Shown: positions 1 through 64,000 of the stretch, piece by piece
Layout: the number at the start of each line of letters is the position of its first letter
How positions within the stretch are numbered: position 1 is the stretch's first letter
Origin: an uncultured Candidatus Saccharibacteria bacterium
GTDB lineage: Bacteria > Patescibacteriota > Minisyncoccia > Phycocordibacterales > SBAW01
Assembly (NCBI GenBank): GCA_964615415.1
Contig: CAZTNI010000002.1
Span: 190,745 to 254,744, forward strand
Reading direction: 5' to 3'
Length of the DNA: 64,000 nucleotides
Notes under the pieces: model-generated
Database searches by the model: none
What the model saw: the letters and a program-made list of their open reading frames with translations, nothing else
What the model was told of the DNA's origin: nothing
Position numbers and translations under genes: made by a program

Positions 1-92
1 GCAGAGGCGGCACCACGTCTGCCGCACTGGCGAGAGAGGTCCCAAAAGCGAGCATGCCCCCAAGGGCAATGATCGTGCGCTTCAGAATCATC
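1..92 (-). CDS. Partial CDS: N-terminus of a secreted protein whose gene continues past the window start. Reverse complement reads MILKRTIIALGGMLAFGTSLASAADVVPP..., a signal-peptide-like start.
   Basis: ATG is the reverse complement of 90-92, preceded by GGAAGGA Shine-Dalgarno-like sequence. Hydrophobic signal-like N-terminus. Truncated by the window edge. Confidence 0.3.
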
Positions 93-238
93 TGAAATCC
101 TTCCTGTAATGTGCTGCCTGCCACTGTGGCGAGGTCATAGGACAATATAATTAAACATAGGAAATGTCAAGTATGGCTCTACTGTAAGAAAAGGGGGTAC
201 TATAAGGTCATATAAGGTAATAACAGCCCGTTTTATAT

Positions 239-1186
239 ATGGACAAACCTAAGACAACCCCGAAGGATTTCTTTTTGTGGGCGGGTGCTATGATCGCACT
301 CTATGCAAGTATTATTGCGTTTATTTCGCTGTACTTTAACTATATAAACTACGCGTTTCCAGACCCAGTGCGCGACGGTTACTACTACGGTTCCAGTGAT
401 CCATACCAAGGTGGTATCAGCTACGCGATGGCGACACTCATCGTGCTCACCCCGGTCTTCCTCGTTTTGATGCGTCTTATTCGTCGCGATATGCAGCGTG
501 ACTCGTCTCGTCGCGACATCTGGGTACGCCGTTGGGCGCTCTTCCTGACGCTCTTTGTTGCAGGGATCACGATCGTTGTTGATCTTATTACACTCCTCTA
601 CACCTTCCTCTCCGGCGGCGACCTTACCCTCGCGTTCTTGCTCAAGGTACTTGTCGTCTTGTTGGTAGCAAGTGCGGGCTTTATGCACTTCCTTGCAGAC
701 CTTTGGGGCTACTGGGTGCAATTCCCAAATCGTGCAAAGATGATCGGCTACGGTGTCGGGGTGCTTGTGGTCGTTAGTATCGTGGCAGGATTCTTTATCA
801 TCGGAACTCCCGGCGAGGCTCGCCAGTATCGGCTTGATGATCAACGTGTGCAAGACCTTTCCTCGCTCCAGTCACAAATACTCTCGTTCTACCAGCAAAA
901 GCAGGTTTTGCCAGGTTCACTCTCACAACTTGCTGACCCAACGCTGTACTACAACGTACCGGTTGACCCTCAAACAGGGGCAGCGTACGAATATCGTAAA
1001 ACTGCCGACCTGGGCTTTGAACTTTGTGCAACATTTGCGCGCGAAACACGCAATCGTGTGGTGACAGGCATGACTGTGCCGGAAAGTTACGGTATTAAGG
1101 GTGATACTAACTGGCAGCACGACGCGGGTCGCACCTGTTTTGTCCGCTCGATCGACCCAGACTTCTTTCCTCCAATAAAACGCTAA
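239..1186 (+). CDS. Hypothetical membrane protein with about 4 N-terminal TM helices and a soluble C-terminal domain
   Basis: 315-aa ORF. Hydrophobic helices in the first ~190 residues. Antisense ORF 233..853 rejected. Confidence 0.6.
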   Translation: MDKPKTTPKDFFLWAGAMIALYASIIAFISLYFNYINYAFPDPVRDGYYYGSSDPYQGGISYAMATLIVLTPVFLVLMRLIRRDMQRDSSRRDIWVRRWALFLTLFVAGITIVVDLITLLYTFLSGGDLTLAFLLKVLVVLLVASAGFMHFLADLWGYWVQFPNRAKMIGYGVGVLVVVSIVAGFFIIGTPGEARQYRLDDQRVQDLSSLQSQILSFYQQKQVLPGSLSQLADPTLYYNVPVDPQTGAAYEYRKTADLGFELCATFARETRNRVVTGMTVPESYGIKGDTNWQHDAGRTCFVRSIDPDFFPPIKR

Positions 1187-1191
1187 CACAC

Positions 1192-1623
1192 ATGAGCGAA
1201 GAGGTGTCTCGGCCTAAGGTAGGCGTGGGTGTGTGGATCTTCAAAGACGGAAAACTGCTCCTCGGTAAGCGTAAAGGCTCCCACGGCGAAGGACTCTATT
1301 CGAGTCCTGGCGGCCACTTAGAATTTGGCGAGACACTTGAAGAGTGTGCTGCCCGAGAGACGAAAGAAGAGACCGGGATGGAGATAGAAAATATTCGCTT
1401 ACTGTGCGTAAGCAATATTCTTGCATGGGAAGGTAAGCACTATGTCGATATAGGCATGGTTGCAGACTGGAAATCTGGCGAGCCAGAGGTGCTTGAGCCG
1501 CAGAAGTGCGAGGGATGGGACTGGTACGACATCGACAATCTCCCTGAACCGCAATTTGAGTCAGTGCAGCACTATAAAGAGTCTCTTAAAACAGGAAAAA
1601 TCTACCACGGCACGATTCGCTAG
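1192..1623 (+). CDS. NUDIX hydrolase
   Basis: Canonical Nudix box GHLEFGETLEECAARETKEETGM, matching GX5EX7REUXEEXGU. 143 aa. Confidence 0.85.
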   Translation: MSEEVSRPKVGVGVWIFKDGKLLLGKRKGSHGEGLYSSPGGHLEFGETLEECAARETKEETGMEIENIRLLCVSNILAWEGKHYVDIGMVADWKSGEPEVLEPQKCEGWDWYDIDNLPEPQFESVQHYKESLKTGKIYHGTIR

Positions 1624-1898
1624 TGCGAGTGCGAATGTTTTTCTTTTTGGTTTAAACGCCAACGCTGGTAGAGAAGGACATACCACATGAGCGAGCTTGC
1701 AGCACAGCCGATAGCGGATTGCCAAAGGTTAAGTGTGGAAAACGTGTAGGCAAGAATAGTTGCACTTACTGCCGTAAGCAAAGCCGACCAGAATGCCGGC
1801 TTGTGTGTTTTATGGATGACTGTAGGCACTAACGCTGCTACGAACACCCACTGAATTATCGCGATGACCCAGTCTTGCCACATATATAACGGAAGCAT
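1620..1898 (-). CDS. Small hypothetical membrane protein
   Basis: 92-aa ORF with 2-3 hydrophobic helices. Sits in the gap between the NUDIX gene and leuS, convergent with NUDIX. Confidence 0.4.
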   Translation of the reverse strand: MLPLYMWQDWVIAIIQWVFVAALVPTVIHKTHKPAFWSALLTAVSATILAYTFSTLNLWQSAIGCAASSLMWYVLLYQRWRLNQKEKHSHSH

Positions 1899-1942
1899 AG
1901 CATAGTTTTCTTTTTGAAAAACTGTGGTATTTTAGTAGCAAC

Positions 1943-4903
1943 ATGAAGGGTGCTTACGATCACAAAAAGATCGAAAAGAAGTGGCAAAAAGTCTGGGAAG
2001 ACACTGCTGCATTTACAGCCTCAAACGACTCTACAAAAGAAAAGCACTACGTCCTCGACATGTTTCCGTATCCTTCTGGAAGCGGGCTCCATGTGGGCCA
2101 TGTTGAGGGGTACACCGCAACCGACATTTACAGTCGCTACAAGCGCATGCGGGGTTATAACGTGCTCCACCCGATGGGTTGGGACGCATTTGGCTTGCCG
2201 GCGGAAAACTATGCTATTAAAACTGGCGTTGCGCCGCAAAAAACGACCGACGATGCTATAGAAAATTTTCGTAAGCAAATTAAGTCGCTCGGACTTTCCT
2301 ACGACTGGTCACGCGAGGTGGGCACGCACACGCCCGAGTACTACAAGTGGACGCAGTGGTTCTTTTTAACACTCTACAAAAACGGCTTTGCGGAAAAGCG
2401 CATGGCAAAGGTGAATTGGTGCCCAAAGGACCAAACCGTGCTTGCAAACGAACAGACGGTTTCCGAAACTGGCGAGAAGGGTGTCTGTGTTCGCTGTGGT
2501 ACTAAGGTGGTACAGAAAGATCTCTCGCAGTGGTTTTTCAAAATCACAGACTTCGCAGACCAGCTTGTTGATGACTTAGACACGGTCGACTGGCCTGAGT
2601 CGACGAAAATCAACCAGCGCAACTGGATCGGGCGCTCTGAAGGCGCGGAGATAGATTTTACTGTTGCCAGTTCGGGAGAAAAGATAAAAGTATTTACAAC
2701 ACGTCCAGATACCATCTTCGGGGCGACGTACATGGTGCTTGCGCCTGAACACTCTCTTGTCACAGCACTTGCTGATCGTTTGCAAAACAAAGACGAGGTG
2801 TTTGCATACGTCGAGGCAGCAAAAAATAAGACTGACCTGGAGCGCCAAGAAGAGAGTAAAGACAAAACAGGCGTTGAACTGAAAGGAGTTAAGGCGGTTA
2901 ATCCTGCCACTAAAGAGGAGATCCCAGTATTTATTGCCGACTACGTGCTCGGTGGCTACGGCACAGGCGCCATTATGGCCGTACCTGCACACGACGAGCG
3001 CGACTTTGCCTTTGCAAAGAAATTTAACTTGCCGATCAAATATGTCGTGCTTCCAAAACGCATTGATGAGCGCAATCCGCATCAGCCGGGAAAAGAGCTG
3101 GTTTTTAGAAAGGTAATATCAGGCATCATCCGCAACCCTAAAACCGGTAAATATTTGGTATTGAACTGGAAGCAGCAGCCATGGACCACATTTGTTGTGG
3201 GCGGTATGGAAGAGGGAGAAACTCCGGAAGAAGCTGCACGCCGAGAAATTGCCGAAGAAACAGGTTATAAAAACTTAAAGCTTGTTCGTGTAATGGGCGG
3301 CCCGACGTATGCGGAATACTACGCTGCCCATAAAGGAGTAAACCGTAACGTGCACAATTGGCTAGTATTGTTTGAGCTTGAGAATGAAGAGAAAGATGAA
3401 CTCTCTGCAGAGGAGGCCGCAATGCACGAACTTGAGTGGGTAGATCTCTCTACCATTACCCGCGACCGCATGGCCCACGCAGAGCTAGACATCATGCTTG
3501 AGCGTATCCAATCTGCAACAAATGATTTGTATACTCGACCAGGTATTTTGATAGATTCAGGGGCGTTTTCAGGCCTCGATTCCGAAGACGCAAAGAAAAA
3601 AATCACTGAAGCAGTGGGTGGAAAGATGGTAAAGACCTATCGCTTGCGCGACTGGCTTATTTCTCGCCAGCGTTACTGGGGTGCTCCTATACCGGTTGTG
3701 TACGACCCTGAAGGGAAGCCACATCCAGTACCGGAGGAACACTTGCCTTGGCTCTTACCAACAGACGTCGACTACCTGCCACACGGCACTTCGCCGCTTG
3801 CAACATCGAAAGAGTTGCTTGAGCGCACGGAAAAGATTTTTGGTAAGGGGTGGAAGCCCGAGGCAGATACTATGGATACATTTGTATGCTCGTCGTGGTA
3901 CTTCTTCCGCTTTGCCGACCCGCACAATAAAGATGCTTTTTCAGGCAGAGAGGCTCTTAAGAAATGGATGCCGGTAGACCTTTACATGGGAGGCGCTGAA
4001 CACACGGTGCTGCACCTTATGTATGCTCGTTTCTTTACCAAAGTGCTGCAAAAGTTAGGGTATATCAATTTTACAGAGCCGTTTACTAAGCTGCGTCACC
4101 AGGGACTTATTTTGGCAGAGGATGGCAGCAAGATGTCGAAGTCGAAGGGTAACGTTATTAACCCTGACGACGTAGTGGATACGTTTGGGGCAGACTCTGT
4201 GCGCATGTACGAGATGTTTATGGGTCCGCTTGAGGCACAAAAACCATGGAGTACATCGAGCATCATGGGCGTACGACGCTTCCTTGAACGCGCGTGGAAG
4301 TACACTACAGAAATATGGTTAGAAAATTATATTAAAGATATTAAAGAAAATCCTCAGAATGCGATTGAATATGAAAAAAATGGCTGGAATCCTAAGTTAG
4401 AGAATGAACTTCAGGCGCTGATTTTGAAAGTGACTAACGACATTGAGAGTTTAAAGTTCAACACAGCGTTGTCGGCTTTAATGATCTATCTCAATCTTGT
4501 TTACGAAGAAACCAAACTTCGAACTTATTCTGGCACAGAAGCGACAATGTCTAAGTCAACACAAATGACTAAAGGTCAGTTAGAAACATTTATAAAACTC
4601 CTTAGTCCTTTCGCCCCCCATATTGCCGCCGAAATGTGGGAAAGTATTGGTAATACCAGTCATGTATGGGCCGAAACTTGGCCAGTTGCCGATGCTTCAA
4701 AACTTGCTTCAGCTATGGTTACTATAGCCGTACAGGTAAACGGCAAAATGCGCGCCACTATTGAAATCCCTGCCGACATGAGCGAAGAAGAGGCTCTAAA
4801 GACAGCTCGTTCGAACGAGCAAGTGGCGAAGTGGATTGGACAAGGGAAGGAAAAAAGGGCAGTATACGTGCCAAGTAAGATCATCAGTTTCGTTGTGGAA
4901 TAG
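1943..4903 (+). CDS. leuS: Leucyl-tRNA synthetase carrying an inserted NUDIX hydrolase domain after the CP1 editing domain
   Basis: HIGH motif HVGHVEGY and KMSKS motif KMSKSKGN. Editing-domain motif TTRPDTIFGATYMVLAPEH. Conserved RLRDWLISRQRYWGAPIP. 986 aa versus about 860 typical. Extra ~140 aa contain a perfect Nudix box GGMEEGETPEEAARREIAEETGY. Confidence 0.95.
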   Translation: MKGAYDHKKIEKKWQKVWEDTAAFTASNDSTKEKHYVLDMFPYPSGSGLHVGHVEGYTATDIYSRYKRMRGYNVLHPMGWDAFGLPAENYAIKTGVAPQKTTDDAIENFRKQIKSLGLSYDWSREVGTHTPEYYKWTQWFFLTLYKNGFAEKRMAKVNWCPKDQTVLANEQTVSETGEKGVCVRCGTKVVQKDLSQWFFKITDFADQLVDDLDTVDWPESTKINQRNWIGRSEGAEIDFTVASSGEKIKVFTTRPDTIFGATYMVLAPEHSLVTALADRLQNKDEVFAYVEAAKNKTDLERQEESKDKTGVELKGVKAVNPATKEEIPVFIADYVLGGYGTGAIMAVPAHDERDFAFAKKFNLPIKYVVLPKRIDERNPHQPGKELVFRKVISGIIRNPKTGKYLVLNWKQQPWTTFVVGGMEEGETPEEAARREIAEETGYKNLKLVRVMGGPTYAEYYAAHKGVNRNVHNWLVLFELENEEKDELSAEEAAMHELEWVDLSTITRDRMAHAELDIMLERIQSATNDLYTRPGILIDSGAFSGLDSEDAKKKITEAVGGKMVKTYRLRDWLISRQRYWGAPIPVVYDPEGKPHPVPEEHLPWLLPTDVDYLPHGTSPLATSKELLERTEKIFGKGWKPEADTMDTFVCSSWYFFRFADPHNKDAFSGREALKKWMPVDLYMGGAEHTVLHLMYARFFTKVLQKLGYINFTEPFTKLRHQGLILAEDGSKMSKSKGNVINPDDVVDTFGADSVRMYEMFMGPLEAQKPWSTSSIMGVRRFLERAWKYTTEIWLENYIKDIKENPQNAIEYEKNGWNPKLENELQALILKVTNDIESLKFNTALSALMIYLNLVYEETKLRTYSGTEATMSKSTQMTKGQLETFIKLLSPFAPHIAAEMWESIGNTSHVWAETWPVADASKLASAMVTIAVQVNGKMRATIEIPADMSEEEALKTARSNEQVAKWIGQGKEKRAVYVPSKIISFVVE

Positions 4904-4917
4904 GGTTAGGCAAGGAT

Positions 4918-4945
4918 TTGACAGGAAAATAGTGTATGATATATT
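4918..4945 (+). promoter_or_regulatory. Sigma-70-like promoter: TTGACA, 16-nt spacer, TATATT, upstream of the 4964 gene
   Basis: ttgacaggaaaatagtgtatgatatatt read directly. About 18 nt upstream of the ATG, giving a short leader. Confidence 0.4.
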
Positions 4946-4963
4946 AGAACACACATTATTTAT

Positions 4964-6007
4964 ATGCCACAAACAGCGGACAAAACAGGCTTTAAGCCTA
5001 AAGCAATCGTTAAAAAGCTCCTAACCTCGCTCCCTGAGCGCTCTCGAACCGTTCTCGAGGCTCGCTTCGGTTTGGGGACCTCAGCAGAGCGTGTAACGCT
5101 CGAATCTATTGGTAAGAAGTGGGGTATTACCCGTGAGCGTGTCCGCCAGATCGAAAACCATGCCCTTGCAGCACTTAAGAAGTCTCCTGCGTTTGGCGAG
5201 GCAGAAAGCGCATTCAAAGAGCTTGAACGCATTGTCGACTCTCTTGGTGGCATCGTATGCGAGTCTGACCTCCTTAACTTTATTACGAAGGACCAGAGCA
5301 TGCAGAACCACATTTACTTCCTTTTGGTACTTGGCGATCCGTTCAAATATCGCAAGGAGGATGATGAGGTTGAGCGTTGTTGGTATGTAGACCCAGGACT
5401 TGCAGAGAAGGTTGAAGGTGCACTTAAAAACCTCTACGCAGGCCTTTCAGACGAAGATCTTATTCCAGAAGGTGAGATGATCGATCGTTTCCTGAAAGAA
5501 CTCCAAGACATTAACGACAAGCACCGTAACGACGAAGTCTTGAAGCGTTGGCTTTCTATCTCTAAGAAAATCGGTAAGAATCCGCTTGGCGAGTGGGGTC
5601 ATGCAGTATCTCCGAACGTGAAGACCAAAGGTGTTCGCGACTACGCATACTTGGCAGTAAAGAAACACGGATCGCCGCTCCACTTCCGCGAGGTTGCAAA
5701 ACTTATTGAAAAAATGTTTAACCGTGCTGCACATGTAGCAACCACCCACAACGAGCTTATTAAGGACGAACGCTTTGTACTTGTAGGTCGCGGTATGTAT
5801 GCACTTAAAGAGTGGGGCTATGCTTCAGGCGTTGTGCGCGACGTTATCCGCAACGTGCTTCGCGATAACGGCCCTCTCACAAAAGATCAGATTATTGAAA
5901 AAGTGCTTAAGGAGCGCCACGTAAAACCAGGAACGATTGTCGTAAACCTCCAAAATCAGAAATATTTCAAGCGAGGTAAGGACGGTAAATTTGTCCTCGT
6001 AAAGTAA
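4964..6007 (+). CDS. DNA-binding protein with an N-terminal sigma-70 region-4 HTH and a C-terminal HARE-HTH-like winged helix. Not a complete sigma factor.
   Basis: N-terminus LPERSRTVLEARFGLGTSAERVTLESIGKKWGITRERVRQIENHALAALKK is a textbook sigma-70 region 4.2. No region 2 or 3 motifs. C-terminal DYAYLAVKKHGSPLHFREVAKLIEKMF...FVLVGRGMYALKEW matches the HARE-HTH pattern of RpoE delta. Confidence 0.7.
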   Translation: MPQTADKTGFKPKAIVKKLLTSLPERSRTVLEARFGLGTSAERVTLESIGKKWGITRERVRQIENHALAALKKSPAFGEAESAFKELERIVDSLGGIVCESDLLNFITKDQSMQNHIYFLLVLGDPFKYRKEDDEVERCWYVDPGLAEKVEGALKNLYAGLSDEDLIPEGEMIDRFLKELQDINDKHRNDEVLKRWLSISKKIGKNPLGEWGHAVSPNVKTKGVRDYAYLAVKKHGSPLHFREVAKLIEKMFNRAAHVATTHNELIKDERFVLVGRGMYALKEWGYASGVVRDVIRNVLRDNGPLTKDQIIEKVLKERHVKPGTIVVNLQNQKYFKRGKDGKFVLVK

Positions 6008-6010
6008 ATT

Positions 6011-6041
6011 AAAAAACTCCACGACCAGCGTGGAGTTTTTT
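6011..6041. terminator. Bidirectional intrinsic terminator between convergent genes
   Basis: aaaaaaCTCCACGaccagCGTGGAGtttttt. 7-bp GC stem flanked by an A-run and a T-run. Confidence 0.7.
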
Positions 6042-6285
6042 AATATCCAAAAAAATTAGCGGCGGCACGTATAGCAAGCCAAGCAAAAAACAACACAACA
6101 AGCCAGGAAAGCCCCCAGATCATACTCGTGCGAGAATGCTCCTGATGCTCATCATGGCCGTGCGCATTCACGTAGCCAATAAATCCCCACGCATAAAACA
6201 AAAACGCGATAGCAGCGCAGACACTAAGAAAAATTACCATCGCGGCAAACGGATTTGATACCAGTGCGTTGATAAACGCTTCCAT
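6040..6285 (-). CDS. Small hypothetical membrane protein with a His-rich loop
   Basis: 81 aa with two hydrophobic helices and an HGHDEHQEH segment. Confidence 0.45.
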   Translation of the reverse strand: MEAFINALVSNPFAAMVIFLSVCAAIAFLFYAWGFIGYVNAHGHDEHQEHSRTSMIWGLSWLVVLFFAWLAIRAAANFFGY

Positions 6286-6287
6286 AT

Positions 6288-7721
6288 GTGCTGTATACTA
6301 TAGCACGTATGGCAAGTCACGGAGGAGGCAAGAAAGGCTTCTTTGGAAAAATTTTTAGTACCCTGTCGCATCATGGCGCCCACGAGTTCGGTACGTATCT
6401 TACTAAGTGGGGAGTCGAAACTATTGCGTTTACTCCGCCGCTCTTGTTGCTACTTATTGTATCTGCCTACGCAGTAGACCCTGCGTCTCTGTATGCAGTC
6501 ACCACTGCAATTGCGGCTTTGTCGCCCCTCTGGCTTCCACTCTTTTTGGGACGTTACTTTTGGATCATGTGGATGCACTACATTCGCTTTATATTCCTGT
6601 TTGCTCCTCCTCAACGACAGGTGCTTCTCGAGATTCAGCTTCCTGCAGAGGTAACCAAGTCGCCGCAAGCAATGGAGGTATTTTTGACCGCGCTCCACAA
6701 CTCTTCAGGAGAAGCAACCTTCATTGCTCGTATTTGGAAAGGACAGTTTCGTGCTACATGGTCGCTTGAAATAGCGTGCAACGAGGGACGCATAGGTTTC
6801 TATATCCGCTTACGCGAGTCGCAACGCAACGTCACTGAAGCACGCCTCTATGGCCAATATCCTGAAGCAAAAATTATAGAAGTGGAAGACTATGTCGACC
6901 GCGTCCCGTATAACACTGAAGAATACAACTTATTTGGGACAGAATTTAAAAAAACATCTGAGCCTCAAGCATTACCTATTAAAACCTATCCAGATTTTAA
7001 GTTGGATATGAATACGGACACGCCGGAAATCCAAGTTGATCCTATTACGCACATCCTCGAACTCTTTAATACAGTAGGGCCAGGCGAATTCATGTGGTTG
7101 CAAATCATTATGAAGGCGCGTAAGCAGGATGAATGGTATGGTTTTTATACGAAAGCGAATACATGGGCAGACCCAGCTAAAGCAAAAATAAAAGAGCTTA
7201 TGGCTGGCGCTGCGAAGCGTGCTCAGGATGTCCTGAAACAATCTGAGGTAGTAGAAGGGAAAATGAATGCTCTTCTTACTGATACGGAAAAGAAAACGGT
7301 TGAATCTATTGAAAAACAGCTCAATCGTTTGGTATTTGAATGCGGTATTCGTGCTATCTATGTAGGAAAGAAAGACAAGTTTACCGGTGCTAAAATTCCA
7401 TCACTCGTGAACGTCTTTCATGCAGTACGTACTGCACAACAAGGTATTGGCGTAACTCGTGGCTTGGTGCCGTACAACTATCCATGGCAAGACTATAAAG
7501 AGATTCTTAAAAATCGCGAACGCCGCAAGCAGTTCTTTTTCTATAAGCACCGCGCCTATTTTTATGTGCCGTATGACCAAGTGCCGGTGTTTATGACGCC
7601 AGAAGAACTTGCCACTATTTGGCACTTCCCAAGTTCAGTCGTGAAAACTCCGAGTCTTAATCGTGTTGAGTCTCGTCGCGCGGAAGCTCCAGCTAACCTA
7701 CCACTCGGTCCGCAGCTCTAA
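6288..7721 (+). CDS. Hypothetical membrane protein. Two N-terminal TM helices and a large soluble domain. No family recognised.
   Basis: 477-aa ORF. No Walker or other diagnostic motifs found. A later Met (MASHGG) is a possible alternative start. Confidence 0.6.
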   Translation: MLYTIARMASHGGGKKGFFGKIFSTLSHHGAHEFGTYLTKWGVETIAFTPPLLLLLIVSAYAVDPASLYAVTTAIAALSPLWLPLFLGRYFWIMWMHYIRFIFLFAPPQRQVLLEIQLPAEVTKSPQAMEVFLTALHNSSGEATFIARIWKGQFRATWSLEIACNEGRIGFYIRLRESQRNVTEARLYGQYPEAKIIEVEDYVDRVPYNTEEYNLFGTEFKKTSEPQALPIKTYPDFKLDMNTDTPEIQVDPITHILELFNTVGPGEFMWLQIIMKARKQDEWYGFYTKANTWADPAKAKIKELMAGAAKRAQDVLKQSEVVEGKMNALLTDTEKKTVESIEKQLNRLVFECGIRAIYVGKKDKFTGAKIPSLVNVFHAVRTAQQGIGVTRGLVPYNYPWQDYKEILKNRERRKQFFFYKHRAYFYVPYDQVPVFMTPEELATIWHFPSSVVKTPSLNRVESRRAEAPANLPLGPQL

Positions 7722-7737
7722 GATTATCTTTTTTTGC

Positions 7738-8799
7738 ATGAATATCGACGACAAAGAGCTGGAGGAATTCTTCCGTAAAAAGACAGGCGTGGAGCGCATG
7801 CACGACTTTATTGAGCGTCATGCGCCGCGCGTAGAGAGGTGGATTAAAGAATATCGACTCCACTCGCATGTTATGCCGTACTCTATCTTCGGTGGCTTTA
7901 TTGCTCTTATTATATTCGCTTTACTCTTTGCGTCGCCTCTTTCTTTCCCCGAAGGGTCACTTGTAAAAGTGACTAAGGGTATGACTATAAGCGAAGTTGC
8001 AGAAATTTTGGCCGAAAAGAACCTCGTTAACTCCGCTTTTCTTTTTAAGATTCTTGCCACCATGCACGGCTCTGTGGCAGCGGGCGAGTATGCCTTCACT
8101 ACTAAAGAAAGCGTCGTTAAAATCGCTGCGCGTATGGCGGTAGGAGACTACGAACTGCGCCCCGTGCGCGTCACGGTGTGGGAGGGAGCAACAGCAGCAG
8201 AAATAGCCGCCTTGCTCAAGCGTCGTCTTCCCGATTTTGATACAGAGACATTCTACAAGCTTGCAGTACAAGAAGAAGGGAAATTATTCCCGGATACGTA
8301 CTTTATTTACCCAAACGACGAACCGCAGACAGTACTCGACGTCATGGTAAAAAACTTTAACGAACAGATGAAAGCAGTTGATGTGTCGCTTGCAATAGCC
8401 CAATTTGGCCGACCACTTGAGGAAGTGCTTACGATGGCCTCCTTGCTTGAGCGTGAAGCTGCCGACATGCAAAATCGCCGCATTATTGCCGGATTGCTGT
8501 GGAATCGACTTGCAAACGGCATGGCGCTCCAGGTAGATGCGGCATTTTTATACATTACCGATAGAAACACCTACGAGCTTACGAAAGCTGACTTAGCAAC
8601 CGACTCCCCGTACAATACCTACATTAACAAAGGGTTGCCCCCAGGACCGATTGGTAACCCAAGCATCGAAGCTATTATTGCCGCTGCAACACCTATTGAG
8701 ACAGACTACGTGTTCTACCTTTCTGACCGCACCGGTATTTTGCATTACAGCAAAACATACGATGAGCACCTGCGCCTGAAGGCTCGCTACGTTGACTAG
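7738..8799 (+). CDS. mltG: Endolytic murein transglycosylase MltG (YceG family)
   Basis: Single N-terminal TM. Conserved GLPPGPIGNPS and YVFYLSDRTGILHYSKTYDEH YceG motifs. Start moved to the internal ATG at 7738 because the upstream ORF extension overlaps the preceding gene. Confidence 0.85.
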   Translation: MNIDDKELEEFFRKKTGVERMHDFIERHAPRVERWIKEYRLHSHVMPYSIFGGFIALIIFALLFASPLSFPEGSLVKVTKGMTISEVAEILAEKNLVNSAFLFKILATMHGSVAAGEYAFTTKESVVKIAARMAVGDYELRPVRVTVWEGATAAEIAALLKRRLPDFDTETFYKLAVQEEGKLFPDTYFIYPNDEPQTVLDVMVKNFNEQMKAVDVSLAIAQFGRPLEEVLTMASLLEREAADMQNRRIIAGLLWNRLANGMALQVDAAFLYITDRNTYELTKADLATDSPYNTYINKGLPPGPIGNPSIEAIIAAATPIETDYVFYLSDRTGILHYSKTYDEHLRLKARYVD

Positions 8800-8834
8800 T
8801 TGCGCACCAAGAGTCTGTACGATAGGCTCTTTTT

Positions 8835-9905
8835 ATGGCCTGGTTTACATCACGTAAAAAAGGGACAGTGTTTGTAGGACTCTCGGGAGGAGTCGACTCT
8901 GCCGTGTCCGCTGCGCTTTTGCAGCGTGCAGGATATGATGTCACCGGGGTATTTATTAAGATTCAAATACCAGGGTATCCATGTCCCGCGGCAGTTGATC
9001 GTGTGGAGGCTATGCGGGTTGCGGCGCATCTCGATATCCCTTTTATAGAGATTGATTTATCTAAAGAATATACTGAGGGGGTTTTTAAAAATGCTGTCGC
9101 AGAATTTAAAGCTGGTCGCACGCCTAACCCTGACACGCTCTGTAATAAAGAAATCAAATTCGGTGCATTTTACAATTTTGCCATGGAGCAGGGAGCAGAT
9201 TTTGTCGCTACTGGACACTATGCGCGTACTACCAAGGCCCAGTTGTACGAAGGTAAAGATCCAAATAAAGACCAAAGCTACTTTCTTTGGATGGTGCCTC
9301 AAGAACACCTCGCAAAAACAATCTTTCCCGTAGGAGGTCTACGTAAAACAAAAGTGCGTCGTCTTGCTAAAAAATTTGGTCTTCCTAATGCTGTCCGCAA
9401 AGATAGCCAGGGTCTATGCTTCTTGGGCGACATTTCACTTGACGACATGCTTACCAAAGAGGTGTCACCGAAACCTGGCAAAGTGTTTTCCGAAGATGGA
9501 GAGGAGATTGGTGAACATGGAGGTGTTGAGTTTTATACTCTTGGAGAACGGCACGGGTTTACACTCTACACCACAGGTTCTGCCATGCAGCCGCATTTCG
9601 TGATCGGAAAGAATTTAGAAAAAAATACCCTTACGGTTTCCACAAACCGTTTTCCGCGTGGTGCTTCTCATACCACCGTGTTACTACGAGATACGAATTG
9701 GATCGGCGCTATTCCAACCGGAGCACTGCATGCTCGCTATCGGTATCGTCAAAAACTTATTCCGGCACACCTTTCGATCGAAGGAGGTATGACAGTGGTT
9801 ACTTTAACTGAGCCGCACTATATCCCACTCGGACAATCTCTTGTGCTCTATCAAAATGATCGATGTGTAGGGGGTGGCATTGTTGATAAGTCGGAGCCGG
9901 CATAG
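8835..9905 (+). CDS. mnmA: tRNA-specific 2-thiouridylase MnmA
   Basis: PP-loop VGLSGGVDS. Motifs FGAFYNFAMEQGADFVATGHYAR and DQSYFLW. 356 aa. Confidence 0.9.
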   Translation: MAWFTSRKKGTVFVGLSGGVDSAVSAALLQRAGYDVTGVFIKIQIPGYPCPAAVDRVEAMRVAAHLDIPFIEIDLSKEYTEGVFKNAVAEFKAGRTPNPDTLCNKEIKFGAFYNFAMEQGADFVATGHYARTTKAQLYEGKDPNKDQSYFLWMVPQEHLAKTIFPVGGLRKTKVRRLAKKFGLPNAVRKDSQGLCFLGDISLDDMLTKEVSPKPGKVFSEDGEEIGEHGGVEFYTLGERHGFTLYTTGSAMQPHFVIGKNLEKNTLTVSTNRFPRGASHTTVLLRDTNWIGAIPTGALHARYRYRQKLIPAHLSIEGGMTVVTLTEPHYIPLGQSLVLYQNDRCVGGGIVDKSEPA

Positions 9906-9927
9906 ACAGGGGTCGTATACTGCACGT

Positions 9928-10356
9928 ATGGAGGCACGGAGGGTTGCTACCGCGCTTGTGTTGTTTCTTTGCACTGCAGGCGTACTTTGGTGGGCAGCAG
10001 CGTCTCTTGATGCGCGTTCTGGCGTGGCAACGTATCCACCATCTAATGGCGCGGCATCTTCCTACATGCTTGTGATACAGCACCACAAAGAAGGAGGGTC
10101 ACATGTATACTCAGGGGAGGTGCAGACTACAGGATGTGATACTTTGGCAACAGGTGTGCAGCTCCAAGGAGAACAAGTTCCACGAGTAGCGGTGACTTTA
10201 ACGCGCATCGCAAGCACGAGTTGTCCTACAGGAGCAGTGCAGGCGTCGACAGAAGAACCGTTTATGGTTGCAATAGCATCTCCTATAGGCATTCCTGCAC
10301 TACATAAGGTCATACTTGATGGAACAGAAGCCACCTTTACCGTAATTGAAAAATAA
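9928..10356 (+). CDS. Hypothetical secreted or membrane-anchored protein
   Basis: Signal/TM segment VATALVLFLCTAGVLWWAAASL. Start placed at the internal ATG to avoid overlap with mnmA. Confidence 0.5.
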   Translation: MEARRVATALVLFLCTAGVLWWAAASLDARSGVATYPPSNGAASSYMLVIQHHKEGGSHVYSGEVQTTGCDTLATGVQLQGEQVPRVAVTLTRIASTSCPTGAVQASTEEPFMVAIASPIGIPALHKVILDGTEATFTVIEK

Positions 10357-10367
10357 TTTTTACACCG

Positions 10368-11204
10368 ATGACAGTACTTGTTGCAAAGGCAGACGGCACA
10401 AACGAACAATTTGACCCACAAAAACTACGTGCTTCGCTGCATCGCGCTGGAGCAGATGGGCAAGCGGCGGAAACTATTGCAAAGGAAGTGGAAGGAGAGT
10501 TGTGGGACGGAATTACTACGGGAGAAATCTATGCTCGTGCGTTTGCTCGTCTGCGAGAACATCGGCGCGGAGTTGCTGCTCGCTACTCACTTAAAAGAGC
10601 GGTACTCGACTTCGGTCCATCGGGGTTTCCTTTCGAATCCTATATTGCTGAACTTTTTAAACAAGAAGGATACGCGGCAAAAGTAGACCAAATTATTGAG
10701 GGAGCCTGTGTCGAACACGAAGTAGATGTCGTACTGACCAAGCCAGGAAAGACTATACTTGTTGAAGCGAAATTTCATAACACCGCTGGGTTTAAAACTG
10801 ACCTTAAGACCGTTTTGTATGTACAGGCTCGTATTGAAGACATTGCGGCGGCGCAACGAGCAAAAGGGGAAGAGGGTATTGTTGAAGGTATGGTGGTCAC
10901 TAATACAAAATTCACTTCAAAAGCGGTTCAATATGCCTCGTGCAAAGGGCTCGGGCTTGTAGGATGGGACCATCCGCACATTGGCACTTTACAAGAACGT
11001 ATTGAGAAGGCGGGGTTATACCCTGTAACTGCTCTTACCTCGCTATCTGCAAGAGAGAAAGCTGCTTTACTTGCGGAACGCATCGTGCTCTGCAATGCAC
11101 TTCCAGATGCTGGCGAGGCGTTGCGGCGAGCGGGTGTTTCGGGGAAAAAAGCCGATACGGTGCTTGAAGAAGTGGGAGCATTGTGTAAACCAGTTACCGA
11201 GTAG
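10368..11204 (+). CDS. ATP-cone domain fused to an Mrr-type PD-(D/E)XK restriction endonuclease domain
   Basis: N-terminal ~85 aa VAKADGTNEQFDPQKLRASLHRAG...ETIAKEVEGEL fits the ATP-cone. Middle: FESYIAELFKQEGY...EHEVDVVLTKPGKTILVEAKFHN...VVTNTKFTSKA fits the Mrr_cat D...ExK core. Confidence 0.75.
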   Translation: MTVLVAKADGTNEQFDPQKLRASLHRAGADGQAAETIAKEVEGELWDGITTGEIYARAFARLREHRRGVAARYSLKRAVLDFGPSGFPFESYIAELFKQEGYAAKVDQIIEGACVEHEVDVVLTKPGKTILVEAKFHNTAGFKTDLKTVLYVQARIEDIAAAQRAKGEEGIVEGMVVTNTKFTSKAVQYASCKGLGLVGWDHPHIGTLQERIEKAGLYPVTALTSLSAREKAALLAERIVLCNALPDAGEALRRAGVSGKKADTVLEEVGALCKPVTE

Positions 11205-11246
11205 GGTATGATACAGGAGAGCGATTATTAAGATAGAACATACGGT

Positions 11247-11996
11247 ATGCAAACTAACGATTCACAGAAAGGAAGTCCGAATACGCCCCAGAGTTCAAAG
11301 CCATCAGGATTGTCATGGTCGCAACCAGCATCCACCACCACACAACCACAAACCAAACCATCTGTGGCGCAAGCCTCTTCATCAAAAGGTTCTACTTCTC
11401 CTAAGGTGCCACAAGGAGCTACTACCCCTAACCGTAGGCGACTTCTTGGGTTTATTGCGAGTGGACTTTTGCTAGGCTTTATTGTCGGCTGGGCATGGTA
11501 TGCATTTCGTCCATCCGCAGATGAACTTGCTACCACGAACACCGCTACCACTACATCGACAGGCACTGTAATAACCGGAGGGGGCAGTACTTCTCCTACA
11601 GCAGGTACAGGTTCTGCCGGATCCTCGGCGTCTGCTCCGTCTCTACCAGCTACAGGCGTGCAAGTAGCGCTTACTGACACAGTATCTGCTCCTAATCCAC
11701 AATCTCCAGGTACAAAAGTGCTTCTCTCTGCAATAGATGTTTCTGTGCCAACATGGGTCGTTGTGTACGACAACAAGAACGGTGTGCGCGGTAATGCACT
11801 CGGTGCAGCGTTATTCACACCTACATCTGCAAAAGGTGCAGTATACTTAACCTTGCTTCGAGCAACGACCGCAGGGCAGACATACCTCATTGGTCGCAAC
11901 GTCGACAACGGCGACCAGATCTTCTCACTTCAGACAGACGGTCCAGTTGTAGACACGACTGGTGCCCCGATCTATCAAACACTCGAGGTGCGATAA
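11247..11996 (+). CDS. Membrane-anchored protein with an S/T/P-rich disordered N-terminal region, one TM helix and an extracytoplasmic C-terminal domain
   Basis: TM LLGFIASGLLLGFIVGWAWYAF. Chosen over the antisense 226-aa ORF because of the TM plus folded-domain architecture and the tight spacing to the next + gene. Confidence 0.55.
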   Translation: MQTNDSQKGSPNTPQSSKPSGLSWSQPASTTTQPQTKPSVAQASSSKGSTSPKVPQGATTPNRRRLLGFIASGLLLGFIVGWAWYAFRPSADELATTNTATTTSTGTVITGGGSTSPTAGTGSAGSSASAPSLPATGVQVALTDTVSAPNPQSPGTKVLLSAIDVSVPTWVVVYDNKNGVRGNALGAALFTPTSAKGAVYLTLLRATTAGQTYLIGRNVDNGDQIFSLQTDGPVVDTTGAPIYQTLEVR

Positions 11997-11999
11997 ACA

Positions 12000-12500
12000 A
12001 TGCACCCTGTCCCAGGACTAACTGAATATGCGCCGTTTCCGCTTATGCAAGCGGACATGGTAGTAAGCCTACTTATTGCGGTACTACTCGGCGCACTTAT
12101 GGGGCTGGAGCGTTCACTTGCGGGCAAACAGGCGGGCATGCGCACCTATGCACTCGTGTCGATGGGGTCGTGCCTCTTTGTGGTTATAGGCACATTGTCG
12201 AGCGTCGGCTTAAGTTCTATGTTTGCAGGCGTTAATCCGCTCCAAATTGCAGGCTCGGTAGTGATCGGTATTGGCTTCATTGGTAGCGGCTTAGCGCTCG
12301 CTAAAAAGGAGCAACATGTCGAATTAACCACGGCATCAGGCTTCTGGGTGGCAGCCGGTGTTGGTATGGCCTGCGGATTTGGCTATTACTACCTTGCATT
12401 TGCTGCGGCAGTATTTGCAGTAGCAACATTCTCCCTCCTTCTTGGTATAGAAAATAGTTTGCGCAAGCATTTTGTACCGAAAAAAGAGAAAAGCGAGTGA
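12000..12500 (+). CDS. MgtC/SapB family membrane protein
   Basis: LLGALMGLERSLAGKQAGMRTYALVSMGSCLFVV matches the MgtC N-terminal signature. Confidence 0.8.
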   Translation: MHPVPGLTEYAPFPLMQADMVVSLLIAVLLGALMGLERSLAGKQAGMRTYALVSMGSCLFVVIGTLSSVGLSSMFAGVNPLQIAGSVVIGIGFIGSGLALAKKEQHVELTTASGFWVAAGVGMACGFGYYYLAFAAAVFAVATFSLLLGIENSLRKHFVPKKEKSE

Positions 12501-12520
12501 AAAAATGATAGAATGCTCTG

Positions 12521-13381
12521 GTGAGTCTGTACTATAAGCCCAACAGAAAACCAGACTGGAATTACGGTGGCCCAAAATGGCGCCTCTCGCGTTCTAAAAT
12601 CGAGCTTTCTCTCGATTGCCCACGTTGCTTCTATATAGACAACAAACTTGGTGTAGCGCGCCCTCCGGGGTTTCCTTTTAACCTCAACAGCGCCGTAGAC
12701 GCACTCCTTAAAAAGGAGTTCGATATTCATCGCGCTGACGGTTCTACCCACCCCCTTATGCACGCCTACGGTGTAGAGGCTAAGCCATTTGCGCATCCAA
12801 AAATGGAAGTATGGCGCGAAAACTTTAAAGGAGTCGAGGTGGCGCACAAAGGCACAGGGTTTTTGGTATGTGGCGCTGTCGACGACATCTGGGTAAACCC
12901 TAAAGGCGAGTTGATGGTCGTTGACTATAAATCGACCAGTAAAGACGAAAAAATTGATGCGCTCGACCAAGAGTGGCACGACGGCTACAAACGTCAGATG
13001 GAAATTTACCAGTGGCTCTTGCGTCAAAACGGCTTTACTGTGTCTGACACCGGCTACTTTGTGTACGCCAACGCATCTAAGGATAGAGCTGCATTTGATG
13101 CGAAGCTCGAATTTGATGTCACGCTTATTCCACACACGGGAAATGCAGATTGGGTTGAAGGTGCACTTCAAAACATTAAAACAATTCTTGACAGTGCTGA
13201 GGTGCCTGCAAAATCCACCGACTGTGACTTTTGTGCGTACCGCGAGGCTGCAGGGCAAGCGCTAGCGACTGCCACACACAAAACCCCTCCTTCCTCTCAA
13301 CCCATTCCTGCTCCCGTAAAAACACCACGAGGTAAAAAACTCGCGACTCATGAACAAGACCAAACAGGACAGCTTTTCTAA
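12521..13381 (+). CDS. PD-(D/E)XK nuclease, Cas4/RecB-like, with four cysteines
   Basis: N-terminal CPRCFY. Nuclease motifs AVDD...ELMVVDYKST. QxxxY motif QMEIYQWLL. C-terminal CDFC. Orphan: no CRISPR or cas neighbours. Confidence 0.7.
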   Translation: MSLYYKPNRKPDWNYGGPKWRLSRSKIELSLDCPRCFYIDNKLGVARPPGFPFNLNSAVDALLKKEFDIHRADGSTHPLMHAYGVEAKPFAHPKMEVWRENFKGVEVAHKGTGFLVCGAVDDIWVNPKGELMVVDYKSTSKDEKIDALDQEWHDGYKRQMEIYQWLLRQNGFTVSDTGYFVYANASKDRAAFDAKLEFDVTLIPHTGNADWVEGALQNIKTILDSAEVPAKSTDCDFCAYREAAGQALATATHKTPPSSQPIPAPVKTPRGKKLATHEQDQTGQLF

Positions 13382-13634
13382 CAAAGTCTACGCGGTAGTA
13401 GCCACAATTCCTGCAGGGCAGACCATGACCTATAAAGAAGTGGCAAAAGCTGCAGGGAGTCCGCGCGCGTTCCGCGCAGTAGGGAATATTTTAAATAAAA
13501 ATTATAACCCCGCAATTCCGTGTCACCGCGTTGTGCGATCGGATGGAGCAACCGGCGGATACAACCGTGGCGCTCTGCGCAAAAAAGAATTGTTGACAGC
13601 AGAGCGCGAGGGGAGTAGAGTCGCGGTGCAATGA
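13350..13634 (+). CDS. ogt: Methylated-DNA-protein-cysteine methyltransferase (MGMT/Ogt) DNA-binding and active-site domain
   Basis: VYAVVATIPAGQTMTYKEVAKAAGSPRAFRAVGNILNKN...IPCHRVV with the PCHR active-site motif. Short single-domain form. Confidence 0.8.
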   Translation: MNKTKQDSFSNKVYAVVATIPAGQTMTYKEVAKAAGSPRAFRAVGNILNKNYNPAIPCHRVVRSDGATGGYNRGALRKKELLTAEREGSRVAVQ

Positions 13635-14104
13635 AGCGACGCGGTTTTACCCTTATCGAAATCCTTATTGTTATAGGCATTATTGCCGTTTTAGCAGCAA
13701 TTGTGATTATTGCCATTAACCCGGCAAAGCAATTTGCACAGGCGCGCAACACGCAACGCGAGTCAAATATAAACGCTATTTTAAATGCAATAGGACAGCG
13801 CATGGCTGACAACAAAGGCGTATTTCAAGGAACATTTACAGGGGGAGAGGGGGTGGTGTCGTGTCCAGAACTTCCTACCGCAACATCAACCATTTTCTCT
13901 GGAAGTGCTGTAAGTGGTGGCACAGATCTTTCTTGCTTAGTGCCTACCTACCTACCGTCATTCCCAGTCGATCCAGTTCTCGCAACCGGTAACGACACGG
14001 GCTATACTGTGCGTATAGACCAAGTTGGCAGAGTCTCGGTCTGCGCTCCAGGAGCAGACGAGGCAGCACTGCCGGACAGCAGTGCCATTTGTGTAAAAAG
14101 ATAA
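13631..14104 (+). CDS. Type IV pilin/pseudopilin-like protein with a prepilin N-terminal methylation motif
   Basis: MKRRGFTLIEILIVIGIIAVLAAIVIIAI contains the G|FTLIE prepilin cleavage motif. Four Cys in the C-terminal domain. ATGA overlap with the ogt stop. Confidence 0.85.
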   Translation: MKRRGFTLIEILIVIGIIAVLAAIVIIAINPAKQFAQARNTQRESNINAILNAIGQRMADNKGVFQGTFTGGEGVVSCPELPTATSTIFSGSAVSGGTDLSCLVPTYLPSFPVDPVLATGNDTGYTVRIDQVGRVSVCAPGADEAALPDSSAICVKR

Positions 14105-14142
14105 AAAGAAAAGCCGCCCCTTGTAAGGGACGGCTGTTTTTG
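14104..14142. terminator. Intrinsic terminator between pilin (+) and glmS (-)
   Basis: aaaagaaAAGCCGCCCCttgtaaGGGaCGGCTgttttt. Hairpin with one mismatch, flanked by A and T runs. Confidence 0.6.
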
Positions 14143-14151
14143 TAAGAAGAA

Positions 14152-15984
14152 CTATTCCACTGTGACCGACTTCGCCAAGTTCCGCGGTTGGTCGACATCA
14201 GTCCCTAGCAGTACGGCCATATGGTAGGCGAGTAACTGCAAAGGAATGACATACATGAACGGCGCGGTGATGAACGTGCTCGCCGGCAGTTCAAGCACCG
14301 CATGGCGCTCAACCTTGCTCCGCTTCCTGCCTGCTTTGTCCGTAAAGAGGAAAATGTTACCCTTCCGAGCTTTCACTTCCTCTACGTTGGAGAGTGTCTT
14401 TTCAAAGATTTCTCCATCGCTCGGCGCAAGAACGATCACGGGCAGACGCTCGTCCACACTTGCCAGAGGACCATGCTTCAGTTCGCCCGCAGCATAGCCC
14501 TGACCAAGCTTGTAAGTCACTTCGGTGAACTTCAGCGCACCCTCTTTAGTAAGGGGGTATGCCGTGTCACGACCCAAGAACAGAAGGTGTGTTGCTTGCG
14601 CAGAGTAGAGCCGTTCGGCCAGTGCATGCACACTCCCTTCAAGTTCCAATACTTCGTTGAGAAGTCGCGGCAATGAGCCAAGCTCCCGGATCATGTCTTT
14701 TTCTTGATCGCGAGAGATTTTTCCCTTCATACGGCCCAGCTTGATAGCCATAGCCGCAAGAATTGCTAGCTGACAGGAGAACGCTTTCGTAGAGGCAACG
14801 CTCTTTTCTGGCCCTGCGTGGGTCTGCAAGAACGTATCGACACCGCGCGCGATCTGAGACTCCGCCACGTTGACGATCCCGATGGTGCGCTGACCACCCT
14901 CTTTGGCATACTGCAAGGACGCAAGTGTATCGGCTGTTTCTCCCGACTGCGACACCACTATCGTGATGTTGCCGCGGGGGAAGGGAGGCTGACGGTACCT
15001 GAACTCGGATGCAATGTCTGTTTTCGTTGGCACCCCTGCGATCTTCTCAAACCAATACTGAGCAACATCGCACGCATAGTGAGAGGTCCCACAGGCAACC
15101 ATGGTAATGAAGTCAACGTCGACTAAGGCCTGCTCGATTTCATCACTGATCTCGAGTCGGTCAAAATCGACATGGTGCGACAGTGTATGACTCACCGCTT
15201 CCGGCTGCTCTGCGATCTCCTTGGCCATATAGTGCTTATACGGACCCTTGTCGATCTGCAGGCTTTGTGCAGGAATTTTCTTTATTGCACGCGCCACTTC
15301 CTTTCCATTTTCCGCATAGATCGTTACCGACTCACGCGTCAAGACAGCACAGTCGCCATTTTCAAGATATGAGACCGTGTCGGTAAGGGGAGCAAGCGCT
15401 AAGGCGTCAGAACCAATATACATCTCATGGTCGCCGTAGCCGATCGCAAGAGGACTCCCTCGACGAGCAGCAATGAGTAGGTCTTGCTCGCCTGCAAACA
15501 GCACCGCAATAGCAAAAGCTCCCTCGAGCTCCAATAGCGTTTCCGTCACGGCCGCCCGAGGCGACAGTTGGCGGAGCAGCCGTTGGTCAATCGCATGCGT
15601 GATCACTTCAGTATCTGTCTGTGAGAGAAATATGGCACCCTCCGCCTGCAGCTTCTCTCGAAGTTGATGGTGGTTTTCGATGATGCCATTGTGCACCACT
15701 GCCACGCGCGCGGTGGCGTGCGGATGCGCGTTTATCTCCGTTGCTTCTCCATGCGTCGCCCATCGGGTATGGCCGATGCCGACAAAACCCTGGAGAGGTC
15801 GTGCCTGAAGAGAAGAGGCGAGGTTATCCAGCTTGCCCGCAGCACGTTCCAGGTCGATTTCGTCATCAGTTTCTAGGGTTGCGATTCCTGCAGAATCGTA
15901 GCCCCTATACTCCATTTGACGCAAAGACTGGACGAGCAGGGGCGCCACCGGACGAACACCCAAAATTCCAACAATGCCACACAT
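14152..15984 (-). CDS. glmS: Glutamine--fructose-6-phosphate aminotransferase
   Basis: N-terminal MCGIVGILG (Cys2 nucleophile). 610 aa with a GATase-2 domain plus two SIS domains. Confidence 0.95.
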   Translation of the reverse strand: MCGIVGILGVRPVAPLLVQSLRQMEYRGYDSAGIATLETDDEIDLERAAGKLDNLASSLQARPLQGFVGIGHTRWATHGEATEINAHPHATARVAVVHNGIIENHHQLREKLQAEGAIFLSQTDTEVITHAIDQRLLRQLSPRAAVTETLLELEGAFAIAVLFAGEQDLLIAARRGSPLAIGYGDHEMYIGSDALALAPLTDTVSYLENGDCAVLTRESVTIYAENGKEVARAIKKIPAQSLQIDKGPYKHYMAKEIAEQPEAVSHTLSHHVDFDRLEISDEIEQALVDVDFITMVACGTSHYACDVAQYWFEKIAGVPTKTDIASEFRYRQPPFPRGNITIVVSQSGETADTLASLQYAKEGGQRTIGIVNVAESQIARGVDTFLQTHAGPEKSVASTKAFSCQLAILAAMAIKLGRMKGKISRDQEKDMIRELGSLPRLLNEVLELEGSVHALAERLYSAQATHLLFLGRDTAYPLTKEGALKFTEVTYKLGQGYAAGELKHGPLASVDERLPVIVLAPSDGEIFEKTLSNVEEVKARKGNIFLFTDKAGRKRSKVERHAVLELPASTFITAPFMYVIPLQLLAYHMAVLLGTDVDQPRNLAKSVTVE

Positions 15985-16207
15985 ACGAGTCTTTCCTTCT
16001 ATAACTGTGGATCTACAAAGTACAGCCAGACGGCAGTATACCAGACAACACTATGTAAATAAAGTGAAGAGAGCGGAGGAGGTTTCCGCACCGCTTTTCT
16101 CTGTGGTCTAATTAGCAAATCTCAAAAAGGCACTGTCAATTTTGACATCTCATCTCAAGCGTATATCGTGTAGGCCAGTCTCCCGTTATCAGATTTACTT
16201 TTTTGCT

Positions 16208-17053
16208 ATGACGCTGTCACTTGTTGTACGAAATGTGGTCTCAGTTCTAGTGCTGCTCGCGGGCTTGCTTTCGGTACTAAGCTTTACAAGCATCGCACAG
16301 GCTTCTATGGCCGGTGATATTAACTGTGAAATTGGCGGCATACTCGACCAACACAATCTCCCAGGTCCATCAGGTTGTGATAACGAGGAAGAAACGTCAC
16401 CCACAGACCTTTGTCCAAACGACACAGGTATTCAGACAACAACCCCATGTCCATCTGACACCAATAGCGGCGGTGATGGCGAAAACAATGGTGGCACGAA
16501 CGAAGGTAATACAGAAGGCAATACCAACGGAGGCTCACAGGGTGACACGTCTTCAAACACTACTACAGTGGGTGGCGGTGCAGCACAGCCAAACGGCGGC
16601 GGCATTGCGCCAGACGTAACGGGTGGAGGCAGTACTACCAGCAGCACGTCAACTCCTTCAAGCGGAACAGTACTTGGTACGAGCACCGTTGCAACTTCCA
16701 CAGAAACTACTCCGACTATTCCATCGACAACCATTTGTGACGGGCAGATCCCATACCTCACCTCTTATATGCGCATGGGTCAGCAAAATAATGCAGCGGA
16801 GGTAATGAAGCTCCAGACATTCCTCAACCTACACCTTAACCTTTCTCTTCCTGTAACAGGCTTCTTTGGTCAAATGACTCATGATGCAGTGCAGGTCTTC
16901 CAGCTTAAACATTCCAAAGATGTGCTACTTCCATGGGTAGCATACGGTTTACCGAATGAAAGTACTTCAACAGGATACGTATATAAAACAACCCAGCGCA
17001 TGATCAATAATCTTGCATGCGCAATGGAACTTCCGGTTCCTCAGTTGCCGTAA
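16208..17053 (+). CDS. Secreted G/T/S/N-rich low-complexity protein with a C-terminal peptidoglycan-binding (PG_binding_1-like) domain
   Basis: Signal peptide MTLSLVVRNVVSVLVLLAGLLSVLSFTSIAQA. C-terminal LQTFLNLHLNLSLPVTGFFGQMTHDAVQVFQ fits PG_binding_1. Start moved to the ATG at 16208. Confidence 0.65.
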   Translation: MTLSLVVRNVVSVLVLLAGLLSVLSFTSIAQASMAGDINCEIGGILDQHNLPGPSGCDNEEETSPTDLCPNDTGIQTTTPCPSDTNSGGDGENNGGTNEGNTEGNTNGGSQGDTSSNTTTVGGGAAQPNGGGIAPDVTGGGSTTSSTSTPSSGTVLGTSTVATSTETTPTIPSTTICDGQIPYLTSYMRMGQQNNAAEVMKLQTFLNLHLNLSLPVTGFFGQMTHDAVQVFQLKHSKDVLLPWVAYGLPNESTSTGYVYKTTQRMINNLACAMELPVPQLP

Positions 17054-17299
17054 AACCAATCTCGGATTCTTGTACGGATCCGAGACGGGCCCAAAAATCT
17101 CCAGCTTTCCGCTGGTTTCCCAGGGTTTTGGGCCCCTCTCAGCTCCGTACGTCCTCTTCGTAGTATAGCAATCGCGGAAGCAAAAAAATCTGCGATTTTT
17201 TATTTATTTTTACACGCACACATCTTCACTCGCACACAAAGGTGTGCTCCTGTGGACAAAATTCATTGACTCTTCAATTGAATGCTCGATAATAGTGCG

Positions 17300-17413
17300 T
17301 AAGGGAAACCAGCGGCCGACATACATGTCTGCTGTTGTTACAGTTGTAAAACAGAATACATTGCGGAATTGAAGCGAAATGCGCATGGCGTGTTTCGCGT
17401 TTTTTGTTTTTTG
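17300..17413 (+). ncRNA. Candidate small RNA or terminated leader: putative promoter TTGACT-16-GATAAT, then about 110 nt ending in an intrinsic terminator
   Basis: -35 at 17265-17270 and -10 at 17287-17292. Hairpin GCGAAATGCGCatgGCGTGTTTCGC followed by GTTTTTTGTTTTTTG at 17374-17413. No + strand CDS ends nearby. Confidence 0.25.
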
Positions 17414-17601
17414 AGAAAACAAACAACGGTAAAGCTCACAGTTAGGCTCGCATAGAGGCGAGTCTTGCTGTGAGCTGTACCTGTAAAGGTGCAGCTCACG
17501 GGACAGGTCGAGTCCCTCTAACATCACGCTCGCCGTACGGAAGCGGGATGAATGGAAGAAAAACATTATTCATTACTAAAAGTAATTACTTAACGAACGA
17601 T

Positions 17602-18381
17602 ATGAAGAAAATTAACTTCGCTGTTGCAGCTGCAACGACTGTCGCTATGCTTTCTGCGGCAACTCCTGCACTCGCATGGAACGGCGGATGGAACTGGAAT
17701 CAGGATGAGAGCGACACAACGATCTCAAACACAAGCACTATCACTGTTTCTAATGTAAACACTGCAGCAGTTACGAATGGCACTGTTGCTGTTTCTAACA
17801 CTGGCGGTAACCAAGCAGTTGGTGGCGAGGGTGCAGAAGGTGGTGATGCAGAGTCTACTGGCGAGGATGCTAATGCAGAAGGCGGAAATGGCGGTAAAGG
17901 CGGAAATGCAGGCGTACAGACCGGCGTAGCAGTATCATCAGCAGGCACTATGAACATGGTCAACACCAACACTGTTGAGGTTGAAGTTGAGGACTGCGGT
18001 TGCGCAGCTGGCGACCTCGAGGACGAGGGTGACACGACTATCACCAACACTGACACTGTCGCTGTTGGTAATGCAAACACAGGTGTTGTTACGAACTTCA
18101 CTATTGCACTTTCAAACACTGGTCTCAACGGCGCACAGGGTGGCGCAGGTGAGGAAGGTGGCGAAGCTACTGCAGAGGGTGAAGAGGACAACAACGGTGG
18201 TTGGGGCTGGTGGAACTGGCACCATGGCAACGACAACGATGACGAAGGTTCTGCTAACGCAGAGGGCGGCAACGGTAATAATGGTGGCGATGCTGTCATT
18301 ATCTCAGGTGACGCAGGCTCAGAGGCAGGCACAATCAACGTTGTTAACACCAACTTTGTTCGTGTAATAAAGGGTTTCTAA
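17602..18381 (+). CDS. Secreted repeat protein. Two ~125-aa repeats carrying the 'NTxxVTN...SNTG...GG(D/E)A...VNTN' motif family.
   Basis: Signal peptide MKKINFAVAAATTVAMLSAATPALA. Repeats TTISNTSTITVSNVNTAAVTNGTVAVSNTGGNQAVGG and TTITNTDTVAVGNANTGVVTNFTIALSNTGLNGAQGG. MNMVNTNTVEV and INVVNTNFVRV. Confidence 0.7.
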   Translation: MKKINFAVAAATTVAMLSAATPALAWNGGWNWNQDESDTTISNTSTITVSNVNTAAVTNGTVAVSNTGGNQAVGGEGAEGGDAESTGEDANAEGGNGGKGGNAGVQTGVAVSSAGTMNMVNTNTVEVEVEDCGCAAGDLEDEGDTTITNTDTVAVGNANTGVVTNFTIALSNTGLNGAQGGAGEEGGEATAEGEEDNNGGWGWWNWHHGNDNDDEGSANAEGGNGNNGGDAVIISGDAGSEAGTINVVNTNFVRVIKGF

Positions 18382-18491
18382 TCAAACCCTGAGCAAGAAG
18401 GGAGGCAACTCCCTCCTTCTCATGAGGTCTTCTTAACACTGGGAGGCTTCAGAGAGGGAATACCGATTTACAAGCTGACTTTATTGGACGT

Positions 18492-21464
18492 ATGACTGAA
18501 CACACACACTTACTTGGGCGACGTGCGATAGTACTTTCGCTCATAGTATCGATGATGCTCTCGAGCTTTGCCCCTGCTTTTTTCGCACATGCAGAAGAAG
18601 AGGCAATACCTCCACAAACAGAAACTATCCCTGAATCTCCTGCGACTGAAACCACCACAGAAGAGCAGACCACCTCTCCTGAAATCACTGTAGAAGATCA
18701 GATTACCTCTCCTGAAACTACCTCCACTCAATCACAAGAAGAAACGACTCAAACAACCCTCTCTGATACTCAGCCAACTACAACTCCTGAGACCCCTGAA
18801 AATCAGGGCGACGCCGTCGTAGACACGGGAGATGCTGCTGCACTTACTGATGCACAAAATACCACCAACACAAACACAGTGGACGTGACTGCAGACACCG
18901 CAACCACAACCATCACTAACACCAATACTGCAAGTACCACCAACGAAGCGGCAGCAGCTGCCTCAACAGGAGACAATACCGCAGCAGGAGGTTCTGCAAC
19001 TGTTACCACAGGAGATGCAATCGCATCAGCAAATGTCATCAACGTTGTTAACACAAACATCATCAACTCGCCGGGCATATTAGCCTTCTTTAATATGCTC
19101 TTTGGTGGCGGATTCGACCTGCGTGGCTTCGACCTTTCTTACTTCTTTGGTGGAGGAGACACCTCAACTACTGGGACCCAAAACAATTGCTCGCTTCTTT
19201 CTTGTGCAAGCGACGAAGGCACACTGCTTGTGTCTAACACCAACGACGCGACTGTAACCAATACGGTGTTGGTGCGTTCAAACACAGGTAGCAATACCGC
19301 TTCTTCAACTGGCGAGGGCGATGCTTCTGTCACTACCGGCGATGCATACGCCTCTGCAAACGTATTCAATTTGGTAAATACCAATCTTATCAACTCAAAC
19401 TATCTCCTTGTTGCACTGAACAACTTTGGCGACATGTTTGGAGACATTACGCTCCCTGGCGCAAGCTTCTTTGAAACATTAATGGGAGGTTCAGGTGCCA
19501 CCAACACATCCATCAACAACAGCAACACTGCTACCGTCACTAACAACACTGCTGCAACTGCAGACAGTGGCAATAACACTGCAACTGGCGGCACGGGAGG
19601 AGATGCTGTAGTCACTACCGGCGACGCGCACTCTGCGGCATCTACCTACAATCAAGTGAATACCAACATGGTGGGCGGGAGTACGGTCTTTTTCCTCATA
19701 AACATTTTTGGTGACTGGGCAGGCAATGTACAAGGCCTTCCAGAAGGGATGACATGGACTCGCACGCCAACAGGTATTGCTCTTATGAATGAAAGTGGGG
19801 GAGGCGGCACAGTAACTGAATCCCTCTCAACCCTAGGCGTTTCCAATACCAATACAGCAAACGTAACAAACAACGTGCAGGCATGGGCATTGACCGGCGC
19901 AAACAAAGCAGAGAGTACTGGTGACGGCGACGCAGACATTGAAACAGGTGATGCATACGCGTCAACAAACGTGGTCAACATGGTGAACACAAACGTTATT
20001 GGTAAAAATTGGATCTTTGCCATCTTTAACATATTTGGCAACTGGAGCGGCAATTTGTCTTTCGGCAAACCTGACTTGTGGATCGGTGCAGTTGCAGAAA
20101 CTCCTAATCCAACACTGCCTGGCTCTGCGATGAAGTACCACTTTACCGTCTCGAACCGCGGCGACGCAGATGCAACAGGAGTAAAACTTAAGGCAGAATT
20201 CCTAAAAACGCTCATCAAGTTTAATGAGGGCAACCCGATCGACGCTGGTATGCAGTGGGACCTTGGCACTATCAAAAAAGGAGAGACAAGGGAATTTGTC
20301 TACAGCGCAAACGCAGGCCTTATCCCTGACGGCACCACTGCTTCAGCCGACCTCACCGCTTCTGTTTCCAGCGCCGAAACGGACAACAATAGCATCGACA
20401 ATACTGAAAAACTGTCTGTATTGGTCCAGAGTCCTATTCAGACAACAGGAAGCGCACCTATAGGCAAATGGACCACTGATCCACACCTGCAGATGACTAA
20501 AAAAGTGAGCGTTGCAACAACTACAGTTCCTGCCAGTGTCGACTACGAAGTAACGATCCGCAATACGGGCGGTGCTGCATACAACGTAACGCTTACCGAC
20601 ACACTTACCGATCCCAAGGGAGGCACGGTGTACAAGCGCGCATGGAAACTCAACACTATTGGTGAAAACGAAGAGATCTCTCTCACCTATTCAGTAGAAT
20701 ACAAAGGAGACCTTCCGCTCGGTAAGTATAAAAATACTGCGCAGCTTAAAGGCCAGAAGGGTAATTCTTCGGCTGTGTATGCCGTCGACATGCAGAAGGT
20801 GACCGCTAATGCAACAATTGAACTTGTTGCTGGTGGAGAAGTGCTTGGTGCAGCAACTTCAAAAGTTGCAGCCCCAGCGCCAGCGTGCGCAGCATTCATC
20901 ACTTCATACATCTCACCAAACGGGACCAATAGCTCTGTCCAGGTACGCCGACTTCAATACTTCCTCCGCGACTTCCAGAACGAACTTCTTACGCCAAACG
21001 GTATATATGACGAGGCAACCATTGAAGCTGTAAAACGCTTCCAGGAAAAATACGCCGGAGATGTACTTATGCCATGGGGTATGTCGGACCCAAGCGGCGT
21101 CGTGTACTACACAACACAACAAAAAATTAACGAGCTGTACTGCCAGGGTATGAAAAAGTTCCCCCTCTCAAAAACTCAACAGCAACACATCTTCGCGTAT
21201 GCTCAAAAAAATGTACCGCTCGCCACAGCTCCTGCAACCACAACTCAAAAGTGGTCAGATGCTATTGAACAGTTCTTTGTAACGCAGCCTGTGTCCCCGG
21301 CAGTATTGCTTCCTGTACCAAAAGTAGCTACGCCGGATGTACAAGAGAGCACATCTGTTGGATTCTTTGGATTTAACCTTGGATTCTTCTCACTATTTAG
21401 TAAACTGTTTGCACTGTCGCCCCTGTACTTCGACATTCCTCACGCAGAGGCAGCAGGTAAGTAA
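18492..21464 (+). CDS. Large 990-aa surface protein: four VNTN/TTGDA repeats, a DUF11-like region, a C-terminal PG_binding_1-like domain and a hydrophobic tail
   Basis: Repeats such as VTTGDAIASANVINVVNTNIINS, VTTGDAYASANVFNLVNTNLINS, VTTGDAHSAASTYNQVNTNMVGG, IETGDAYASTNVVNMVNTNVIGK. DUF11-like KYHFTVSNRGDADATGVKL and YEVTIRNTGGAAYNVTLTDTL. PG-binding VQVRRLQYFLRDFQNELLTPNGIYDEATIEAVKRFQEKY. Confidence 0.8.
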   Translation: MTEHTHLLGRRAIVLSLIVSMMLSSFAPAFFAHAEEEAIPPQTETIPESPATETTTEEQTTSPEITVEDQITSPETTSTQSQEETTQTTLSDTQPTTTPETPENQGDAVVDTGDAAALTDAQNTTNTNTVDVTADTATTTITNTNTASTTNEAAAAASTGDNTAAGGSATVTTGDAIASANVINVVNTNIINSPGILAFFNMLFGGGFDLRGFDLSYFFGGGDTSTTGTQNNCSLLSCASDEGTLLVSNTNDATVTNTVLVRSNTGSNTASSTGEGDASVTTGDAYASANVFNLVNTNLINSNYLLVALNNFGDMFGDITLPGASFFETLMGGSGATNTSINNSNTATVTNNTAATADSGNNTATGGTGGDAVVTTGDAHSAASTYNQVNTNMVGGSTVFFLINIFGDWAGNVQGLPEGMTWTRTPTGIALMNESGGGGTVTESLSTLGVSNTNTANVTNNVQAWALTGANKAESTGDGDADIETGDAYASTNVVNMVNTNVIGKNWIFAIFNIFGNWSGNLSFGKPDLWIGAVAETPNPTLPGSAMKYHFTVSNRGDADATGVKLKAEFLKTLIKFNEGNPIDAGMQWDLGTIKKGETREFVYSANAGLIPDGTTASADLTASVSSAETDNNSIDNTEKLSVLVQSPIQTTGSAPIGKWTTDPHLQMTKKVSVATTTVPASVDYEVTIRNTGGAAYNVTLTDTLTDPKGGTVYKRAWKLNTIGENEEISLTYSVEYKGDLPLGKYKNTAQLKGQKGNSSAVYAVDMQKVTANATIELVAGGEVLGAATSKVAAPAPACAAFITSYISPNGTNSSVQVRRLQYFLRDFQNELLTPNGIYDEATIEAVKRFQEKYAGDVLMPWGMSDPSGVVYYTTQQKINELYCQGMKKFPLSKTQQQHIFAYAQKNVPLATAPATTTQKWSDAIEQFFVTQPVSPAVLLPVPKVATPDVQESTSVGFFGFNLGFFSLFSKLFALSPLYFDIPHAEAAGK

Positions 21465-21466
21465 CC

Positions 21467-21919
21467 ATGGATACGCTTGGAAGCTTTATCACGGGATTGG
21501 TCATTTCAGCCACCGCTTCAGCAACTGCAGTGACTGGAGGAGCGCATGCTACAGGGGGAGAGCAGGTTACAACCGGAGACAGTTATAGTTCAGTACGAGT
21601 AGAAAATGTTATACACGCAACGAACGGAGGAGGCACGTCGTATACAAAAGTAGAAACAAACACCAACGGACACATTCAGACCGAGGAAAAAACGGAAACA
21701 TTTCCTCCCAGTTCTCACAGTTCAGTGCGAGTTCATGTAGCAACGTCTACTATTGCAAGCACTACAAAGTTGGTGGCAAGCTCTTCAGTTACGCTCGATG
21801 TAATAAGTACTACTGCGTCTTCGTCATCTACTGAGACGCAGAACCTACGAGCACGAATTGCAGAACGAGTTGCAAAGTTATTTGGACAGATATGGGGTTG
21901 GTTTTCATTTACACGGTAA
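21467..21919 (+). CDS. Small secreted protein sharing the TTGD-x-YSS...NV...TNGG motif with the two upstream repeat proteins
   Basis: Starts 3 nt after the upstream stop. GGEQVTTGDSYSSVRVENVIHATNGGG echoes the repeat core. Confidence 0.55.
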   Translation: MDTLGSFITGLVISATASATAVTGGAHATGGEQVTTGDSYSSVRVENVIHATNGGGTSYTKVETNTNGHIQTEEKTETFPPSSHSSVRVHVATSTIASTTKLVASSSVTLDVISTTASSSSTETQNLRARIAERVAKLFGQIWGWFSFTR

Positions 21920-21939
21920 TTACTCACACAACTTCAGAT

Positions 21940-24198
21940 ATGGATCGTAAAAAGATTTTTTCCGGTTTGACCGCGCTCGCACTTACAGTCACCTGTTTTA
22001 CATCAACACCTGCACACGCTGCAGGTCCTAACCTCATACAAAACCCTTCCTTTGAAACCGGAAGCGACGCAACTGCTACTAACTGGACTACGAACAGTTT
22101 TGGTTCAAGTACCGTCGCGTTTAGCATTTCGACCAGTTCAGTACACACTGGTGTGCGTGCTGCCACAATAGACGTCAGCAACTACACCAATGGCGACGCA
22201 AAATGGGTGCACGAACCAGTTACTGTTACTCCAGGCAGCTACTACACAATGAGTTTGTGGTACAAGTCGAGTGTTCAAAGTGCGCTGTACGCCCGCTACA
22301 ACAATAGTGACGTCGATGGCACATCAACAGGATTTCACTGGCTTGCAGACATACCTGCAAGTGACGCATGGACCGAGTACACCGGCAGCATAACTATTCC
22401 TGCAGGTGTAACAGCGATTCAACTTATCCAAACACTAGAGAGTAACGGTTCACTTACTATCGACGATTATTCTCTGACACTCGAAGAAGCACCTACGTTT
22501 AGCGAAGGGCGCGTCACATTTACCTTTGATGATGGTTGGCAGTCTATTTACGACAATGCCCGCCCTATTCTAAACGCAGCCGGAATTCGCACTACTCAGT
22601 ACGTTTACAGTGATGCAATGAACCAGGTGCACGGTCCTATTTACATGACTGCACCAGAACTACTAGAAATGCAGGCAGAGGGTCACGATATTGATGCCCA
22701 CTCTCGCTCACACGCAGACCTCACCACACTCAGCGGATCAGCACTCACGAATGAGATAGGAGGGTCACGCTCAGACCTTATCGCAGCAGGATTCTCTCCT
22801 GTAGACTCATACGCATACCCGTATGGCGCCTACAACAGCGACATACGACAACAAATGATTGACGCTGGTTTTCTTGGAGCACGCACCGTAGACGAAGGCT
22901 ACAATTACGCAGACTCTGACAAGTACACCCTTAAAATTCAGCATGTCACTAACACCACTTCAGCCAGCACCATTAAAGGCTGGATTGATACTGCGCGCAG
23001 CGAAAAATCATGGCTCATTTTGATGTTCCATGAAATTAGAACCGCATCGACAACTTGTGCTGGTGATGATGTAACGGAATGTGCTACTACGGACGTGCTT
23101 CAAGAAGTCGCTTCCTATGTAACTGCGCCTGCCACAGAGATCTGTATACTCACCATGTCCGAAGCGCTCAACAATGTGGCATGTGGCTCGACATCGACCC
23201 CAACAAATCAGGCACCTGTTGTGGCAAATCCAATTCCAGATCAAGACGCCACAGAGGATACATTGTTTAGCCACACCTTCTCGCCAGACACGTTTACCGA
23301 TGCAGACAACGATCCTCTGACCTACACCGCAACAACGCCCCTATGGCTTTCGTTTGACGCGTCTACCCGCACCTTTACCGGCACACCAACAAATGCTGAC
23401 GTAGGAATTCACGCCGTAACAGTTACCGCCACAGACACTACCAATGCTTCAACCACCGACTCATTTACTGTGACTGTTGCAAACAGTAATGGCGCTCCGA
23501 CTATTGCTACAGCAGCATTCAGTATTCCTGAAAATAGTGTGACAGGCACTGTGGTAGGGACCACCACTGCGAACGATAGCGACACAGGCGATACGCTTAC
23601 CTACGAGATAGTGTCCGGAAACACCAGTGGTGCATTTTCTCTCGATGCTACAACTGGCACAATTACCGTTGCACAGTCTTCAGCACTCGACTTTGAAACT
23701 TCTCCCGCGTTCACGTTGGTTATCAAGGTAACCGACAGCAGCAGTCTGTCGGCACAAGCTACAACAACCATTACTCTTACCGATGTTGCAGAAAATACTC
23801 CTAACCCAGACCCTACACCAACTCCACAACCATCCTCTGGCGGGGGCAACGGAGGAGGCGGAGGAGGAGGTGTCGTGCTTGGCCTTATTGGACAGGTAGT
23901 AACCAACCTCAACAATACTGTTCCCACTATCACAACCAACGGAGTTGTGCTCGGTACATCGACACAAAACTTCCTCTTTACAAAACCTCTATATTGGGGT
24001 ATGTATGGAGAGGACGTCGTAGAGCTTCATAAAATCCTTATTTCGCAAGGGTATTTGAAGATCTCTGCGCCAACAGGTTACTTCGGTCCGTTAACGTTTG
24101 CAGCAGTAAAACTGTATCAGCAAGCGCACGGGATCGACATGGTCGGCGTGGTAGGTCCTATTACACGGGCCTCCCTTAACAGTTCTTTCGGTCAATAA
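21940..24198 (+). CDS. Secreted multidomain protein: CBM-like beta-sandwich, CE4 polysaccharide deacetylase (NodB) domain, two cadherin/dystroglycan-like Ig domains, P/T and poly-Gly linker, C-terminal PG_binding_1-like domain
   Basis: Signal peptide. NodB motifs TFTFDDGW, HSRSHADL, AYPYGAY. CADG-like ...DADNDPLTYTATTPLWLSFDASTRTFTGTP. Cadherin-like ...DSDTGDTLTYEIVSGNTSGAFSLDATTGTITV. PG-binding YGEDVVELHKILISQGYL...FGPLTFAAVKLYQ. Confidence 0.8.
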   Translation: MDRKKIFSGLTALALTVTCFTSTPAHAAGPNLIQNPSFETGSDATATNWTTNSFGSSTVAFSISTSSVHTGVRAATIDVSNYTNGDAKWVHEPVTVTPGSYYTMSLWYKSSVQSALYARYNNSDVDGTSTGFHWLADIPASDAWTEYTGSITIPAGVTAIQLIQTLESNGSLTIDDYSLTLEEAPTFSEGRVTFTFDDGWQSIYDNARPILNAAGIRTTQYVYSDAMNQVHGPIYMTAPELLEMQAEGHDIDAHSRSHADLTTLSGSALTNEIGGSRSDLIAAGFSPVDSYAYPYGAYNSDIRQQMIDAGFLGARTVDEGYNYADSDKYTLKIQHVTNTTSASTIKGWIDTARSEKSWLILMFHEIRTASTTCAGDDVTECATTDVLQEVASYVTAPATEICILTMSEALNNVACGSTSTPTNQAPVVANPIPDQDATEDTLFSHTFSPDTFTDADNDPLTYTATTPLWLSFDASTRTFTGTPTNADVGIHAVTVTATDTTNASTTDSFTVTVANSNGAPTIATAAFSIPENSVTGTVVGTTTANDSDTGDTLTYEIVSGNTSGAFSLDATTGTITVAQSSALDFETSPAFTLVIKVTDSSSLSAQATTTITLTDVAENTPNPDPTPTPQPSSGGGNGGGGGGGVVLGLIGQVVTNLNNTVPTITTNGVVLGTSTQNFLFTKPLYWGMYGEDVVELHKILISQGYLKISAPTGYFGPLTFAAVKLYQQAHGIDMVGVVGPITRASLNSSFGQ

Positions 24199-24213
24199 AC
24201 AGGAGAAAGTTGG

Positions 24214-24441
24214 ATGCATGACGAGGCCAACAACGTCCAGGAGGTATTTGCTCCGGACGAACTCGAGCCTGGACGGCTCCCGGGGACCCAGCGTCCTACG
24301 CGGGCAGCCCTGAAAAAGAGGGGGGTGGACTTCTACGAAGGTGGAGGCCATAGCCGGGAACCCAATTTTGATTCAGGAATCGGGGGCGGGGGTCGAAAAT
24401 CGAAGTCTTTCGACCCTTCATTTGGCCAACCCAAAACCTAA
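24214..24441 (+). CDS. Possible small Gly-rich disordered protein. Low confidence; may be non-coding.
   Basis: AGGAGA Shine-Dalgarno 8 nt upstream of the ATG. Strong terminator immediately downstream. Sequence is low-complexity (GGGHS...GIGGGGRKSK). Confidence 0.2.
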   Translation: MHDEANNVQEVFAPDELEPGRLPGTQRPTRAALKKRGVDFYEGGGHSREPNFDSGIGGGGRKSKSFDPSFGQPKT

Positions 24442-24450
24442 ATCACACAC

Positions 24451-24482
24451 GACGCGCATACCCTGCGCGTCGTTTTCTTTTG
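24451..24482 (+). terminator. Rho-independent terminator
   Basis: GACGCGCAtacccTGCGCGTCgttttctttt. 8-bp GC stem plus T-run. Confidence 0.7.
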
Positions 24483-24595
24483 ACAAATAGATATTCGCAC
24501 AGTGTAAGTCACGCACGGTAATCAACATACACGACTCCCACCAAACACTGCGGTATACTGGCACTATTACAAAGTAACTGAAACGCAAGGCCGAT

Positions 24596-26548
24596 ATGGT
24601 GGGAAGAATGTATGGAAGTATTGTATACGTAGCATTTATTAGTCTTTTGTACTGTCTATCCCTGCCAGTAGCATCTGCAGCACCCAACCTCGTACCAAAT
24701 GGCGACTTTGAGGTAGTGTCAAGCAGCGCTTCTATCCCACAACACTGGACGAGCAACTATTGGGGCTCACTGCGTGCAACATTTACCTACCCAGTAACAG
24801 GAAATCCGGGCAAAGCTGCAAAAGTAACTGTCAGCAATCGAACTTCTGGTGACGCAAAATGGGTATCCCCGGAAGTGCCAGCCGCTCCTGGAGAAAAATA
24901 CATCTATAGCAACACGTATCTATCCAGCATACAGACGGAGGTAACCGTGCAGTTTAAAATGTCGAATGGTTCTTACAAATACGTATGGTTGGGGAGTGTG
25001 CCGGCAAGTTCGAACTGGAAGACGTATAGCGGCACCCTCACGGTGCCAAGCGGAGCAGTTGCATTCACTGTCTTCCACCTTATAAACCGCAACGGCTCTC
25101 TTTCTATCGATAACGTGTCTGTTACAAATTCAGCCTCAACACCTCCGCCTCCTCCGACACCCACCCCAGTACCCACCTGCACACTTACAGCAACTCCTGA
25201 CACTATCGAAAAAGGACAGCAGTCGGTATTGACCTGGACCACACAATACGCCAGCTCAACCTCGATTGATAACGGGGTTATTGCTACCGCAACGACAAGC
25301 GGTTCCGCAAACGTCTCTCCATCATCAACAACACTCTACACATTGCACGCTACGGGCGCAGGCGGCACAGTCCAGTGCACCAAAACAGTGACGGTGACCG
25401 ACCCTGTGCCACCACCACCGCCACCAACTAACAACCTTATCAACAACGGTGATCTTGAAACAGCGTCCAGTAACGCGTCATTGCCGGTGGGATGGAACAC
25501 CAATTATTGGGGTTCGTTGCGAGCCACTTTTTCATACCCAAGCACAGGTGCTAGTGGAGGAAAAGCAGCAAAAGTAACGGTTGCAAACTATCAATCCGGT
25601 GATGCTAAGTGGTGGTTTACTCATATTCCCGCATCAAGCAACACGTTGTACCGTTACACCAACACATATACCGCAACAGCACCTTCCAACATAACGGTTG
25701 AATTTAAGATGCAAGATGGCAGCCACCAGTACATGTGGCTCTCTGACGCACCCGCTCAAAGCAGCTGGACGCCATTTACCGCGCAAATTACCGTGCCCGC
25801 AGGCGCAGTATCATTTACCGTGTTCCACTCGCTCGCACGAAATGGCTCACTTACGATCGACAATGTCTCAGTAACTGCCTTGTCACAGAGTTCATTCGCA
25901 GAGCCTATGGTTTCCTTTGTGTTCGATGACGCACTTGCAAGTCAATACAGCAACGCACGATCAATTCTTAATACCGCTGGTTTCAAAGGAGTATTCTCGG
26001 TCATTACGCAGTTTGCAGGCAGCGCTCCGTACATGACATGGAACAATCTCACCACTCTTAAAAACGAAGGTCACGAAGTGAATAGTCATACGCGCACTCA
26101 TGCAGACTTAACCACTCTTGCTGCAGCCAGTCTCCAGAGCGAAATACAAGGCTCATATGACGACCTTATTGCGCGCGGATTTGCTCCTAAAACACTCGTA
26201 TATCCGTACGGAGGCACAAGTCCTGCAGTGAAACAAGTAGTGCAAGATGCTGGGTATCTGGGCGCACGCGGGAGCTACTATGGGTTTAATGCGCCAGTGA
26301 CCGACCGTTATGCACTCTACGATATCCGTCTTGATAAAACCTCCACACTCAGTGGCACAAAAGCAGTTATAGACCAAGTAATTGCAAACAAGCGCTGGCT
26401 CGTATTTGAACTTCACGATATCTTGCCAAGCGGCGGCGATGAATACACCATTACGCCAACACTCCTACAATCAATCGTGTCGTATCTTAAAGAAAAAGGG
26501 GTAAAAGTAGTGACGCTTGAAGAGGGGGTAGGGCTTATGACGCCGTAG
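24596..26548 (+). CDS. Secreted protein with two tandem CBM-like beta-sandwich domains and a CE4 polysaccharide deacetylase domain. Paralog of the N-terminal half of the 21940 gene.
   Basis: Repeated PNLVPNGDFE.../NLINNGDLE...WxxNYWGSLRATF(T/S)YP modules. NodB motifs FVFDDALAS, HTRTHADL, VYPYGG. Confidence 0.8.
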   Translation: MVGRMYGSIVYVAFISLLYCLSLPVASAAPNLVPNGDFEVVSSSASIPQHWTSNYWGSLRATFTYPVTGNPGKAAKVTVSNRTSGDAKWVSPEVPAAPGEKYIYSNTYLSSIQTEVTVQFKMSNGSYKYVWLGSVPASSNWKTYSGTLTVPSGAVAFTVFHLINRNGSLSIDNVSVTNSASTPPPPPTPTPVPTCTLTATPDTIEKGQQSVLTWTTQYASSTSIDNGVIATATTSGSANVSPSSTTLYTLHATGAGGTVQCTKTVTVTDPVPPPPPPTNNLINNGDLETASSNASLPVGWNTNYWGSLRATFSYPSTGASGGKAAKVTVANYQSGDAKWWFTHIPASSNTLYRYTNTYTATAPSNITVEFKMQDGSHQYMWLSDAPAQSSWTPFTAQITVPAGAVSFTVFHSLARNGSLTIDNVSVTALSQSSFAEPMVSFVFDDALASQYSNARSILNTAGFKGVFSVITQFAGSAPYMTWNNLTTLKNEGHEVNSHTRTHADLTTLAAASLQSEIQGSYDDLIARGFAPKTLVYPYGGTSPAVKQVVQDAGYLGARGSYYGFNAPVTDRYALYDIRLDKTSTLSGTKAVIDQVIANKRWLVFELHDILPSGGDEYTITPTLLQSIVSYLKEKGVKVVTLEEGVGLMTP

Positions 26549-27326
26549 TAGGGAGTTCTGCAAGCTTACTAATGATGTCTTTAATGAGGCGCTCGGTATC
26601 TTCAGGACCGAGCACTTCTTCTGTTTTAATACCAGTTTCTTTTACGACAGAGTCGTTTCCGCCTTCTTCAAGCGCATCACCAATGTAGAGCATTTCCGCA
26701 ACAGTAACGTCTGCAAGTTCAACAAGTTGTCGAATACCGTATGCCTTGTTGACACCCTGATGCGTAATATCGATCGACGTTGCTGCATTTACTCCTATAG
26801 AAAATTCTGGTAGCCGACGCTTAAGGGCATCATAGAGCGGCTTCCGTTTCTCCCGAGTAGGATCCCACGCACGCTTTTCTTCAACAGGTGCTTTTTGGCC
26901 TAATGCAGAAAACGTGATCTGCGCACCTCTATCTTCTATGCGTTCACCCCACTCCTTCGGACGACTAGGATCATCTTCTGCAAAGCCAGTTTCTGTCATC
27001 GCTTCTTTCAAAGCTTGCATTACCTTTTCGCGTTCAATAGGGTTAAATGCACGATCATACTGTACCCACCACTTTCCCTTACGATACACATAACACCGCG
27101 CTGCATTCATAGGGAAGAGAAAGAGATTCTCAAAATGAGCATCCTCGGGGAGCGCAGGAAGAAACTGAGTCTCCATTTGGGCAAACGAGGCGCCTGAAAG
27201 CACCGCAACTTTTGTTTTACTCATAAGGTCTGCTAACAGAGACCCCATTTCAAGAGTGAGTGGCTGTTTACTTTCAGCGAGTGTTCCATCGAGGTCAAAC
27301 GCGACAAGTCGTGGTTTAAAATCCAT
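26535..27326 (-). CDS. HAD-IIB hydrolase resembling eukaryotic-type phosphomannomutase (PMM/Sec53 family)
   Basis: N-terminal FDLDGTL. SIGVNAATSIDITHQGVNKAYGIRQL fits the PMM GGqiSfDvfPxGWDK block. MLYIGDALEEGGNDSVV fits FFGDKT..GGNDyEI. PEDTERL fits PEDT. Confidence 0.65.
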   Translation of the reverse strand: MDFKPRLVAFDLDGTLAESKQPLTLEMGSLLADLMSKTKVAVLSGASFAQMETQFLPALPEDAHFENLFLFPMNAARCYVYRKGKWWVQYDRAFNPIEREKVMQALKEAMTETGFAEDDPSRPKEWGERIEDRGAQITFSALGQKAPVEEKRAWDPTREKRKPLYDALKRRLPEFSIGVNAATSIDITHQGVNKAYGIRQLVELADVTVAEMLYIGDALEEGGNDSVVKETGIKTEEVLGPEDTERLIKDIISKLAELPTTAS

Positions 27327-27331
27327 TGCAG

Positions 27332-29257
27332 TTATTGCAGATTATCGGGAAGTAAAATTTTCAATAATTTCTTTATCGACACCTTAGCGACACCCACTAC
27401 TGTATCAGCGCCCCCGTAATAAATGAAGAGCGTGTCTTTGCGTGGCACCACTCCGCAGGAAAAAACAACATTGCGGATCTGTCCAATGCGTTCATAGGGA
27501 GTAAGCGGCTCAAAAATAGTGTCTATGGTGCGAGAAATGATAATAGAAGGGTTGTGCAGATCGAGCAGTACCGCACCCAGACGATAGGTCGTTGTTTTTG
27601 ACACCCCGTGATAAATAAGGAGCCACCCTTTTTCCGTTTTAATAGGCGGACCAGCGATCCCGATTTTCTGTGAGTCCCACATGCCTGGACGAGGACCCAT
27701 AATCTCAATACAGCGAGTAAGGCGATTTTTCTTAAAATCAAGTGAGTCAAGAAAATCCGCGCACAGTTGGCTATTAATGCGGTGCAGCAACATATACTGC
27801 CCGCCGATTTTCTCGGGCATAAGGCACATGTTTTTATCATTGACGTTTTCTGGCGTAGCGATGACCGGTTTACTCCACGCGTTCCATTTTTTTGCAAGAA
27901 AATCCTCGACGGAGATCGTCGTTAAAGCAACATGCGTCGGATGAACACCGTCGAATGCGGTATAGGTCATGTATAAGGTGTCTTCAATGCGCGTGATGCG
28001 TGGATCTTCGCAGCCGGAATTACCATCTGGACTGCCGAGCTTTTTCTCAAATTCTTCACGCGGCACGTACACTGGTTCCGGCAATCGTTCTGTTATTTTT
28101 GTCCCATTTTTAGTTGCAGCGTATCCTAATACAGACGTATTATCGTCACCCATAGCACGATAGAGTAAGTGTACTGAGTCCTCAAGCTCAATTGCAGCCG
28201 CATTAAACACGGCTTTTTTCTCCCATGCATGTTCAGGAACAGGCGAAAGAATAGGATTTTCTTTGGCACGCACCACCAATTCCTCTCTTTTTTCAGGAAT
28301 CAGAGCAGAAAGAAGATCATCAAGATTGAGTGAGGCTTTAGCACACACTGTGTCTGCTGCACCGTAGTAAATATCTATTTTGCCGTTTTTGTGAAGCATG
28401 GCTCCTGACGGAAACACAATATTTGGCACCATGCCATACCGCTCATAGATTTCCTCCGGCACCATGATAGGGCCTTTTGTTTTGCCAACTATTTTTGTCG
28501 GGTCGTTAAGGTCAAGCAGCATTGCTTCGATACCAAACACACGCTCTCCGCCGCCAAAATAATTTTGAATGTAGGAATAAAATACGAGCCACCCGTACTT
28601 GGTTTTAATAGGAGCGGAACCAACTTCTACATGGTCAGTATCAAAACGGAGTGGATTAATGGTGTGATCTCCCAATTCTGCATGCCACTTTTCCCAAAAC
28701 GAGAGGTCCCAGAGTTCACTAAGATCATCGCACTGCGCAACCGCGATACGTGCCGGCGGCTCATCAGTGTGAGCAGTGAGAATAACTGTAATTTTACCGT
28801 TTATCCGTTCAGGGAAGAGCGCCGCAGCCTTAGCATTAAACGGCGTTACTAAATGTTTTTCATCAATGACCTCTAAGTCTTTAGAAATAGCACAGGCGAC
28901 TTTAATATTGCCCGGACCAAACGGCATACCACCAAGCGCGGTATAAAAAACAATGCATTTCCCTTCAAAATAGGTTACTCGCGGGTCTTCGCAACCGTAC
29001 TTTTCCCATGGTTCTTCCGGAACAATAAACTGTCGACGATTTTGGAAATGTTCACCGTCAAGCGAGAGTGCTTTTCCAATAGTCGAGATACCTGCTGGCG
29101 TCATAAGCGCATCAGGACGCCCAAGGGCACGATAGAGAATATGGGTTATGTTGCCAACCTTAACAGGAGAAGGGTTAAACGTAGCGCGCGCCTCCCATTG
29201 CTTATCTGCAATAGGAGCAACCAGAGGATTATTTTGACTCCGACGTACAACGTACAT
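27332..29257 (-). CDS. Protein with two tandem GH130 (DUF377) beta-mannoside phosphorylase/glycosidase domains
   Basis: Each half has NP(L/I)(V/L)xP...W...FNP...YRAxG...GCEDPR(V/I)T...KGWL(V/L)(F/I)YH...(D/N)(I/L)YYGxADT, the GH130 5-bladed propeller signature. Confidence 0.8.
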   Translation of the reverse strand: MYVVRRSQNNPLVAPIADKQWEARATFNPSPVKVGNITHILYRALGRPDALMTPAGISTIGKALSLDGEHFQNRRQFIVPEEPWEKYGCEDPRVTYFEGKCIVFYTALGGMPFGPGNIKVACAISKDLEVIDEKHLVTPFNAKAAALFPERINGKITVILTAHTDEPPARIAVAQCDDLSELWDLSFWEKWHAELGDHTINPLRFDTDHVEVGSAPIKTKYGWLVFYSYIQNYFGGGERVFGIEAMLLDLNDPTKIVGKTKGPIMVPEEIYERYGMVPNIVFPSGAMLHKNGKIDIYYGAADTVCAKASLNLDDLLSALIPEKREELVVRAKENPILSPVPEHAWEKKAVFNAAAIELEDSVHLLYRAMGDDNTSVLGYAATKNGTKITERLPEPVYVPREEFEKKLGSPDGNSGCEDPRITRIEDTLYMTYTAFDGVHPTHVALTTISVEDFLAKKWNAWSKPVIATPENVNDKNMCLMPEKIGGQYMLLHRINSQLCADFLDSLDFKKNRLTRCIEIMGPRPGMWDSQKIGIAGPPIKTEKGWLLIYHGVSKTTTYRLGAVLLDLHNPSIIISRTIDTIFEPLTPYERIGQIRNVVFSCGVVPRKDTLFIYYGGADTVVGVAKVSIKKLLKILLPDNLQ

Positions 29258-29285
29258 ACCGTAGTACTTAGTATACTCGAACTTT

Positions 29286-30440
29286 TTATGCGCCAGCTGG
29301 ACGCAATACAGCCTGTTGGTTGGTCATTAGTTTTTCTACAAACTCGCGTATGTCGGCATGTGCAACGGCAACATGCTTGTCACCCGCACCGTAATACACA
29401 AACAAGGTATTTCCCATGACTACAGCGCCGCATGCATACACAACACCAGGTTTCCAGTCGTTTTCATACTGTTTCTCTGGCTCAAGCACAGGGTGATTAG
29501 AGCGATACAGCACACGGGTTGGATCATCAAGGTCAAGAAGCATGGCGCCAATTTTATACTTGTTTGGATCACGTTTATCCATTGCATGATAAAGTAGCAG
29601 CCATCCTTTAGGAGTTTTAATAGGAGGAGGTCCGGCACCACGTACCCAGCTATCCCAATACTCCTCCCGAGCAGTGGGATGGTAGACGCTGTGGATGTAC
29701 GCTTCGTTATTAAATTGAGATAACGAGTCAACGTATTCAATTTGAATAGTAGGGGAAATACTGTGTAAAACAGCATACTTGCCGTGTATTCTTTCCGGAA
29801 ACATCACCCAATTTTTGTTAATTTCTCCAGGAGGAGAGAGGAAGGCGGTTGGTTTCCACTCCCAGGACTGTTGTCTAAATTTAGGAAGGGGGAGTGACGT
29901 AAGTCCCATGCGGATAAATCCCCACCCATCAAACGCGACAAAGGTCATATATAGTTGCCCATTCATGCTCACAATACGAGGATCTTCAACACCGCCCCAA
30001 CCTCCACCAGAGGGGTACGTTACCGTGTCGTACGTAAGAGTGCCATAAGACAGCCGACCCTTTGGCGCGCCAAAACTGCGGTCTGGCGCATAGACTGGGT
30101 AGGGAAGACGGTCGAAGTGAATACCGTCGGCACTTGAGGCATACCCGATGCGCGAAATACCGTCTTTACCCATCGCCCGGTACAGCAAATGCACCCGACC
30201 ATCAAAATAAAATGCTGCTGGATTGAAAACGGCTTCAGATTCCCACCAATGTTCGCGTATTGGTTTTAAAATAGGATTTTCTGCTTCGCGCACGAGGGCA
30301 ATAGGCCGGCGAATTTGACGAAGCCAAAAGACAAAGAGAGCGACACATACAACCAAAACGACTATAGTCGCAGCAAAAAATGCTATACCGTTTCCGTGGT
30401 ATATCTCCATTACAAAAGCCGCAAGCAAAGAAGTCTCCAT
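29286..30440 (-). CDS. GH130 (DUF377) family protein with an N-terminal membrane anchor
   Basis: TM segment IAFFAATIVVLVVCVALFVFWL. Motifs ENPILKP...WESEAVFNPAAF...LLYRAMG...VEDPRIV...KGWLLLYHA...YYGAGD. Confidence 0.8.
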   Translation of the reverse strand: METSLLAAFVMEIYHGNGIAFFAATIVVLVVCVALFVFWLRQIRRPIALVREAENPILKPIREHWWESEAVFNPAAFYFDGRVHLLYRAMGKDGISRIGYASSADGIHFDRLPYPVYAPDRSFGAPKGRLSYGTLTYDTVTYPSGGGWGGVEDPRIVSMNGQLYMTFVAFDGWGFIRMGLTSLPLPKFRQQSWEWKPTAFLSPPGEINKNWVMFPERIHGKYAVLHSISPTIQIEYVDSLSQFNNEAYIHSVYHPTAREEYWDSWVRGAGPPPIKTPKGWLLLYHAMDKRDPNKYKIGAMLLDLDDPTRVLYRSNHPVLEPEKQYENDWKPGVVYACGAVVMGNTLFVYYGAGDKHVAVAHADIREFVEKLMTNQQAVLRPAGA

Positions 30441-30469
30441 TGCCTTACCGTGTCTCTATATTGTACACC

Positions 30470-30823
30470 CTAGTTCCTGCCGTATTTGTCTTGGAAGCGT
30501 ACTATATCGTTTTCTTCAAAGACACCGAGAGCAACTTCAAGAAATTGCAGGCCCTGCGGCCCCGCCTCTACTCTATGTTTAGTATTTTTTGCAACAAAAA
30601 ACTCGTCTCCAGGCTGCACGTGAGAGATCTTTTCACCTACCGTCACACTTCCCGAACCTCGGAGGATTTTCCATTCTTCATCGCGGTGGGCGTGTTGCTG
30701 CAAACTCAGCGATTGACTAGGTTCTACGGTGATTATTTTTACCGTCGAAGGCTCATTAAGAGTAAAACGCTCAAAAAATCCCCACGGACGCTCTTCTTTG
30801 TAATAATGTTGAAAACTTTTCAT
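30470..30823 (-). CDS. Cupin resembling the mannose-6-phosphate isomerase type II (ManC C-terminal) cupin domain
   Basis: EERPWGFFERF...VKIITVEPSQSLSLQQHAHRDEEWKILRGSGSVTVGE...ENDIVRFQDKYGR matches the PMI type II cupin pattern. Confidence 0.7.
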   Translation of the reverse strand: MKSFQHYYKEERPWGFFERFTLNEPSTVKIITVEPSQSLSLQQHAHRDEEWKILRGSGSVTVGEKISHVQPGDEFFVAKNTKHRVEAGPQGLQFLEVALGVFEENDIVRFQDKYGRN

Positions 30824-30834
30824 AATACAGACGA

Positions 30835-31236
30835 TCAGCGATTATATTTATCTTCCAAGCGTTCGATATCATTTTCATCAAATTCCCCAAAAGCAATTTC
30901 CACCAACAGCAGACCGTCGTCTTTGTGTCCCTCGAGGCGATGAAGGGTAGTACGCGGGATAAAAAAACCTTCTGGTTTATATATTTCCACGCGCTCGGTG
31001 CCCACTGTGACATATCCCGCACCAGATACAATGCGCCAAAATTCATCGCGCTTTTGATGTCGCTGTAAACTAAGGGCTTCGCCAGGTTTTACAAAAATAA
31101 TCTTTACCGTTGAGTGCTCTTGGTGAGTTAATTTTTCAAACATCACCTTTTCAAGCTCTGTGCGTTCATATGCACTCAACTGGCGAGCATGATCAGGAAA
31201 TAAATCCGTAGATTGCATGCATATACGGTAGCACAC
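30835..31236 (-). CDS. Second PMI-type cupin (paralog of 30470..30823). N-terminus uncertain.
   Basis: VKIIFVKPGEALSLQRHQKRDEFWRIVSGAGYVTVG...ENDIERLEDKYNR. Alternative internal Met starts possible. Confidence 0.65.
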   Translation of the reverse strand: MCYRICMQSTDLFPDHARQLSAYERTELEKVMFEKLTHQEHSTVKIIFVKPGEALSLQRHQKRDEFWRIVSGAGYVTVGTERVEIYKPEGFFIPRTTLHRLEGHKDDGLLLVEIAFGEFDENDIERLEDKYNR

Positions 31237-31317
31237 CGCTCAGATCTTCAGAACACTTTACAAAGTTGGAAAATATAGTAGAGTCCTAAAGGAAGCGTTT
31301 TTGGATTGGAGGAGAAC

Positions 31318-31617
31318 ATGTTTCAACGAATGCAGTCCTGGATCCCGCCCTGGGGAACTCGATCCCTGAGGAAGTTTGAGGCGTTTGTAAAGAACCATGA
31401 TTGTCGATCCGTGACAGTCAGTACTCTTGTCGCTGTGCCCGTAAACAGCGACGGGGAAGGGGATGTTTTTCTTGTCGCAAAAACCAGAACACCTGAGGGC
31501 AAGAAAGCGTCGTACAAATACAAAACTTCTTTGCATGGCCTGAACGCTCGTGCACAAGCCTTGGGTCGTCTCCTTAGGCGAAGAGTTTCCTCCCACATCA
31601 CGGTCGCTGTTGCCTAA
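31318..31617 (+). CDS. Hypothetical small basic protein
   Basis: Strong GGAGGAG Shine-Dalgarno 5 nt upstream of the ATG. Intrinsic terminator immediately after the stop. No recognisable family. Confidence 0.35.
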   Translation: MFQRMQSWIPPWGTRSLRKFEAFVKNHDCRSVTVSTLVAVPVNSDGEGDVFLVAKTRTPEGKKASYKYKTSLHGLNARAQALGRLLRRRVSSHITVAVA

Positions 31618-31627
31618 GAATTCCATT

Positions 31628-31664
31628 GAGTCCATACCCTATGAGTATGGACTCTTTTCTTTTT
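31628..31664 (+). terminator. Rho-independent terminator (+ strand)
   Basis: GAGTCCATACcctatgaGTATGGACTCttttcttttt. 10-bp stem plus T-run. Confidence 0.65.
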
Positions 31665-32524
31665 CATAGTTCCTCTATACGCAGGTTTTTAAATTGCACG
31701 TCCATAAAGTCGGTACGGAGGCCTACGGGCGCCTTAGCTCGTAAGGGCTCGGTCTGGGCATAGTTCCCCGTATCGGTCGCCTCAAGCAAGAGTTCCCATG
31801 AATCTTCTAAAGAGCGACGCAGGTAGAGCCGCACCGTAACAGAGGAATCAGAGTTCGTAATTGCTTCACTTTGTAAAGAAAACCACTGTCGCTGCGGCAG
31901 GAGACTGGTGTCGTCTTGCGAGCCAACATACGTTCCTTCAAATGCTGCGGCTTGGGCCATGGTGTAGTACACTCCTTCCACTTTTTTCTTAATCACTGCA
32001 GTGCCGTCTACCCGCACACCTGCGTAATACAAATTGTCACTATCGACATGTCGCATCATAAATAAAATACCGTTTGAAGCATTGCGATTAGAGCTTGGCA
32101 AAAAATTGTCTCGCTCTATATAAAAATCTTCTGAGATACGCACCTGTTCCCACGCACTACGAGTAAGCAGACGAAATATATTTTGTGGCTGCGCACCATT
32201 TTTCGTATCTTCTGGATCACTTGCTTGATATGCTCGATACCACTGGTCGGTTTCGGACAAGTTACCAAAGAGTGTACTTCCTGTGTGGTTACTAATACGT
32301 AGCCGGCCACCTGAATTGAGCCAAAAGTACGGACTTTTACTTTCCTCTGGAGTCGCGGCTTCTTCTAACACCCCATCTACATTGAAACTGTATATAAATG
32401 GAGAGGGCACAGAAGCATAATTTTTCTCATGGGGTGCAAAGATAACAAAGGCGAGGGTAAGCCCTCCCGCAACCGCAAGCAAAGTTCCTCCTAGGTGTTG
32501 TATTGATTCAGGTACCTTCACCAC
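31664..32524 (-). CDS. Secreted/anchored concanavalin-like (LamG/DUF1080-like) jellyroll protein. Paralog A of the 46125..46946 gene.
   Basis: N-terminal hydrophobic anchor. Shared blocks with paralog B: PQNIFRL, LYYAGVRVDG.A.IKKK, LLP...W, NNSD.SVT..LY, RTDFMDV.F.N. Confidence 0.7.
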   Translation of the reverse strand: MVKVPESIQHLGGTLLAVAGGLTLAFVIFAPHEKNYASVPSPFIYSFNVDGVLEEAATPEESKSPYFWLNSGGRLRISNHTGSTLFGNLSETDQWYRAYQASDPEDTKNGAQPQNIFRLLTRSAWEQVRISEDFYIERDNFLPSSNRNASNGILFMMRHVDSDNLYYAGVRVDGTAVIKKKVEGVYYTMAQAAAFEGTYVGSQDDTSLLPQRQWFSLQSEAITNSDSSVTVRLYLRRSLEDSWELLLEATDTGNYAQTEPLRAKAPVGLRTDFMDVQFKNLRIEEL

Positions 32525-34131
32525 GTATATGTTTTTGCCGACACGTTAGTAATTATTGCATCTGCACTACCCATAGCAGGGTCCCAGGATTCTATACCAA
32601 TGCCACCTGATGCATTTGCAAGAGTTGCATTAATAATCTCTTCTCCGTCAAACAAACACTTAACTGTTGTACCGATACTGACCGCACCAATCGTGTGAGT
32701 TCCTGGTCCCACCTCGGGGGCTTTTGCTTCGCGCAATACGAATATGTCTACAGGAGTACGCTCCTGCAGCTGTACAGTGCCTGCATCAGAAAACACACAC
32801 GCACGCGCTATTTGCTCACTCTGTACGTCAAACAACAACATCATGTATCCATGATCCCACGCAGCAGATACTTCTACTTCATATTCGTCCCATGTATAGG
32901 TACCGTCCAATGTTGCAAGAGCGCCCGTAGTGCTTGAAGCAGCACGCAGTCGCATGCCACCACTTTCCATAGTCATAGTGCCCCAATCACTCTCCCATCC
33001 ACTCTCTACATGCGGAGTTTCGCCGTAAGGAAGAGCTTTTGGAGACGCCGCCTGCAAACGGGCAAGCAGGTCGTCACCCGACCATTCTGGCCGCACCGGA
33101 ATGCGTTTAATTAGAAACGCTCGGGGATTAGGATAATTAAAGGTAAAATTTCCTCTATTCCAGTTTTGATAAAACGCCAACGAATATGACTGCAGTGCGA
33201 TACGCATTATAGTTGCTTGCGCCTCGGGGTTATTGCTTATATTTTGTCCATAATCACCAAACGGGAAAGCGAATCCAGTAACGGGTATATCAAATGCCTG
33301 TTCTATATGTTGTTTAGCAGTAGCCAAGTCGGTGTGTATGCGGGCAGCATACTCCTCGTGAGTTTCGAGACGGTTGTGTGCCGTAAGCCACGCACGGTTC
33401 GACAGCGCATTATCTTGCAAAGTACCTTCACTGTTTGTAGGTACAGTAGTGTGTATATCTTGCCCGTGTGACTGTACGGTCCACCGACCGGTCGAGAGCA
33501 TAAACTCTACTTCGTCCCGATTCAGATAATAGGTGCTGTTGTTACCAAGTGAGTGAGACGGGAGCAAAAACATAACAGCACTATAATCCAGCGCCTCCAG
33601 AAGAGGTTGTACAGGATAGAAGCTTTCTTTCGCACCATCATCAAAAGTAAGCAGAAATGATTTTTCCGGTAATTGTTTTTCCCCACGGATAAAAGCTTCA
33701 AAATCCGCATAAGAAACCGTTTGCCACCCCGCGGCCTTAAGAGCAAACAGCTGATCTTTAAAGGTATCAAGGCGTACGTTGGCTCCCTCAAAACCAGACA
33801 TTGTATCAGGTGCGCCTGTACTGTTGGAGACAATAGAGTGATAGGTCAGCACGGGAACCCCTTGCGCGTACGACGTACGCACAGTAGGGAGGAGTTCGTG
33901 CGTAATCGACTCAGGCACTGCAGCAAGGAGACTAATTCCTTGTTGTCGTGCAAGATATTCAGCACGATACTGCAACGCCATAACAGACATCTTTTGCCGT
34001 TCGAAAGAGAATCGCAAATAATCTATAGCGTAAAAACTACCAAAGGAAATGATCGTTGCCAAAATAAGCACCACGATAGAAAATCGTATTTTGGTGTCCA
34101 CTATACTGCGCTGTAACGTAAGTAGTGCCAT
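32518..34131 (-). CDS. Membrane-anchored CE4 polysaccharide deacetylase with a C-terminal lectin-like jellyroll domain
   Basis: N-terminal TM. VLTYHSI...LLTFDDGAKESFYPV...AFPFGDYG NodB motifs. C-terminal ~170 aa ending ...GGIGIESWD...AIITNVSAKTY resemble a concanavalin-like domain. Confidence 0.8.
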   Translation of the reverse strand: MALLTLQRSIVDTKIRFSIVVLILATIISFGSFYAIDYLRFSFERQKMSVMALQYRAEYLARQQGISLLAAVPESITHELLPTVRTSYAQGVPVLTYHSIVSNSTGAPDTMSGFEGANVRLDTFKDQLFALKAAGWQTVSYADFEAFIRGEKQLPEKSFLLTFDDGAKESFYPVQPLLEALDYSAVMFLLPSHSLGNNSTYYLNRDEVEFMLSTGRWTVQSHGQDIHTTVPTNSEGTLQDNALSNRAWLTAHNRLETHEEYAARIHTDLATAKQHIEQAFDIPVTGFAFPFGDYGQNISNNPEAQATIMRIALQSYSLAFYQNWNRGNFTFNYPNPRAFLIKRIPVRPEWSGDDLLARLQAASPKALPYGETPHVESGWESDWGTMTMESGGMRLRAASSTTGALATLDGTYTWDEYEVEVSAAWDHGYMMLLFDVQSEQIARACVFSDAGTVQLQERTPVDIFVLREAKAPEVGPGTHTIGAVSIGTTVKCLFDGEEIINATLANASGGIGIESWDPAMGSADAIITNVSAKTYTW

Positions 34132-34151
34132 AGAATTTTACCTAGACTGTG

Positions 34152-35531
34152 TTAACGCGTACCCCACCGCCGATTTTGAATAGTAAGGAGGGCATAGAAG
34201 AGAAGGAACGATAGTATCACCATGTTGAAGATGCCCCACACAAACAGATACGGCCAGTATTTATTATCTTTACTAACGTATCGGTAGTAGACCACTATCA
34301 CAAACGCCACCAACAACATGCCGGCGCAGTAGTAGATAGGCAAATTGCCATGCACAATTGGGTTGTACACAAGCGCTCGTGTAGCCATAATCGGCGCAAG
34401 TATAGTCACCAGAATAAGAGGGAAAAAGTACGTAAACGCCACAAATGCGTCTCGTTTAATGATGAATTTGCTTGCGCGAAGCGAATTTACAAACCACCCT
34501 TTCTTCCAGCGCACCTGCTGTTTAAAGAGGGTTTTTATATTTGTAGGACAGATAGTAAACGCCTGCACTTCATCGGTATATACGGTTGCATAGCCTCGCT
34601 CCAGAACTCGGTTAGTAAGCGCACGATCGTCGCCCCATGTAGTTGGAAGTCCGAGGAATTTTTCTTCGAGCCATTCGTCCATAATAGGAGCTACCACTGA
34701 TTTGCGGTACGCGGACGAACATCCACTACAACAAAACACGGTAAAGAAGGTTGACTCCGCTGCTTTCAGGATGCGAAACGACATAAAGTAATACGCCGCC
34801 TGCATTTTAGTAAGGAAGTTAGTGTCGGCATTTTCCGGGTCAGCATGTGCACAGACAGCCCCTACAGATGGGTTACGGAACGGTTCTATCAGCTTTCTGA
34901 ATGTCGTTGGCTCAATGTAACTATCACTATCGAGCTGTACGACAATTTCTCCACGAGCGATCCGAAACCCTTCATACATGCCGTGTCGCTTGCCGCGATT
35001 TTTCTCCCATGTCACCACAACCAAGTTCGGATACTGCGCTTGTTTTTCTGCAAGGACCGCACCGGTGCCGTCTGTCGATCCGTCATTAATAATAATGACT
35101 TCGAGCTTATCTTTTGGATAATCGCTCGCAAAACATTTATCGACGGTTTTTCCTATGGCTCCTTCTTCGTTTTTACAAGGCACCACATATGTCACCATAG
35201 GCTCATAGGGGATTTCTTCGGGCACAGACGCAGCCTTAAGGAGTCGTTTTGAACGATCGTACATAACCGCTCCCGCAACACGCGACAACTGAAATGTGGT
35301 CACAAACAAGGTGTAGAGCACAATAAGGGGGTCAAAGAGCAGATGCTCAGTTGATTTTGACTTTACGATCAGGATAAGCAGTATGCCGACACCCGCTAAT
35401 ATGAGCGAAATAAGCAGGTTGCCTCGTGTATGCGAAGCGGGCTCGCGCACCACCGTCGCATTATTTTTTAGAAGCGGAGCAAAAGAAGTACTCCGCACTC
35501 GAATGTCGTTCATGGGGGTACGCATGCTCAT
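34152..35531 (-). CDS. Processive family-2 glycosyltransferase (cellulose/chitin/hyaluronan/PNAG synthase-like) with TM helices on both sides of the catalytic domain
   Basis: VVPCKNEE...IINDGSTDGT (D), QLDSDSY (DxD), GDDRALT, QVRWKKGW (QxxRW processivity motif). Two N-terminal and 3-4 C-terminal TM helices. Confidence 0.85.
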   Translation of the reverse strand: MSMRTPMNDIRVRSTSFAPLLKNNATVVREPASHTRGNLLISLILAGVGILLILIVKSKSTEHLLFDPLIVLYTLFVTTFQLSRVAGAVMYDRSKRLLKAASVPEEIPYEPMVTYVVPCKNEEGAIGKTVDKCFASDYPKDKLEVIIINDGSTDGTGAVLAEKQAQYPNLVVVTWEKNRGKRHGMYEGFRIARGEIVVQLDSDSYIEPTTFRKLIEPFRNPSVGAVCAHADPENADTNFLTKMQAAYYFMSFRILKAAESTFFTVFCCSGCSSAYRKSVVAPIMDEWLEEKFLGLPTTWGDDRALTNRVLERGYATVYTDEVQAFTICPTNIKTLFKQQVRWKKGWFVNSLRASKFIIKRDAFVAFTYFFPLILVTILAPIMATRALVYNPIVHGNLPIYYCAGMLLVAFVIVVYYRYVSKDNKYWPYLFVWGIFNMVILSFLLFYALLTIQNRRWGTR

Positions 35532-35545
35532 GTGGGGTTTTGTTT

Positions 35546-36919
35546 TTATCTACCAATGCCGCGATATGCGATTCCTGCTTCTTCAAATGCTTCTTTGGAG
35601 AGACAGTTGCGCCCATCGATTACACTCGTAACGCCGTACTCTTTCAGGATAGTAGGGGAAAGGCTGGTAAACACATCATGTGCGGTCGCAATAACCACTG
35701 CATCTGCACCACGCAACGCTTCGCTCAGTGTCAGCGCGGTGGAATGCTCATGAATAAACGGATCGAACGAGCGCACGCGAGCAGCACGATTGGTAAGGAT
35801 CTTTGCTATCTCAAGCGCCGGACTCTCGCGCAAATCGCTCATATTTGCCTTATAGGAAAGCCCGAGGAGTGCCACGGTCGCATGCTCAATACTCTTGCCT
35901 TGCTTACGCAACTCTTCTTCAAGGAGAGAAACAGTAAAGGTCGGCATGCCGTTATTAATGTCTCGTGCCAAGGAAAGGAATCGATGCGTGAAGCCGTTTT
36001 CCTTCGCATAGCGAATAAGGTAGTACGGGTCGACAGGAATGCAGTGCCCGCCCACCCCACACCCTGGCGTATGCAACATAAAACCGAATGGCTTTGTCGC
36101 CGCACCTTGGAGCACGTGCAGTACGTCGATATTAAGTTTCGCAAACGACATGGCAAGCTCGTTCACGAACGCAATATTCACATCACGGAAAGAATTTTCC
36201 ACCATTTTGACCGCCTCTGCTTCTTTAATGGTGTGCATACGGTGGATAGGTGCACGCAAAATAGATGTATAGAATGCCGCAGCTTGTTCGCGCGCTTCTT
36301 TCGTTGTTGCGCCAAGTACGCGTGAGATTTTTTCTACCGGCCAGCGAGCGTCACCTGGATTGATACGTTCTGGACAATGTGCGAAGCCGAAATCTTTTCC
36401 TGCCTTCAGTCCAGAAATTTTTTCCATAGCAGGAATAAGAATCTCTTCTGCAGTACCAGGATTCACAGTAGATTCTGAAATGATCAATTGCCCCTTGCGC
36501 ATATGACGAGCAACCGCTTCACACGCACTCTTCAGGATCGTAAGGTCGGGAGTATGCGTATGATCTACCGGAGTAGGCACACAAATAATAACCGTGTCTG
36601 CATCTTTCACCGCGGCAAAGGTACTCTGCGCAACAAATGGTTCACGCCTAAGAGCCGCAGTAAAAACTTCATCCAGGTCGGGCACATCTGCACGACGTAT
36701 CTGGGCACGCTTTTTAGCGTCCACATCGATTCCTGTTACGGTATATCCTCGATCCCGTGCAAGAAGGGCGAGCGGCAAGCCGACATACCCGAGCCCCACG
36801 ACAACGACATGAGCAATCGCTACAGAAGAATGCGCAGGGGATGCTGCGGCGCTGACTGGAACTCCTCGAGACGCTTCGTGCTGTTTTTTCTCAGGTTGAA
36901 TTATTTGTTTCATATACAA
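35546..36919 (-). CDS. Nucleotide-sugar 6-dehydrogenase of the UDP-N-acetylhexosamine dehydrogenase (WecC/WbpA/TviB-like) subfamily
   Basis: Rossmann VVVVGLGYVGLPLALLARDRGY. ICVPTP. Catalytic-Cys motif GGHCIPVDP (the GGHC form rather than GGSC). C-terminal UDP-binding domain. Confidence 0.85.
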   Translation of the reverse strand: MYMKQIIQPEKKQHEASRGVPVSAAASPAHSSVAIAHVVVVGLGYVGLPLALLARDRGYTVTGIDVDAKKRAQIRRADVPDLDEVFTAALRREPFVAQSTFAAVKDADTVIICVPTPVDHTHTPDLTILKSACEAVARHMRKGQLIISESTVNPGTAEEILIPAMEKISGLKAGKDFGFAHCPERINPGDARWPVEKISRVLGATTKEAREQAAAFYTSILRAPIHRMHTIKEAEAVKMVENSFRDVNIAFVNELAMSFAKLNIDVLHVLQGAATKPFGFMLHTPGCGVGGHCIPVDPYYLIRYAKENGFTHRFLSLARDINNGMPTFTVSLLEEELRKQGKSIEHATVALLGLSYKANMSDLRESPALEIAKILTNRAARVRSFDPFIHEHSTALTLSEALRGADAVVIATAHDVFTSLSPTILKEYGVTSVIDGRNCLSKEAFEEAGIAYRGIGR

Positions 36920-36994
36920 TGGTGACGAGTGAAAGACCGCGCCTTACGCATTTCATGTCTCCTACAGGAAGAAGGATAGTGGCGCTTTGTATAC

Positions 36995-37035
36995 GATGAG
37001 GAGGTCGTGGCTTAACCGCTCGCGACCTCCTCATC
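36995..37035. repeat. Perfect 13-bp inverted repeat (stem-loop) without a U-tract, in the intergenic region upstream of the dehydrogenase/GT2 operon
   Basis: GATGAGGAGGTCG...15 nt...CGACCTCCTCATC read directly. No flanking T-run on either strand. Confidence 0.5.
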
Positions 37036-37218
37036 TCAAAGCATTAAGTCCATAATGCGTGAGTGCAGTTGCGTTGATAATTATTTGTGTAGAAAAAGCA
37101 GTGGCCCGGATGGGCTCATACTCTGCTCTATATATGTGCTATATGCGAATGGAACTAGTCGCACACATACAGTAGGTTCTCATATACCCTCTGAAGCACT
37201 CGTGAACGCTCTGCAGTA

Positions 37219-38283
37219 TTACTCATCAACAGTGTGCACCACACCACCATGCCCACCCTTTGAAAAATCGATGGACACCTCGCTGTTTCCTCGTACTGAA
37301 TTTCCTGGTGGAGATATGTCATGAGAAGTGCCCGACGGCAAAAAGACCGACACAGTCGTTCCTTTGCGCAATGCGCTTTGTATCGTGATGCGTCCATGGT
37401 GCACCCGCACAATTTCATTCACAATTGTTAATCCAAGACCCGAACCGGTCTTCCGTACTTTCCGCACACGAGACATGTCCGCGCGGTAAAACGGCTCAAA
37501 GATATGAAACAGATCTTCTTGAGAAATACCGATACCGTTATCGGTTATCGCAATATAAATCATGCCACGATAGTCAGGCCGCACCGCGATCGTCACCACG
37601 CCACTACCGTCTTTTGGCGTATAACTAATTGCATTTTTAAGAATATTAGTAATGACTTGCTCGATAGCAGTACTGTTGCCCCACACCACACAATACGTAT
37701 CTTTTTTTACAACCAGCTCAACACTGCGTTCTCGCGCGTATTGCACATGATGTCGTACTACTGTATCGACAATGGGGCCAAGATCTACATTTTGGAACTG
37801 CATACGCTCAGGACGCGTAAGAGTGTTGAGTGAAAGCAGGTTGTTAATAATTTCAGAAATACGATCAAGTTCCACCAACATTTCTTGCAAGGTGGCTCGT
37901 AATCCTGGAGATCCCTCACTTTCCAGAAGCGCCACCTCTGTAGAAGTTTTAATGGTAGAGAGGGGGGTCCGCAATTCGTGCGCAACGTTACTAATAAACA
38001 AACGCTGGTAGCGCAAACTATCGCGAGCAGGCTTCAGTGTAAAGCGCGCAAGCAAGATCCCAAACCCTGTAGCGATAGCGACCATGCCCGCGAAAAAGAA
38101 CCCCTGCACATCGGCAAACCGAAGCGCGAGCAAGAACGCCACGATACAGACAAACACAAGTACCGCTTGCAGAAATATGACATGAAGAGTGGTGCGGAAA
38201 AAGAGATCAGCTTTGTACTTCTCCCACCAATTTGTACCCCACTCCACGAACAGTTTCGAATAGTTTTTGACCTTCGCTATCAT
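37219..38283 (-). CDS. Sensor histidine kinase (2 TM, HisKA plus HATPase_c)
   Basis: H-box ISNVAHELRTPLSTIKT. G-box GSGLGLTIVNEIVRVHHGRITIQS. The annotated start overlaps the upstream regulator by 77 nt, so the true start may be a downstream GTG. Confidence 0.85.
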   Translation of the reverse strand: MIAKVKNYSKLFVEWGTNWWEKYKADLFFRTTLHVIFLQAVLVFVCIVAFLLALRFADVQGFFFAGMVAIATGFGILLARFTLKPARDSLRYQRLFISNVAHELRTPLSTIKTSTEVALLESEGSPGLRATLQEMLVELDRISEIINNLLSLNTLTRPERMQFQNVDLGPIVDTVVRHHVQYARERSVELVVKKDTYCVVWGNSTAIEQVITNILKNAISYTPKDGSGVVTIAVRPDYRGMIYIAITDNGIGISQEDLFHIFEPFYRADMSRVRKVRKTGSGLGLTIVNEIVRVHHGRITIQSALRKGTTVSVFLPSGTSHDISPPGNSVRGNSEVSIDFSKGGHGGVVHTVDE

Positions 38284-38896
38284 TGCTCAATTTTTTTCGA
38301 AGATTTTTCATATGCACGTCAAGCACATTGCTCCATGAGAGGGAATTGAAGTCCCACACATGATCAAACAATTTTTCACGCGACAACACCACCCCCGGCT
38401 CACGCATAAAACACTCAAGCAGCGCAAACTCTTTAAGAGTCAGTGGCACTTCTTTACCCGTTTTCTTAACAGTACGGGTAGCAGTATCCATCTCGAGTGG
38501 ACCAACTTTAAGCACAATCTGTTGTGGTACTGCAGGGCGACGCATTGCAGAGTTAATACGTGCAATGAGCTCCTCGAACGAGAATGGTTTTACAATATAA
38601 TCGTCCGCACCCTTGTTAAGCAGATCGACTTTATGTTCAGTCTCGTTACGAGCAGTCAGAATAATGATGGGAGTGGTCACGCCTTCCTTGCGTACACTGT
38701 CCGTGATGGTCGCACCATCGACGCCCGGCAGCATTAAGTCCAGCAAGATAAGATCGTACTCGTCGCGGTAAAGCAGGATACGGGTTCTGGCTTTTTCGCT
38801 ATCTGCGAGCCAGTCAACCGCATACCCTTTAAGCTCAAGTCCTTTTTTAAGGGCCCGCGCAAGTTTTTCTTCATCTTCAACTATGAGAATATGCAT
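38207..38896 (-). CDS. OmpR-family response regulator
   Basis: Receiver MHILIVEDEEKLARAL...LILLDLMLPGVDG. Winged-helix LTLKEFALLECFMREPGVVLSREKLFDHVWD. Confidence 0.9.
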   Translation of the reverse strand: MHILIVEDEEKLARALKKGLELKGYAVDWLADSEKARTRILLYRDEYDLILLDLMLPGVDGATITDSVRKEGVTTPIIILTARNETEHKVDLLNKGADDYIVKPFSFEELIARINSAMRRPAVPQQIVLKVGPLEMDTATRTVKKTGKEVPLTLKEFALLECFMREPGVVLSREKLFDHVWDFNSLSWSNVLDVHMKNLRKKLSNDSEGQKLFETVRGVGYKLVGEVQS

Positions 38897-39055
38897 AATG
38901 CAAAAATGATTACCTCATAAACAGCCGTATAGGTATACCGTTACAGTATGACAAGCATACATGAAGACTTTAGGAAGATACAAATTACCTTTATTTTAAG
39001 CCATTATTAAGGACAGTTTCGAGTATTGCAACCTCTCTGCGTGTATACTAGGCAC

Positions 39056-39637
39056 ATGGAATTTCTTTTGCAGCTTATACTGGACTATCGTTACTGGGTA
39101 CTCTTTCCCTTAGCATGTATCGAGGGACCCATTATTGGATTTGTGGCGGGCGTACTTGTGGCGGCAGATTTTTTTAATCCAATCGTCGTGTTTGGCGTCC
39201 TCATAGCAGGAGACGTGGTTCCTGACATAACCTACTACTGTATTGGTCGGTTTGGAAATAAAAAAGGATTTTTGGAACGCCTTCAAAAAAAATTACGGAT
39301 TCCTGATGAACAACTTACTAAAGTGCAGGAATTGTGGCACACCCGCACCACCCGCACGATGTTTATCACAAAGTTTGCATATGGGTTATCTACACCACTT
39401 TTAGTGACAGCGGGACTAGTACGACTCCCATTTAAAAAATTTATTCTGCACACCTCCTCACTTTCGGTCTTGCAATACAGCGTACTCATGACTCTGGGGT
39501 ATTTTTTAGGAAGTTCGTATAGTCTTGTAGAGGACGGCTTCTTACGAATCCAGATTTTTACTGCCGGTGTCGCAATTTTTGCAGGAATATTTTATTTTTT
39601 TGGAAAAAGTATTCGTCGGTTTTTTTGGCAAAACTAA
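39056..39637 (+). CDS. DedA (SNARE-associated) family membrane protein
   Basis: RYWVLFPLACIEGPIIGFVAGVL...AGDVVPDITYYCIGRFGNKKG typical of DedA. Start placed at the MEFLLQL Met. Confidence 0.75.
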   Translation: MEFLLQLILDYRYWVLFPLACIEGPIIGFVAGVLVAADFFNPIVVFGVLIAGDVVPDITYYCIGRFGNKKGFLERLQKKLRIPDEQLTKVQELWHTRTTRTMFITKFAYGLSTPLLVTAGLVRLPFKKFILHTSSLSVLQYSVLMTLGYFLGSSYSLVEDGFLRIQIFTAGVAIFAGIFYFFGKSIRRFFWQN

Positions 39638-40797
39638 GGAGATACGACTCGGGCATATATATCTTCCCAAGCATCTGCAATACGTGCTGGGGTAAATTGC
39701 TCTACAAATGTTTTTCCTTTTTCTCCCATACTCTGGCGCAACGAAGGAGAGCGCAGCAGTTGTTCCATCCGCTCTGCAAGTTCTTCAATATTTCCTGGTT
39801 CAACCAAAAAACCACACTCCTCTGGAGTGTAGTCCACAAGCCCTCGAGAACGGGCAGCGATTGCAGGCACACCATGTGCGTAGGCCTGCATTAACGACAG
39901 CGATTGCGTTTCTGCTGTCGACATGATGACGTACAAGTCAGAGGCACAGTAGAGCTCTGCCAGCTCTGCAGCACCAACGAAACCAACAAATCGCACCTGC
40001 TCTGCAACGCCGCAATCTTTCGCTAATTGTCGCAAATCAGCTTCGGCTGCGCCGCGTCCAGTAATAATAAGATGTGCGTTAGGGATATGTGTGCGGACTT
40101 TTGCAAACGCTTCAATAACAACATCGACACATTTTTCAGGTGCTAAACGACCCGAGACCAGCACCACCGGACCATCAATAGTCATCTTGTTTTTATACGC
40201 CGCACGAACTTCATCTTTTTGAAGCTGAGGGACCGGTGGCACAGGGTTTGCCTGACCCTTGCCCGGTTTTTTAAAGCCGACCGTACGCATCGCGTCAAGT
40301 AGTCCTTGGTATGGAGCGGTCACGAAGCGACAACGATTGTAGTAAAACGCATCATAGCGACGAGCAAGCGGGGCAAGAAATTCGCCCACAGGAATATACG
40401 CTACGAACTCTTCTATCGGCGTATGGTTAGTACCGACAAGCGGCACACGTAACAATCGCGAGGCAAGCAGCGCTTCTAATCCAACACCATACGGCGACTG
40501 GGTGTGAATAATATCCGGCTTAAACTTTTTTAAAAAAGGAATTGATGCGCCGAACGGAATAGCAAAACGCGATTGTCCGGTAGGAGAATTCGGCACGCCA
40601 ATGGAAGGGAGTCTCTTTACTGTCAGAGCATCTTTTTCTGGATGTGTATTTCCTTTGTATGCACCGGCAGGGTAGTGGGGAGCCACGTACACCACGTCGT
40701 GTCCGCGCTTCCGTAATTCTTCTCCGGTCGTAATGATCGAATCGGAAATACCGCTTAACTCCGGGTAAAAATTGTCAGAAAAATACGCGATACGCAT
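39634..40797 (-). CDS. GT4 (GT-B, Glycos_transf_1) glycosyltransferase
   Basis: MRIAYFSDNFYPELSGISD N-terminal domain. C-terminal ...LYVIMSTAETQSLSLMQAYAHGVPAIAARSRGLVDY...EPGNIEELAERM matches GT4. Confidence 0.85.
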   Translation of the reverse strand: MRIAYFSDNFYPELSGISDSIITTGEELRKRGHDVVYVAPHYPAGAYKGNTHPEKDALTVKRLPSIGVPNSPTGQSRFAIPFGASIPFLKKFKPDIIHTQSPYGVGLEALLASRLLRVPLVGTNHTPIEEFVAYIPVGEFLAPLARRYDAFYYNRCRFVTAPYQGLLDAMRTVGFKKPGKGQANPVPPVPQLQKDEVRAAYKNKMTIDGPVVLVSGRLAPEKCVDVVIEAFAKVRTHIPNAHLIITGRGAAEADLRQLAKDCGVAEQVRFVGFVGAAELAELYCASDLYVIMSTAETQSLSLMQAYAHGVPAIAARSRGLVDYTPEECGFLVEPGNIEELAERMEQLLRSPSLRQSMGEKGKTFVEQFTPARIADAWEDIYARVVSP

Positions 40798-40833
40798 GTA
40801 GATTTATATATAGCGTGAGTATACTATAGGATC

Positions 40834-41571
40834 ATGAAACTCAGCTTTGTGATCCCTGCGTATAACGAGGAAGCGCGGGTGGGGAAGTGTTTAGAATCTG
40901 TACTGAAAGAAATAGCAGGAAAAGAGGGGATTGAAGTAGTTGTGGTTAACAACGCCTCAACGGACCGCACCAAAGAAATTGCGATGGGCTTCCCCGGCGT
41001 ACGTGTTGTCGATGAAATGCAAAAAGGTCTCGTACGCGCTCGACAAGCAGGCTACAAAGCAACAACAGGCGAACTTATTGCAAATGTCGATTCTGACACA
41101 ATACTACCCCAGGGATGGGTTACGAAGGTGCTCCGCGCATTTGAAACAGACCGCACGTTAGTTGCGCTCAGCGGACCATATATATACTACGATCTTTCAC
41201 TGCTCAATCGCGCTCTCGTAAAACTGTTTTACTTCTTTGGATACGTGTTTTACCTCATCAACCACTTTATCCTCCACAAAGGCGCCATGCTCCAAGGAGG
41301 CAACTTTATTTTGCGCCGCACCGCACTCGACAAAATTGACGGCTTTGACACCTCAATCGAATTTTATGGCGAAGACACAGACATCGCGAACCGCATTAGC
41401 AAGGTCGGCAAAGTGCGCTGGACATTTAGCCTCCCGATGTACACCTCAGGGCGCCGCCTTAAAGAAGAAGGGGTGCTGCGTATGGGCTACAAATACGCAC
41501 TTAACTTTTTAGTCGTCACGTTTCGCGGCAAGCCGCACACCAAAGACTACAAAGATATTCGTTCCTCTTAA
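40834..41571 (+). CDS. GT2 (GT-A) glycosyltransferase
   Basis: SFVIPAYNEEARVGKCLESVL...VVVNNASTDRT...NVDSDTILPQGW. Confidence 0.85.
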   Translation: MKLSFVIPAYNEEARVGKCLESVLKEIAGKEGIEVVVVNNASTDRTKEIAMGFPGVRVVDEMQKGLVRARQAGYKATTGELIANVDSDTILPQGWVTKVLRAFETDRTLVALSGPYIYYDLSLLNRALVKLFYFFGYVFYLINHFILHKGAMLQGGNFILRRTALDKIDGFDTSIEFYGEDTDIANRISKVGKVRWTFSLPMYTSGRRLKEEGVLRMGYKYALNFLVVTFRGKPHTKDYKDIRSS

Positions 41572-41574
41572 TTG

Positions 41575-42351
41575 TTAGAGGATAATGAAGACAAAAAAGA
41601 GCGCCGCTATCACGATACGGTAGATACCAAACGGTATAAACGTGTGGCTACGCACGAAACGCAGCAGAGCTTTCATGCTGAGGAGTGCCACTGCAAACGC
41701 CGCGATAAAGCCTATAAAAAGCAGGCCGAACTGCTCGCTTGAAAACAGCGCAGCGTTTTTGTAGATGTCGTAAGTTGTGGCCATAGCCATAGTGGGCACC
41801 GCAAGCAAAAAAGAAAACTGCACTATAGCGACACGCGGCACTCCGAGGAGCAACCCTCCGACGATAGAAGCTGCAGAGCGCGACACTCCCGGCACAATCG
41901 CTATCGACTGAAATAGTCCCACTCCTACCGCTTGTTTGAGGCTAATAGTTTCAATAGAGTGCTGTTCGTCAGAACCACTTCGCTCTTTATGGAGCAGTTC
42001 AAAGACAATGAGCGCAATACCTCCCAGAAATAGCGCCCACACCACTACAACTGGGTTGCCGAGGAGATACTGCTTTGCAAATTCGTAAACAGTAAACCCT
42101 ATGATCGCAGTCGGTACAAATCCTGCTGCAATTTTGGTGAGAATGGGGAGCGAAAGAAAAGATTTCCAATACAGAACAACCACCGCCGCAATAGCGCCGA
42201 GCTGGATTGCGATCTCGAAACTCTTCAGAAATTCAGTCGTGGGTATGCCCAGCAGTGTGCTCGCCAAAATAAGGTGGCCCGTCGAGGAAATAGGTAGAAA
42301 CTCGGTTATTCCTTCAATTACGCCAAGGATAAGGGCTTCAAACCAGCTCAT
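41575..42351 (-). CDS. uppP: Undecaprenyl-diphosphatase (BacA/UppP)
   Basis: MSWFEALILGVIEGITEFLPISSTGHLIL. 8 TM helices. Confidence 0.9.
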   Translation of the reverse strand: MSWFEALILGVIEGITEFLPISSTGHLILASTLLGIPTTEFLKSFEIAIQLGAIAAVVVLYWKSFLSLPILTKIAAGFVPTAIIGFTVYEFAKQYLLGNPVVVVWALFLGGIALIVFELLHKERSGSDEQHSIETISLKQAVGVGLFQSIAIVPGVSRSAASIVGGLLLGVPRVAIVQFSFLLAVPTMAMATTYDIYKNAALFSSEQFGLLFIGFIAAFAVALLSMKALLRFVRSHTFIPFGIYRIVIAALFFVFIIL

Positions 42352-42388
42352 ATGCACTCACGATACCACAGTATCGGCGCGTGTTCAG

Positions 42389-42616
42389 TTAGCGGTATTC
42401 TGAATATTGAAATCGTCCGTGTACTGGAGATACGAGCGGGCTGTGGGTACGCTCTGCACGCTCAATAGCAGGAAGCGAATACTTTAGCACGCGAGCAACT
42501 TGAGACGGGTGCTCTTTGGTGGCATGATTCAGCACTTTGATTTTGTTCATCAGTGGTCGGTCTGTCGATCCCCACTCCTGATGTCCGCACTCACTACACG
42601 TTAGAGGTAGTTGCAT
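42389..42616 (-). CDS. Hypothetical small protein, weak call
   Basis: 75-aa ORF downstream of uppP. No recognisable features. Confidence 0.25.
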   Translation of the reverse strand: MQLPLTCSECGHQEWGSTDRPLMNKIKVLNHATKEHPSQVARVLKYSLPAIERAERTHSPLVSPVHGRFQYSEYR

Positions 42617-42782
42617 ATGTTAAAAAAGTTTGTGGTGTATATCTATCGACCTTTCGTCCACTAGTGTACGCAGGAGAGCCTGATGGCAGCATGAATATAG
42701 TGAAGAACGGAGTTGTCCCCACGCCTGGCCACCGTGGGTACATTGTGCTCTACAATTATTGTTGTATCCATAATTTTTAATC

Positions 42783-42935
42783 ATGGCCACAGTAGCCTAT
42801 TGTGTGAAATGCCGCGCAAAGCGCGACATGGTAGGAGCAAAAGAGGTAAGCATGAAAGGAGGCCGTCGCGCAATGCAAGGAACCTGCAGCAAGTGCGGCA
42901 CCAAAATGTTTATGATCATGGGAAAAGCAAAATAA
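42783..42935 (+). CDS. 50-aa zinc-ribbon protein (CxxC...CxxC), missed by the ORF track because it is shorter than 60 aa
   Basis: MATVAYCVKCRAKRDMVGAKEVSMKGGRRAMQGTCSKCGTKMFMIMGKAK read from the sequence. CATAAT -10-like element just upstream, suggesting a leaderless mRNA. Strong terminator downstream. Confidence 0.6.
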   Translation: MATVAYCVKCRAKRDMVGAKEVSMKGGRRAMQGTCSKCGTKMFMIMGKAK

Positions 42936-42948
42936 TTCCTCCTTCTGC

Positions 42949-42987
42949 TGTTTATCTGCAACCGCCACAACCCTCTGTAGGGTTGTG
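42949..42987 (+). terminator. Strong rho-independent terminator
   Basis: CAACCGCCACAACCCTctgtAGGGTTGTGGCGGTTttg. 15-bp stem. Confidence 0.75.
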
Positions 42988-43078
42988 GCGGTTTTGCTCA
43001 GAGCTACGTACAATGTGCTTCATGATTCGTTCAGGAAGATAAGATACCCTTATATTTATTATCTATAATCACTTTAGT

Positions 43079-45202
43079 ATGGACCTCAAGGCTGGCATCG
43101 TTACAAAACCTGTCTTTTCTGCCGGCTTTATTCTCGACTTTTTTCGCTCGCTCGGGAATTCAAAAAACAAGATGGTCCCTAATGTTGTTCTATTCCTGTT
43201 CTACCTTGGTGCGGCAAGCCTGAGCCTCTACTTTAATCGGCAGATAGACATTGCGCCCGCGCTTATTTGGGCACCGGCGGGCATCGCACTCGCAGGCCTT
43301 ATCATCGCAGGGTACGCAGTAGTGCCTGGGTTATTTTTTGCCGCCCTTGTTACCGGACTACTCAACGGATATACCGTACCAGTACTCATAGGAGCAACAC
43401 TTGGAAACACACTCCAAGCAATTCTCGGGGCATATTTGCTTAAAAAATTTAAATTCAGTCCTATTTTTACGAGCGTGCGGGACATGTATGCACTTCTCAT
43501 TGTTGTAGTGCTTGCGTCTCTTGCCTTACCTTCAATCGTACTCTCAATAACGTGGCTTGCGGGCGCACTCCAGGATAATTTTTCCAATATGTGGGCACGA
43601 GTATGGGTTGGAAATATGCTCAGTATTCTCATCCTCACGCCACTCATCACCACGTGGATATTAAAACCTCGACTCGAGTCAAAACCGTTCGAAATTATTG
43701 AGCGTGGGCTAGCCTTTATGCTTCTTGGAACGATCCTCTACGTGCTCTTCTGGCTCGGGACACCGCAGATTGTAGGTATTCCGATTGCATACTTCCTGCT
43801 TATTCCACTCTTTTGGATCGGTTTGCGATTCACTCCTCGCTGGATGACCTTTGCACTTTTCTCTATGACAGTCGCGGGTCTAGGAGGGGTAGGGTGGCTC
43901 GCTCAGCAAGGCGTGATTCCTCTTTCGGCCGTCGGGGAACGTCTCTTTGGGATCGAAATGTTTATGCTCGTTATCGGTGCCATGTTTCTTGTCTTTGCCA
44001 CTGTGGTACAGGAACGACGCCACGCAAGCAAGGCCCTGCAAATACATGTAGCGCGTCTTCAGCAAGCAGTGAGCCGGATTCAACGTGAAGATGATGCAAA
44101 AAGCGAATTCCTCGCAATCCTTGCCCACGAATTGCGCAATCCACTCGCTCTTGTACTCAGTACACTCGAGTTTTTAAAATTACGCATCCCTGCCGATATC
44201 GAAGAAGGGAGCATGTTACGCGGCGCAGAAGAGCGTGTGCATAGCATGTCGCACATGCTTAACGACTTACTCGACATGTCTCGCATATCACAGCGCACAT
44301 TCGAGCTGGATACGCAGCCAATTGAACTCTCTCAGGCACTGCGCGGCGCTCTCCAAAGCGTGGCGCTTATTATGCAAAATCGTGACCACCAATTTAACAT
44401 CAACCTGCCAACAAAACCTGTATGGGTCATGATTGACCCAGTACGCTTTGAGCAAATTATTGTTAACCTCCTTACGAACGCGGCAAAATACACGCCACCG
44501 GGCGGCCTTATTGAGTTAGACGGGAAAATAGAGGAAGAGGCGCTTCTGTTGCGTGTACGCGACAACGGCATCGGCATTCCTTCGCATCTTATCGATCGTA
44601 TCTTTGAACCATTCCAACAGGTATCGGAAAAACGTCTGCGCACCACCGGTCTCGGTATCGGTCTTTCAATCACTAAACGGTTGGTTGAAATGCACGGCGG
44701 CACCATCGAGGCTCAAAGTCGCGGCGCAGGGCAGGGGAGCGAGTTTATTGTCCGCATACCCACCGTCCCTGCACAAACCGCGTCCACTCCTCCAGCAAAC
44801 ACTCAGCAAGCTCGACAAACTTCAGAACAGGGTGTGGGATCGCTCGATATTTTAATCATCGACGATAACGAAGCTGCTGCGCACGGCATGGGCAAACTGC
44901 TGGAACACAAAGGACATACGGTACGCTTTGGCTATACAGGCAAAGAGGCTATTAAAACTATAGTAGAACAAACACCGGAAGTAGCTATTCTCGATATTGG
45001 TCTTCCAGATATAGACGGGTACGAAATTGCACAATATATTCGCCGAGAAACAGACGTCGATACGGTACTCGTTGCGCTTACAGGGTATGGTCAGGAACAA
45101 GACAAGCAAAAAGCTCGTGAGGCCGGATTTGATTTCCACCTTACTAAACCAGTCGGAATTGCAGATATTGAGCAAATTCTAGCAGTGATTAAGCGCACAT
45201 AG
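43079..45202 (+). CDS. Hybrid sensor histidine kinase: polytopic N-terminal membrane sensor domain, HisKA, HATPase_c and a C-terminal receiver
   Basis: H-box FLAILAHELRNPLALVLSTLEFL. N/G boxes ...RDNGIGIPSHLIDRIFEPF...GLGIGLSITKRLVEMHGG. Receiver ILIIDDNEAAAHGMGKLLE...ILDIGLPDIDG...LTKP. Confidence 0.9.
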   Translation: MDLKAGIVTKPVFSAGFILDFFRSLGNSKNKMVPNVVLFLFYLGAASLSLYFNRQIDIAPALIWAPAGIALAGLIIAGYAVVPGLFFAALVTGLLNGYTVPVLIGATLGNTLQAILGAYLLKKFKFSPIFTSVRDMYALLIVVVLASLALPSIVLSITWLAGALQDNFSNMWARVWVGNMLSILILTPLITTWILKPRLESKPFEIIERGLAFMLLGTILYVLFWLGTPQIVGIPIAYFLLIPLFWIGLRFTPRWMTFALFSMTVAGLGGVGWLAQQGVIPLSAVGERLFGIEMFMLVIGAMFLVFATVVQERRHASKALQIHVARLQQAVSRIQREDDAKSEFLAILAHELRNPLALVLSTLEFLKLRIPADIEEGSMLRGAEERVHSMSHMLNDLLDMSRISQRTFELDTQPIELSQALRGALQSVALIMQNRDHQFNINLPTKPVWVMIDPVRFEQIIVNLLTNAAKYTPPGGLIELDGKIEEEALLLRVRDNGIGIPSHLIDRIFEPFQQVSEKRLRTTGLGIGLSITKRLVEMHGGTIEAQSRGAGQGSEFIVRIPTVPAQTASTPPANTQQARQTSEQGVGSLDILIIDDNEAAAHGMGKLLEHKGHTVRFGYTGKEAIKTIVEQTPEVAILDIGLPDIDGYEIAQYIRRETDVDTVLVALTGYGQEQDKQKAREAGFDFHLTKPVGIADIEQILAVIKRT

Positions 45203-45246
45203 AGTCCTTGTAAGCTCAACAATAGTGGCACGTCTCTATATGGCGT

Positions 45247-45987
45247 ATGCAATACATGACATTAGTGCTTTCGCTCGCTTTACTGTTCTCTTCATCGTCG
45301 CCTGCTCTTGCCGCACCGCAGAGCACCTATTGGAATTATTCGTTTCACTCCGCAGAGCAGCGCTTTGCGTTTGCAACCACATCCAAAAAAGCTTTCGCTA
45401 CTCAAGTTCCGACAAAGAAAAAACAGGTACTGGCAACATCGACACCGCAAACCACTAAACCACGCATGACTCCCGCAACCACCACTCCTAAAACTATTCC
45501 CGTGGCAACCACTTCACCGGCAACACCTACACAATGCTCAACAGGCTGGTATGTAACCGGCTATTTTACTCCGGTTGAGAGCGATTACACCGGCGCAACA
45601 CAAGCTGTTACTGTTGCAGGCAAAAGCTACACGTTTAATGCAGCATTTCTCAAAACAGTAAAGACCGAAGGGTGGGGTAAAACCACGATGGGCAAGTACA
45701 TCGGCTACTACGACAACAGTTGGCACTTTGCCTCGAGCCCACTCGATGCGTACGATCATCCGCTCAGCACAAGCACGGTTGCAGTAGACCCTTCTTTATT
45801 CAAAGCAGGCGCAAAAATACAAATCACGTCGCTCCCTCAGGGGTACAGCACCAAAGTATTTAGTGCAACTGATATTGGCACAGGAGTGAGCGGCAAACAC
45901 ATTGACGTATACACAGGCGAAGGAAAAGCTGCCGAAGCCATGACCTACAAAATTACCGGAACCAATAATACCGTCTGCAAGCTCTAG
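45247..45987 (+). CDS. Secreted 3D-domain (MltA/YuiC-like) protein with a T/P-rich linker
   Basis: Signal peptide. C-terminal GWYVTGYFTPVES...VDPSLFKAGAKIQI...FSATDIGTGVSGKHIDVYTGEG matches the 3D domain. Confidence 0.7.
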   Translation: MQYMTLVLSLALLFSSSSPALAAPQSTYWNYSFHSAEQRFAFATTSKKAFATQVPTKKKQVLATSTPQTTKPRMTPATTTPKTIPVATTSPATPTQCSTGWYVTGYFTPVESDYTGATQAVTVAGKSYTFNAAFLKTVKTEGWGKTTMGKYIGYYDNSWHFASSPLDAYDHPLSTSTVAVDPSLFKAGAKIQITSLPQGYSTKVFSATDIGTGVSGKHIDVYTGEGKAAEAMTYKITGTNNTVCKL

Positions 45988-46124
45988 CATCCATTTCTTC
46001 ACTAAAACAAACCTTATTGTTGCGTGCATGAACGACTCAAGTTCATGCACGTTTTTTGTTCGTATTGTCTGGTTTGAAAATATGGTTGAGATGAAGAAAA
46101 CATTTCCTCATACTTTCACTATCC

Positions 46125-46946
46125 ATGAAAGTACACATAGCAACCGCACTGCTTGGAGTAGGAGCACTTATGGCCCCACTCACGAGCAGTGCCGCGCTCG
46201 CAATTATAGGTAATACGTCCGTGTTCGATTACTCGTTTAGCGTCCCGGGGACACTCGCAGAAGCAGGCTCTGCAGGGGAAAGCTGGAGCGGCTACTGGTG
46301 GGTTAATTCTGGCGCATACATGCATCTTGCAGATGGCACAGGCATGACCAACCAGGGCACACTCGATGCAGGAAATAAGTGGCGCACTACCTATGCGAAT
46401 GCTAACCCCACCGACACTGACAACGGCACCCACCCACAAAACATATTTCGCTTAGTAAGCCGGCAAACATGGGCAAACGTACAAGAAAAGGCGTACTTTA
46501 AAATTAATAAAGACAACTTGAGTGCGAGTCCAAACCGCGATGCACACAATGGACTCCTGCTTATGTCACGCTATGGCAATAGTGGCCAAACACTCTACTA
46601 CGCTGGCGTTCGTGTGGATGGCAAAGCGATCATTAAAAAGAAATTGAATGGTACGTACACGACACTCGCCTCAAAAACAGTATTTAGCGGTGCCTACAAT
46701 CGCAGCAATAATCCAAACCTTCTACCAAAAGACACGTGGATAGGTTTGCGCAGCGAGACGATTAACAATAGTGATGGCTCGGTGACGATCAAGCTCTACA
46801 TGGACAAAGGCAAGACAGGGAAGTGGACGCTTGTCGCAGAAGCAAAAGACACTTCGCCGAGTACCCTCAGGAACGCAGGCTACGGTGGCATCCGCACCGA
46901 CTTCATGGACGTCGAGTTCGACAACTTTAGCGCAACAAAGCTCTAA
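46125..46946 (+). CDS. Secreted concanavalin-like jellyroll protein. Paralog B of the 31664..32524 gene.
   Basis: Signal peptide MKVHIATALLGVGALMAPLTSSAALA. Conserved blocks shared with paralog A (see there). Confidence 0.7.
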   Translation: MKVHIATALLGVGALMAPLTSSAALAIIGNTSVFDYSFSVPGTLAEAGSAGESWSGYWWVNSGAYMHLADGTGMTNQGTLDAGNKWRTTYANANPTDTDNGTHPQNIFRLVSRQTWANVQEKAYFKINKDNLSASPNRDAHNGLLLMSRYGNSGQTLYYAGVRVDGKAIIKKKLNGTYTTLASKTVFSGAYNRSNNPNLLPKDTWIGLRSETINNSDGSVTIKLYMDKGKTGKWTLVAEAKDTSPSTLRNAGYGGIRTDFMDVEFDNFSATKL

Positions 46947-46947
46947 A

Positions 46948-46980
46948 TAAAAAACACCCGCTCCAAGAGCGGGTGTTTAC
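46948..46980. terminator. Intrinsic terminator between convergent genes
   Basis: aaaaaACACCCGCTCcaagaGCGGGTGTtta. Confidence 0.6.
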
Positions 46981-47351
46981 GTAGTGCCAACTAGTTCAAG
47001 ATGCGCGTGCGTGTAGCGGCGCAACACTTCCAAGAGCTTGTGCTGCAGGCCTTCGAGCTGTGCCGTAAAGTCCGGCGTAGTGTAGAGGGCTCGCGCTCGC
47101 AAGTTGCTCCACACGTCTGCATGTTTCTGGGCTTCTTTGTCGAGGTCGCCCGCCAACACAAAACGTGGCTGCTTGTAGTCGAGCGGGAAGGCAAGCGCCC
47201 ATTTTCCGTTATGCTGTACTTCCTCGAGCGTGTAGCCAATCACCACCACTTCGCCCTGGCGTATGTACTCAGGTATAGGCACCAGCATTCTTTTTGATAA
47301 AGGAGCAATGAAGATAGCAAGCGTCTTCGGCGCCCTAAACTTTACGAGCAT
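46977..47351 (-). CDS. Hypothetical protein
   Basis: 124-aa ORF bounded by terminators. No family recognised. Confidence 0.5.
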   Translation of the reverse strand: MLVKFRAPKTLAIFIAPLSKRMLVPIPEYIRQGEVVVIGYTLEEVQHNGKWALAFPLDYKQPRFVLAGDLDKEAQKHADVWSNLRARALYTTPDFTAQLEGLQHKLLEVLRRYTHAHLELVGTT

Positions 47352-47417
47352 GTGTACACTCCGTGTTCGTTCGTCTGGAGAAGTTTATACCACGACAAAT
47401 TCCCTTTGTCAGCATAT

Positions 47418-47446
47418 AGAAAAACGCCACCCGCTAGGGGTGGCGT
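47418..47446 (-). terminator. Minus-strand intrinsic terminator. Copy 1 of the repeated 20-nt hairpin GCCACCCGCTAGGGGTGGCG.
   Basis: Plus strand agaaaaACGCCACCCGCTAGGGGTGGCGt. On the minus strand the hairpin is followed by a TTTTTCT run. Located just 3' of the coiled-coil gene. Confidence 0.6.
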
Positions 47447-47455
47447 CGTGTTTGT

Positions 47456-48886
47456 TTAGGAAGCCCGGGCAAAAGAGCGAGCGAGCGTAGCAACCGCAGC
47501 GGCATGGGTCGCTACAGTATCCAGCTTCTCTACCACTTCGTCTACTTTTTCCCGTAACTCGGTTACTTGTTCTTCCAGATTTCCATCCATGCTGGTGTCG
47601 CCCTGGAGTATGTCGTACAAAACTCCTGAGTCGTTGTCTTTGTCGTATAATTCCACAACTAGCTCGCGGGTCTTTTCGAGCAACGCAAGCAGACCGGTTT
47701 TCGTGTCTTCAAGCGGCTCAACGCGAGCCCTGAGCGTATCGAGGCCTTCCTTGAGCTTCGTAAGCTGGGGAGCCGCTTGCTCAAGGAACTCGATTTTCAA
47801 AACGACCTTGTCTTTACGCTCCTCGAGCCATTCAACTTGGCCTTGCACATCCAAGTCCGACTCAAAGTTGATCTGGTCGCCCTTCACGAGGTCGAACAAA
47901 GTACCCGACTCGTTGTCCGGATCAAAGAGCGCAACGAGCCGACCACGAATATTCCCGATCAGCTCGACAACACCATCAGTTGCATGTTCGAGCGGCGCAA
48001 CTCGCGCCTCCAGAGCGTCAAGGTCAGCAGAGAGTTTCGGCAACTTCGCCGCAGCGCTCTCAAGTGTATCAACTCGCCCCGTAGCAGTTTCAAGTGTGCT
48101 CGCAAGCGAATCTACCTGCTCAGGCAACACCTCATCGAACCGGCTGTCTCCCGCCTCAAGTTCCACAATACTACCAGACTCGCTTGTTTCGCCCGTATCG
48201 TCATCTTCCTCAACCAAGAGGAGGGCGTCGATTCGGTTAGTCAGATCGGAGATCTGTACTTCGAGCGGAGGATTTGTTTCTTGAAGCGTTGTAACCCGAG
48301 CCTCGAGCGCTTTCGTATGTTCACGAAGGCCAGGGAGGGCACGAGCGGCGCGCTCCAGGTCCTTTACTCGTGAAGCAGCGTCGCTCAAGCTCTGATTCAG
48401 AGCCTGAGGATCAATAGCCTCGCCACTCGCACCTTCAAGAGAAGAAAGATCGGCCTCGAGGCGAGCATGCTGCGCTTCAAACGTCTGCCGAAGCGTGAGA
48501 AGATCGTTCCCGTTTGTCTTCAGTGCACTAACTCGCTGCTGCAGTTTCTGGAGCTGCTCTTTGGCGCGACGCACACCATCGCGTTCGTTTTCCAACTTAG
48601 ACAGGCGAGTCGTAGCGTCTGCAAGAAGCGTTTCGATAGAAGTCATCTGGGTCTGTTCAACCACACGCTTCACACTTCTACGCCCGAGGCGAAGGAATTC
48701 GAAGACAATATAGACACCCGCGAGCACGAAGCCCATAAGATAGAGTCGGTTGTCACTTTCAGCCCCGCCGTAGATCTGGAACCCGCAGAACACGAGTACC
48801 GCTACAGCGGCAACAGTTAGCACCGTACGCATCAAAATCTCCTTGTTATAAGCCGCGGCATGCGGCACGAACTTCAGTCCGTACAC
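47456..48886 (-). CDS. Membrane-anchored coiled-coil protein with three ~60-aa internal repeats
   Basis: Two N-terminal TM helices. Heptad-rich. Repeats LDALEARVAPLEHATDGVVELIGNIRGRLVALFDPDNESGTLFDLVKGD and LDTLRARVEPLEDTKTGLLALLEKTRELVVELYDKDNDSGVLYDILQGD, plus a third copy. Confidence 0.7.
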   Translation of the reverse strand: MYGLKFVPHAAAYNKEILMRTVLTVAAVAVLVFCGFQIYGGAESDNRLYLMGFVLAGVYIVFEFLRLGRRSVKRVVEQTQMTSIETLLADATTRLSKLENERDGVRRAKEQLQKLQQRVSALKTNGNDLLTLRQTFEAQHARLEADLSSLEGASGEAIDPQALNQSLSDAASRVKDLERAARALPGLREHTKALEARVTTLQETNPPLEVQISDLTNRIDALLLVEEDDDTGETSESGSIVELEAGDSRFDEVLPEQVDSLASTLETATGRVDTLESAAAKLPKLSADLDALEARVAPLEHATDGVVELIGNIRGRLVALFDPDNESGTLFDLVKGDQINFESDLDVQGQVEWLEERKDKVVLKIEFLEQAAPQLTKLKEGLDTLRARVEPLEDTKTGLLALLEKTRELVVELYDKDNDSGVLYDILQGDTSMDGNLEEQVTELREKVDEVVEKLDTVATHAAAVATLARSFARAS

Positions 48887-48927
48887 TTTTTACCATATTT
48901 TCTTAAAAAAGCAATATACCTCCTGTG

Positions 48928-48960
48928 AAAAAAAAGAAAGCCACCCGCTAGGGGTGGCGA
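48928..48960 (-). terminator. Minus-strand intrinsic terminator. Copy 2 of the same 20-nt hairpin. It overlaps the last codons and the stop of the GNAT gene.
   Basis: Plus strand aaaaaaaagaaaGCCACCCGCTAGGGGTGGCGa. The stop codon (reverse complement of cta at 48948-48950) lies in the loop. Confidence 0.6.
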
Positions 48961-49436
48961 AACACACGAACAATATAGTCAGCGCCTTTGCCGTAACTCA
49001 TAAGCTGTGCAGGATCGATCGCAGTCGTTTTAAAACCCATTCGCTCCCAGTAGGGCAAGGTTTTATACACCGCAACTCCTGCAAGAGCTGACAAACCGGC
49101 ACGACCAGCGAGTATTCCAAGATCTTCAACAAGGAGACTGGCTAGCCGTTTACCGCGCGAACTTGGCAACAGCGCCACATCGTGAATAAAGAGACAATCC
49201 GGATCACTCGGTAGTTCACCCACAAGAGTGTTGAGCGTAGGGACCCGACATATTCTCCAAGGATGCGAGATGCAGTATCCTGCAACTCCTTCTTTGCCGA
49301 CAGCAACAAAACATCCCTCCGGGAACAAACGATGACGCTCCGCAAATACTTCGGGCGACTCGTAGTAATTCGGATGAATCAAAGTCGAGATACGCTCTAC
49401 TGCAGCCAGGTCAGCAACTTCCATGCGTCGCCACAT
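48948..49436 (-). CDS. GNAT-family N-acetyltransferase
   Basis: FIHDVALLPSSRGKRLASLLVEDL matches the acetyl-CoA-binding motif A (R/Q-x-x-G-x-G/A-like). Confidence 0.7.
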   Translation of the reverse strand: MWRRMEVADLAAVERISTLIHPNYYESPEVFAERHRLFPEGCFVAVGKEGVAGYCISHPWRICRVPTLNTLVGELPSDPDCLFIHDVALLPSSRGKRLASLLVEDLGILAGRAGLSALAGVAVYKTLPYWERMGFKTTAIDPAQLMSYGKGADYIVRVFRHP

Positions 49437-49479
49437 GTCATTCCTCCACTTGAGATACTTCTAACAACGTATACAACTA

Positions 49480-49863
49480 CTATTTTGCGTCGTAGTCAAA
49501 CCAGACTGCTTCCACATTATTGCCGTCCGCATCGTACACAAACGCCGCATAGTAGCCGGGCCAGTATTCTTTACGGTAGCCAGGAGCACCGTTGTCTTTG
49601 CCGCCCGCTGCAAGCGCTTCTTTATAAAACGCCTCTACCTGTTCTTTGTTTTTTGCTTCAAAGGCTACATGGCCACCGACTACCTGCGGCTTTTGCCCGA
49701 TCCAAAAAGAAGTATTACCGCCTTCCTTATAACCACCCGCCTGCCACTCAGGATGATCGTCGCTTAACTCGTAGCCCACAGGGGCGAGGGCTTTTTTATA
49801 AAACTCTTTTGCAGTTTCGTAGTTAGTAACGGCGAGCGATGCGTGTGCAATCATATAGTTCAA
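49480..49863 (-). CDS. VOC (glyoxalase/bleomycin-resistance) family protein
   Basis: MIAHASLAVTNYETAKEFYKKAL...GHVAFEAKNKEQVEAFYKEALAAGG. Paired beta-alpha-beta-beta-beta modules. Confidence 0.75.
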   Translation of the reverse strand: MNYMIAHASLAVTNYETAKEFYKKALAPVGYELSDDHPEWQAGGYKEGGNTSFWIGQKPQVVGGHVAFEAKNKEQVEAFYKEALAAGGKDNGAPGYRKEYWPGYYAAFVYDADGNNVEAVWFDYDAK

Positions 49864-49948
49864 AACTAGGGCTAATACAAGCAGTATACAAAAGGGAACT
49901 TGTGCAGCATAGAAAAGGTTATAAGGACGTGTTACAAAAGGGCAATAT

Positions 49949-50626
49949 ATGCGAGAGGGGATAAACGAGCTGTGGCACTTCTTCGTCGCGAACCTGCGCG
50001 CCAGCTATTTTGGTGCGTTTTTACTTTTTATATTTTTAGTGACAGAGATAGTGTCTGTTCCAGGGATCAGTCGCTACGACTTTATTTTCCTTTCTGCTAT
50101 CGGTTTTCAAATCTGTGCACTGCTGTTTCGCTTTGAACATATAAAAGAATTTTTAGTCATCCTTATATTCCACCTCCTTGCAACGGGAATGGAATTATTT
50201 AAAACACACCCTTCAGTAGGTTCCTGGACGTACCCCGCGGTAGGGAGCGCGGTGTTTGTCCTCGGCACCGTACCGCTCTTTACCGGCTTTTTATACTCGG
50301 CAATAGGAAGTTACATATCCCGCGCATTTATATTCCTTAAACTGTCGTACGAACATTTTCCGAAGTACTACCACCTATGGATCGTAGCTGTACTCATTTA
50401 TATAAACTTCTTTACGCATCACTTCTTCTACGACATCCGCTACCTCTTGTTTGCATACGTCTTTATTATTTTTTTCAAAACAAAAATACATTTTCAGGTA
50501 TACAAAAAAGTGCGCAATATGCCGTTCCTCATGGCTGCATTCCTCACCGCACTGTTTGTCTGGATAGCAGAAAACATAGGCACCTTCACCACTATTTGGC
50601 TCTATCCAAGTCAACTTGAGTATTGA
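49949..50626 (+). CDS. Polytopic membrane protein (possibly DUF817-like)
   Basis: 225 aa with 6-7 hydrophobic helices. Family assignment is tentative. Confidence 0.6.
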   Translation: MREGINELWHFFVANLRASYFGAFLLFIFLVTEIVSVPGISRYDFIFLSAIGFQICALLFRFEHIKEFLVILIFHLLATGMELFKTHPSVGSWTYPAVGSAVFVLGTVPLFTGFLYSAIGSYISRAFIFLKLSYEHFPKYYHLWIVAVLIYINFFTHHFFYDIRYLLFAYVFIIFFKTKIHFQVYKKVRNMPFLMAAFLTALFVWIAENIGTFTTIWLYPSQLEY

Positions 50627-50726
50627 CACCTCGTGTCGTTTAACAAAATGGGGTCCTGGTTCCTCTTGCTTATCCTTAGCTTCGCTCTCGTTTCAATTAT
50701 CTATAGAGAAAAATTAAAAGGAAGGT

Positions 50727-50766
50727 AAAAGAAAAGCCGCGGCAGAGGTTTGAACCTCTGCCGCGG
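50727..50766 (-). terminator. Minus-strand intrinsic terminator
   Basis: aaaagaaaaGCCGCGGCAGAGGTTtgaACCTCTGCCGCGG. 13-bp stem. T-run on the minus strand. Confidence 0.6.
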
Positions 50767-50789
50767 TATACGTTGTACTGACTAACGCG

Positions 50790-51269
50790 CTACTGGGTTG
50801 GAAAAGAAATGAAAGCGAGACCTTCAGGAACAGGGGCGACCCACAGACGCAAGAACCAGTTCTCACGAATCGCAATCCTCTGCGCGAGCATTCTGTTGTA
50901 TAGAGCAATGTTGTCACGCAACTCTGCCCAGCGCTGTGCGGTTATATTGTTCTGTCCCCACGCAGCAGTGGCTAGTAGTGCAGTACCGAACGGCAGAGTT
51001 GTGGCCACTGCCTCGCCAGCCTGAATATTTTCCGTCAGACGAGCTGTTGAAACATACGCGTCATTGGTCGTTGCTGCATATGCGATAAGCGCACCGTTGG
51101 TGTTGACGCTCGTGGTGTACGTCGCCGCATAGACGATGGAACCTATGACCAACAGCGCCCCACTGATCCAGGCCACAGGAAGGACACTGGCCCGAAATAG
51201 GCTATCCCTGTTGTGGCCATAGGAAAGGGAATACCTGCGAGCCAAGACCGCACTCCCCCCACAGATCAC
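50790..51269 (-). CDS. Hypothetical membrane-anchored protein
   Basis: 159-aa ORF. Hydrophobic segment VLPVAWISGALLVIGSIVYAA. Start uncertain. Confidence 0.45.
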   Translation of the reverse strand: MICGGSAVLARRYSLSYGHNRDSLFRASVLPVAWISGALLVIGSIVYAATYTTSVNTNGALIAYAATTNDAYVSTARLTENIQAGEAVATTLPFGTALLATAAWGQNNITAQRWAELRDNIALYNRMLAQRIAIRENWFLRLWVAPVPEGLAFISFPTQ

Positions 51270-51379
51270 ACCAAGCCCAAGAAGAATCGGTAGCAGTGTT
51301 GAACTCCTTTGTGTTGCAGAAAAATCTACCGTCGGAATTGTACGCTATCTTTAAATAAAAGTCAATATATCCTAGAGAT

Positions 51380-51412
51380 AAAGAAAAGCCGCCCTTCAAG
51401 AAAGGGCGGCTA
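51380..51412 (-). terminator. Minus-strand intrinsic terminator
   Basis: aaagaaaAGCCGCCCTTcaagaaAGGGCGGCT. Confidence 0.6.
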
Positions 51413-51417
51413 CTAGG

Positions 51418-51999
51418 TCAAACGGCAAAGAAGCCGCGACGCAGACTCTTTGCTACGCACTTGGCGTAGGCCGGCGGCTCGTGCAGGCCGATATCACTCA
51501 TGCTCCGAAAGTTCGGCACACGATGAAAGCTTGCTTGCCATCCATGCGCCGCGCGTTCATGGCGCAGTGCGATGCCCCAGATGATCCGCAGCCGGCCGAG
51601 TTGCGACCAGTCGGAGACGAAGTGGAAACGGAGAGGACCAATATCCTCTTCCTCAGCCATCAAGGCAGCCTCCTTCACACTTGCGATCGCGTCGTCGAAC
51701 GTCCCCGTTGAAAGAGGCGCGTCCATAAGAGTTGCATCAGCGAACTCGGGGAGTGTTGCAACATACGCCGCAACATTTTCCCCGAGCGTTACGTCACCCA
51801 CAACCTTCCGGTCCTCAGGGCTCGGCAACATCTGCTGCGGAAAGGGGACGATGCAGTCCCTGCCGACGACACCGTCGCGAATGAGTCGACGAGCGACTTC
51901 AATCCGAGCCTTCGTACCGCGCCCACCCATAGGCCGCGGGTCAGGCGTAATAAAGCCATAGGTGGGTATCACAAGCACGTCTAGCAAGTAAACCTCCAA
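51418..51999 (-). CDS. Hypothetical protein (possibly YdcF/DUF218-like, uncertain)
   Basis: 193-aa ORF. No decisive motif. Confidence 0.5.
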   Translation of the reverse strand: MEVYLLDVLVIPTYGFITPDPRPMGGRGTKARIEVARRLIRDGVVGRDCIVPFPQQMLPSPEDRKVVGDVTLGENVAAYVATLPEFADATLMDAPLSTGTFDDAIASVKEAALMAEEEDIGPLRFHFVSDWSQLGRLRIIWGIALRHERAAHGWQASFHRVPNFRSMSDIGLHEPPAYAKCVAKSLRRGFFAV

Positions 52000-52082
52000 T
52001 ATGAGTTGAACAGACTAAATTTAATTATATACTAAATATATGAATATGTCAATATAACGCCACGATTTGCTACACTATATCT

Positions 52083-52394
52083 ATGTCACCAAAAGGAACC
52101 TCGAACGGCACCGCACACAGCGTGCCCACAGACCTCCGCGCCGCACTTACGTCGCACCCAAAAGCACTTGCGGCGTGGGAGAGTCTTACGCCACTCGCGC
52201 GTAACGAGTGGATCTGTTGGACGGTTTCCGTTAAACAAGAAAAGACGCGCACGGGGCACGTGGAGCGAGTATGGCGAGAACTTATGGAAGGGAAGCGCCG
52301 CCCGTGTTGCTGGATAGGCTGCATCCACCGCACTGACAAAGCGATAAGCCCTTCGGTTAAAGGTATTTTAGAGAAAACTAAAAAACGCTCCTAA
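52083..52394 (+). CDS. YdeI/OmdA-family protein
   Basis: PTDLRAALTSHPKALAAWESLTPLARNEWICWTVSVKQEKTRTGHVERVWRELMEGK matches the YdeI/OmdA pattern. Confidence 0.7.
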   Translation: MSPKGTSNGTAHSVPTDLRAALTSHPKALAAWESLTPLARNEWICWTVSVKQEKTRTGHVERVWRELMEGKRRPCCWIGCIHRTDKAISPSVKGILEKTKKRS

Positions 52395-52436
52395 TATTTT
52401 AGCAAGCACTATTTTGCCCACCCTTGTTGTGTGTTT

Positions 52437-52467
52437 TATAAAAAATCCCCGCCGATAAGGGCGGGGA
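52437..52467 (-). terminator. Minus-strand intrinsic terminator
   Basis: ataaaaaaTCCCCGCCgataaGGGCGGGGA. Confidence 0.6.
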
Positions 52468-52487
52468 CGAGATAGTGAATTATAGTG

Positions 52488-53612
52488 TCAGAAGATGCCG
52501 TGACGAACCTCAGCACCTTCGTAGATGTTGAGCCACCCCTCAGCAATGAACCACTCAGGGATGTAGGCTTTTTCGAGTTCCCCCTCTGCTTGGAGGACCC
52601 GATAGGCCCATACACAGTGATTCTCGGAACCACGTGCCAGATACACCTCGCCCGGACGCGTCGCTCCTGGCCATGGCGAGGACTGACGGGTACCGAGGAG
52701 CCGGTTGTGAGGATACTCGAGCGGTGCCTGAAAACCGCCGCTGATGCTCACATACCGATTGTCGAGACCAAGGGAATCCCGCAAAAGCCTAGTAAGTTCC
52801 GCGCACCCTTCCTTGGAACGCACCTTGGTCGAAACGACCTGCATAAAGACTCGACGACCGGCCGCGTAGTAGGGATGCTTCACATGCCTCCAGCTTCCCA
52901 TAAACTTGGGTTCGCGACGATTACCAAGCGACGCTGGTGGGCACGAAATGCTCCGAACTGCACCTCCGCGGATCAGAGCATCAGTGTCGCCGTTTACCAT
53001 CGACTCTGACTCCCACCCGTTCATGACGGGATGATAGCCAGGAACGATGCGGAGTTCGTGGTTACTCCCACTAGGCTTGCTATTGCTCATCCAGAAGATG
53101 AACCGATTCGGGCGACTCACCACAAACTCGACGTTAAGCCTGTTTGTCAAAATGTGGGGAAGCGCAACTCGATAGCGAAGGCCTGCGACACCTGTCGCGT
53201 CGATCGCCGCTTGTATCGCCGCGTCAACGCTATTGTGTACGGCAACCACCACGCCTACCTGCAGCTCGCGCAGCGCCTCGACAATTTCCTCGCGACCCAT
53301 TTCCTGGATATTCGAAGGAATTACGTCGAAGCTCATAAACCGCACCGAATCGCCGCGTGAAAGCGACGGATCCCCGTGTTCGACGGACATGATGCCGCCA
53401 AACGCATACGTTGTACGGTGCATCACGAATTGCTGTACATGAGAGGCAGCAAGCCGCAGAACCTGGAGCTGTACTTCGTCGGACGACCTGGCAAAGAGCA
53501 CCACTTCGTCGACTTGGTCCCACGGATCGAGATAGATGTTGGCCACAGCGCCCTGTTCGTCGCAAACAACCCAGAGGTCAAGACGACGGCGCGTAAGCTG
53601 GAGAGACGACAT
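52488..53612 (-). CDS. Hypothetical 374-aa protein immediately downstream of the kinase/PqqD/nucleotidyltransferase operon. No family recognised.
   Basis: Long ORF with balanced composition. No Walker, PP-loop or sulfotransferase motifs recognised. A possible own promoter sits in the 183-nt gap upstream. Confidence 0.6.
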   Translation of the reverse strand: MSSLQLTRRRLDLWVVCDEQGAVANIYLDPWDQVDEVVLFARSSDEVQLQVLRLAASHVQQFVMHRTTYAFGGIMSVEHGDPSLSRGDSVRFMSFDVIPSNIQEMGREEIVEALRELQVGVVVAVHNSVDAAIQAAIDATGVAGLRYRVALPHILTNRLNVEFVVSRPNRFIFWMSNSKPSGSNHELRIVPGYHPVMNGWESESMVNGDTDALIRGGAVRSISCPPASLGNRREPKFMGSWRHVKHPYYAAGRRVFMQVVSTKVRSKEGCAELTRLLRDSLGLDNRYVSISGGFQAPLEYPHNRLLGTRQSSPWPGATRPGEVYLARGSENHCVWAYRVLQAEGELEKAYIPEWFIAEGWLNIYEGAEVRHGIF

Positions 53613-53794
53613 GATCGAACCCTTTCGTTCGTTTACATTGAACTGCCAGAAAATATACTACCTTATAATATTAAAAAGTCAAGAATGTGCCTCAGGCCGC
53701 ATCTCAAGGGTTTTGAGAGGTTGTATAAAAAGAAAAGCCGCCTCAGCTCCCTATACGAAAACCCATCTTCGTCCCAGTATCGCCCCCGGCGTGC

Positions 53795-54964
53795 TCACGA
53801 AAATATGCGAGTATATAGCCTCTTAAGAAGGAAGCGGGGGATGTCACGCCTTCTCCGCAGTCGCCAGTTTCTACACAAAAATTCCGTGAAAGACGAGATG
53901 CTGGGGGAAACTCTGCCGTTCGCATCAAGGGTGCGGTAGCGATACCAGGCCAGCGGCAGGTTGCCAAACGTTGTGCGCGTACCATTTGCTAATGCGTAAT
54001 AGTGCTGTAGCCGTCGCTGCGTAACCGGCAAGGCTGAAAGTTTCTGATAAAAATAATCAGGGATCTGCTTCAGAGGAAATGTTTCGTGGAGATACGAAAA
54101 CGCGTGTTGCATTTCTGGAACTAGTTCAAATTGGACAGTTCTCTCTAACACCCGTTGCCAATTCACTTCCGCATTTTCTATGATCGCAGCAGTATCTACC
54201 ACCCACCGCATTGGTTTCAAGGTGTTCATTCCCGCTCCATGCGCAACCACATGAATGAGAAGATCCTCCGGGGATGGTACGTGCACTTCCATTCCTTGCA
54301 AGGTAACAGTGCGCGCCTCTGCAAAAAGGGCTGCGTAGGTCATGGGGTGCCGCGTGCGCACCGTCCTCAATAATTCCCACGAAGTAAGATATTCATCTTT
54401 GTAAAAAAGGTTAGCGTGTACATCGATGCAAGCATCTCCTTTGGTAAAGGAAAAATCCCTAGCGGCATCGAGATAGGTATCTGTTTCTGAAATGTTGGTA
54501 GGCAGGTGTGTAGAATGCCACCCGTGCGCTCGCAGTATAGCAGCCGCTTTCTGAAGATTGGCATCAGCAACAAATACATCAACATCTGCAACAAACCGCA
54601 CTCCAGGATTTTTATAAACGGCAAGAAAAAGAGCAGCTCCTTTTAAGAGGAGTGCGCCAATCCCTTCTTTTTGAAATGCCGCAAGTATAGGAACAACTTC
54701 TTTTAAAAGTAGCTGGTTCTTTACCCACGTTAGTCGGTACAACCCCTCTATTTTTGATACCAACGGGTCCTGAATTCCTTCTTCCCGGAGCCGCATATAT
54801 AGAAGCGGAAGGAGGCTCATGGTCGCATAGTCAATAGTGTCAAACGGTACGACACGTTTCCATTCTCCCCACAATTGGAGCAGCTCGCTTTTGTCGCACA
54901 ACAACAAGCGCAACAAGCGTTCATCGGTAGTATCAGGAAAGCTTGTAGGGATAGGAAGTGACAT
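53795..54964 (-). CDS. Putative nucleotidyltransferase of the 'uncharacterised nucleotidyltransferase' type (PF14907-like), as seen in RiPP/lasso-peptide tailoring clusters
   Basis: 389 aa. Mid-region GALLLKGAALFLAVYKNPGVRFVADVDVFV carries a pol-beta-like G[SA]...D.D core. Context with PqqD-like and HprK-like genes. Family assignment by resemblance, not search. Confidence 0.65.
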   Translation of the reverse strand: MSLPIPTSFPDTTDERLLRLLLCDKSELLQLWGEWKRVVPFDTIDYATMSLLPLLYMRLREEGIQDPLVSKIEGLYRLTWVKNQLLLKEVVPILAAFQKEGIGALLLKGAALFLAVYKNPGVRFVADVDVFVADANLQKAAAILRAHGWHSTHLPTNISETDTYLDAARDFSFTKGDACIDVHANLFYKDEYLTSWELLRTVRTRHPMTYAALFAEARTVTLQGMEVHVPSPEDLLIHVVAHGAGMNTLKPMRWVVDTAAIIENAEVNWQRVLERTVQFELVPEMQHAFSYLHETFPLKQIPDYFYQKLSALPVTQRRLQHYYALANGTRTTFGNLPLAWYRYRTLDANGRVSPSISSFTEFLCRNWRLRRRRDIPRFLLKRLYTRIFS

Positions 54965-54975
54965 GTCGCTCTGGT

Positions 54976-55680
54976 TTATGCTCCTCGTCGTTTATCTAAA
55001 GAAGCTTTAAGAATGCGGATATAGTCCCCTCGAGAGTCTCGTGCTCTCACCCCAGTGTTGTTGGCGTGGATCCTCCGCTTAAGGAGCATGTCCGGAACAG
55101 CAGTAAACCCTAACCCCGCCGTTTTTGCTCGTGCAAACCAATCAACAAATTCTCCCACTCTCCACCGAGGCTCAAATATACCCACCCGATAAAATGCCTC
55201 TGCACGAACGACACACGCTGAAGGAATATAGGCAGCAAGTGCGCCTGGGGGGCAAAATCGCAGTCGCTGTTCAGCCTCTGGTAGTTCCGGACTGATAAAA
55301 CATTCCATAGTACAAAAAACACCGTCAAGGTGTGGGTTGTTAGCAAGGGTGCGCAACTGAATCTCCAGTTTTTGTGGCATCCACAAGTCATCTGCATCCA
55401 TAAACGCAATGAAATCTCCTGTCGCTCGTGCCACCCCGGCATTACGAGCTGCACCAATACCGCTGTTGTGGGGCATATCGATGTGCGTTATTTTTGAACC
55501 AAAAGATCGCAGAATATCTCGAGTGCTGTCCGTGGAACCATCATTGACACAGATCAACTGTAAAGACGCATGTGTCTGTGCAAGCACGCTTTCGATCGCT
55601 GCTGCTACGTATGCTGCGCCGTTAAACACAGGCAATATAACGCTCACGTATGAAGGTGTGGTCTGTGGTGTGTCGGGCAT
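54976..55680 (-). CDS. GT2 glycosyltransferase (paralog 1)
   Basis: SVILPVFNGAAYVAAAIESVLAQT...ICVNDGSTDSTRDIL...FMDADDLW. Confidence 0.85.
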   Translation of the reverse strand: MPDTPQTTPSYVSVILPVFNGAAYVAAAIESVLAQTHASLQLICVNDGSTDSTRDILRSFGSKITHIDMPHNSGIGAARNAGVARATGDFIAFMDADDLWMPQKLEIQLRTLANNPHLDGVFCTMECFISPELPEAEQRLRFCPPGALAAYIPSACVVRAEAFYRVGIFEPRWRVGEFVDWFARAKTAGLGFTAVPDMLLKRRIHANNTGVRARDSRGDYIRILKASLDKRRGA

Positions 55681-55684
55681 AGGT

Positions 55685-56815
55685 TTAGGGAGTTGAGCGT
55701 GAGATAAAATTCCTCATGGTCGTAGTTGCATGCTGTTGATCAGAACCGAGTAGTAATTTGAAGCACTGGGTCTGGGCAATAATACCGCGGAGTCTTTTTA
55801 GTATATCGTGTTGAGAGAAGGGGAGTTGCATCACCGTTGTGGGCGCAAGAGCCAGCAACGCTTCGATTTTAGTCGCAGGTTCAATGCGTGTTGCAACCTC
55901 TGTAGTAATTGTGGGAATGCAAATCGCAAACAACGCCGCAGAACTGCGTATCTGTGTCGGAAACAAATCTGTCATACAATGTATCTCTTTCTGGCGCGCA
56001 CTGTGTTCGTCCCGAGGAACAGGCACTAAGGGTGAAATATTTTTTGTGTTTACTGCTACGCGTACAACCTCCTCAGTTACCTTTACTGAGTTGTATACAC
56101 TGTGCACCATACGACTCCCATCTTCTATCGCAACATAGTCATCACCCAAGAAAGTAAGCCCGGCTGCTGCACACACAAAAGCAGTTGTCGATTTACCAGA
56201 GCCGCCGCGCGCAGTAAGAAGAATAGCGTGCTTGTCTACGCCCAAAGCGGCACCGTGCACCAGATGAATGTCTTTCTCCGCAAGAAACCAATGTAATACC
56301 GCCCGCGCCGGCGCGGCAGTTACCCATGCGGGGATATCATGCGCAGCAGGGAGACGTACATACGCAGTAGCATCTCCATCAAACGCTTCAATAATAGCGT
56401 CGCCCTGGAGGCATACTCCCACGAAACGATGTGCCGGTCGGTGCGCGTCGGTAGCGGGAGAGGAAAAAAAGCGCTGGTCGCTCCATGGCGCCACCACACC
56501 CGCGTCAGTGTCTTCATTCCATACATGGATGGTAAGGTCAGGGTTTTCTCTATCTGCACAGGAGAGGTGCATTATCGCCGGAGCAAGACTGTCCGCAAGA
56601 AACTGGCCGTAGAACAAGATCCTGATACGAGTAGTAGCGATAGTGAAATTATACGAAGTGGGTGGAGTGTGTACTCGAGCTCTCGAAAGCGCAGGTTGCA
56701 ACACTTCGGTGAGGTATGCAGAGGTAAGACTGATAAAGTTTGTCGTACTGATGCGCGCATCCGTCTGAATCATAAGAAGGTTATGTGAGGTGTGTTCGGG
56801 TACGTGCCCGCTCAA
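55685..56815 (-). CDS. HPr kinase/phosphorylase-like P-loop Ser/Thr kinase (HprK C-terminal-domain homolog)
   Basis: LVHGAALGVDKHAILLTARGGSGKSTTAFVCAAAGLTFLGDDYVAI. Walker A GGSGKST in an HprK-like context. 35-nt overlap with the upstream GT2 unless the start is the internal Met (MIQTD). Confidence 0.7.
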   Translation of the reverse strand: MSGHVPEHTSHNLLMIQTDARISTTNFISLTSAYLTEVLQPALSRARVHTPPTSYNFTIATTRIRILFYGQFLADSLAPAIMHLSCADRENPDLTIHVWNEDTDAGVVAPWSDQRFFSSPATDAHRPAHRFVGVCLQGDAIIEAFDGDATAYVRLPAAHDIPAWVTAAPARAVLHWFLAEKDIHLVHGAALGVDKHAILLTARGGSGKSTTAFVCAAAGLTFLGDDYVAIEDGSRMVHSVYNSVKVTEEVVRVAVNTKNISPLVPVPRDEHSARQKEIHCMTDLFPTQIRSSAALFAICIPTITTEVATRIEPATKIEALLALAPTTVMQLPFSQHDILKRLRGIIAQTQCFKLLLGSDQQHATTTMRNFISRSTP

Positions 56816-57455
56816 GTTTTTTTCGAAAGGCGTTAATCTGACCCTGCTTTACAAACACTTCGTCGTTCGTAAGGTTAGCATCGTGGCGACGATATAACAG
56901 CGTTACCTCATCGAGCCGTTTTTCGCAGCACTCACTTTCGCGCAGACGAATATTCCAATCAAAATCTTCCCCCTGTCGTAACTCCTCATCAAAAAGCCCC
57001 ACCTTTCTAAACACAGAGGCTTTATATAAACAGGCACCGATGAGCGGTTCAAGTACAAGAGGCTCGAGGTGATCTTCTACAGCTTCACCTGCTCCACGAA
57101 AATACCGCACATGCCCGCGCACAAAGTCATACGGACTGTCTGGAGAAAGATAGGGTACACACAAGTCGAGTCGGCCCTGAGGCCACAGGTCATCGGCATC
57201 AAGGAGTCCGATAATAGAACCCTGTGCAGCACGGAGCCCCACGTTACGCGCCACCGCTTGACCCGCGTTCCCTTGAGAAAAAAGGATGATGCGCGTTCCA
57301 AAACTACTCAAAACCTGTAGCGTGCCGTCGGTCGAACCGTCGTTCACAACAATAACTTCAATGTCACTGCGACCTTGGGCAAGAACTGACTCTATGGTTG
57401 CAGCAACGAAACGCTCACCATTAAAGACAGGAATGACGACTGAGATATACGGCAT
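56781..57455 (-). CDS. GT2 glycosyltransferase (paralog 2)
   Basis: SVVIPVFNGERFVAATIESVLAQ...IVVNDGSTDGTLQVL...LLDADDLW. About 45% identical to paralog 1 by eye. Confidence 0.85.
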   Translation of the reverse strand: MPYISVVIPVFNGERFVAATIESVLAQGRSDIEVIVVNDGSTDGTLQVLSSFGTRIILFSQGNAGQAVARNVGLRAAQGSIIGLLDADDLWPQGRLDLCVPYLSPDSPYDFVRGHVRYFRGAGEAVEDHLEPLVLEPLIGACLYKASVFRKVGLFDEELRQGEDFDWNIRLRESECCEKRLDEVTLLYRRHDANLTNDEVFVKQGQINAFRKKLERARTRTHLT

Positions 57456-57457
57456 GC

Positions 57458-57886
57458 TTACTCCTTTTTAAGATTGGGCCAACCACTCGCGTCAATATCG
57501 TGGATAGGGTCTGCAAGGAGCATCTCCTGCATGTCTCGAAACGCTTTCATTTCAGGAGCAATAAAAGCACTTTTCGGTTGTGTTGCAACTGGTAAGGGAG
57601 TGGTGGTGACTGGTGCCCCCGCTTCAATCAGATGCTCTTCTTGTAGTCGTAGCAAAAACGTAGAAAGAGCTGCGGCACTATCTGCAAGATGCACCTCGTA
57701 CCGTGTTGAAAGGTGCTGTTCAATTGCGGCAACGGTATATCCCGCCAAAATACATTTCCATATTTCGGTTGCAGTCTCATTCAGACTGTAATAGGTCCCC
57801 GTCTGAAAGTTAATAATAATAGTCTCACCCTCAAGGGTTTCGCTTGCTACACGCGATGTATCAACAACAAAAGATGTAGCACTCAT
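57458..57886 (-). CDS. PqqD-family protein (RiPP recognition-element-like peptide chaperone)
   Basis: ETLEGETIIINFQTGTYYSLNETATEIWKCILAGYTVAAIEQHLSTRYEV fits the PqqD pattern (gg..lLd..sg.yy.LN.tg..IW.ll.g..tv.ei...L...y.v). Confidence 0.65.
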   Translation of the reverse strand: MSATSFVVDTSRVASETLEGETIIINFQTGTYYSLNETATEIWKCILAGYTVAAIEQHLSTRYEVHLADSAAALSTFLLRLQEEHLIEAGAPVTTTPLPVATQPKSAFIAPEMKAFRDMQEMLLADPIHDIDASGWPNLKKE

Positions 57887-57909
57887 AAGGGTAGTATAGC
57901 ACGGGGGAG

Positions 57910-58410
57910 TTATTCACCAGCTTTTCTTATTGCCTCAAGGTCGAGTTTTTTCATCGGCATAAACACCTTTGCGACTGCGTCAGCTTTTTGAGGGTCGCGC
58001 ATCATTTCATCCAAAATCCGCGGCACTACTTGCCACGTGACGCCGAACTTGTCGGTGCACCACCCACACTGCTCAGCCTCAGGCACTGCTGAAAGTTTTT
58101 CCCAAAAGAAATCAATTTCTTCTTGCGTTTCGCACTCAATAATAAAAGAGGTGGAGCCGTTTAGTTTAAACTGCTCAACGGGCCCGCCATTGAGAGCCAT
58201 GAAGCTAATGCCGTCAATCTCTGCTTCAGCGGTCATAACCGACCCTTCCGGCCGACCGGAAACTTCTACAGTTTCCTTAGGGGTTTTTGTAATATCACCA
58301 AGCTTTGCCTCGTGGGCACCCGGCGCTGCGTTAAACGTATCTATATAATAGTTAATGGCTTCTTCTCCGTCGTTGTTACGAAACCAAATGCACGTAATTA
58401 GTTTACTCAT
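57910..58410 (-). CDS. PhnB-like/3-demethylubiquinone-9 3-methyltransferase-domain protein (VOC superfamily)
   Basis: MSKLITCIWF...EAINYYIDTF...GSVMTAEAEIDGISFMALNGGP...QCGWCTDKFGVTWQVVP. Confidence 0.75.
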   Translation of the reverse strand: MSKLITCIWFRNNDGEEAINYYIDTFNAAPGAHEAKLGDITKTPKETVEVSGRPEGSVMTAEAEIDGISFMALNGGPVEQFKLNGSTSFIIECETQEEIDFFWEKLSAVPEAEQCGWCTDKFGVTWQVVPRILDEMMRDPQKADAVAKVFMPMKKLDLEAIRKAGE

Positions 58411-58472
58411 AGTAGTACTGTACCACAGTGGGTTCCGACTGCTGGATAGTGTTCGAATCTGTTTGGTTGTAT

Positions 58473-58504
58473 AAAAAAGAAAACCCGCCGAAGCGGGTTT
58501 TATA
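58473..58504. terminator. Intrinsic terminator (A-run/hairpin/T-run)
   Basis: ataaaaaagaAAACCCGCcgaaGCGGGTTTtatatat. Confidence 0.65.
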
Positions 58505-58521
58505 TATGTACCAGAGAGTGT

Positions 58522-58977
58522 CTACTTGTCGTAAGCCGCGTTGCGGATGTCATCGTCGCTCATGTTGGCGGGGTCGAGGTCGCCTCCGAACACACGTTCG
58601 AGAACGCTCCCAAGAAGGACTCCGACGCTCAACCTCGCGGTTGCGAGCATGTCCTCGAGAGCTGCTTCTGCACCTTGCACGCCTCCCTTTTCAGTGGGGC
58701 GCCGATCTGGAAGCCGCTTGTCGCGCGCAATTACACCTAGTCCCTCAGTCTGTTGCGGAAGCACGGTGTCGCCAAGGAGAGCGAGAACTCCTGCTTCTTC
58801 AACTGGTGTCTTGTGGTTGAAGACAACAGCCCTGCTCTCTTCTTCCAGTAGTGCTGCTTGAGAGTCGGTGAGCGAGGCGGCCACATAGGCTCGACATGTG
58901 CACACCGGCCCGCATCCAACACCGACGGTTTCCAGAAATAGAATCCTCTTCAGAATCTGCTCTTTGTCCGTGTTCAC
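58522..58977 (-). CDS. Hypothetical Cys-containing protein (GCGPVCTC motif). Start placed at a GTG.
   Basis: GAAGGAG Shine-Dalgarno 8 nt upstream of the GTG (reverse complement of 58975-58977). TTGACA-17-TAAATC promoter-like element further upstream. The ORF track's extended ATG at 59058 lies upstream of that promoter. Confidence 0.5.
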   Translation of the reverse strand: MNTDKEQILKRILFLETVGVGCGPVCTCRAYVAASLTDSQAALLEEESRAVVFNHKTPVEEAGVLALLGDTVLPQQTEGLGVIARDKRLPDRRPTEKGGVQGAEAALEDMLATARLSVGVLLGSVLERVFGGDLDPANMSDDDIRNAAYDK

Positions 58978-59105
58978 GATCTGTAACTCCTTCTGTGTAG
59001 ATCTAGAAATACAGGAAATTCCGTATATAGATTTAATATAAATTAAACCTTTTGTCAAGCATAGGCTGATATTGGCGGACGACGTTCGAACCTGCCTAGT
59101 TAGAT

Positions 59106-59137
59106 GAAAAGAAAAGCCGCCCTTTAAGGGGCGGCTT
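59106..59137 (-). terminator. Minus-strand intrinsic terminator
   Basis: gaaaagaaAAGCCGCCCtttaagGGGCGGCTT. Confidence 0.6.
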
Positions 59138-59151
59138 GGGGAAATAAGTTG

Positions 59152-59373
59152 TTATATTGCTTCGAGTTCAGAGGGACCGTAGTAGCCCTTGGAGCCGTCG
59201 GCGTGTGTCACCTCATAGGAATCACCGTGGGAATCGCTAGAGGATCCTATCTTTCCTTCGACCCCCCACTTGCGTTTCTTCTTGCCCTCCTCGGTGTAAG
59301 TCTCGGCCACCACAGGATCCTCCCTGGTGGTCCTTACTGCATCGCCGCGACTAAAACGTTTCTCGGTTGCCAT
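59152..59373 (-). CDS. Small beta-barrel (DUF2945/Tudor-like) protein
   Basis: MATEKRFSRGDAVRTTRE...KWGVEGKIG...YEVTHADGSKGYYGPSELE. GGAGGTG Shine-Dalgarno 5 nt upstream of the ATG. Confidence 0.5.
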   Translation of the reverse strand: MATEKRFSRGDAVRTTREDPVVAETYTEEGKKKRKWGVEGKIGSSSDSHGDSYEVTHADGSKGYYGPSELEAI

Positions 59374-59575
59374 AGTTGCACCTCCAAAAGAACGAGGGTA
59401 ACAAAATAACATTAATATATAGAATGGTCAAAATCGGCTCCTCGGGTAGGAAAGGAGGCTCGGTCAGGAATAAAATAGTTGCCGTCGCAACTATTTTTTC
59501 ACGACCCTGGCTCGCGGTTTCGTCTGCTGACGAAACATCGCTGCGCCTTTCGAGTCCTACCGCAAGCAACATTGG

Positions 59576-59782
59576 TTGCTTGCTCCCGCTGGAGCTTGTA
59601 ACGCAAAAATCGCCCGAATGGCGATTTTGCTAACCAAGCTCCGAGCAGCGCAGGAACTTCGAACCGTTATTCAAGGCGGTTGGCACTCCTACGCAATGGA
59701 GGCAGCGGTCAAAGTGATCCGGAACGAGGAGCCGTATGATGAAGAGACGATGAGGTGGATGGAAAGGCCGGGACCGCGATAA
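59576..59782 (+). CDS. Possible small protein in a structured intergenic region, weak call
   Basis: 68-aa ORF (or 54 aa from MAILLTK). No family recognised. Confidence 0.25.
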   Translation: MLAPAGACNAKIARMAILLTKLRAAQELRTVIQGGWHSYAMEAAVKVIRNEEPYDEETMRWMERPGPR

Positions 59783-59896
59783 ATTTCTTAAGGAACTAAA
59801 TATCAATATGCCAGCAGGGCGAGTGATGAGTCAACATGATAGGATTAGGTGAATTGATGGAATAAGTCAATAAACTATTTTTATATTATAAACACC

Positions 59897-61282
59897 ATGA
59901 GATCCGAATACAGAAACAGGTGGTTGATTGCAAAGATTGGCATTGGTGTCGGCATGATGGCGGCGATAGGTATTGCCGCGATGACTTTTTGGCTTGGATA
60001 CGAGAATCTCTTTGCACTCTACCCGTTTATACATTATTCGGTCATGCAAGGCATTGGCATCACCGTGGCGGTATCTGCCCTCTCTTTTTTCGTGCTGCGT
60101 ACCTTGTACCGCGCACATTCGAAGATTCTCGCAATCACGCTCGGGCTGTGTGTCGCCGGAGGACTACTTTATATGTGGGCAGATAAGACCTATTCTCCGC
60201 ATTTTGCCATGCCAGCATTTATGCATGTATATCATCCAGGCGGGCACAACCCCGACTTGCCACTCAAAAACGTTTTTGCCTTTATCAAGAACTTCAGAAA
60301 TTTCGAATACGTTGAGGATATCGGTGCCGATCCAAACGATGTGCCGCCGCCTATTGCCCGCGATTGGACCGAAACAGTAAAAATATCGTTCACTGCGCAG
60401 GAGGTAATTGCTGAAGTGGCGAAGGGTATTTATTTCAACTACTGGACATTCAACAAGCAGGTACCGGGGCCGATGCTTCGTGTGCGCGAGGGTGATACGG
60501 TTGAGATGACCATCACCAACCATCCATCGAGCCTCCACTCGCATAACATTGATCTTCACGCGGTCACTGGCCCAGGCGGCGGCTCCACGCTCTCGCACGT
60601 CGAACCGGGCGAGACAAAAACGTTCACATGGAAGGCGCTCCAGCCAGGCCTATACATCTACCACTGCGCAACCCCGAACGTGAGTACACACAACTCCCAC
60701 GGACAGTATGGCCTTATCTTGGTCGAGCCAAAGGAAGGATTACCGCAGGTTGATAAAGAGTTCTACGTAGTGCAAGGAGAGTTGTATACCAAGGGTGCGA
60801 TCGGCAAGAAAGGGCTCACTATATTCGACGGCAACGCACTTTTGGACGGAATACCGAACTATGTGACTTTCAACGGGCGCATTGAAACCGACGGCAACCC
60901 ACGCATGAAAGTGCGGGCTGGCGACAAGGTCCGTATCTTTGTCGGGAACGGCGGCATAAATCTGATTTCTTCATTCCATTCAATCGGCGAGATATTTGAG
61001 ACCGTATACGCTGAAGGAGGCATTGGAGGGCATCCTCTCAAGAATATCCAGACTACGGCTGTTTTGCCCGGCGGCACTTCCATCGTTGAATTTACGGCGG
61101 AAGTGCCCGGCAACATAGTGCTTGTCGACCATGCACTTGCTCGTATGAACAAGGGTGCATGGGCGATTATCGAAGTGGAGGGCGAACCACGGCCGGATAT
61201 CTACGCGCCAGGAAGAGATTTTATAGAATCGTCAACAACAGTAGAGAACTCTGACACGGAAGATGCTCACGTGATGCACTAG
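59897..61282 (+). CDS. nirK: Copper-containing nitrite reductase-like two-domain cupredoxin (NirK family) with an N-terminal ~130-aa membrane extension
   Basis: HSHNIDLHAVTGPGGG (type-2/type-1 Cu His block, compare HNVDFHAATG) and YIYHCATPNVSTHNSHGQYGLILVEP (Cys-His-axial ligand block). The axial position reads Gln instead of Met. Three N-terminal TM helices. Confidence 0.75.
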   Translation: MRSEYRNRWLIAKIGIGVGMMAAIGIAAMTFWLGYENLFALYPFIHYSVMQGIGITVAVSALSFFVLRTLYRAHSKILAITLGLCVAGGLLYMWADKTYSPHFAMPAFMHVYHPGGHNPDLPLKNVFAFIKNFRNFEYVEDIGADPNDVPPPIARDWTETVKISFTAQEVIAEVAKGIYFNYWTFNKQVPGPMLRVREGDTVEMTITNHPSSLHSHNIDLHAVTGPGGGSTLSHVEPGETKTFTWKALQPGLYIYHCATPNVSTHNSHGQYGLILVEPKEGLPQVDKEFYVVQGELYTKGAIGKKGLTIFDGNALLDGIPNYVTFNGRIETDGNPRMKVRAGDKVRIFVGNGGINLISSFHSIGEIFETVYAEGGIGGHPLKNIQTTAVLPGGTSIVEFTAEVPGNIVLVDHALARMNKGAWAIIEVEGEPRPDIYAPGRDFIESSTTVENSDTEDAHVMH

Positions 61283-61311
61283 GGGGGTCAAGCGGTGCAA
61301 CTAATCCATGT

Positions 61312-61725
61312 TCATTTGAAGTTCGTCTGGGTTGTCGCGATGTATCGTTCTATGTTTTTCAAACTATTTTCTATGTGTCCAATACGTAGAGCTATTTCAT
61401 CGATACGGTTCTTTTCTTCGCTTAGTTCGATTTCTGTCTGCTCAGTAATCTTCTTTTCCCTCTTATAGCCTGAGAGGATAATATTGTCTCCTATAAAAAA
61501 GGATACAAAAAGTCCGGTTGGAAGGAGTAACATAAGACCAATCAAGACCGAGGGCAGACCAAAAAGCTGTGGCCAGTGTTCTGCTGTTTCCCATACTCCT
61601 TTCCAAAATAACACAATACCAACACCGCCAATACATGCGTAGAGGATTGGTCGGTGGCTTAAACGAGCGCGAATACTATCCTCAGACTTGTCAAAAAAAC
61701 GAATAATTTTATTAAAATTTTTCAT
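61312..61725 (-). CDS. Hypothetical membrane protein with a coiled-coil C-terminus
   Basis: 137 aa with two hydrophobic helices. Confidence 0.5.
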   Translation of the reverse strand: MKNFNKIIRFFDKSEDSIRARLSHRPILYACIGGVGIVLFWKGVWETAEHWPQLFGLPSVLIGLMLLLPTGLFVSFFIGDNIILSGYKREKKITEQTEIELSEEKNRIDEIALRIGHIENSLKNIERYIATTQTNFK

Positions 61726-61748
61726 ATAAAAACACCAGCGTCCTTAAG

Positions 61749-62114
61749 TCATTCGAATGGAATCTGGCAATCCTCAAAGCAGTGGGCTTCGCGGTTGAGT
61801 TTATATACGCGCTCGCGTCCGCGGTCCTCGCTACCAACCGCGTCAACTGAGCGCAGCACGTTTAAATGGTGTGTAACGGTAGGTTGGGTTAGTTTAATTT
61901 GCGCGGTAATTTCTCCCACAGTGAGACCCTCCTTTGCCTTACCAAGCATGCAGACCATATTGTAACGGCTCCTATCACCAACTACCTTAAAACAGTCAGG
62001 ACAGAGTTCTTCTTCGCCGCTTTTAACCCATGAAGGACGTTTATACGTCTTCTCCTCTTTACCGTGTTCGGGTTTCGTTTTCATGTTTGTTGTCCCCAGC
62101 TTTTTCTTATTCAT
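61749..62114 (-). CDS. ArsR/SmtB-family HTH transcriptional regulator with flanking Cys pairs
   Basis: LTQPTVTHHLNVLRSVD fits the ArsR recognition helix. CPDC and CFEDC motifs. Confidence 0.75.
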   Translation of the reverse strand: MNKKKLGTTNMKTKPEHGKEEKTYKRPSWVKSGEEELCPDCFKVVGDRSRYNMVCMLGKAKEGLTVGEITAQIKLTQPTVTHHLNVLRSVDAVGSEDRGRERVYKLNREAHCFEDCQIPFE

Positions 62115-62173
62115 AGATGAGTATCTATAGGTATTATGTATAGACCGTTATCAATATATCACTCTTTTACAAT

Positions 62174-63466
62174 ATGCAAAAAACGAAATCCACAGCACTC
62201 ACCACAATCACCAAACGCGATGGCTCACAAGTCACTTTTGACGAAAGCAAAATTGCTGTCGCGGTAGAAAAGGCGATGGAGGCTGTTGGCAATTTTAAGA
62301 AGACCGATGCAGAGAAAATCGCGCATGAAGTAGTTTCAAAACTTGAAGTGGCATATCAGGCAGACCCTTCTTTTGAGGTGACCGTGGAACGCGTGCAGGA
62401 TTTCGTTGAGTTGACTCTCATGGAGAGTGATTATCACGATGTAGCGAAAGCCTACATCCTGTACCGTGACCACCGGGCGCAGATGCGCAAGCGCGATATT
62501 TTTAAAAAGCGCATCAATCTCAAGCCACATGAGTACCCAGAGCTTTTGGAGTATGTGGATGCGATCCGCCACTCCTATTGGATTCATACAGAATTTAATT
62601 TTACGAGCGATATCCAAGATTTTAAAGTACATGTAAATGAGGCAGAGCGAAGCGCAATAACGCACGCGATGCTAGCCATTGCGCAAATAGAGGTTTCGGT
62701 AAAAACATTTTGGGGCGATGTGTATAAAAAAATGCCGAAACCTGAAATCGGCTCAGTCGGCTTTACCTTTGCAGAAAGTGAGGTGAGGCATCAGGACGCC
62801 TACGCCCATTTGCTCGAGATACTGGGCCTCAACCATGAGTTTGAAAAAATAAAAGATATACCGGTCATCATCCAAAGGATCACGTATCTGGAAAAATCGA
62901 TCAAGAATGCCCGGAGCGACGATAACCGCGAGTATGCACAGGCCATACTACTCTTCTCGCTCTTTATCGAGCACGTATCGCTCTTCTCGCAGTTCCTAAT
63001 CATCATGGCATTCAACAAGCACAAAAATCTTTTTAAGGGTATATCCAACGTCATTGAGGCCACTTCCAAGGAGGAGCAAATCCACGGCCTCTTTGGCATA
63101 GACCTTATCAACATTATTAAAAACGAGCACCCTGAGTGGTTCGACGATGCGTACAACGAGTCGATACTTGAGTCATGCAGAGAGGCATACGAGGCAGAGA
63201 GTAAAATCGTCGATTGGATTTTTGAAAAGGGGGAAATCGACTGTATGCCAGCCAAAGTGGTGAAGGAGTTTATTAAAAACAGATTCAACAACTCACTTGA
63301 TTCCATTGGACTCCCCCGAATATTCGATATCGATGAAAAGGAACTGGAGAAGACGGAGTGGTTCGATGACGAGGTTATTGGGACCAAACACGGCGACTTC
63401 TTTGTAAAACGCTCTATCAACTACAACAAGCGAAGCAAAAGCATTACTGAAGACGATCTATTCTAA
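62174..63466 (+). CDS. nrdB: Class I ribonucleotide reductase beta (R2) subunit with an N-terminal ATP-cone
   Basis: N-terminal ITKRDGSQVTFDESKIAVAVEKA fits the ATP-cone. Ferritin-like diiron ligands in FAESEVRHQDAYAHLL (ExxH plus radical Tyr) and SKEEQIHGLF (ExxH). Confidence 0.8.
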   Translation: MQKTKSTALTTITKRDGSQVTFDESKIAVAVEKAMEAVGNFKKTDAEKIAHEVVSKLEVAYQADPSFEVTVERVQDFVELTLMESDYHDVAKAYILYRDHRAQMRKRDIFKKRINLKPHEYPELLEYVDAIRHSYWIHTEFNFTSDIQDFKVHVNEAERSAITHAMLAIAQIEVSVKTFWGDVYKKMPKPEIGSVGFTFAESEVRHQDAYAHLLEILGLNHEFEKIKDIPVIIQRITYLEKSIKNARSDDNREYAQAILLFSLFIEHVSLFSQFLIIMAFNKHKNLFKGISNVIEATSKEEQIHGLFGIDLINIIKNEHPEWFDDAYNESILESCREAYEAESKIVDWIFEKGEIDCMPAKVVKEFIKNRFNNSLDSIGLPRIFDIDEKELEKTEWFDDEVIGTKHGDFFVKRSINYNKRSKSITEDDLF

Positions 63467-63486
63467 AAAATATACATTCCCTCACT

Positions 63487-64000
63487 ATGAAATGGCTCAA
63501 TGAAAACAGCAGAAAATTCCTTGCAAAGGGATATTTAAAAGAGGGACAAAGTGCCGAGGAGCGGATACAATTTATTGCTAACCGTGCCGAGGAAATCCTC
63601 GGTATGGACGGATTTGCCGAAAAGTTCTACGGCTACATGTCGGAAGGTTACTATTCTCTCTCGACTCCCGTATGGACTAACTTCGGGCTGCATAAGGGGT
63701 TGCCTATCAGCTGCTTCGGATCATACATAGGCGACAACATGGGGCAAATACTCTATACGCAGGCTGAGGTCGGCATGATGAGTAAATTTGGCGGCGGAAC
63801 GTCAGGATATTTTGGTGCGCTACGGCCGCGAGGATCAGCTATTACCGACAATGGTGTTTCATCGGGGTCGGTGCACTTTATGCGGTTGTTCGAGAGCATG
63901 GTCAATGTGGTCAGCCAAGGTTCGACACGGCGTGGCCACTTCTCCCCCTATTTGCCAATTGAACATCCGGACAGCGAAGAATTTCTCGACATTGGCGTCG
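63487..64000 (+). CDS. nrdA: Ribonucleotide reductase large (alpha) subunit, 5' partial (runs off the window end). No N-terminal ATP-cone.
   Basis: STPVWTNFG, PISCFGS, KFGGGTSGYFGALRPRGSAI...SSGSVHFMRLFES match class I alpha-subunit N-terminal blocks. Confidence 0.8.
   Translation, partial: MKWLNENSRKFLAKGYLKEGQSAEERIQFIANRAEEILGMDGFAEKFYGYMSEGYYSLSTPVWTNFGLHKGLPISCFGSYIGDNMGQILYTQAEVGMMSKFGGGTSGYFGALRPRGSAITDNGVSSGSVHFMRLFESMVNVVSQGSTRRGHFSPYLPIEHPDSEEFLDIGV

Follow-up and report, generated by a model that had tools for sequence, protein, structure and literature searches.

Few enzymes are as highly conserved as the aminoacyl-tRNA synthetases (aaRSs), and those of bacteria rarely bear additional catalytic domains. 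In the solved bacterial leucyl-tRNA synthetases (LeuRSs), a Rossmann core containing the HIGH and KMSKS motifs is combined with CP1, the editing domain that bears the Thr-rich and Asp motifs, and is followed by anticodon-binding and C-terminal domains; the LeuRS studied here has the same domain order. None of the solved enzymes has a domain nested in CP1, and in the record of a 2026 domain-insertion survey (PMC13114784), the LeuRS editing domain is never a host to other domains. Our literature search found no description of a LeuRS-Nudix or ProRS-Nudix architecture. Here, we analyzed a 64-kb stretch of DNA (the window) in which the leuS gene encodes a LeuRS with a Nudix hydrolase module nested in CP1.

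The host gene, leuS (ORF at 1943..4903, + strand), encodes a bacterial-type LeuRS of 986 amino acids that shares 33 to 38% identity with the family members from Thermus thermophilus (1H3N, 2BYT) and Escherichia coli (4AQ7, 4ARC), with an E value of 3e-215 for the PDB LeuRS match. The protein scored 991.9 bits with TIGR00396 (leuS_bact; cut-off, 548.4), and the insert split this match into two stretches. An AF2 model (pLDDT 89.8, pTM 0.81) was compared with full-length solved LeuRSs by Foldseek and gave TM scores, normalized to the target, of 0.75 to 0.85. Motif searches located the HIGH motif of the synthetic site as HVGH (aa 50-53; 2090..2101, +) and the KMSKS motif (aa 730-734; 4130..4144, +), and an alignment of 88 sequences showed that H50, G52, and H53 of the former and S732 and K733 of the latter are invariant. 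The part of CP1 that precedes the insert (aa 226-369; 2618..3049, +) was identified with PF13603, which matches aa 226-375 with profile positions 1 to 146 of 185 (E=5.1e-65). This part contains TTRPDT (aa 252-257) and AHDERD (aa 349-354), in which T252, T253, R254, D256, T257, H350, D351, R353, and D354 were invariant in the 88 sequences. The CP1 tail lies after the insert (aa 528-565; 3524..3637, +), contains GILIDSGAFSGLDSEDAKKKITEAVGG, aligns to T. thermophilus residues 375 onwards, and leads back into the catalytic core at YRLRDW; the AF2 model places a helix at 547-557 and a strand at 561-566 in this tail. The window protein thus combines the TIGR00396 score, HIGH and KMSKS, and the Thr-rich motif and conserved Asp of CP1 that define a bacterial LeuRS, and its intact motifs suggest that it would leucylate tRNA(Leu) and hydrolyze mischarged tRNA.

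Alignment with T. thermophilus LeuRS paired residues 5-369 of the window protein with residues 4-362 and residues 528-738 with residues 375-592. Between these blocks, a module of 158 residues (aa 370-527; 3050..3523, +; insertion site S3) stands in place of a 12-residue CP1 loop of the Thermus enzyme. The resulting excess is ∼146 residues (∼140 in the first-pass annotation), and the module begins ∼15 residues before the start given there. That annotation had also placed the insert behind CP1. The insert lies instead within CP1: the PF13603 match breaks off early, at profile position 146 of 185, and the remainder of CP1, the tail GILIDSGAFSGLD, comes behind the insert. The proposal of an in-frame Nudix domain within the synthetase was borne out, since Pfam NUDIX (PF00293) matched aa 389-512 of the whole protein with an E value of 5.6e-17 (62.4 bits; cut-off, 21.1). 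The translated interval 3095-3530 on its own gave an E value of 9.5e-19 with the same profile, and the insert alone scored 68.2 bits against the cut-off of 21.1. Such a domain is absent from every solved LeuRS.

The module is of the canonical E/R type, and its Nudix box, GGMEEGETPEEAARREIAEETGY (aa 420-442 of the translation; 3200..3268, +), is as perfect as first described, fitting GX5EX7REUXEEXGU at every fixed position. The predicted metal-binding and catalytic glutamates of the box, E435, E438, and E439, were kept in 341, 327, and 342 of 344 module copies, respectively (95-99%). About 18% of these copies carry a Q/non-R variant of the box, in which the glutamate triad is kept too. Outside the box, we identified a set of family-specific residues, R389 upstream (3107..3109, +) and K464, N467, R468, L479, E491, and W499 downstream (3332..3439, +), each kept in 88 to 99% of the 344 copies. 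The insert has the alpha/beta/alpha fold of the Nudix superfamily, which was predicted confidently. The module evolves faster than its host, the mean pairwise identity being 35% for the module versus 63% for the LeuRS core. Since the three metal-binding glutamates are 95-99% conserved over 344 copies, the module is probably an active pyrophosphohydrolase.

A survey of related genomes, as the first-pass annotation had suggested, recovered LeuRSs of this kind: the insert occupied the identical LeuRS site in all 80 best loci of a scan of GTDB species (the best 80 of at least 575 relatives), and protein clusters with this in-frame architecture came by the dozen from NCBI, JGI, ENA, and Logan. The nested LeuRS-Nudix design is therefore widespread in ultra-small Patescibacteria (CPR). 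The earlier remark that it is not a standard LeuRS feature holds for characterized LeuRSs but not for Patescibacteria, in which it is common, and the LeuRS-Nudix family is a counter-example to the record in PMC13114784. Among relatives, the module also occurred at three other LeuRS sites (four or more sites in all), with up to three copies per LeuRS, and the same Nudix family was embedded in a ProRS, a class II aaRS whose nearest relatives are DPANN archaeal. Within the 150 best representatives and the 80 loci from GTDB, LeuRS or ProRS is the host of every embedded copy that could be placed. Other guests were found as well, namely, a HAD (HAD_2) domain at the same LeuRS site and Ham1 or Ser_hydrolase domains in other loops. 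Within the window, a scan of ten large ORFs yielded no further synthetases or insert-bearing proteins.

The presence of the insert is patchy, and insert-free LeuRSs occur among equally close relatives. We asked whether the LeuRS core has become adapted to its insert and rejected such co-adaptation, as no core position discriminated insert-bearing from insert-free sequences. The history of the module is decoupled from that of its LeuRS host, and the numbers of gains and losses are approximate, since they come from quick NJ trees without support values. The family also includes free-standing Patescibacterial Nudix proteins (P0001-P0016, e.g., from Candidatus Parcubacteria bacterium), which align with the whole module at 35 to 45% identity and have the same conserved residues and both box types (E/R and Q/non-R). 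They are encoded by separate genes of 154 to 197 aa (about 160), unlinked to leuS in the two loci examined. The embedded copies came from whole-protein, profile, and GTDB scans. With its patchy presence, the swapping of guests, and the lack of covariation with the core, the module behaves as an autonomous plug-in, and it is likely that it works autonomously from LeuRS catalysis. Recent mobile insertion was considered and rejected, as the boundaries of the insert carry neither direct nor inverted repeats, and the GC, GC3, and codon usage of the insert match those of the rest of leuS. An intein was rejected as well, since the insert has a Nudix and not a Hint fold and its junctions, KYVV/LPKR and SATN/DLYT, lack an N-terminal Cys, Ser, or Thr nucleophile.

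The first-pass annotation had pointed out a second Nudix gene upstream of leuS. This gene exists (1192..1623, +; 143 aa; PF00293 E=6.2e-21), its end lying 319 nt upstream of leuS; it is NUDX1/NUDT15/MutT-like (PDB 6fl4, E=7.5e-35) and is a neighbor only, outside the feature. Its similarity to the insert is confined to the Nudix box, it belongs to another subfamily, and it was not found beside leuS in the closest syntenic locus or in any of the 80 GTDB loci. We saw no demonstrable link between the two and rejected the idea that the insert is a copy of this gene.

What the module acts on was addressed by subfamily comparison. In an NCBIfam profile search, no Nudix subfamily model reached its cut-off with the module: the RppH models (PRK00714) scored 22-26 bits versus cut-offs of 116-259, and the MutT/8-oxo-dGTPase models scored 21-25 bits versus 148 (PRK10776) and 21 bits versus 97.9 (TIGR00586). 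RppH and ApnA hydrolases were among the nearest characterized folds, with small margins over other subfamilies. For the coupling to Ap4A turnover or to a tRNA-directed activity suggested in the first-pass annotation, these fold neighbors and the aaRS hosts (LeuRS and ProRS) are no more than permissive. At the sequence level, the module matched Ndx1 (E=3.1e-5) and the Aquifex Ap4A hydrolase (E=2.8e-4), mostly via the Nudix box, and ADP-sugar pyrophosphatases (2e-3). Subfamily HMMs and structural neighbors were thus both rejected as a basis for naming the substrate, as neither discriminates. ApnA hydrolases reportedly have as a signature a tyrosine ∼16-18 residues past the Nudix box. The window protein has Y459 and Y460 at +17 and +18 from the box, and the family alignment repeatedly shows an aromatic pair, with no single residue at this place conserved at 70% or above. 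Our preferred guess, which is tentative and may well be wrong, is that the module acts on dinucleoside or nucleoside polyphosphates of the ApnA type.

Altogether, we favor, as a reasonably probable reading of the whole, a working LeuRS that carries a nested, autonomous Nudix pyrophosphohydrolase plugged into a surface loop of CP1. The Patescibacterial Nudix family to which the module belongs is a distinct one and also has free-standing members of about 155-165 aa. Because the fold, the glutamate triad that binds metal, and several conserved basic residues have all been retained, the module most likely hydrolyzes a phosphate-rich nucleotide in an Mg2+-dependent manner and independently of its host, and aminoacylation and editing by LeuRS would proceed as usual beside it. 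Across relatives, the plug-in would have been gained, lost, duplicated within the gene, moved to other LeuRS loops, and exchanged for other small hydrolases. Synthetases produce dinucleoside and nucleoside polyphosphates in a side reaction of the aminoacyl-adenylate, and the module may clear those of the ApnA type that its own synthetase makes.

A possible, though rather unlikely, alternative is that the module is a hitch-hiking house-cleaning enzyme, chemically unconnected to LeuRS, that sanitizes the nucleotide pool (e.g., ADP-sugars and NTPs that are oxidized or deaminated). CP1 loops would then be insertion-tolerant sites in an essential, constitutive protein, which would suit a streamlined genome that retains small accessory enzymes. 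The nesting of Ham1 (ITP/XTP pyrophosphatase family), HAD_2, and Ser_hydrolase domains in the same or nearby LeuRS loops of relatives is consistent with this alternative, as are the patchy insert, the unadapted core, the decoupled histories, and the free-standing family members. However, the placeable copies among the 150 representatives and 80 loci are embedded in LeuRS and ProRS only, which counts against it, because mere tolerance predicts additional host proteins; moreover, the module entered LeuRS at four or more sites and, outside the Bacteria, a class II aaRS. If the module were only a passenger, it would illustrate one way in which streamlined genomes house accessory enzymes, namely, inside essential proteins, and CP1 loops would be natural domain-insertion sites usable in protein engineering.

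A broader proposal, which we consider doubtful, is that the synthetase has turned into a docking platform for interchangeable hydrolase cassettes, namely, two Nudix types, Ham1, HAD, and a serine hydrolase, in Patescibacteria and, in the case of ProRS, in DPANN-like archaea. Recombination would move these cassettes between alleles, and they would act in cis on ligands or products of the synthetase, be it on ApnA or other adenylate side-products, on noncanonical ATP analogues, or on the 5' end of the bound tRNA. If true, this would constitute a third clean-up layer in aaRSs beside pre- and post-transfer editing.

It is quite improbable that the module is directed at tRNA, acting like RppH on the tRNA 5' end to remove pyrophosphate or a nucleotide cap (5'-ppp, NAD-, or Np4A-cap), an idea drawn from its tethering to a synthetase that holds the acceptor stem. 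The RppH scores fall far under the cut-offs, copies that stand free are common, the substrates of Ham1 and HAD, the families inserted alongside, are small molecules, and there is no hint of 5'-triphosphates retained on Patescibacterial tRNAs. Furthermore, no tRNA, RNase P, or riboswitch was found within the 64-kb window, so that a tRNA or RNase P context is absent from it.

A noncatalytic appendage with a structural, tRNA-binding, or nucleotide-sensing role is very improbable. The window LeuRS has no counterpart of the Thermus leucine-specific region (T. thermophilus residues 593-635), for which the module could substitute, and the Q/non-R boxes and faster evolution could be read in the same direction. 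Against this stand the conservation of the glutamate triad, Q-type copies included, the retention of the same residues in free-standing homologues, and the existence of equally close LeuRS relatives without the insert. Finally, an artifact, whether from chimeric assembly, from a frameshifted gene fusion, or from an intein-like element lost from the mature protein, is an a priori concern for a metagenome-derived sequence but has a negligible probability, given that the in-frame architecture recurs in the 80 best loci of independent GTDB species genomes and dozens of clusters, that the composition and codon usage of the insert resemble those of the remaining leuS without boundary repeats, and that a Nudix domain, rather than a Hint/intein fold, was confidently predicted for the insert.

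A large and poorly known bacterial branch routinely has one to three Nudix enzymes, and at times ITPase-like, HAD, or serine-hydrolase domains, in the proofreading domain of LeuRS. If the module does act on by-products such as Ap4A, this would be the first aaRS that both makes and destroys the alarmone, and ApnA metabolism would become directly accessible in organisms that are not culturable alone.

Among characterized Nudix proteins, RppH (E. coli, Bdellovibrio) and the ApnA hydrolases (T. thermophilus Ndx1, Chlamydia CT771, Aquifex aq_158, and human NUDT2) share 16 to 28% identity with the module and, unlike it, are free-standing, as is 2azw, a MutT/nudix protein of Enterococcus faecalis from structural genomics (18% identity) whose title assigns no function. 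NCBIfam NF040702, an IleRS with an N-acetyltransferase domain, provides a precedent for a class Ia aaRS carrying a small-molecule enzyme domain, but its host is different and its guest has a GNAT fold; the window LeuRS scored 74.9 bits with this model versus a cut-off of 1999. In the bifunctional NadM-Nudix protein (NMN adenylyltransferase/ADP-ribose pyrophosphatase, PRK05379), a Nudix domain is fused to an adenylyl-transferring enzyme that is grouped with class I aaRSs among the Rossmann-like nucleotidyltransferases. That fusion is end to end rather than nested and involves another Nudix subfamily, and the PRK05379 models gave weak matches from the upstream gene only. NadM-Nudix is a precedent for functional coupling via a shared nucleotide.

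The leuS ORF of the window (1943..4903, plus strand; 986 aa) encodes a bacterial-type LeuRS (TIGR00396, 991.9 bits; cut-off, 548.4). The motifs HIGH (aa 50), TTRPDT (aa 252), AHDERD (aa 349), and KMSKS (aa 730) are all kept and are invariant in an alignment of 88 related LeuRS, so the protein looks, as judged from its sequence, fully functional. Alignment with T. thermophilus LeuRS confirmed an insertion: query residues 5-369 and 528-738 match Thermus residues 4-362 and 375-592, and a 12-residue Thermus loop is replaced by aa 370-527 (3050..3523, plus strand). The first-pass annotation had proposed that a Nudix domain with a perfect box lies within LeuRS. Indeed, PF00293 matched aa 389-512 of the whole protein (E=5.6e-17) and the interval proposed by that annotation when translated by itself (E=9.5e-19), and the Nudix box GGMEEGETPEEAARREIAEETGY (3200..3268, plus strand) is an exact consensus match. 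The same annotation had placed the insert after the end of the CP1 editing domain. However, the CP1 profile match breaks off at position 146 of 185 and the CP1 tail picks up downstream of the insert, which is therefore inside CP1. Free-standing homologues of 154 to 197 aa align with the insert over its full length (35 to 45% identity), indicating that a whole enzyme was inserted. Since we found no repeats at the insert boundaries and the composition of the insert resembles that of the remainder of leuS, the insertion is old.

Surveying related LeuRS, we found the Nudix module (151 to 173 aa) at the same site in 83 of the best 120 LeuRS matches; 3 had a HAD domain there and 34 had nothing, the latter being as closely related as the module carriers. 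When 1.84 billion representatives were searched with a module profile, 341 matched at E<1e-10, the best 150 being mostly LeuRS or fragments of LeuRS. Scanning one genome per GTDB species yielded at least 575 relatives; the best 80 were all nested in LeuRS at the same site, in loci labeled Paceibacteria and Nomura-, Taylor-, Kaiser-, Zambryski-, Kerfeld-, Berkel-, Buchanan-, and Levybacteria. An artifact is excluded as the source of this architecture, which many independent genomes share. The module occupied the site near aa 369 in 254 cases, and rarer sites were aa ∼215-232 (14 cases), ∼241-250 (7 cases), and ∼590-640 (3 cases). The same Nudix family was present in one group of five archaeal-type ProRS (P0276 and P0286-P0289; 641 to 674 aa), between the anticodon-binding and the C-terminal domain; the closest module-free relatives of these ProRS are labeled Nanoarchaeota or Woesearchaeota.

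Across 344 module copies, the three helix glutamates of the box are kept in 341, 327, and 342 copies, G1 in 338, and G22 in 336; outside the box, R389, K464, N467, R468, E491, and W499 are 88 to 99% conserved. Three proteins (P0264, P0272, and P0254) show Trp at box positions requiring Gly (e.g., WWVKNWET...EETWY) and probably come from UGA=Gly lineages (code 25) translated with UGA=Trp. Box positions 7 (the first Glu; window aa 426) and 15 (the Arg; window aa 434) covary strongly, with 242 E/R copies, 59 Q/non-R copies (Gln with non-Arg), and only 7 mixed, which defines two module types. The metal-binding glutamates stay conserved despite this covariation; a noncatalytic module is a less likely reading. 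The Q type forms essentially a single clade on the module neighbor-joining (NJ) tree, and each type is found both free-standing and embedded. Among the free-standing Q-type proteins, P0002 (locus L001, 1..12480) is encoded among a series of small enzymes, of which one is a HIT-family protein and another a stand-alone Ser_hydrolase (PF06821), a family also nested in some LeuRS. Two modules occur in the LeuRS P0139-P0144, P0154, and P0167 and at loci L048 and L072, and three in P0137 and P0138, often pairing one E/R-type with one Q/non-R-type module. The two copies of P0141 are nearest neighbors on the module tree, suggesting an intragenic duplication.

Taken together, the module is best read as an autonomous, probably active Nudix pyrophosphohydrolase inserted into a permissive loop of CP1 in an otherwise normal LeuRS. 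Almost all embedded copies of the family are in synthetases, which suggests a functional tie to these enzymes. Dinucleoside polyphosphates are a known side product of aminoacyl-tRNA synthetases and would be the most economical candidate substrate. A pure passenger in LeuRS fits nearly as well, since the host shows no coadaptation and other hydrolases are coinserted in related LeuRS. No LeuRS core position was found to track the insert (maximum, 0.25 bit), and divergence of E/R-type modules (mean identity, 35% versus 63% for their hosts) is nearly uncorrelated with host divergence (r=0.15). Relatives contain nested Ham1 (P0040, P0076, and P0192), HAD_2 (P0091, P0114, P0120, P0161, and P0284), or Ser_hydrolase/alpha-beta hydrolase (P0106, P0111, P0116, P0136, P0226, and P0241). 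These domains occupy the Nudix site, a position near aa 243, the CP2 region, or the segment preceding the anticodon-binding domain, often with Nudix in the same LeuRS. On the LeuRS core tree of 120 sequences, the module switched between present and absent at least 17 times, a rough count as the NJ trees carry no support values. Action on the tRNA 5' end is a less likely reading.

The separate Nudix gene reported upstream of leuS is real (1192..1623, plus strand; NUDX1/NUDT15/MutT-like, E=7.5e-35 to PDB 6fl4), but no tie to the insert could be shown: the similarity is limited to the Nudix box, and no homologue adjoined leuS in the best 80 of at least 575 GTDB loci, where DUF5671 lies upstream in 23 and a sigma-like gene downstream in 40. 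With a 92-aa membrane-like ORF (1620..1898, minus strand), it forms a two-gene addition (1192..1898) between DUF5671 and leuS that is missing from syntenic relatives. The closest syntenic locus, L003, has the window order without these two genes (DUF5671, leuS-Nudix, sigma70_r4 protein, DUF8128, YceG, and MnmA). The adjacency is incidental. Elsewhere, positions 14152..36919 hold an envelope-glycan cluster encoding GlmS, a 990-aa DUF11 protein, a GH130 phosphorylase, a GT2 glycosyltransferase, UDP-glucose dehydrogenase, and three polysaccharide deacetylase proteins, one of which additionally carries Ig, cadherin-like, and peptidoglycan-binding domains. Beyond this cluster, at 43079..45202, is a MASE1 hybrid histidine kinase. 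Neither tRNA genes nor Rfam families at the gathering threshold were found in the entire window (1..64000).

We found no description of a LeuRS-Nudix or ProRS-Nudix architecture in full-text literature searches, and module-bearing proteins are already in public databases under the plain name leucine--tRNA ligase. In a 2026 survey (PMC13114784), the editing domain of LeuRS is recorded as one that never hosts an insertion. Compared with T. thermophilus LeuRS, which it matches at E=3e-215, the window LeuRS also differs in the leucine-specific domain region, where Thermus residues 593-635 are without counterpart (4130..4160; aa 729-738).

Follow-up and report, generated by a model that had tools for sequence, protein, structure and literature searches.

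A predicted ATP-cone-nuclease fusion from Patescibacteria is a candidate nucleotide-gated nuclease

ATP-cones allosterically switch ribonucleotide reductases (RNRs) and NrdR, in which nucleotide binding leads to an altered oligomeric state or domain packing, and to our knowledge they are understood only as switches of these two systems. In the cones of NrdR, NrdA, NrdD and the NrdB of Leeuwenhoekiella the output is a reductase or a Zn-ribbon, whereas in the protein analysed here, which is encoded at 10368..11204 (+ strand) of a Saccharibacteria sequence (the window: the whole 64-kb stretch of DNA that was analysed), the output is a predicted nuclease. Such an output would extend the ATP-cone switch to the degradation of nucleic acids.

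AF1548 from Archaeoglobus fulgidus (PDB: 1Y88, COG1787) is homologous to the window protein across the nuclease and C-terminal domains. This structural-genomics protein is only predicted to be a nuclease, from residues D38, E51 and K53 (PMC1821046, PMC1874628), and has been filed under Mrr_cat/COG1787, as group 50 of Steczkiewicz et al. 2012. In the literature on ATP-cone nucleases, AF1548/1Y88 and the operon genes described below, we found no functional study of any family member; the yield consisted of structure-based predictions for 1Y88 and data on microoxia in Bradyrhizobium only.

Domain architecture, active site and cone

The open reading frame runs from an ATG start to a TAG stop and encodes 278 amino acids. 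The original prediction had assigned its N-terminal part to the ATP-cone and the remainder to an Mrr-type PD-(D/E)XK nuclease, and both assignments held in Pfam, where each match exceeds its curated cut-off: the ATP-cone (PF03477) spans residues 5-77 (10380..10598, + strand), as is also seen in fold matches, and scores 34.7 bits against a gathering threshold of 25.8 (E 2.6e-8), and the Mrr_cat domain (PF04471), of the AF1548-type PD-(D/E)XK class, spans residues 86-196 (10623..10955, + strand) and scores 37.5 bits against 21 (E 2.9e-9). Residues 218-271 (11019..11180, + strand) form a helix-hairpin-helix (HhH)-like tail that corresponds to AF1548-like_C; in the window protein this match is below threshold (18.1 bits against 23.9), whereas in precomputed Pfam annotation many relatives match it significantly and some match HHH_5 as well. 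The tail presumably binds the DNA backbone.

A sequence search of the PDB with the window protein returned one relative, AF1548 (1Y88, E 3.8e-29), in a match that covers query residues 89-269, i.e. the nuclease and C-terminal domains without the cone. The 1Y88 chain (199 aa) itself lacks an ATP-cone, and its alignment to the window protein begins at 1Y88 residue 19. An AlphaFold2 model of the window protein, for which 64 sequences were aligned, reaches very high confidence (pLDDT 95, pTM 0.89). In this model, fold matches recover the four-helix/beta-hairpin cone fold, which superposes on NrdR, its closest structural match; the nuclease domain superposes on 1Y88, with a core that resembles NucS, AspBHI/MspJI, Can2, Card1, Cdn1, NucC and Cap4; and the tail is similar to HhH regions found in a RAD51 paralog and in Pol X. 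Because the Pfam scores, the 1Y88 match and the confident model agree, the cone-nuclease fusion is real and not a chance match, and the window gene is predicted to encode a three-domain protein in which an ATP-cone is fused to an intact nuclease.

Residue conservation was counted in 141 diverse representatives of the family, drawn from 50%-identity clusters. The D...E-A-K core that had been picked out at the outset is present as D120 (10725..10727, + strand; the D of PD-(D/E)XK, in H117-E118-x-D120) and E133-A-K135 (10764..10772, + strand; the (D/E)XK triplet), which are conserved in 141/141 representatives and correspond to D38 and to E51/K53 of 1Y88, respectively; the VVTNTKFTSKA stretch noted along with it lies at residues 176-186. 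E90 (10635..10637, + strand), an acidic residue located in the first core helix of the nuclease domain, is likewise invariant (141/141), as are G83, G86, F89, G112, E118, R155, D158, W200 and P219, and N179 is nearly so (140/141). With its catalytic residues intact, the PD-(D/E)XK site of the family is active-looking, which sets it apart from NA-iREase1, a relative that has been inactivated. Four further residues, C114 (10707..10709), H117 (10716..10718), H137 (10776..10778) and C192 (10941..10943), are 89-96% conserved across the family and could form a metal or redox site.

Cone and nuclease are conserved to a similar degree, with median identities to the window protein of 0.40-0.46 and 0.40-0.50, respectively. 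The cone residues K7, G10, E13, F15, K19, T51 and Y55 align with K9, G12, E15, I17, K21, T55 and H59 of the activity site of E. coli NrdA. Most of these positions are kept among the 141 representatives: K7 in 139, E13 in 100, K19 in 136, T51 in 127 and Y or H at position 55 in 123. The exception is residue 8 (10389..10391), equivalent to NrdA R10, which is A in 77, S in 26 and G in 6 representatives and for which neither R nor K is among the five commonest residues. Whereas NrdR and RNR cones carry a canonical K-R pair, this phosphate clamp is therefore K-[A/S/G] in most members of the nuclease family. The nucleotide pocket thus looks functional, yet one phosphate ligand is systematically missing and, since this is the canonical Arg of the clamp, binding of ATP or dATP is not assured. 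The ligand could be ATP or dATP with the residue supplied from elsewhere (in trans), or a nucleotide with fewer phosphates.

The window contains a second cone. As originally predicted, the RNR small subunit NrdB (62174..63466, + strand) also carries one at its N-terminus (residues 11-102, E 5.9e-23), an arrangement known from the NrdB of Leeuwenhoekiella blandensis. The two cones are 30% identical over 46 aa, which rules out a recent duplication of the NrdB cone as the origin of the nuclease cone and indicates that the two were recruited independently. Upstream of NrdB lie a gene for an ArsR-type regulator (61749..62114, - strand) and a multicopper oxidase gene (59897..61282). Within the nuclease family, the cone peptide DGITTGEI is strongly conserved among members from Patescibacteria and archaea, and the identical peptide is found in an NrdR from Clostridia and in the large RNR subunit of a Saccharibacteria bacterium (loci L009 and L010).

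Distribution and gene neighbourhood

Pfam and NCBI annotation already list this architecture, so the sequence family itself is not new. The exact window protein was found on metagenome contigs of up to 294 kb, and more than 2000 clusters at 90% identity match it; the best 120 of these, from Patescibacteria, Paceibacterota and Adlerbacteria, are all full length, 63-78% identical and named 'ATP cone domain-containing protein' or 'restriction endonuclease'. Across 1.84 billion representatives at 50% identity, HMMER recovered 1175 clusters at E<=1e-3 and 432 at E<=1e-30. Nearly all of the top 150 representatives are 265-300 aa long (~280) and align from residues 1-5 onward, so that three domains in this order are the norm for the family. 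Members carry the labels 'restriction endonuclease', 'ATPase' and 'Holliday junction resolvase', which are probably misleading.

Archaeal members come from DPANN lineages (Altiarchaeota, Pacearchaeota, Nanoarchaeota, Aenigmatarchaeota), Hadarchaeum and Bathyarchaeia, and bacterial members beyond the Patescibacteria from Bacteroidales, cultured Bacteroidota (Cyclobacterium marinum, Roseivirga seohaensis, Algoriphagus ratkowskyi, Pontibacter actiniarum) and a single Criblamydia (Chlamydiota) plasmid copy. Proteins are more alike within Patescibacteria, within Bacteroidota and within archaea (median identity 0.44-0.51) than across these groups (0.36-0.42), which fits mainly vertical descent; in the best reading, the window gene encodes a chromosomal member of the AF1548/COG1787 nucleases that has been passed on mostly vertically. 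A first scan of contigs with single-sequence patterns, which served for taxonomic breadth and not for statistics, yielded only eight true relatives, together with an NrdR and an RNR that have the DGITTGEI peptide in common with the family. The available DNA homologues are at most 66% identical at the protein level, and synonymous sites are therefore saturated.

In the window, the nuclease gene lies in a tight array of genes on one strand. Upstream of it come, in order, genes for a sigma70-r4/HARE-HTH protein, DUF8128, YceG and MnmA, then a small ORF; downstream of it come those for DUF7282, MgtC, a Cas4-like PDDEXK_1 nuclease, a minimal Ogt and a pilin-like protein. The nuclease gene starts 11 nt after the upstream ORF and ends 42 nt before the next, so that it is probably transcribed polycistronically; a scan of the surrounding sequence found promoter and terminator sites to be no more frequent than in shuffled sequence. 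The gene order is kept in Patescibacteria relatives whose proteins are 66-68% identical, with NUDIX and UDG genes added downstream. Neighbours were counted, by ORF calling and all-against-all clustering, in 73 loci taken from 80 metagenome loci plus earlier ones. The gene for MnmA (8835..9905, + strand) stands at position -1 or -2 of the nuclease gene in 41/73 loci, followed in frequency by DUF8128 and PDDEXK_1 (27/73 each), YceG (25/73), UDG and DUF7282 (19/73 each), MgtC (15/73) and Ogt (13/73). The MnmA linkage persists where the nuclease is only 41-66% identical to the window protein, and this synteny may be a frozen gene order in Patescibacteria.

Several features of this region can be recorded in their own right. 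The first protein of the array (347 aa, sigma-70 region 4 plus HARE-HTH; 4964..6007, + strand) and the DUF8128 protein that comes after it (6288..7721, + strand) belong to a conserved Patescibacteria block upstream of the nuclease. Further upstream, a leucyl-tRNA synthetase of 986 aa (1943..4903, + strand) has a NUDIX domain inserted at residues 389-512, after the editing domain (E 5.6e-17), an architecture also present in two syntenic relatives (L013 and L015), and a separate NUDIX gene lies at 1192..1623. The Cas4-like gene overlaps the Ogt gene by 32 nt, and many Patescibacteria loci have this pair downstream of the gene for the ATP-cone nuclease.

Downstream neighbours in Patescibacteria include a YfbR-like HD 5'-deoxynucleotidase, which is the +1 gene in two loci, as well as NUDIX, UDG, the Cas4-like PDDEXK_1 nuclease (12521..13381, + strand; solitary, PADLOC Cas4 E 3.9e-11, outside any CRISPR context) and Ogt (13350..13634, + strand; 94 aa, the DNA_binding_1 domain only, with an intact PCHR motif). 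These neighbours suggest DNA repair and dNTP sanitation, and because repair genes lie next door in Patescibacteria, the alternative of a DNA-damage effector that had been raised from the outset is still a live rival. A DNA-repair or structure-specific endonuclease, whose activity the cone would tune to dATP/ATP levels, for example by restricting cleavage to times when dNTPs are available for repair synthesis, is the main rival to the salvage role set out in the next section, and its nuclease-plus-HhH layout, like that of XPF/Mus81/Hef, and its NucS-like core would fit. We nevertheless regard it as rather unlikely: there is no ERCC4 or NucS family match at the sequence level, DUF7282 and MgtC lie between the nuclease gene and its repair neighbours, those neighbours may be synteny frozen within one phylum, and the partners in Bacteroidota and Chlamydiota are catabolic and salvage enzymes rather than repair genes.

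The original prediction also proposed a role in phage defence, which the genomic data do not support. Such an effector, of the Type IV/Mrr-like kind, would cut DNA when infection perturbs the ATP/dNTP pool, and it has in its favour the Mrr_cat domain itself, the resemblance of the core both to modification-dependent restriction endonucleases (AspBHI, MspJI) and to ligand-gated defence nucleases (Can2, Card1, Cdn1, NucC, Cap4), and the one defence-like neighbourhood seen among the loci examined, a Patescibacteria-like locus (L105, 8863-11512) with an N6/N4 DNA methyltransferase gene and a weak DndB-like gene ~2 kb downstream. The protein lacks Mrr_N, however, and a search of PADLOC-DB v2 gave it no significant match, the best being the ZorD nuclease domain at 19.6 bits, with weak Csx1/CARF_PDDEXK matches (E 0.005-0.016) confined to the nuclease domain; for the window neighbours and the operon partners, PADLOC found nothing significant except the solitary Cas4-like nuclease. 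No methyltransferase or other defence neighbour recurs in the 73 loci, where co-occurrence with defence islands had been suggested as a check, and the synteny is of a housekeeping kind across relatives 44-78% identical. The window protein had no match in 50,697 phage records, and a full-length copy was present in only 2 of 72,556 plasmids. That the sequence is very highly conserved and the gene retained in reduced genomes likewise speaks against a defence effector, which we consider improbable and, on the PADLOC, phage and plasmid searches, rejected as the main reading. It had further been considered that the protein might turn out to belong to a common housekeeping family of known function: the family is indeed common, but no function is on record for it.

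Operon context in Bacteroidota and Chlamydiota

In Bacteroidota-type loci and on a Criblamydia plasmid the ATP-cone nuclease heads an operon of abutting or overlapping genes, which was seen in Cyclobacterium, Fluviicola, Saprospiraceae, a Pontibacter plasmid, the Criblamydia plasmid and many metagenome loci. The gene after the nuclease encodes a beta-CASP metallo-beta-lactamase (MBL) ribonuclease, with best NCBIfam matches to Cas14 and aCPSF1; it is joined by a 500-507 aa protein of the archaeal-type thymidine/AMP-phosphorylase family (PRK04350), which scores 489-506 bits with AMP_phos, where the cut-off is 535, and, as third partner, by a PRK07199 ribose-phosphate diphosphokinase, which is PRPP-synthetase-like. 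In the Criblamydia locus the genes overlap or share boundaries. The flanks hold tandem Usp, PPK2, P-type ATPase, PEP synthase, PFOR and M50-CBS protease genes, together with a response-regulator/cNMP/Crp regulator. Between these loci the nucleases share only 45-69% identity, and the GC content of the loci ranges from 31 to 48%, so the linkage is not just a matter of recent common ancestry. This cross-phylum operon link joins the nuclease to RNA- and nucleotide-catabolic enzymes in a stress-type island.

The four-gene module, the function of which appears to be undescribed, is annotated on the Pontibacter actiniarum plasmid, and on the Criblamydia sequanensis plasmid it adjoins phosphoketolase, glycogen phosphorylase and acetate kinase genes. 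Four of its loci (L100, L101, L103 and L104, from Cyclobacterium, Fluviicola, the Pontibacter plasmid and the Criblamydia plasmid) sit in Usp/PPK2/P-type ATPase/PEP synthase islands. The same three gene families as those behind the nuclease make up the TP-PRS-MBL operon bll3117-bll3115 of Bradyrhizobium diazoefficiens, for which the published descriptions list no ATP-cone nuclease; this operon is induced by microoxia at the RNA and protein levels and, like the phosphoketolase-acetate kinase pair of the same organism, is targeted directly by FixK2, an FNR/CRP-type regulator (PMC6515984, PMC9104804).

By tblastn, none of the beta-CASP, TP-like or PRS-like partners is present in the 64-kb window or in any Patescibacteria locus examined, which rules out salvage-operon partners near the window gene. 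The salvage link is consequently weakest for this gene, for which it rests on homologues 42-47% identical. Archaeal copies mostly lie in uninformative contexts, among unrelated housekeeping genes, although one directly follows nrdD-nrdG.

That archaeal copy bears on a further alternative, in which the protein would be a regulator of the NrdR type (for nrd or salvage genes, for instance) that binds DNA in a nucleotide-dependent way, with the nuclease fold and HhH tail serving only for this binding. The structural proximity of the cone to NrdR and the position of the nuclease gene at the head of a salvage-type operon in Bacteroidota would also be in keeping with such a role. We think it very improbable, given that four catalytic residues are invariant in 141 members, which would be unexpected in a pure binder, that the protein has neither a Zn-ribbon nor an HTH, and that nrd adjacency was seen just once.

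The reading of the protein that makes most sense is still that of a nucleotide-gated nuclease. From its architecture, active site, cone, distribution and gene contexts we infer an adenylate-gated nuclease that would serve nucleic-acid turnover and nucleotide economy rather than restriction, and we give this reading, nucleotide binding, gating, substrate and physiological role included, a probability of roughly 0.45. The cone would bind an adenine nucleotide, either ATP/dATP or, as its second basic residue is missing, possibly one with fewer phosphates; binding would act as it does in RNRs and NrdR, by altering how the protein oligomerises or how its domains pack, and would thereby switch nuclease activity on or off. 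Adenylate or dNTP status would in this way govern the cleavage of nucleic acid, be it the cell's own or imported, in a role in salvage and recycling under energy or nucleotide limitation. The archaeal copy behind nrdD-nrdG and the deoxynucleotidase, NUDIX, UDG, Ogt and Cas4-like genes downstream in Patescibacteria also count in favour of this reading. Counting against such a role, the HhH tail suggests duplex DNA as the substrate, at odds with an RNase-like beta-CASP partner.

A more tentative extension, which we hold to be possible but doubtful, makes the ATP-cone nuclease the adenylate-sensing gatekeeper of an undescribed catabolic module that leads from nucleic acids to central metabolism. 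The endonuclease would be followed in turn by the beta-CASP exo/endoribonuclease, the NMP (AMP/thymidine-family) phosphorylase and the PRPP-synthetase-like enzyme, as a bacterial counterpart of the archaeal pentose-bisphosphate/AMP-phosphorylase pathway that is switched on by hypoxia or energy limitation. Since the second phosphate-binding Arg of the cone is lost, the gatekeeper might sense AMP or ADP rather than ATP or dATP. Ultra-small Patescibacteria and DPANN cells depend on nucleotide salvage, and in these cells the stand-alone gene would have a core part in regulating nucleotide economy.

Large and strongly conserved, the family is kept in the smallest known genomes (Patescibacteria, DPANN), and its presence in cultivable Bacteroidota (Cyclobacterium, Algoriphagus, Roseivirga, Pontibacter) makes it testable. 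If the operon link holds, it would point to a regulated route by which RNA and DNA yield bases and pentose phosphates when oxygen or energy is low, and such a route, if true, would bear on dormancy and on nucleotide management in symbiotic ultra-small cells.

Comparison with described systems

Set against these proposals, the protein can be placed among described systems by what it shares and lacks. NrdR carries a Zn-ribbon ahead of its cone, whereas the window protein has none in Pfam, and its cone, beginning at residue 5, leaves no room for the NrdR Cys4 ribbon; a genuine NrdR was recovered for comparison (L009). E. coli Mrr, a Type IV modification-dependent enzyme, shares the Mrr_cat catalytic domain family but has an N-terminal winged-helix Mrr_N domain, to which the window protein, with its ATP-cone and HhH tail, has no Pfam match; moreover, the ATP-cone nuclease shows conserved housekeeping synteny and not the setting of a mobile defence locus. 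Can2, Card1, Cdn1, NucC and Cap4, from CRISPR and CBASS systems, are ligand-gated PD-(D/E)XK nucleases as well, but only their nuclease half aligns, and these effectors sense their ligands through CARF or SAVED domains, while the window protein would do so through an ATP-cone and has no cyclase or CRISPR neighbours. With XPF, Mus81 and Hef, which combine ERCC4 with (HhH)2, it shares only the nuclease-plus-HhH layout, and Pfam finds no ERCC4 match. By its sequence, the window protein is thus best classed as an ATP-cone member joined to the AF1548/COG1787 branch of Mrr_cat, and not as an Mrr Type IV enzyme, an NrdR or a CARF/SAVED effector. Its uncharacterised aspect is an ATP-cone that would drive a nuclease, a variant both of ATP-cone allostery and of sensor-nuclease fusions.

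Follow-up and report, generated by a model that had tools for sequence, protein, structure and literature searches.

The described proteins closest to the main protein of this locus are the CLIPPER-stalk fibrillar adhesins, for example Acinetobacter silvestris B9T28_05395 (9IFR; bioRxiv 10.1101/2025.04.25.650565). These possess a signal peptide, an N-terminal functional module and a C-terminal envelope anchor, and their Ig-like CLIPPER domains carry a Lys-Asn isopeptide triad. The same arrangement is found in the protein designated P2 here, in which the triad is K670/D703/N748. P2 might also be linked to the PGBD proteins that are highly expressed in Paceibacteria parasitising archaea (Kuroda et al. 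2024, PMC10936435). One of their genes, PMX_810_sub_00350, is 2,079 nt long and shorter than the P2 gene when the two are compared by length alone.

P2 is encoded between two smaller genes in the window, which is the whole 64,000-nucleotide stretch of DNA that was analyzed and which comes from an ultra-small bacterium of the Patescibacteria. The genes, with the evidence that identifies them, are:

17602..18381, plus strand: P1, 259 aa, predicted secreted protein, Gly/Asn-rich, two repeat units (ORF, unit HMM, hhalign)
18492..21464, plus strand: P2, 990 aa, putative surface protein with head, stalk and anchor (ORF, homologue set, AF2)
21467..21919, plus strand: P3, 150 aa, half a repeat unit, Ser/Thr-rich middle, aromatic C-terminal tail (ORF, unit HMM, hhalign)

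All three ORFs listed in the initial annotation are present, and they are true, conserved genes. An identical public contig, on which genes were called independently, has ORFs of these same three lengths (259/990/150 aa). A scan of the three-gene interval found no terminator-like sites between the genes, and Rfam had no match in the whole window. Long ORFs on the opposite strand overlap with P1-P3.

The three proteins have in common a unit of about 80 residues with the consensus V.N.N.A.V.N...V.A.TG.N.A....G.A.I.TGDA.A.ANV.N.VNTN. A unit HMM, derived from 169 repeat copies in 43 P2 homologues, was run over every window ORF of 50 aa or more, 606 in all. The sole matches were P2 (E 1.9e-113, with full domains R1-R4 at 1e-26 to 1e-31 and the half unit R0 at 8e-4), P1 (E 1.9e-11) and P3 (E 5e-4). 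Profile-profile alignment (hhalign) agrees, pairing the unit with the P1 family at 97.6% probability (E 2.7e-12) and with the P3 family at 93.4% probability (E 2.5e-7), and the idea of one repeat common to all three proteins is borne out. The units are located as follows:

17716-17982, plus strand: P1 unit A, aa 39-127 (unit HMM and alignment)
18037-18363, plus strand: P1 unit B, aa 146-254 (unit HMM and alignment)
18801-18896, plus strand: P2 half unit R0, aa 104-135 (HMM domain)
18903-19136, plus strand: P2 full unit R1 (HMM domain)
19230-19481, plus strand: P2 full unit R2 (HMM domain)
19512-19766, plus strand: P2 full unit R3 (HMM domain)
19839-20075, plus strand: P2 full unit R4 (HMM domain)
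21509-21634, plus strand: P3 half unit, aa 15-56 (unit HMM, as above)

TTGDA-type motifs are at aa 172, 281, 375 and 484 of P2, and VNTN is at aa 186, 295, 389 and 498 of P2 and at aa 120 and 248 of P1. The P3 motif is VTTGDSYSSVRVENV. Residues G20, N22, G37 and N50 are invariant in the unit alignment, and the Asp of TGDA is frequently Asn among homologues. The four copies originally counted in P2 are indeed four full units, but they are preceded by an additional N-terminal half unit, and homologues nearly always have five matched stretches. The unit had been described as shared by all three proteins. It is uninterrupted in P2, but both P1 units are split by an acidic, Gly/Asp/Asn-rich insert of the GGxGGxGG type and P3 has only half a unit. 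Likewise, the hydrophobic, Gly-rich FG segment said to follow the unit occurs in P2 (as FN.FG) but not in the P1 or P3 units.

No named family was found for the repeat in Pfam, NCBIfam or PHROGs scans of P1-P3, nor did Pfam scans of 42 isolated units and 16 P1 homologues return a repeat family. Neither the unit profile nor that of the whole family found anything for the repeat among PDB sequences, even at E values up to 10. This agrees with the earlier failure to assign it to a family. The only hits, such as RRM_5 in 2 of the 42 isolated units, were scattered and spurious. Foldseek searches with the full P2 model recovered tandem Ig-like matches only, and a search of the literature on the repeat motif, or on S-layer and surface proteins of Parcubacteria and the candidate phyla radiation (CPR), found nothing relevant. 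The repeat family is new; the type of protein that carries it in P2 is already known.

The remaining features are listed by gene order:

aa 132-134 of P1, plus strand: CGC, invariant in the P1 family alignment
within 18492..18797, plus strand: P2 signal peptide, aa 1-34 (ending ..FFAHA before EEE), classic Sec type, from sequence
within 18492..18797, plus strand: P2 N-terminal extension, aa 35-102, disordered, acidic, Thr/Glu/Pro-rich, pLDDT about 30
18801..20075, plus strand: P2 head (HMM domains, unit alignment, AF2)
20073..20417, plus strand: P2 CLIPPER/DUF11 Ig-like domain 1, aa 528-642 (Pfam PF01345, E 1.3e-13; AF2 beta-sandwich, pLDDT above 90)
20469..20831, plus strand: P2 CLIPPER/DUF11 Ig-like domain 2, aa 660-780, with the K670/D703/N748 triad and TIGR01451 at aa 670-705
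20883..21149, plus strand: P2 PG_binding_1 domain, aa 798-886 (Pfam PF01471; AF2 helices)
21219..21461, plus strand: P2 C-terminal region, low confidence, predicted disordered, pLDDT below 50
aa 127-150 of P3, plus strand: aromatic C-terminal tail, ..FGQIWGWFSFTR, from sequence

All three proteins had been described as secreted. P1 and P2 have classic Sec signal peptides, that of P1 comprising aa 1-25 (ending ..TPALA before W) and belonging to a family whose TPALA site has invariant P22, A23 and A25. P3 of the window has no canonical signal peptide, lacking a basic n-region, unlike most P3-like proteins. The P3 homologues identified are P0144-P0147.

The P2 N-terminal extension is 32% T, 21% E and 13% P, and the head that follows it is 69% NTAGSV and 1% K+R, with a pI of 4.1. 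The stretch from R1 to R2 contains a conserved CSLxxC (C233/C238). The AF2 model of the head has a pLDDT of 87 and a pTM of 0.85, with the same strand pattern in every unit; the evidence for the fold consists of these confidence values and the predicted secondary structure. The head units are predicted to stack as a five-layer beta-solenoid, and the beta-helix or solenoid first guessed for the repeat is the best structural description of the unit's predicted fold. The term 'fibrous adhesin' is not supported, since the number of units hardly departs from five (it is five in 127 of the best 150 among 3,085 family representatives) and the AF2 model is one compact module, not a stalk that could be lengthened. 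Nor is there support for an adhesin tip specific to a host. The head has a mean pairwise identity of 48% against 36-41% for the stalk and is the most conserved part of P2.

The DUF11 and peptidoglycan-binding assignments both held up. PF01345 scores 51.7 bits against a cut-off of 24.6, in two stretches of which the best is aa 528-642, and the TIGR01451 repeat is under its own cut-off. In domain 1 the isopeptide positions are without Lys or Asp. Domain 2 has the triad of a CnaA-like Ig fold: K670 and D703 never vary among the 43 homologues, N748 is retained in at least 90% of them, and D703 follows K670 at a spacing of 33, just as D748 follows K715 in the crystal structure of CLIPPER domain 9IFR. 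These features suggest a K670-N748 isopeptide bond, which is predicted here from sequence. PF01471 is a marginal match at 24.6 bits against a cut-off of 23, and in the PDB the sequence profile matches PG-binding modules alone, at weak E values (0.05-0.4). AF2 places helices at 815-829, 841-853 and 873-883 (pLDDT above 90), and C799 and C884, invariant in the 43 homologues, flank the domain. Hydropathy confirms a hydrophobic C-terminal tail in P2, a Phe-rich segment at about aa 955-975. Its sequence is not conserved among orthologues, of which some have an amphipathic W/F/L/R helix in this position and others a true TM helix with a basic tail; some keep the head and stalk and have the TM helix and basic tail instead of the PG-binding domain and tail. 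No LPXTG-like motif is present near the C-termini, matches to LP.[TSA][GASN] being internal only (aa 321 and 542), and nothing tested links the three genes to pili or sortases.

Among 8,000 candidates scored, 441 P2 homologues were reported, 35-73% identical and about 800-1,100 aa long; the 3,085 representatives stand for 50%-identity clusters. Every one of 178 relatives found in 185,579 species genomes is from the Patescibacteria (Paceibacteria), in keeping with the proposal of a lineage-specific repeat, and a scan of viral contigs gave no relatives. The gene order is also conserved. In 71 of 77 loci a P1-like gene precedes P2 on the same strand, no more than 2.5 kb upstream. A P3-like gene adjoins P2 in 40 of 70 loci. 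P3-like genes immediately follow P2 in 22 loci and separate it from P1 in 23.

On balance, we consider it likely that P1, P2 and P3 form a conserved cassette for the cell surface of Paceibacteria (Parcubacteria-type Patescibacteria), comprising a P2 with head, stalk and anchor and its two partners. Its conservation across Paceibacteria makes the cassette a probable core component of that surface. The signal peptides of P1 and P2 and the invariant Cys pairs of extracytoplasmic type suggest that P2 is exported by Sec, and it would be retained on the cell through its C-terminal end. There the Cys-stapled PG_binding_1 domain may grip peptidoglycan, while the aromatic or amphipathic tail would sit at the membrane, where some orthologues have a true transmembrane helix. 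The two CLIPPER domains could form a short stiff stalk, the second locked by the predicted isopeptide bond, bearing a head in which the four and a half units would be rungs of a single flat solenoid. Along the predicted strands, every conserved Asn, Gly, Ala, Thr or Val is followed by a variable position; the conserved ones would align from rung to rung on a buried face, and the variable ones would provide an acidic, Thr-rich surface almost free of Lys and Arg. P1, with two rungs and probably secreted, and P3, with half a rung and a P2-like aromatic tail, would contribute rungs of the same type. Because the repeats are shared and the genes adjacent, we infer that P1 and P3 may bind at the exposed ends of the P2 solenoid through beta pairing between rungs, and so cap or lengthen it; commonly regulated tandem paralogues would show these two features as well. 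Since the head is the most conserved region, the overall role would be that of a constitutive surface structure, an attachment device or coat, rather than a fast-evolving host-specific adhesin.

A possible but rather unlikely alternative is an S-layer-like coat, in which P2, with or without P1 and P3, would be an abundant wall-bound protein tiling the envelope, its heads in lateral lattice contact and its PG_binding_1 domain fixing the lattice to the wall. Pfam scans found no SLH, CWB2 or other known S-layer anchor, PG_binding_1 being the putative wall anchor instead; the similarity to RsaA is weak, and some genomes have two paralogues. A curli- or Fap-like templated fibre would have wall-anchored P2 as nucleator or base, secreted P1 adding rungs to its open end to give an extracellular cross-beta filament, and P3 as a cap or minor subunit. 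Like Pseudomonas FapC (9nqd, 9u4u) and E. coli CsgA curli (8enq), P1 and P2 have imperfect Asn/Gly/Ala/Thr/Ser-rich repeats with alternating conserved residues and, by prediction, stacked strand-turn-strand rungs, and a secreted all-repeat P1 beside a cell-bound P2 is reminiscent of CsgA/CsgB. Neither a Curlin_rpt (PF07012) HMM match nor a significant structural match to CsgA was found, nor any significant sequence or structure match to FapC, and we regard such a fibre as distinctly unlikely. A broader proposal, which we consider doubtful, is that the locus encodes either a templated cross-beta surface assembly of ultra-small monoderm bacteria, independently analogous to curli/Fap, with P2 as a five-rung seed, P1 adding rungs and P3 as tethered cap or adaptor, or the regular surface layer of Parcubacteria, and in either case their main host-contact structure.

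It is very improbable that the head is a beta-helix enzyme, such as a pectate-lyase- or tailspike-type polysaccharide lyase, hydrolase or depolymerase acting on the host cell wall. Matches of that kind are the weakest, no glycoside-hydrolase or lyase family matched in Pfam, and neither a pectate-lyase-like HMM match nor a strong resemblance in fold that included catalytic residues was found. The invariant residues are structural (Gly, Asn, Ala, Thr, aromatic) and the TGDA Asp is often Asn. Polysaccharide deacetylase neighbours are not conserved across 86 loci. The biased composition (63-71% NTAGSV) and the antisense ORFs would suit chance frames in low-complexity or repetitive DNA, the artefact raised in the initial annotation. 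This reading is already refuted by conservation and has a negligible probability: homologues number in the thousands (more than 1,000 clusters at 50% identity) with conserved domain order, invariant residues and synteny, the repeat cores are just 63-77% identical as DNA, and the AF2 models are confident.

Paceibacteria (Parcubacteria) are among the most abundant uncultivated bacteria and are thought to live attached to other cells. To our knowledge, their envelope proteins are almost wholly unannotated. The analysis defines a large lineage-restricted family whose repeat is missing from Pfam, NCBIfam and the PDB and whose fold is predicted with confidence; the family has a clear layout of head, stalk and anchor and is accompanied by two conserved partners. 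The unit is a candidate new Pfam repeat family, and the proteins are targets for antibodies, metaproteomics, interpretation of cryo-ET and structural studies of recombinant protein in the small number of Paceibacteria co-cultures that exist. Should P1 polymerise on P2, this would be a functional-amyloid-like system in a monoderm CPR lineage.

Other known proteins resemble P1 and P2 in part. The right-handed beta-helix of SufB/SufD (5awf, 1vh4, 9h78) and the putative cell-adhesion protein 4qrk of C. sporogenes share a fold class only, with a quarter of the head aligning; SufB/SufD, unlike P2, function in cytoplasmic Fe-S assembly and are unrelated in sequence and context (7-11% identity). RTX beta-roll and RsaA-type Ca2+-dependent proteins (6p5t, 2ml1, 7usl) are likewise secreted and acidic, with Gly/Asp-rich repeats forming beta-rolls or solenoids, and the GGxGGDGG inserts of P1 and G.GDA loops of P2 are superficially RTX-like. 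The HemolysinCabind HMM (PF00353) detected no GGxGxDxUx nonapeptide repeats, and the P1 inserts lack the hydrophobic position. The CLIPPER adhesins have a long tandem stalk of variable repeat number, whereas P2 has two Ig-like domains only, one of them with the triad. P2 differs from them further in its new five-unit head, with a fixed repeat number and greater conservation than the stalk, and in the two small repeat-sharing proteins encoded with it.

Three neighbouring genes encode products that share an unnamed repeat of about 80 residues, referred to here as the unit:

17602-18381, + strand: P1, an ORF of 259 aa
18492-21464, + strand: P2, an ORF of 990 aa
21467-21919, + strand: P3, an ORF of 150 aa

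Independent gene calls on the identical public contig gave the same three products, bearing out the ORFs of the initial annotation. TTGDA-type motifs lie at aa 172, 281, 375 and 484 of P2 and VNTN at aa 186, 295, 389 and 498; VNTN recurs at aa 120 and 248 of P1, and the P3 counterpart in the motif scan is VTTGDSYSSVRVENV. A unit HMM, built from 169 units of 43 P2 homologues, was run on every stop-to-stop ORF of 50 aa or more in the window (606 in all). It matched three of them only: P2 at E 1.9e-113 (an N-terminal half unit and four full domains, the latter at 1e-26 to 1e-31), P1 at E 1.9e-11 and P3 at E 5e-4. Profile-profile comparison of the unit with the P1 family (97.6% probability, E 2.7e-12) and the P3 family (93.4% probability, E 2.5e-7) confirms, at the level of sequence profiles, that both families are homologous to it. 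The proposal of a repeat common to the three proteins thus holds, and the four copies counted in P2 are four full units, joined by the half unit.

The unit consensus is V.N.N.A.V.N...V.A.TG.N.A....G.A.I.TGDA.A.ANV.N.VNTN..G.N.....FN.FG...G...LP, and Gly20, Asn22, Gly37 and Asn50 are invariant in 42 of 42 aligned units. Its closing hydrophobic FN.FG strand is found in P2 only, so that the NxFG segment originally described as following the core in all three proteins is present in P2 and missing from P1 and P3. The conserved repeat cores are only 63-77% identical as DNA and the repeat region contains no long tandem array at the DNA level. These features indicate that the repeats are old and maintained by protein-level selection, and are not recent duplications or assembly artefacts.

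The family is large. A search of a 5.8-billion-protein collection with P2 gave at least 441 matches (8,000 candidates scored). The 120 matches listed are 35-73% identical to P2, apart from one identical sequence, and are mostly about 800-1,100 aa long (range 702-1,261); they are named only 'hypothetical' or 'peptidoglycan-binding protein' and come from Paceibacterota, Kaiserbacteria, Parcubacteria or Minisyncoccia. An exhaustive HMMER search of 1.84 billion cluster representatives with the unit profile, a check suggested in the initial annotation, returned 3,085 proteins at E ≤1e-3, 2,011 at ≤1e-10 and 1,026 at ≤1e-30. Among the best 150 of the 3,085, the number of matched stretches is five in 127, four in 11, six in 11 and nine in one. 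The Parcubacteria protein MBI4127555.1 has a different architecture, with at least nine units and neither CLIPPER nor PG-binding domains. The repeat also proved to be lineage-specific, as had been suspected: a GTDB search (one genome per species, 185,579 species) found 178 relatives, and all 80 loci kept are from Patescibacteria (Kaiser-, Adler-, Nomura-, Zambryski- and Taylorbacteria, Paceibacterota, Parcubacteria and Elulimicrobium). MAGs bulk-submitted under the title 'uncultured Candidatus Saccharibacteria' are likewise among these relatives; a scan of IMG/VR viral contigs turned up no relative. In some genomes a single contig bears two P2 paralogues, spaced 10-15 kb from each other (loci L020 and L022 on CAZWFX010000002.1, L031 and L061 on CAZELA010000002.1).

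P2 is proposed to be a surface protein with a head, a stalk and an anchor, in the following order:

aa 1-34: signal peptide, ending ..FFAHA and followed by EEE
aa 35-102: acidic Thr/Glu/Pro-rich N-terminal extension, predicted disordered (pLDDT about 30)
aa 104-528: repeat head (half unit R0, full units R1-R4)
aa 528-642: CLIPPER/DUF11 domain 1 (Pfam, 51.7 bits against a cut-off of 24.6)
aa about 660-780: CLIPPER domain 2
aa 798-886: PG_binding_1 domain (24.6 bits against a cut-off of 23)
C-terminal tail: low-confidence (predicted disordered), ending in a Phe-rich hydrophobic segment

A CLIPPER domain solved by crystallography gains thermal and protease stability from a K715-N806 isopeptide bond (10.1101/2025.04.25.650565). 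CLIPPER domain 2 of the P2 homologues has invariant K670 and D703, with N748 conserved in at least 90%, and its K-to-D spacing of 33 equals that of K715 and D748 in the crystal structure; domain 1 lacks the Lys and the Asp. Invariant C799 and C884 bracket the PG_binding_1 domain. The tail sequence is not conserved across homologues, yet almost every tail is of one of two kinds, an amphipathic W/F/L/K/R helix or a genuine TM helix with basic residues after it. P2 has no LPXTG motif. Two homologues, P0179 and P0195, keep head and stalk and have the PG-binding domain swapped for 'ILPYVL', a TM helix and KSRKK, an ending that is possibly an unrecognised C-terminal sorting signal. Because C-terminal anchors are interchangeable while head and stalk are constant, these comparisons would put the C-terminus of P2 next to the cell, with the head pointing away from it.

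An AF2 model of aa 100-531 (107 sequences) is all-beta, with mean pLDDT 87 and pTM 0.85, and the full-length model is consistent with it. All four full units have the identical strand pattern of about 21, 4, 4, 11, 3 and 10 residues. Such a pTM over 432 residues implies that the modelled units form one defined packed body instead of a chain of separate beads. Conserved and variable positions alternate along each strand, with Asn, Gly, Ala and Thr returning at corresponding places from unit to unit; we read this pattern as a buried laddered face and a variable exposed one. The head consists of 69% Asn/Thr/Ala/Gly/Ser/Val and 1% Lys+Arg, with a pI of 4.1. A Foldseek search of the PDB with the head gave nothing significant (top match FapC, E 0.6). 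In the model the class is that of a beta-solenoid or beta-helix, as had been guessed from sequence, without a specific solved counterpart. The head is also the most conserved part of P2: its mean pairwise identity is 47.8% (R4 60%, R2 57%), against 36-41% in the Ig-like domains, 47% in the PG-binding domain and about 20% in linker and tail. This conservation, together with the fixed number of units, argues for a constitutive head, structural or partner-binding, rather than a diversifying host-recognition tip.

The P1 family has a signal peptide ending TPALA, with P22, A23 and A25 invariant, and two units separated by an invariant C-G-C. Within each unit, a Gly/Asp/Asn-rich GGxGGxGG insert, whose length varies, parts 'TGGN.AGG' from 'V.TGDA', and the C-terminus reads ..VNTNL.RVRR. 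A clear signal peptide is usual in the P3 family; P3 of the window and its closest relatives begin MD(S/T)L.SFITGL, without a basic n-region. The family half unit, S.S.TGG..A..GE..TGDS.SSV.V.N.I, is accompanied by a short conserved beta region (..NG....T......V.VATSS) and then a Ser/Thr-rich spacer, and the aromatic tail (FF..FF.F.R) resembles that of P2. We infer a partnership in which P1 and P3, as putatively rung-compatible proteins, would dock onto the P2 solenoid; the assembly may serve for attachment, as a coat or as a fibre. A role for Ca2+ might be suggested by the acidic G.GDA loops and the Gly/Asp inserts.

The gene order is conserved as well. We analysed 86 loci, of which 77 have sufficient upstream sequence. 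In 71 of those 77, the P2-like gene is preceded within 2.5 kb, on the same strand, by a P1-like gene (220-430 aa, 2-4 unit matches). P3-like genes follow P2 directly in 22 loci and sit between P1 and P2 in 23; of the 70 loci having both flanks, 40 contain one or more of them. In the window, P1 and P2 are separated by 110 nt and P2 and P3 by 2 nt, and no terminator-like hairpin was found on the + strand in 17401-24449. From these observations the P1-P2-P3 triad is a conserved cassette that is probably co-transcribed.

Several features of the window surround the cassette:

13631-14104, + strand: type IV pilin-like protein with an N-terminal methylation motif (PF07963), 3.5 kb upstream
16142-17053, + strand: exported Cys-, Gly-, Asn- and Thr-rich protein of 303 aa, with a C-terminal Cys-flanked PG_binding_1 variant as in P2
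17054-17601: intergenic region of 548 nt 5' of P1, with a promoter-like site (17266-17293) and then a strong terminator-like hairpin (17374-17398)
21892-24198, + strand: large exported polysaccharide deacetylase with CBM_4_9, He_PIG, cadherin and PG_binding_1 domains
24449-24473: first terminator-like hairpin after the cassette
24596-26548, + strand: second large exported polysaccharide deacetylase with CBM_4_9

About 20 of the 86 related loci have PG-binding proteins akin to the 303-aa product on the upstream side of the cassette, and the gene for this product may be a looser, fourth member of the cluster. The region 5' of P1 could be a leader, an attenuator or a small RNA; Rfam gave no match anywhere in the 64-kb window. 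The deacetylase neighbours are not conserved in related loci. SpaA-type (isopeptide pilin-like) proteins and Peptidase_S8 flank the cassette in loci L001 (8938-12815) and L004 (1065-2252, 10097-15117), which hints at a broader surface-protein neighbourhood in some genomes. Elsewhere in the window, the leucyl-tRNA synthetase at 1943-4903 (+, 986 aa) has a NUDIX domain (PF00293, aa 389-512, E 5.6e-17) directly after its editing domain, an unusual fusion or insertion, and a 278-aa protein at 10368-11204 (+) has an ATP-cone (PF03477) at its N-terminus together with an Mrr_cat restriction-endonuclease domain (PF04471).

Neither Pfam (2025 copy) nor NCBIfam 20 nor PHROGs has a family to which the repeat belongs, and the PDB contains no sequence related to it, in agreement with the earlier failure to name it. 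The stalk and anchor of P2 are, by their domain matches, of the known families CLIPPER and PG_binding_1. We rate the repeat/fold family and the conserved three-gene cassette as new and the class of wall-anchored surface proteins as familiar. For CPR cell biology the family is of value, and it clearly qualifies as a candidate new domain family; it would add a new principle only if a templated-fibre or S-layer reading were true. Membership tests of P2 as a curli, Fap, RTX or LPXTG protein or a classic fibrillar adhesin failed. By analogy, P2 would resemble an anchored surface protein of the Gram-positive type in its way of working, and its head resembles a functional-amyloid or beta-helix solenoid.
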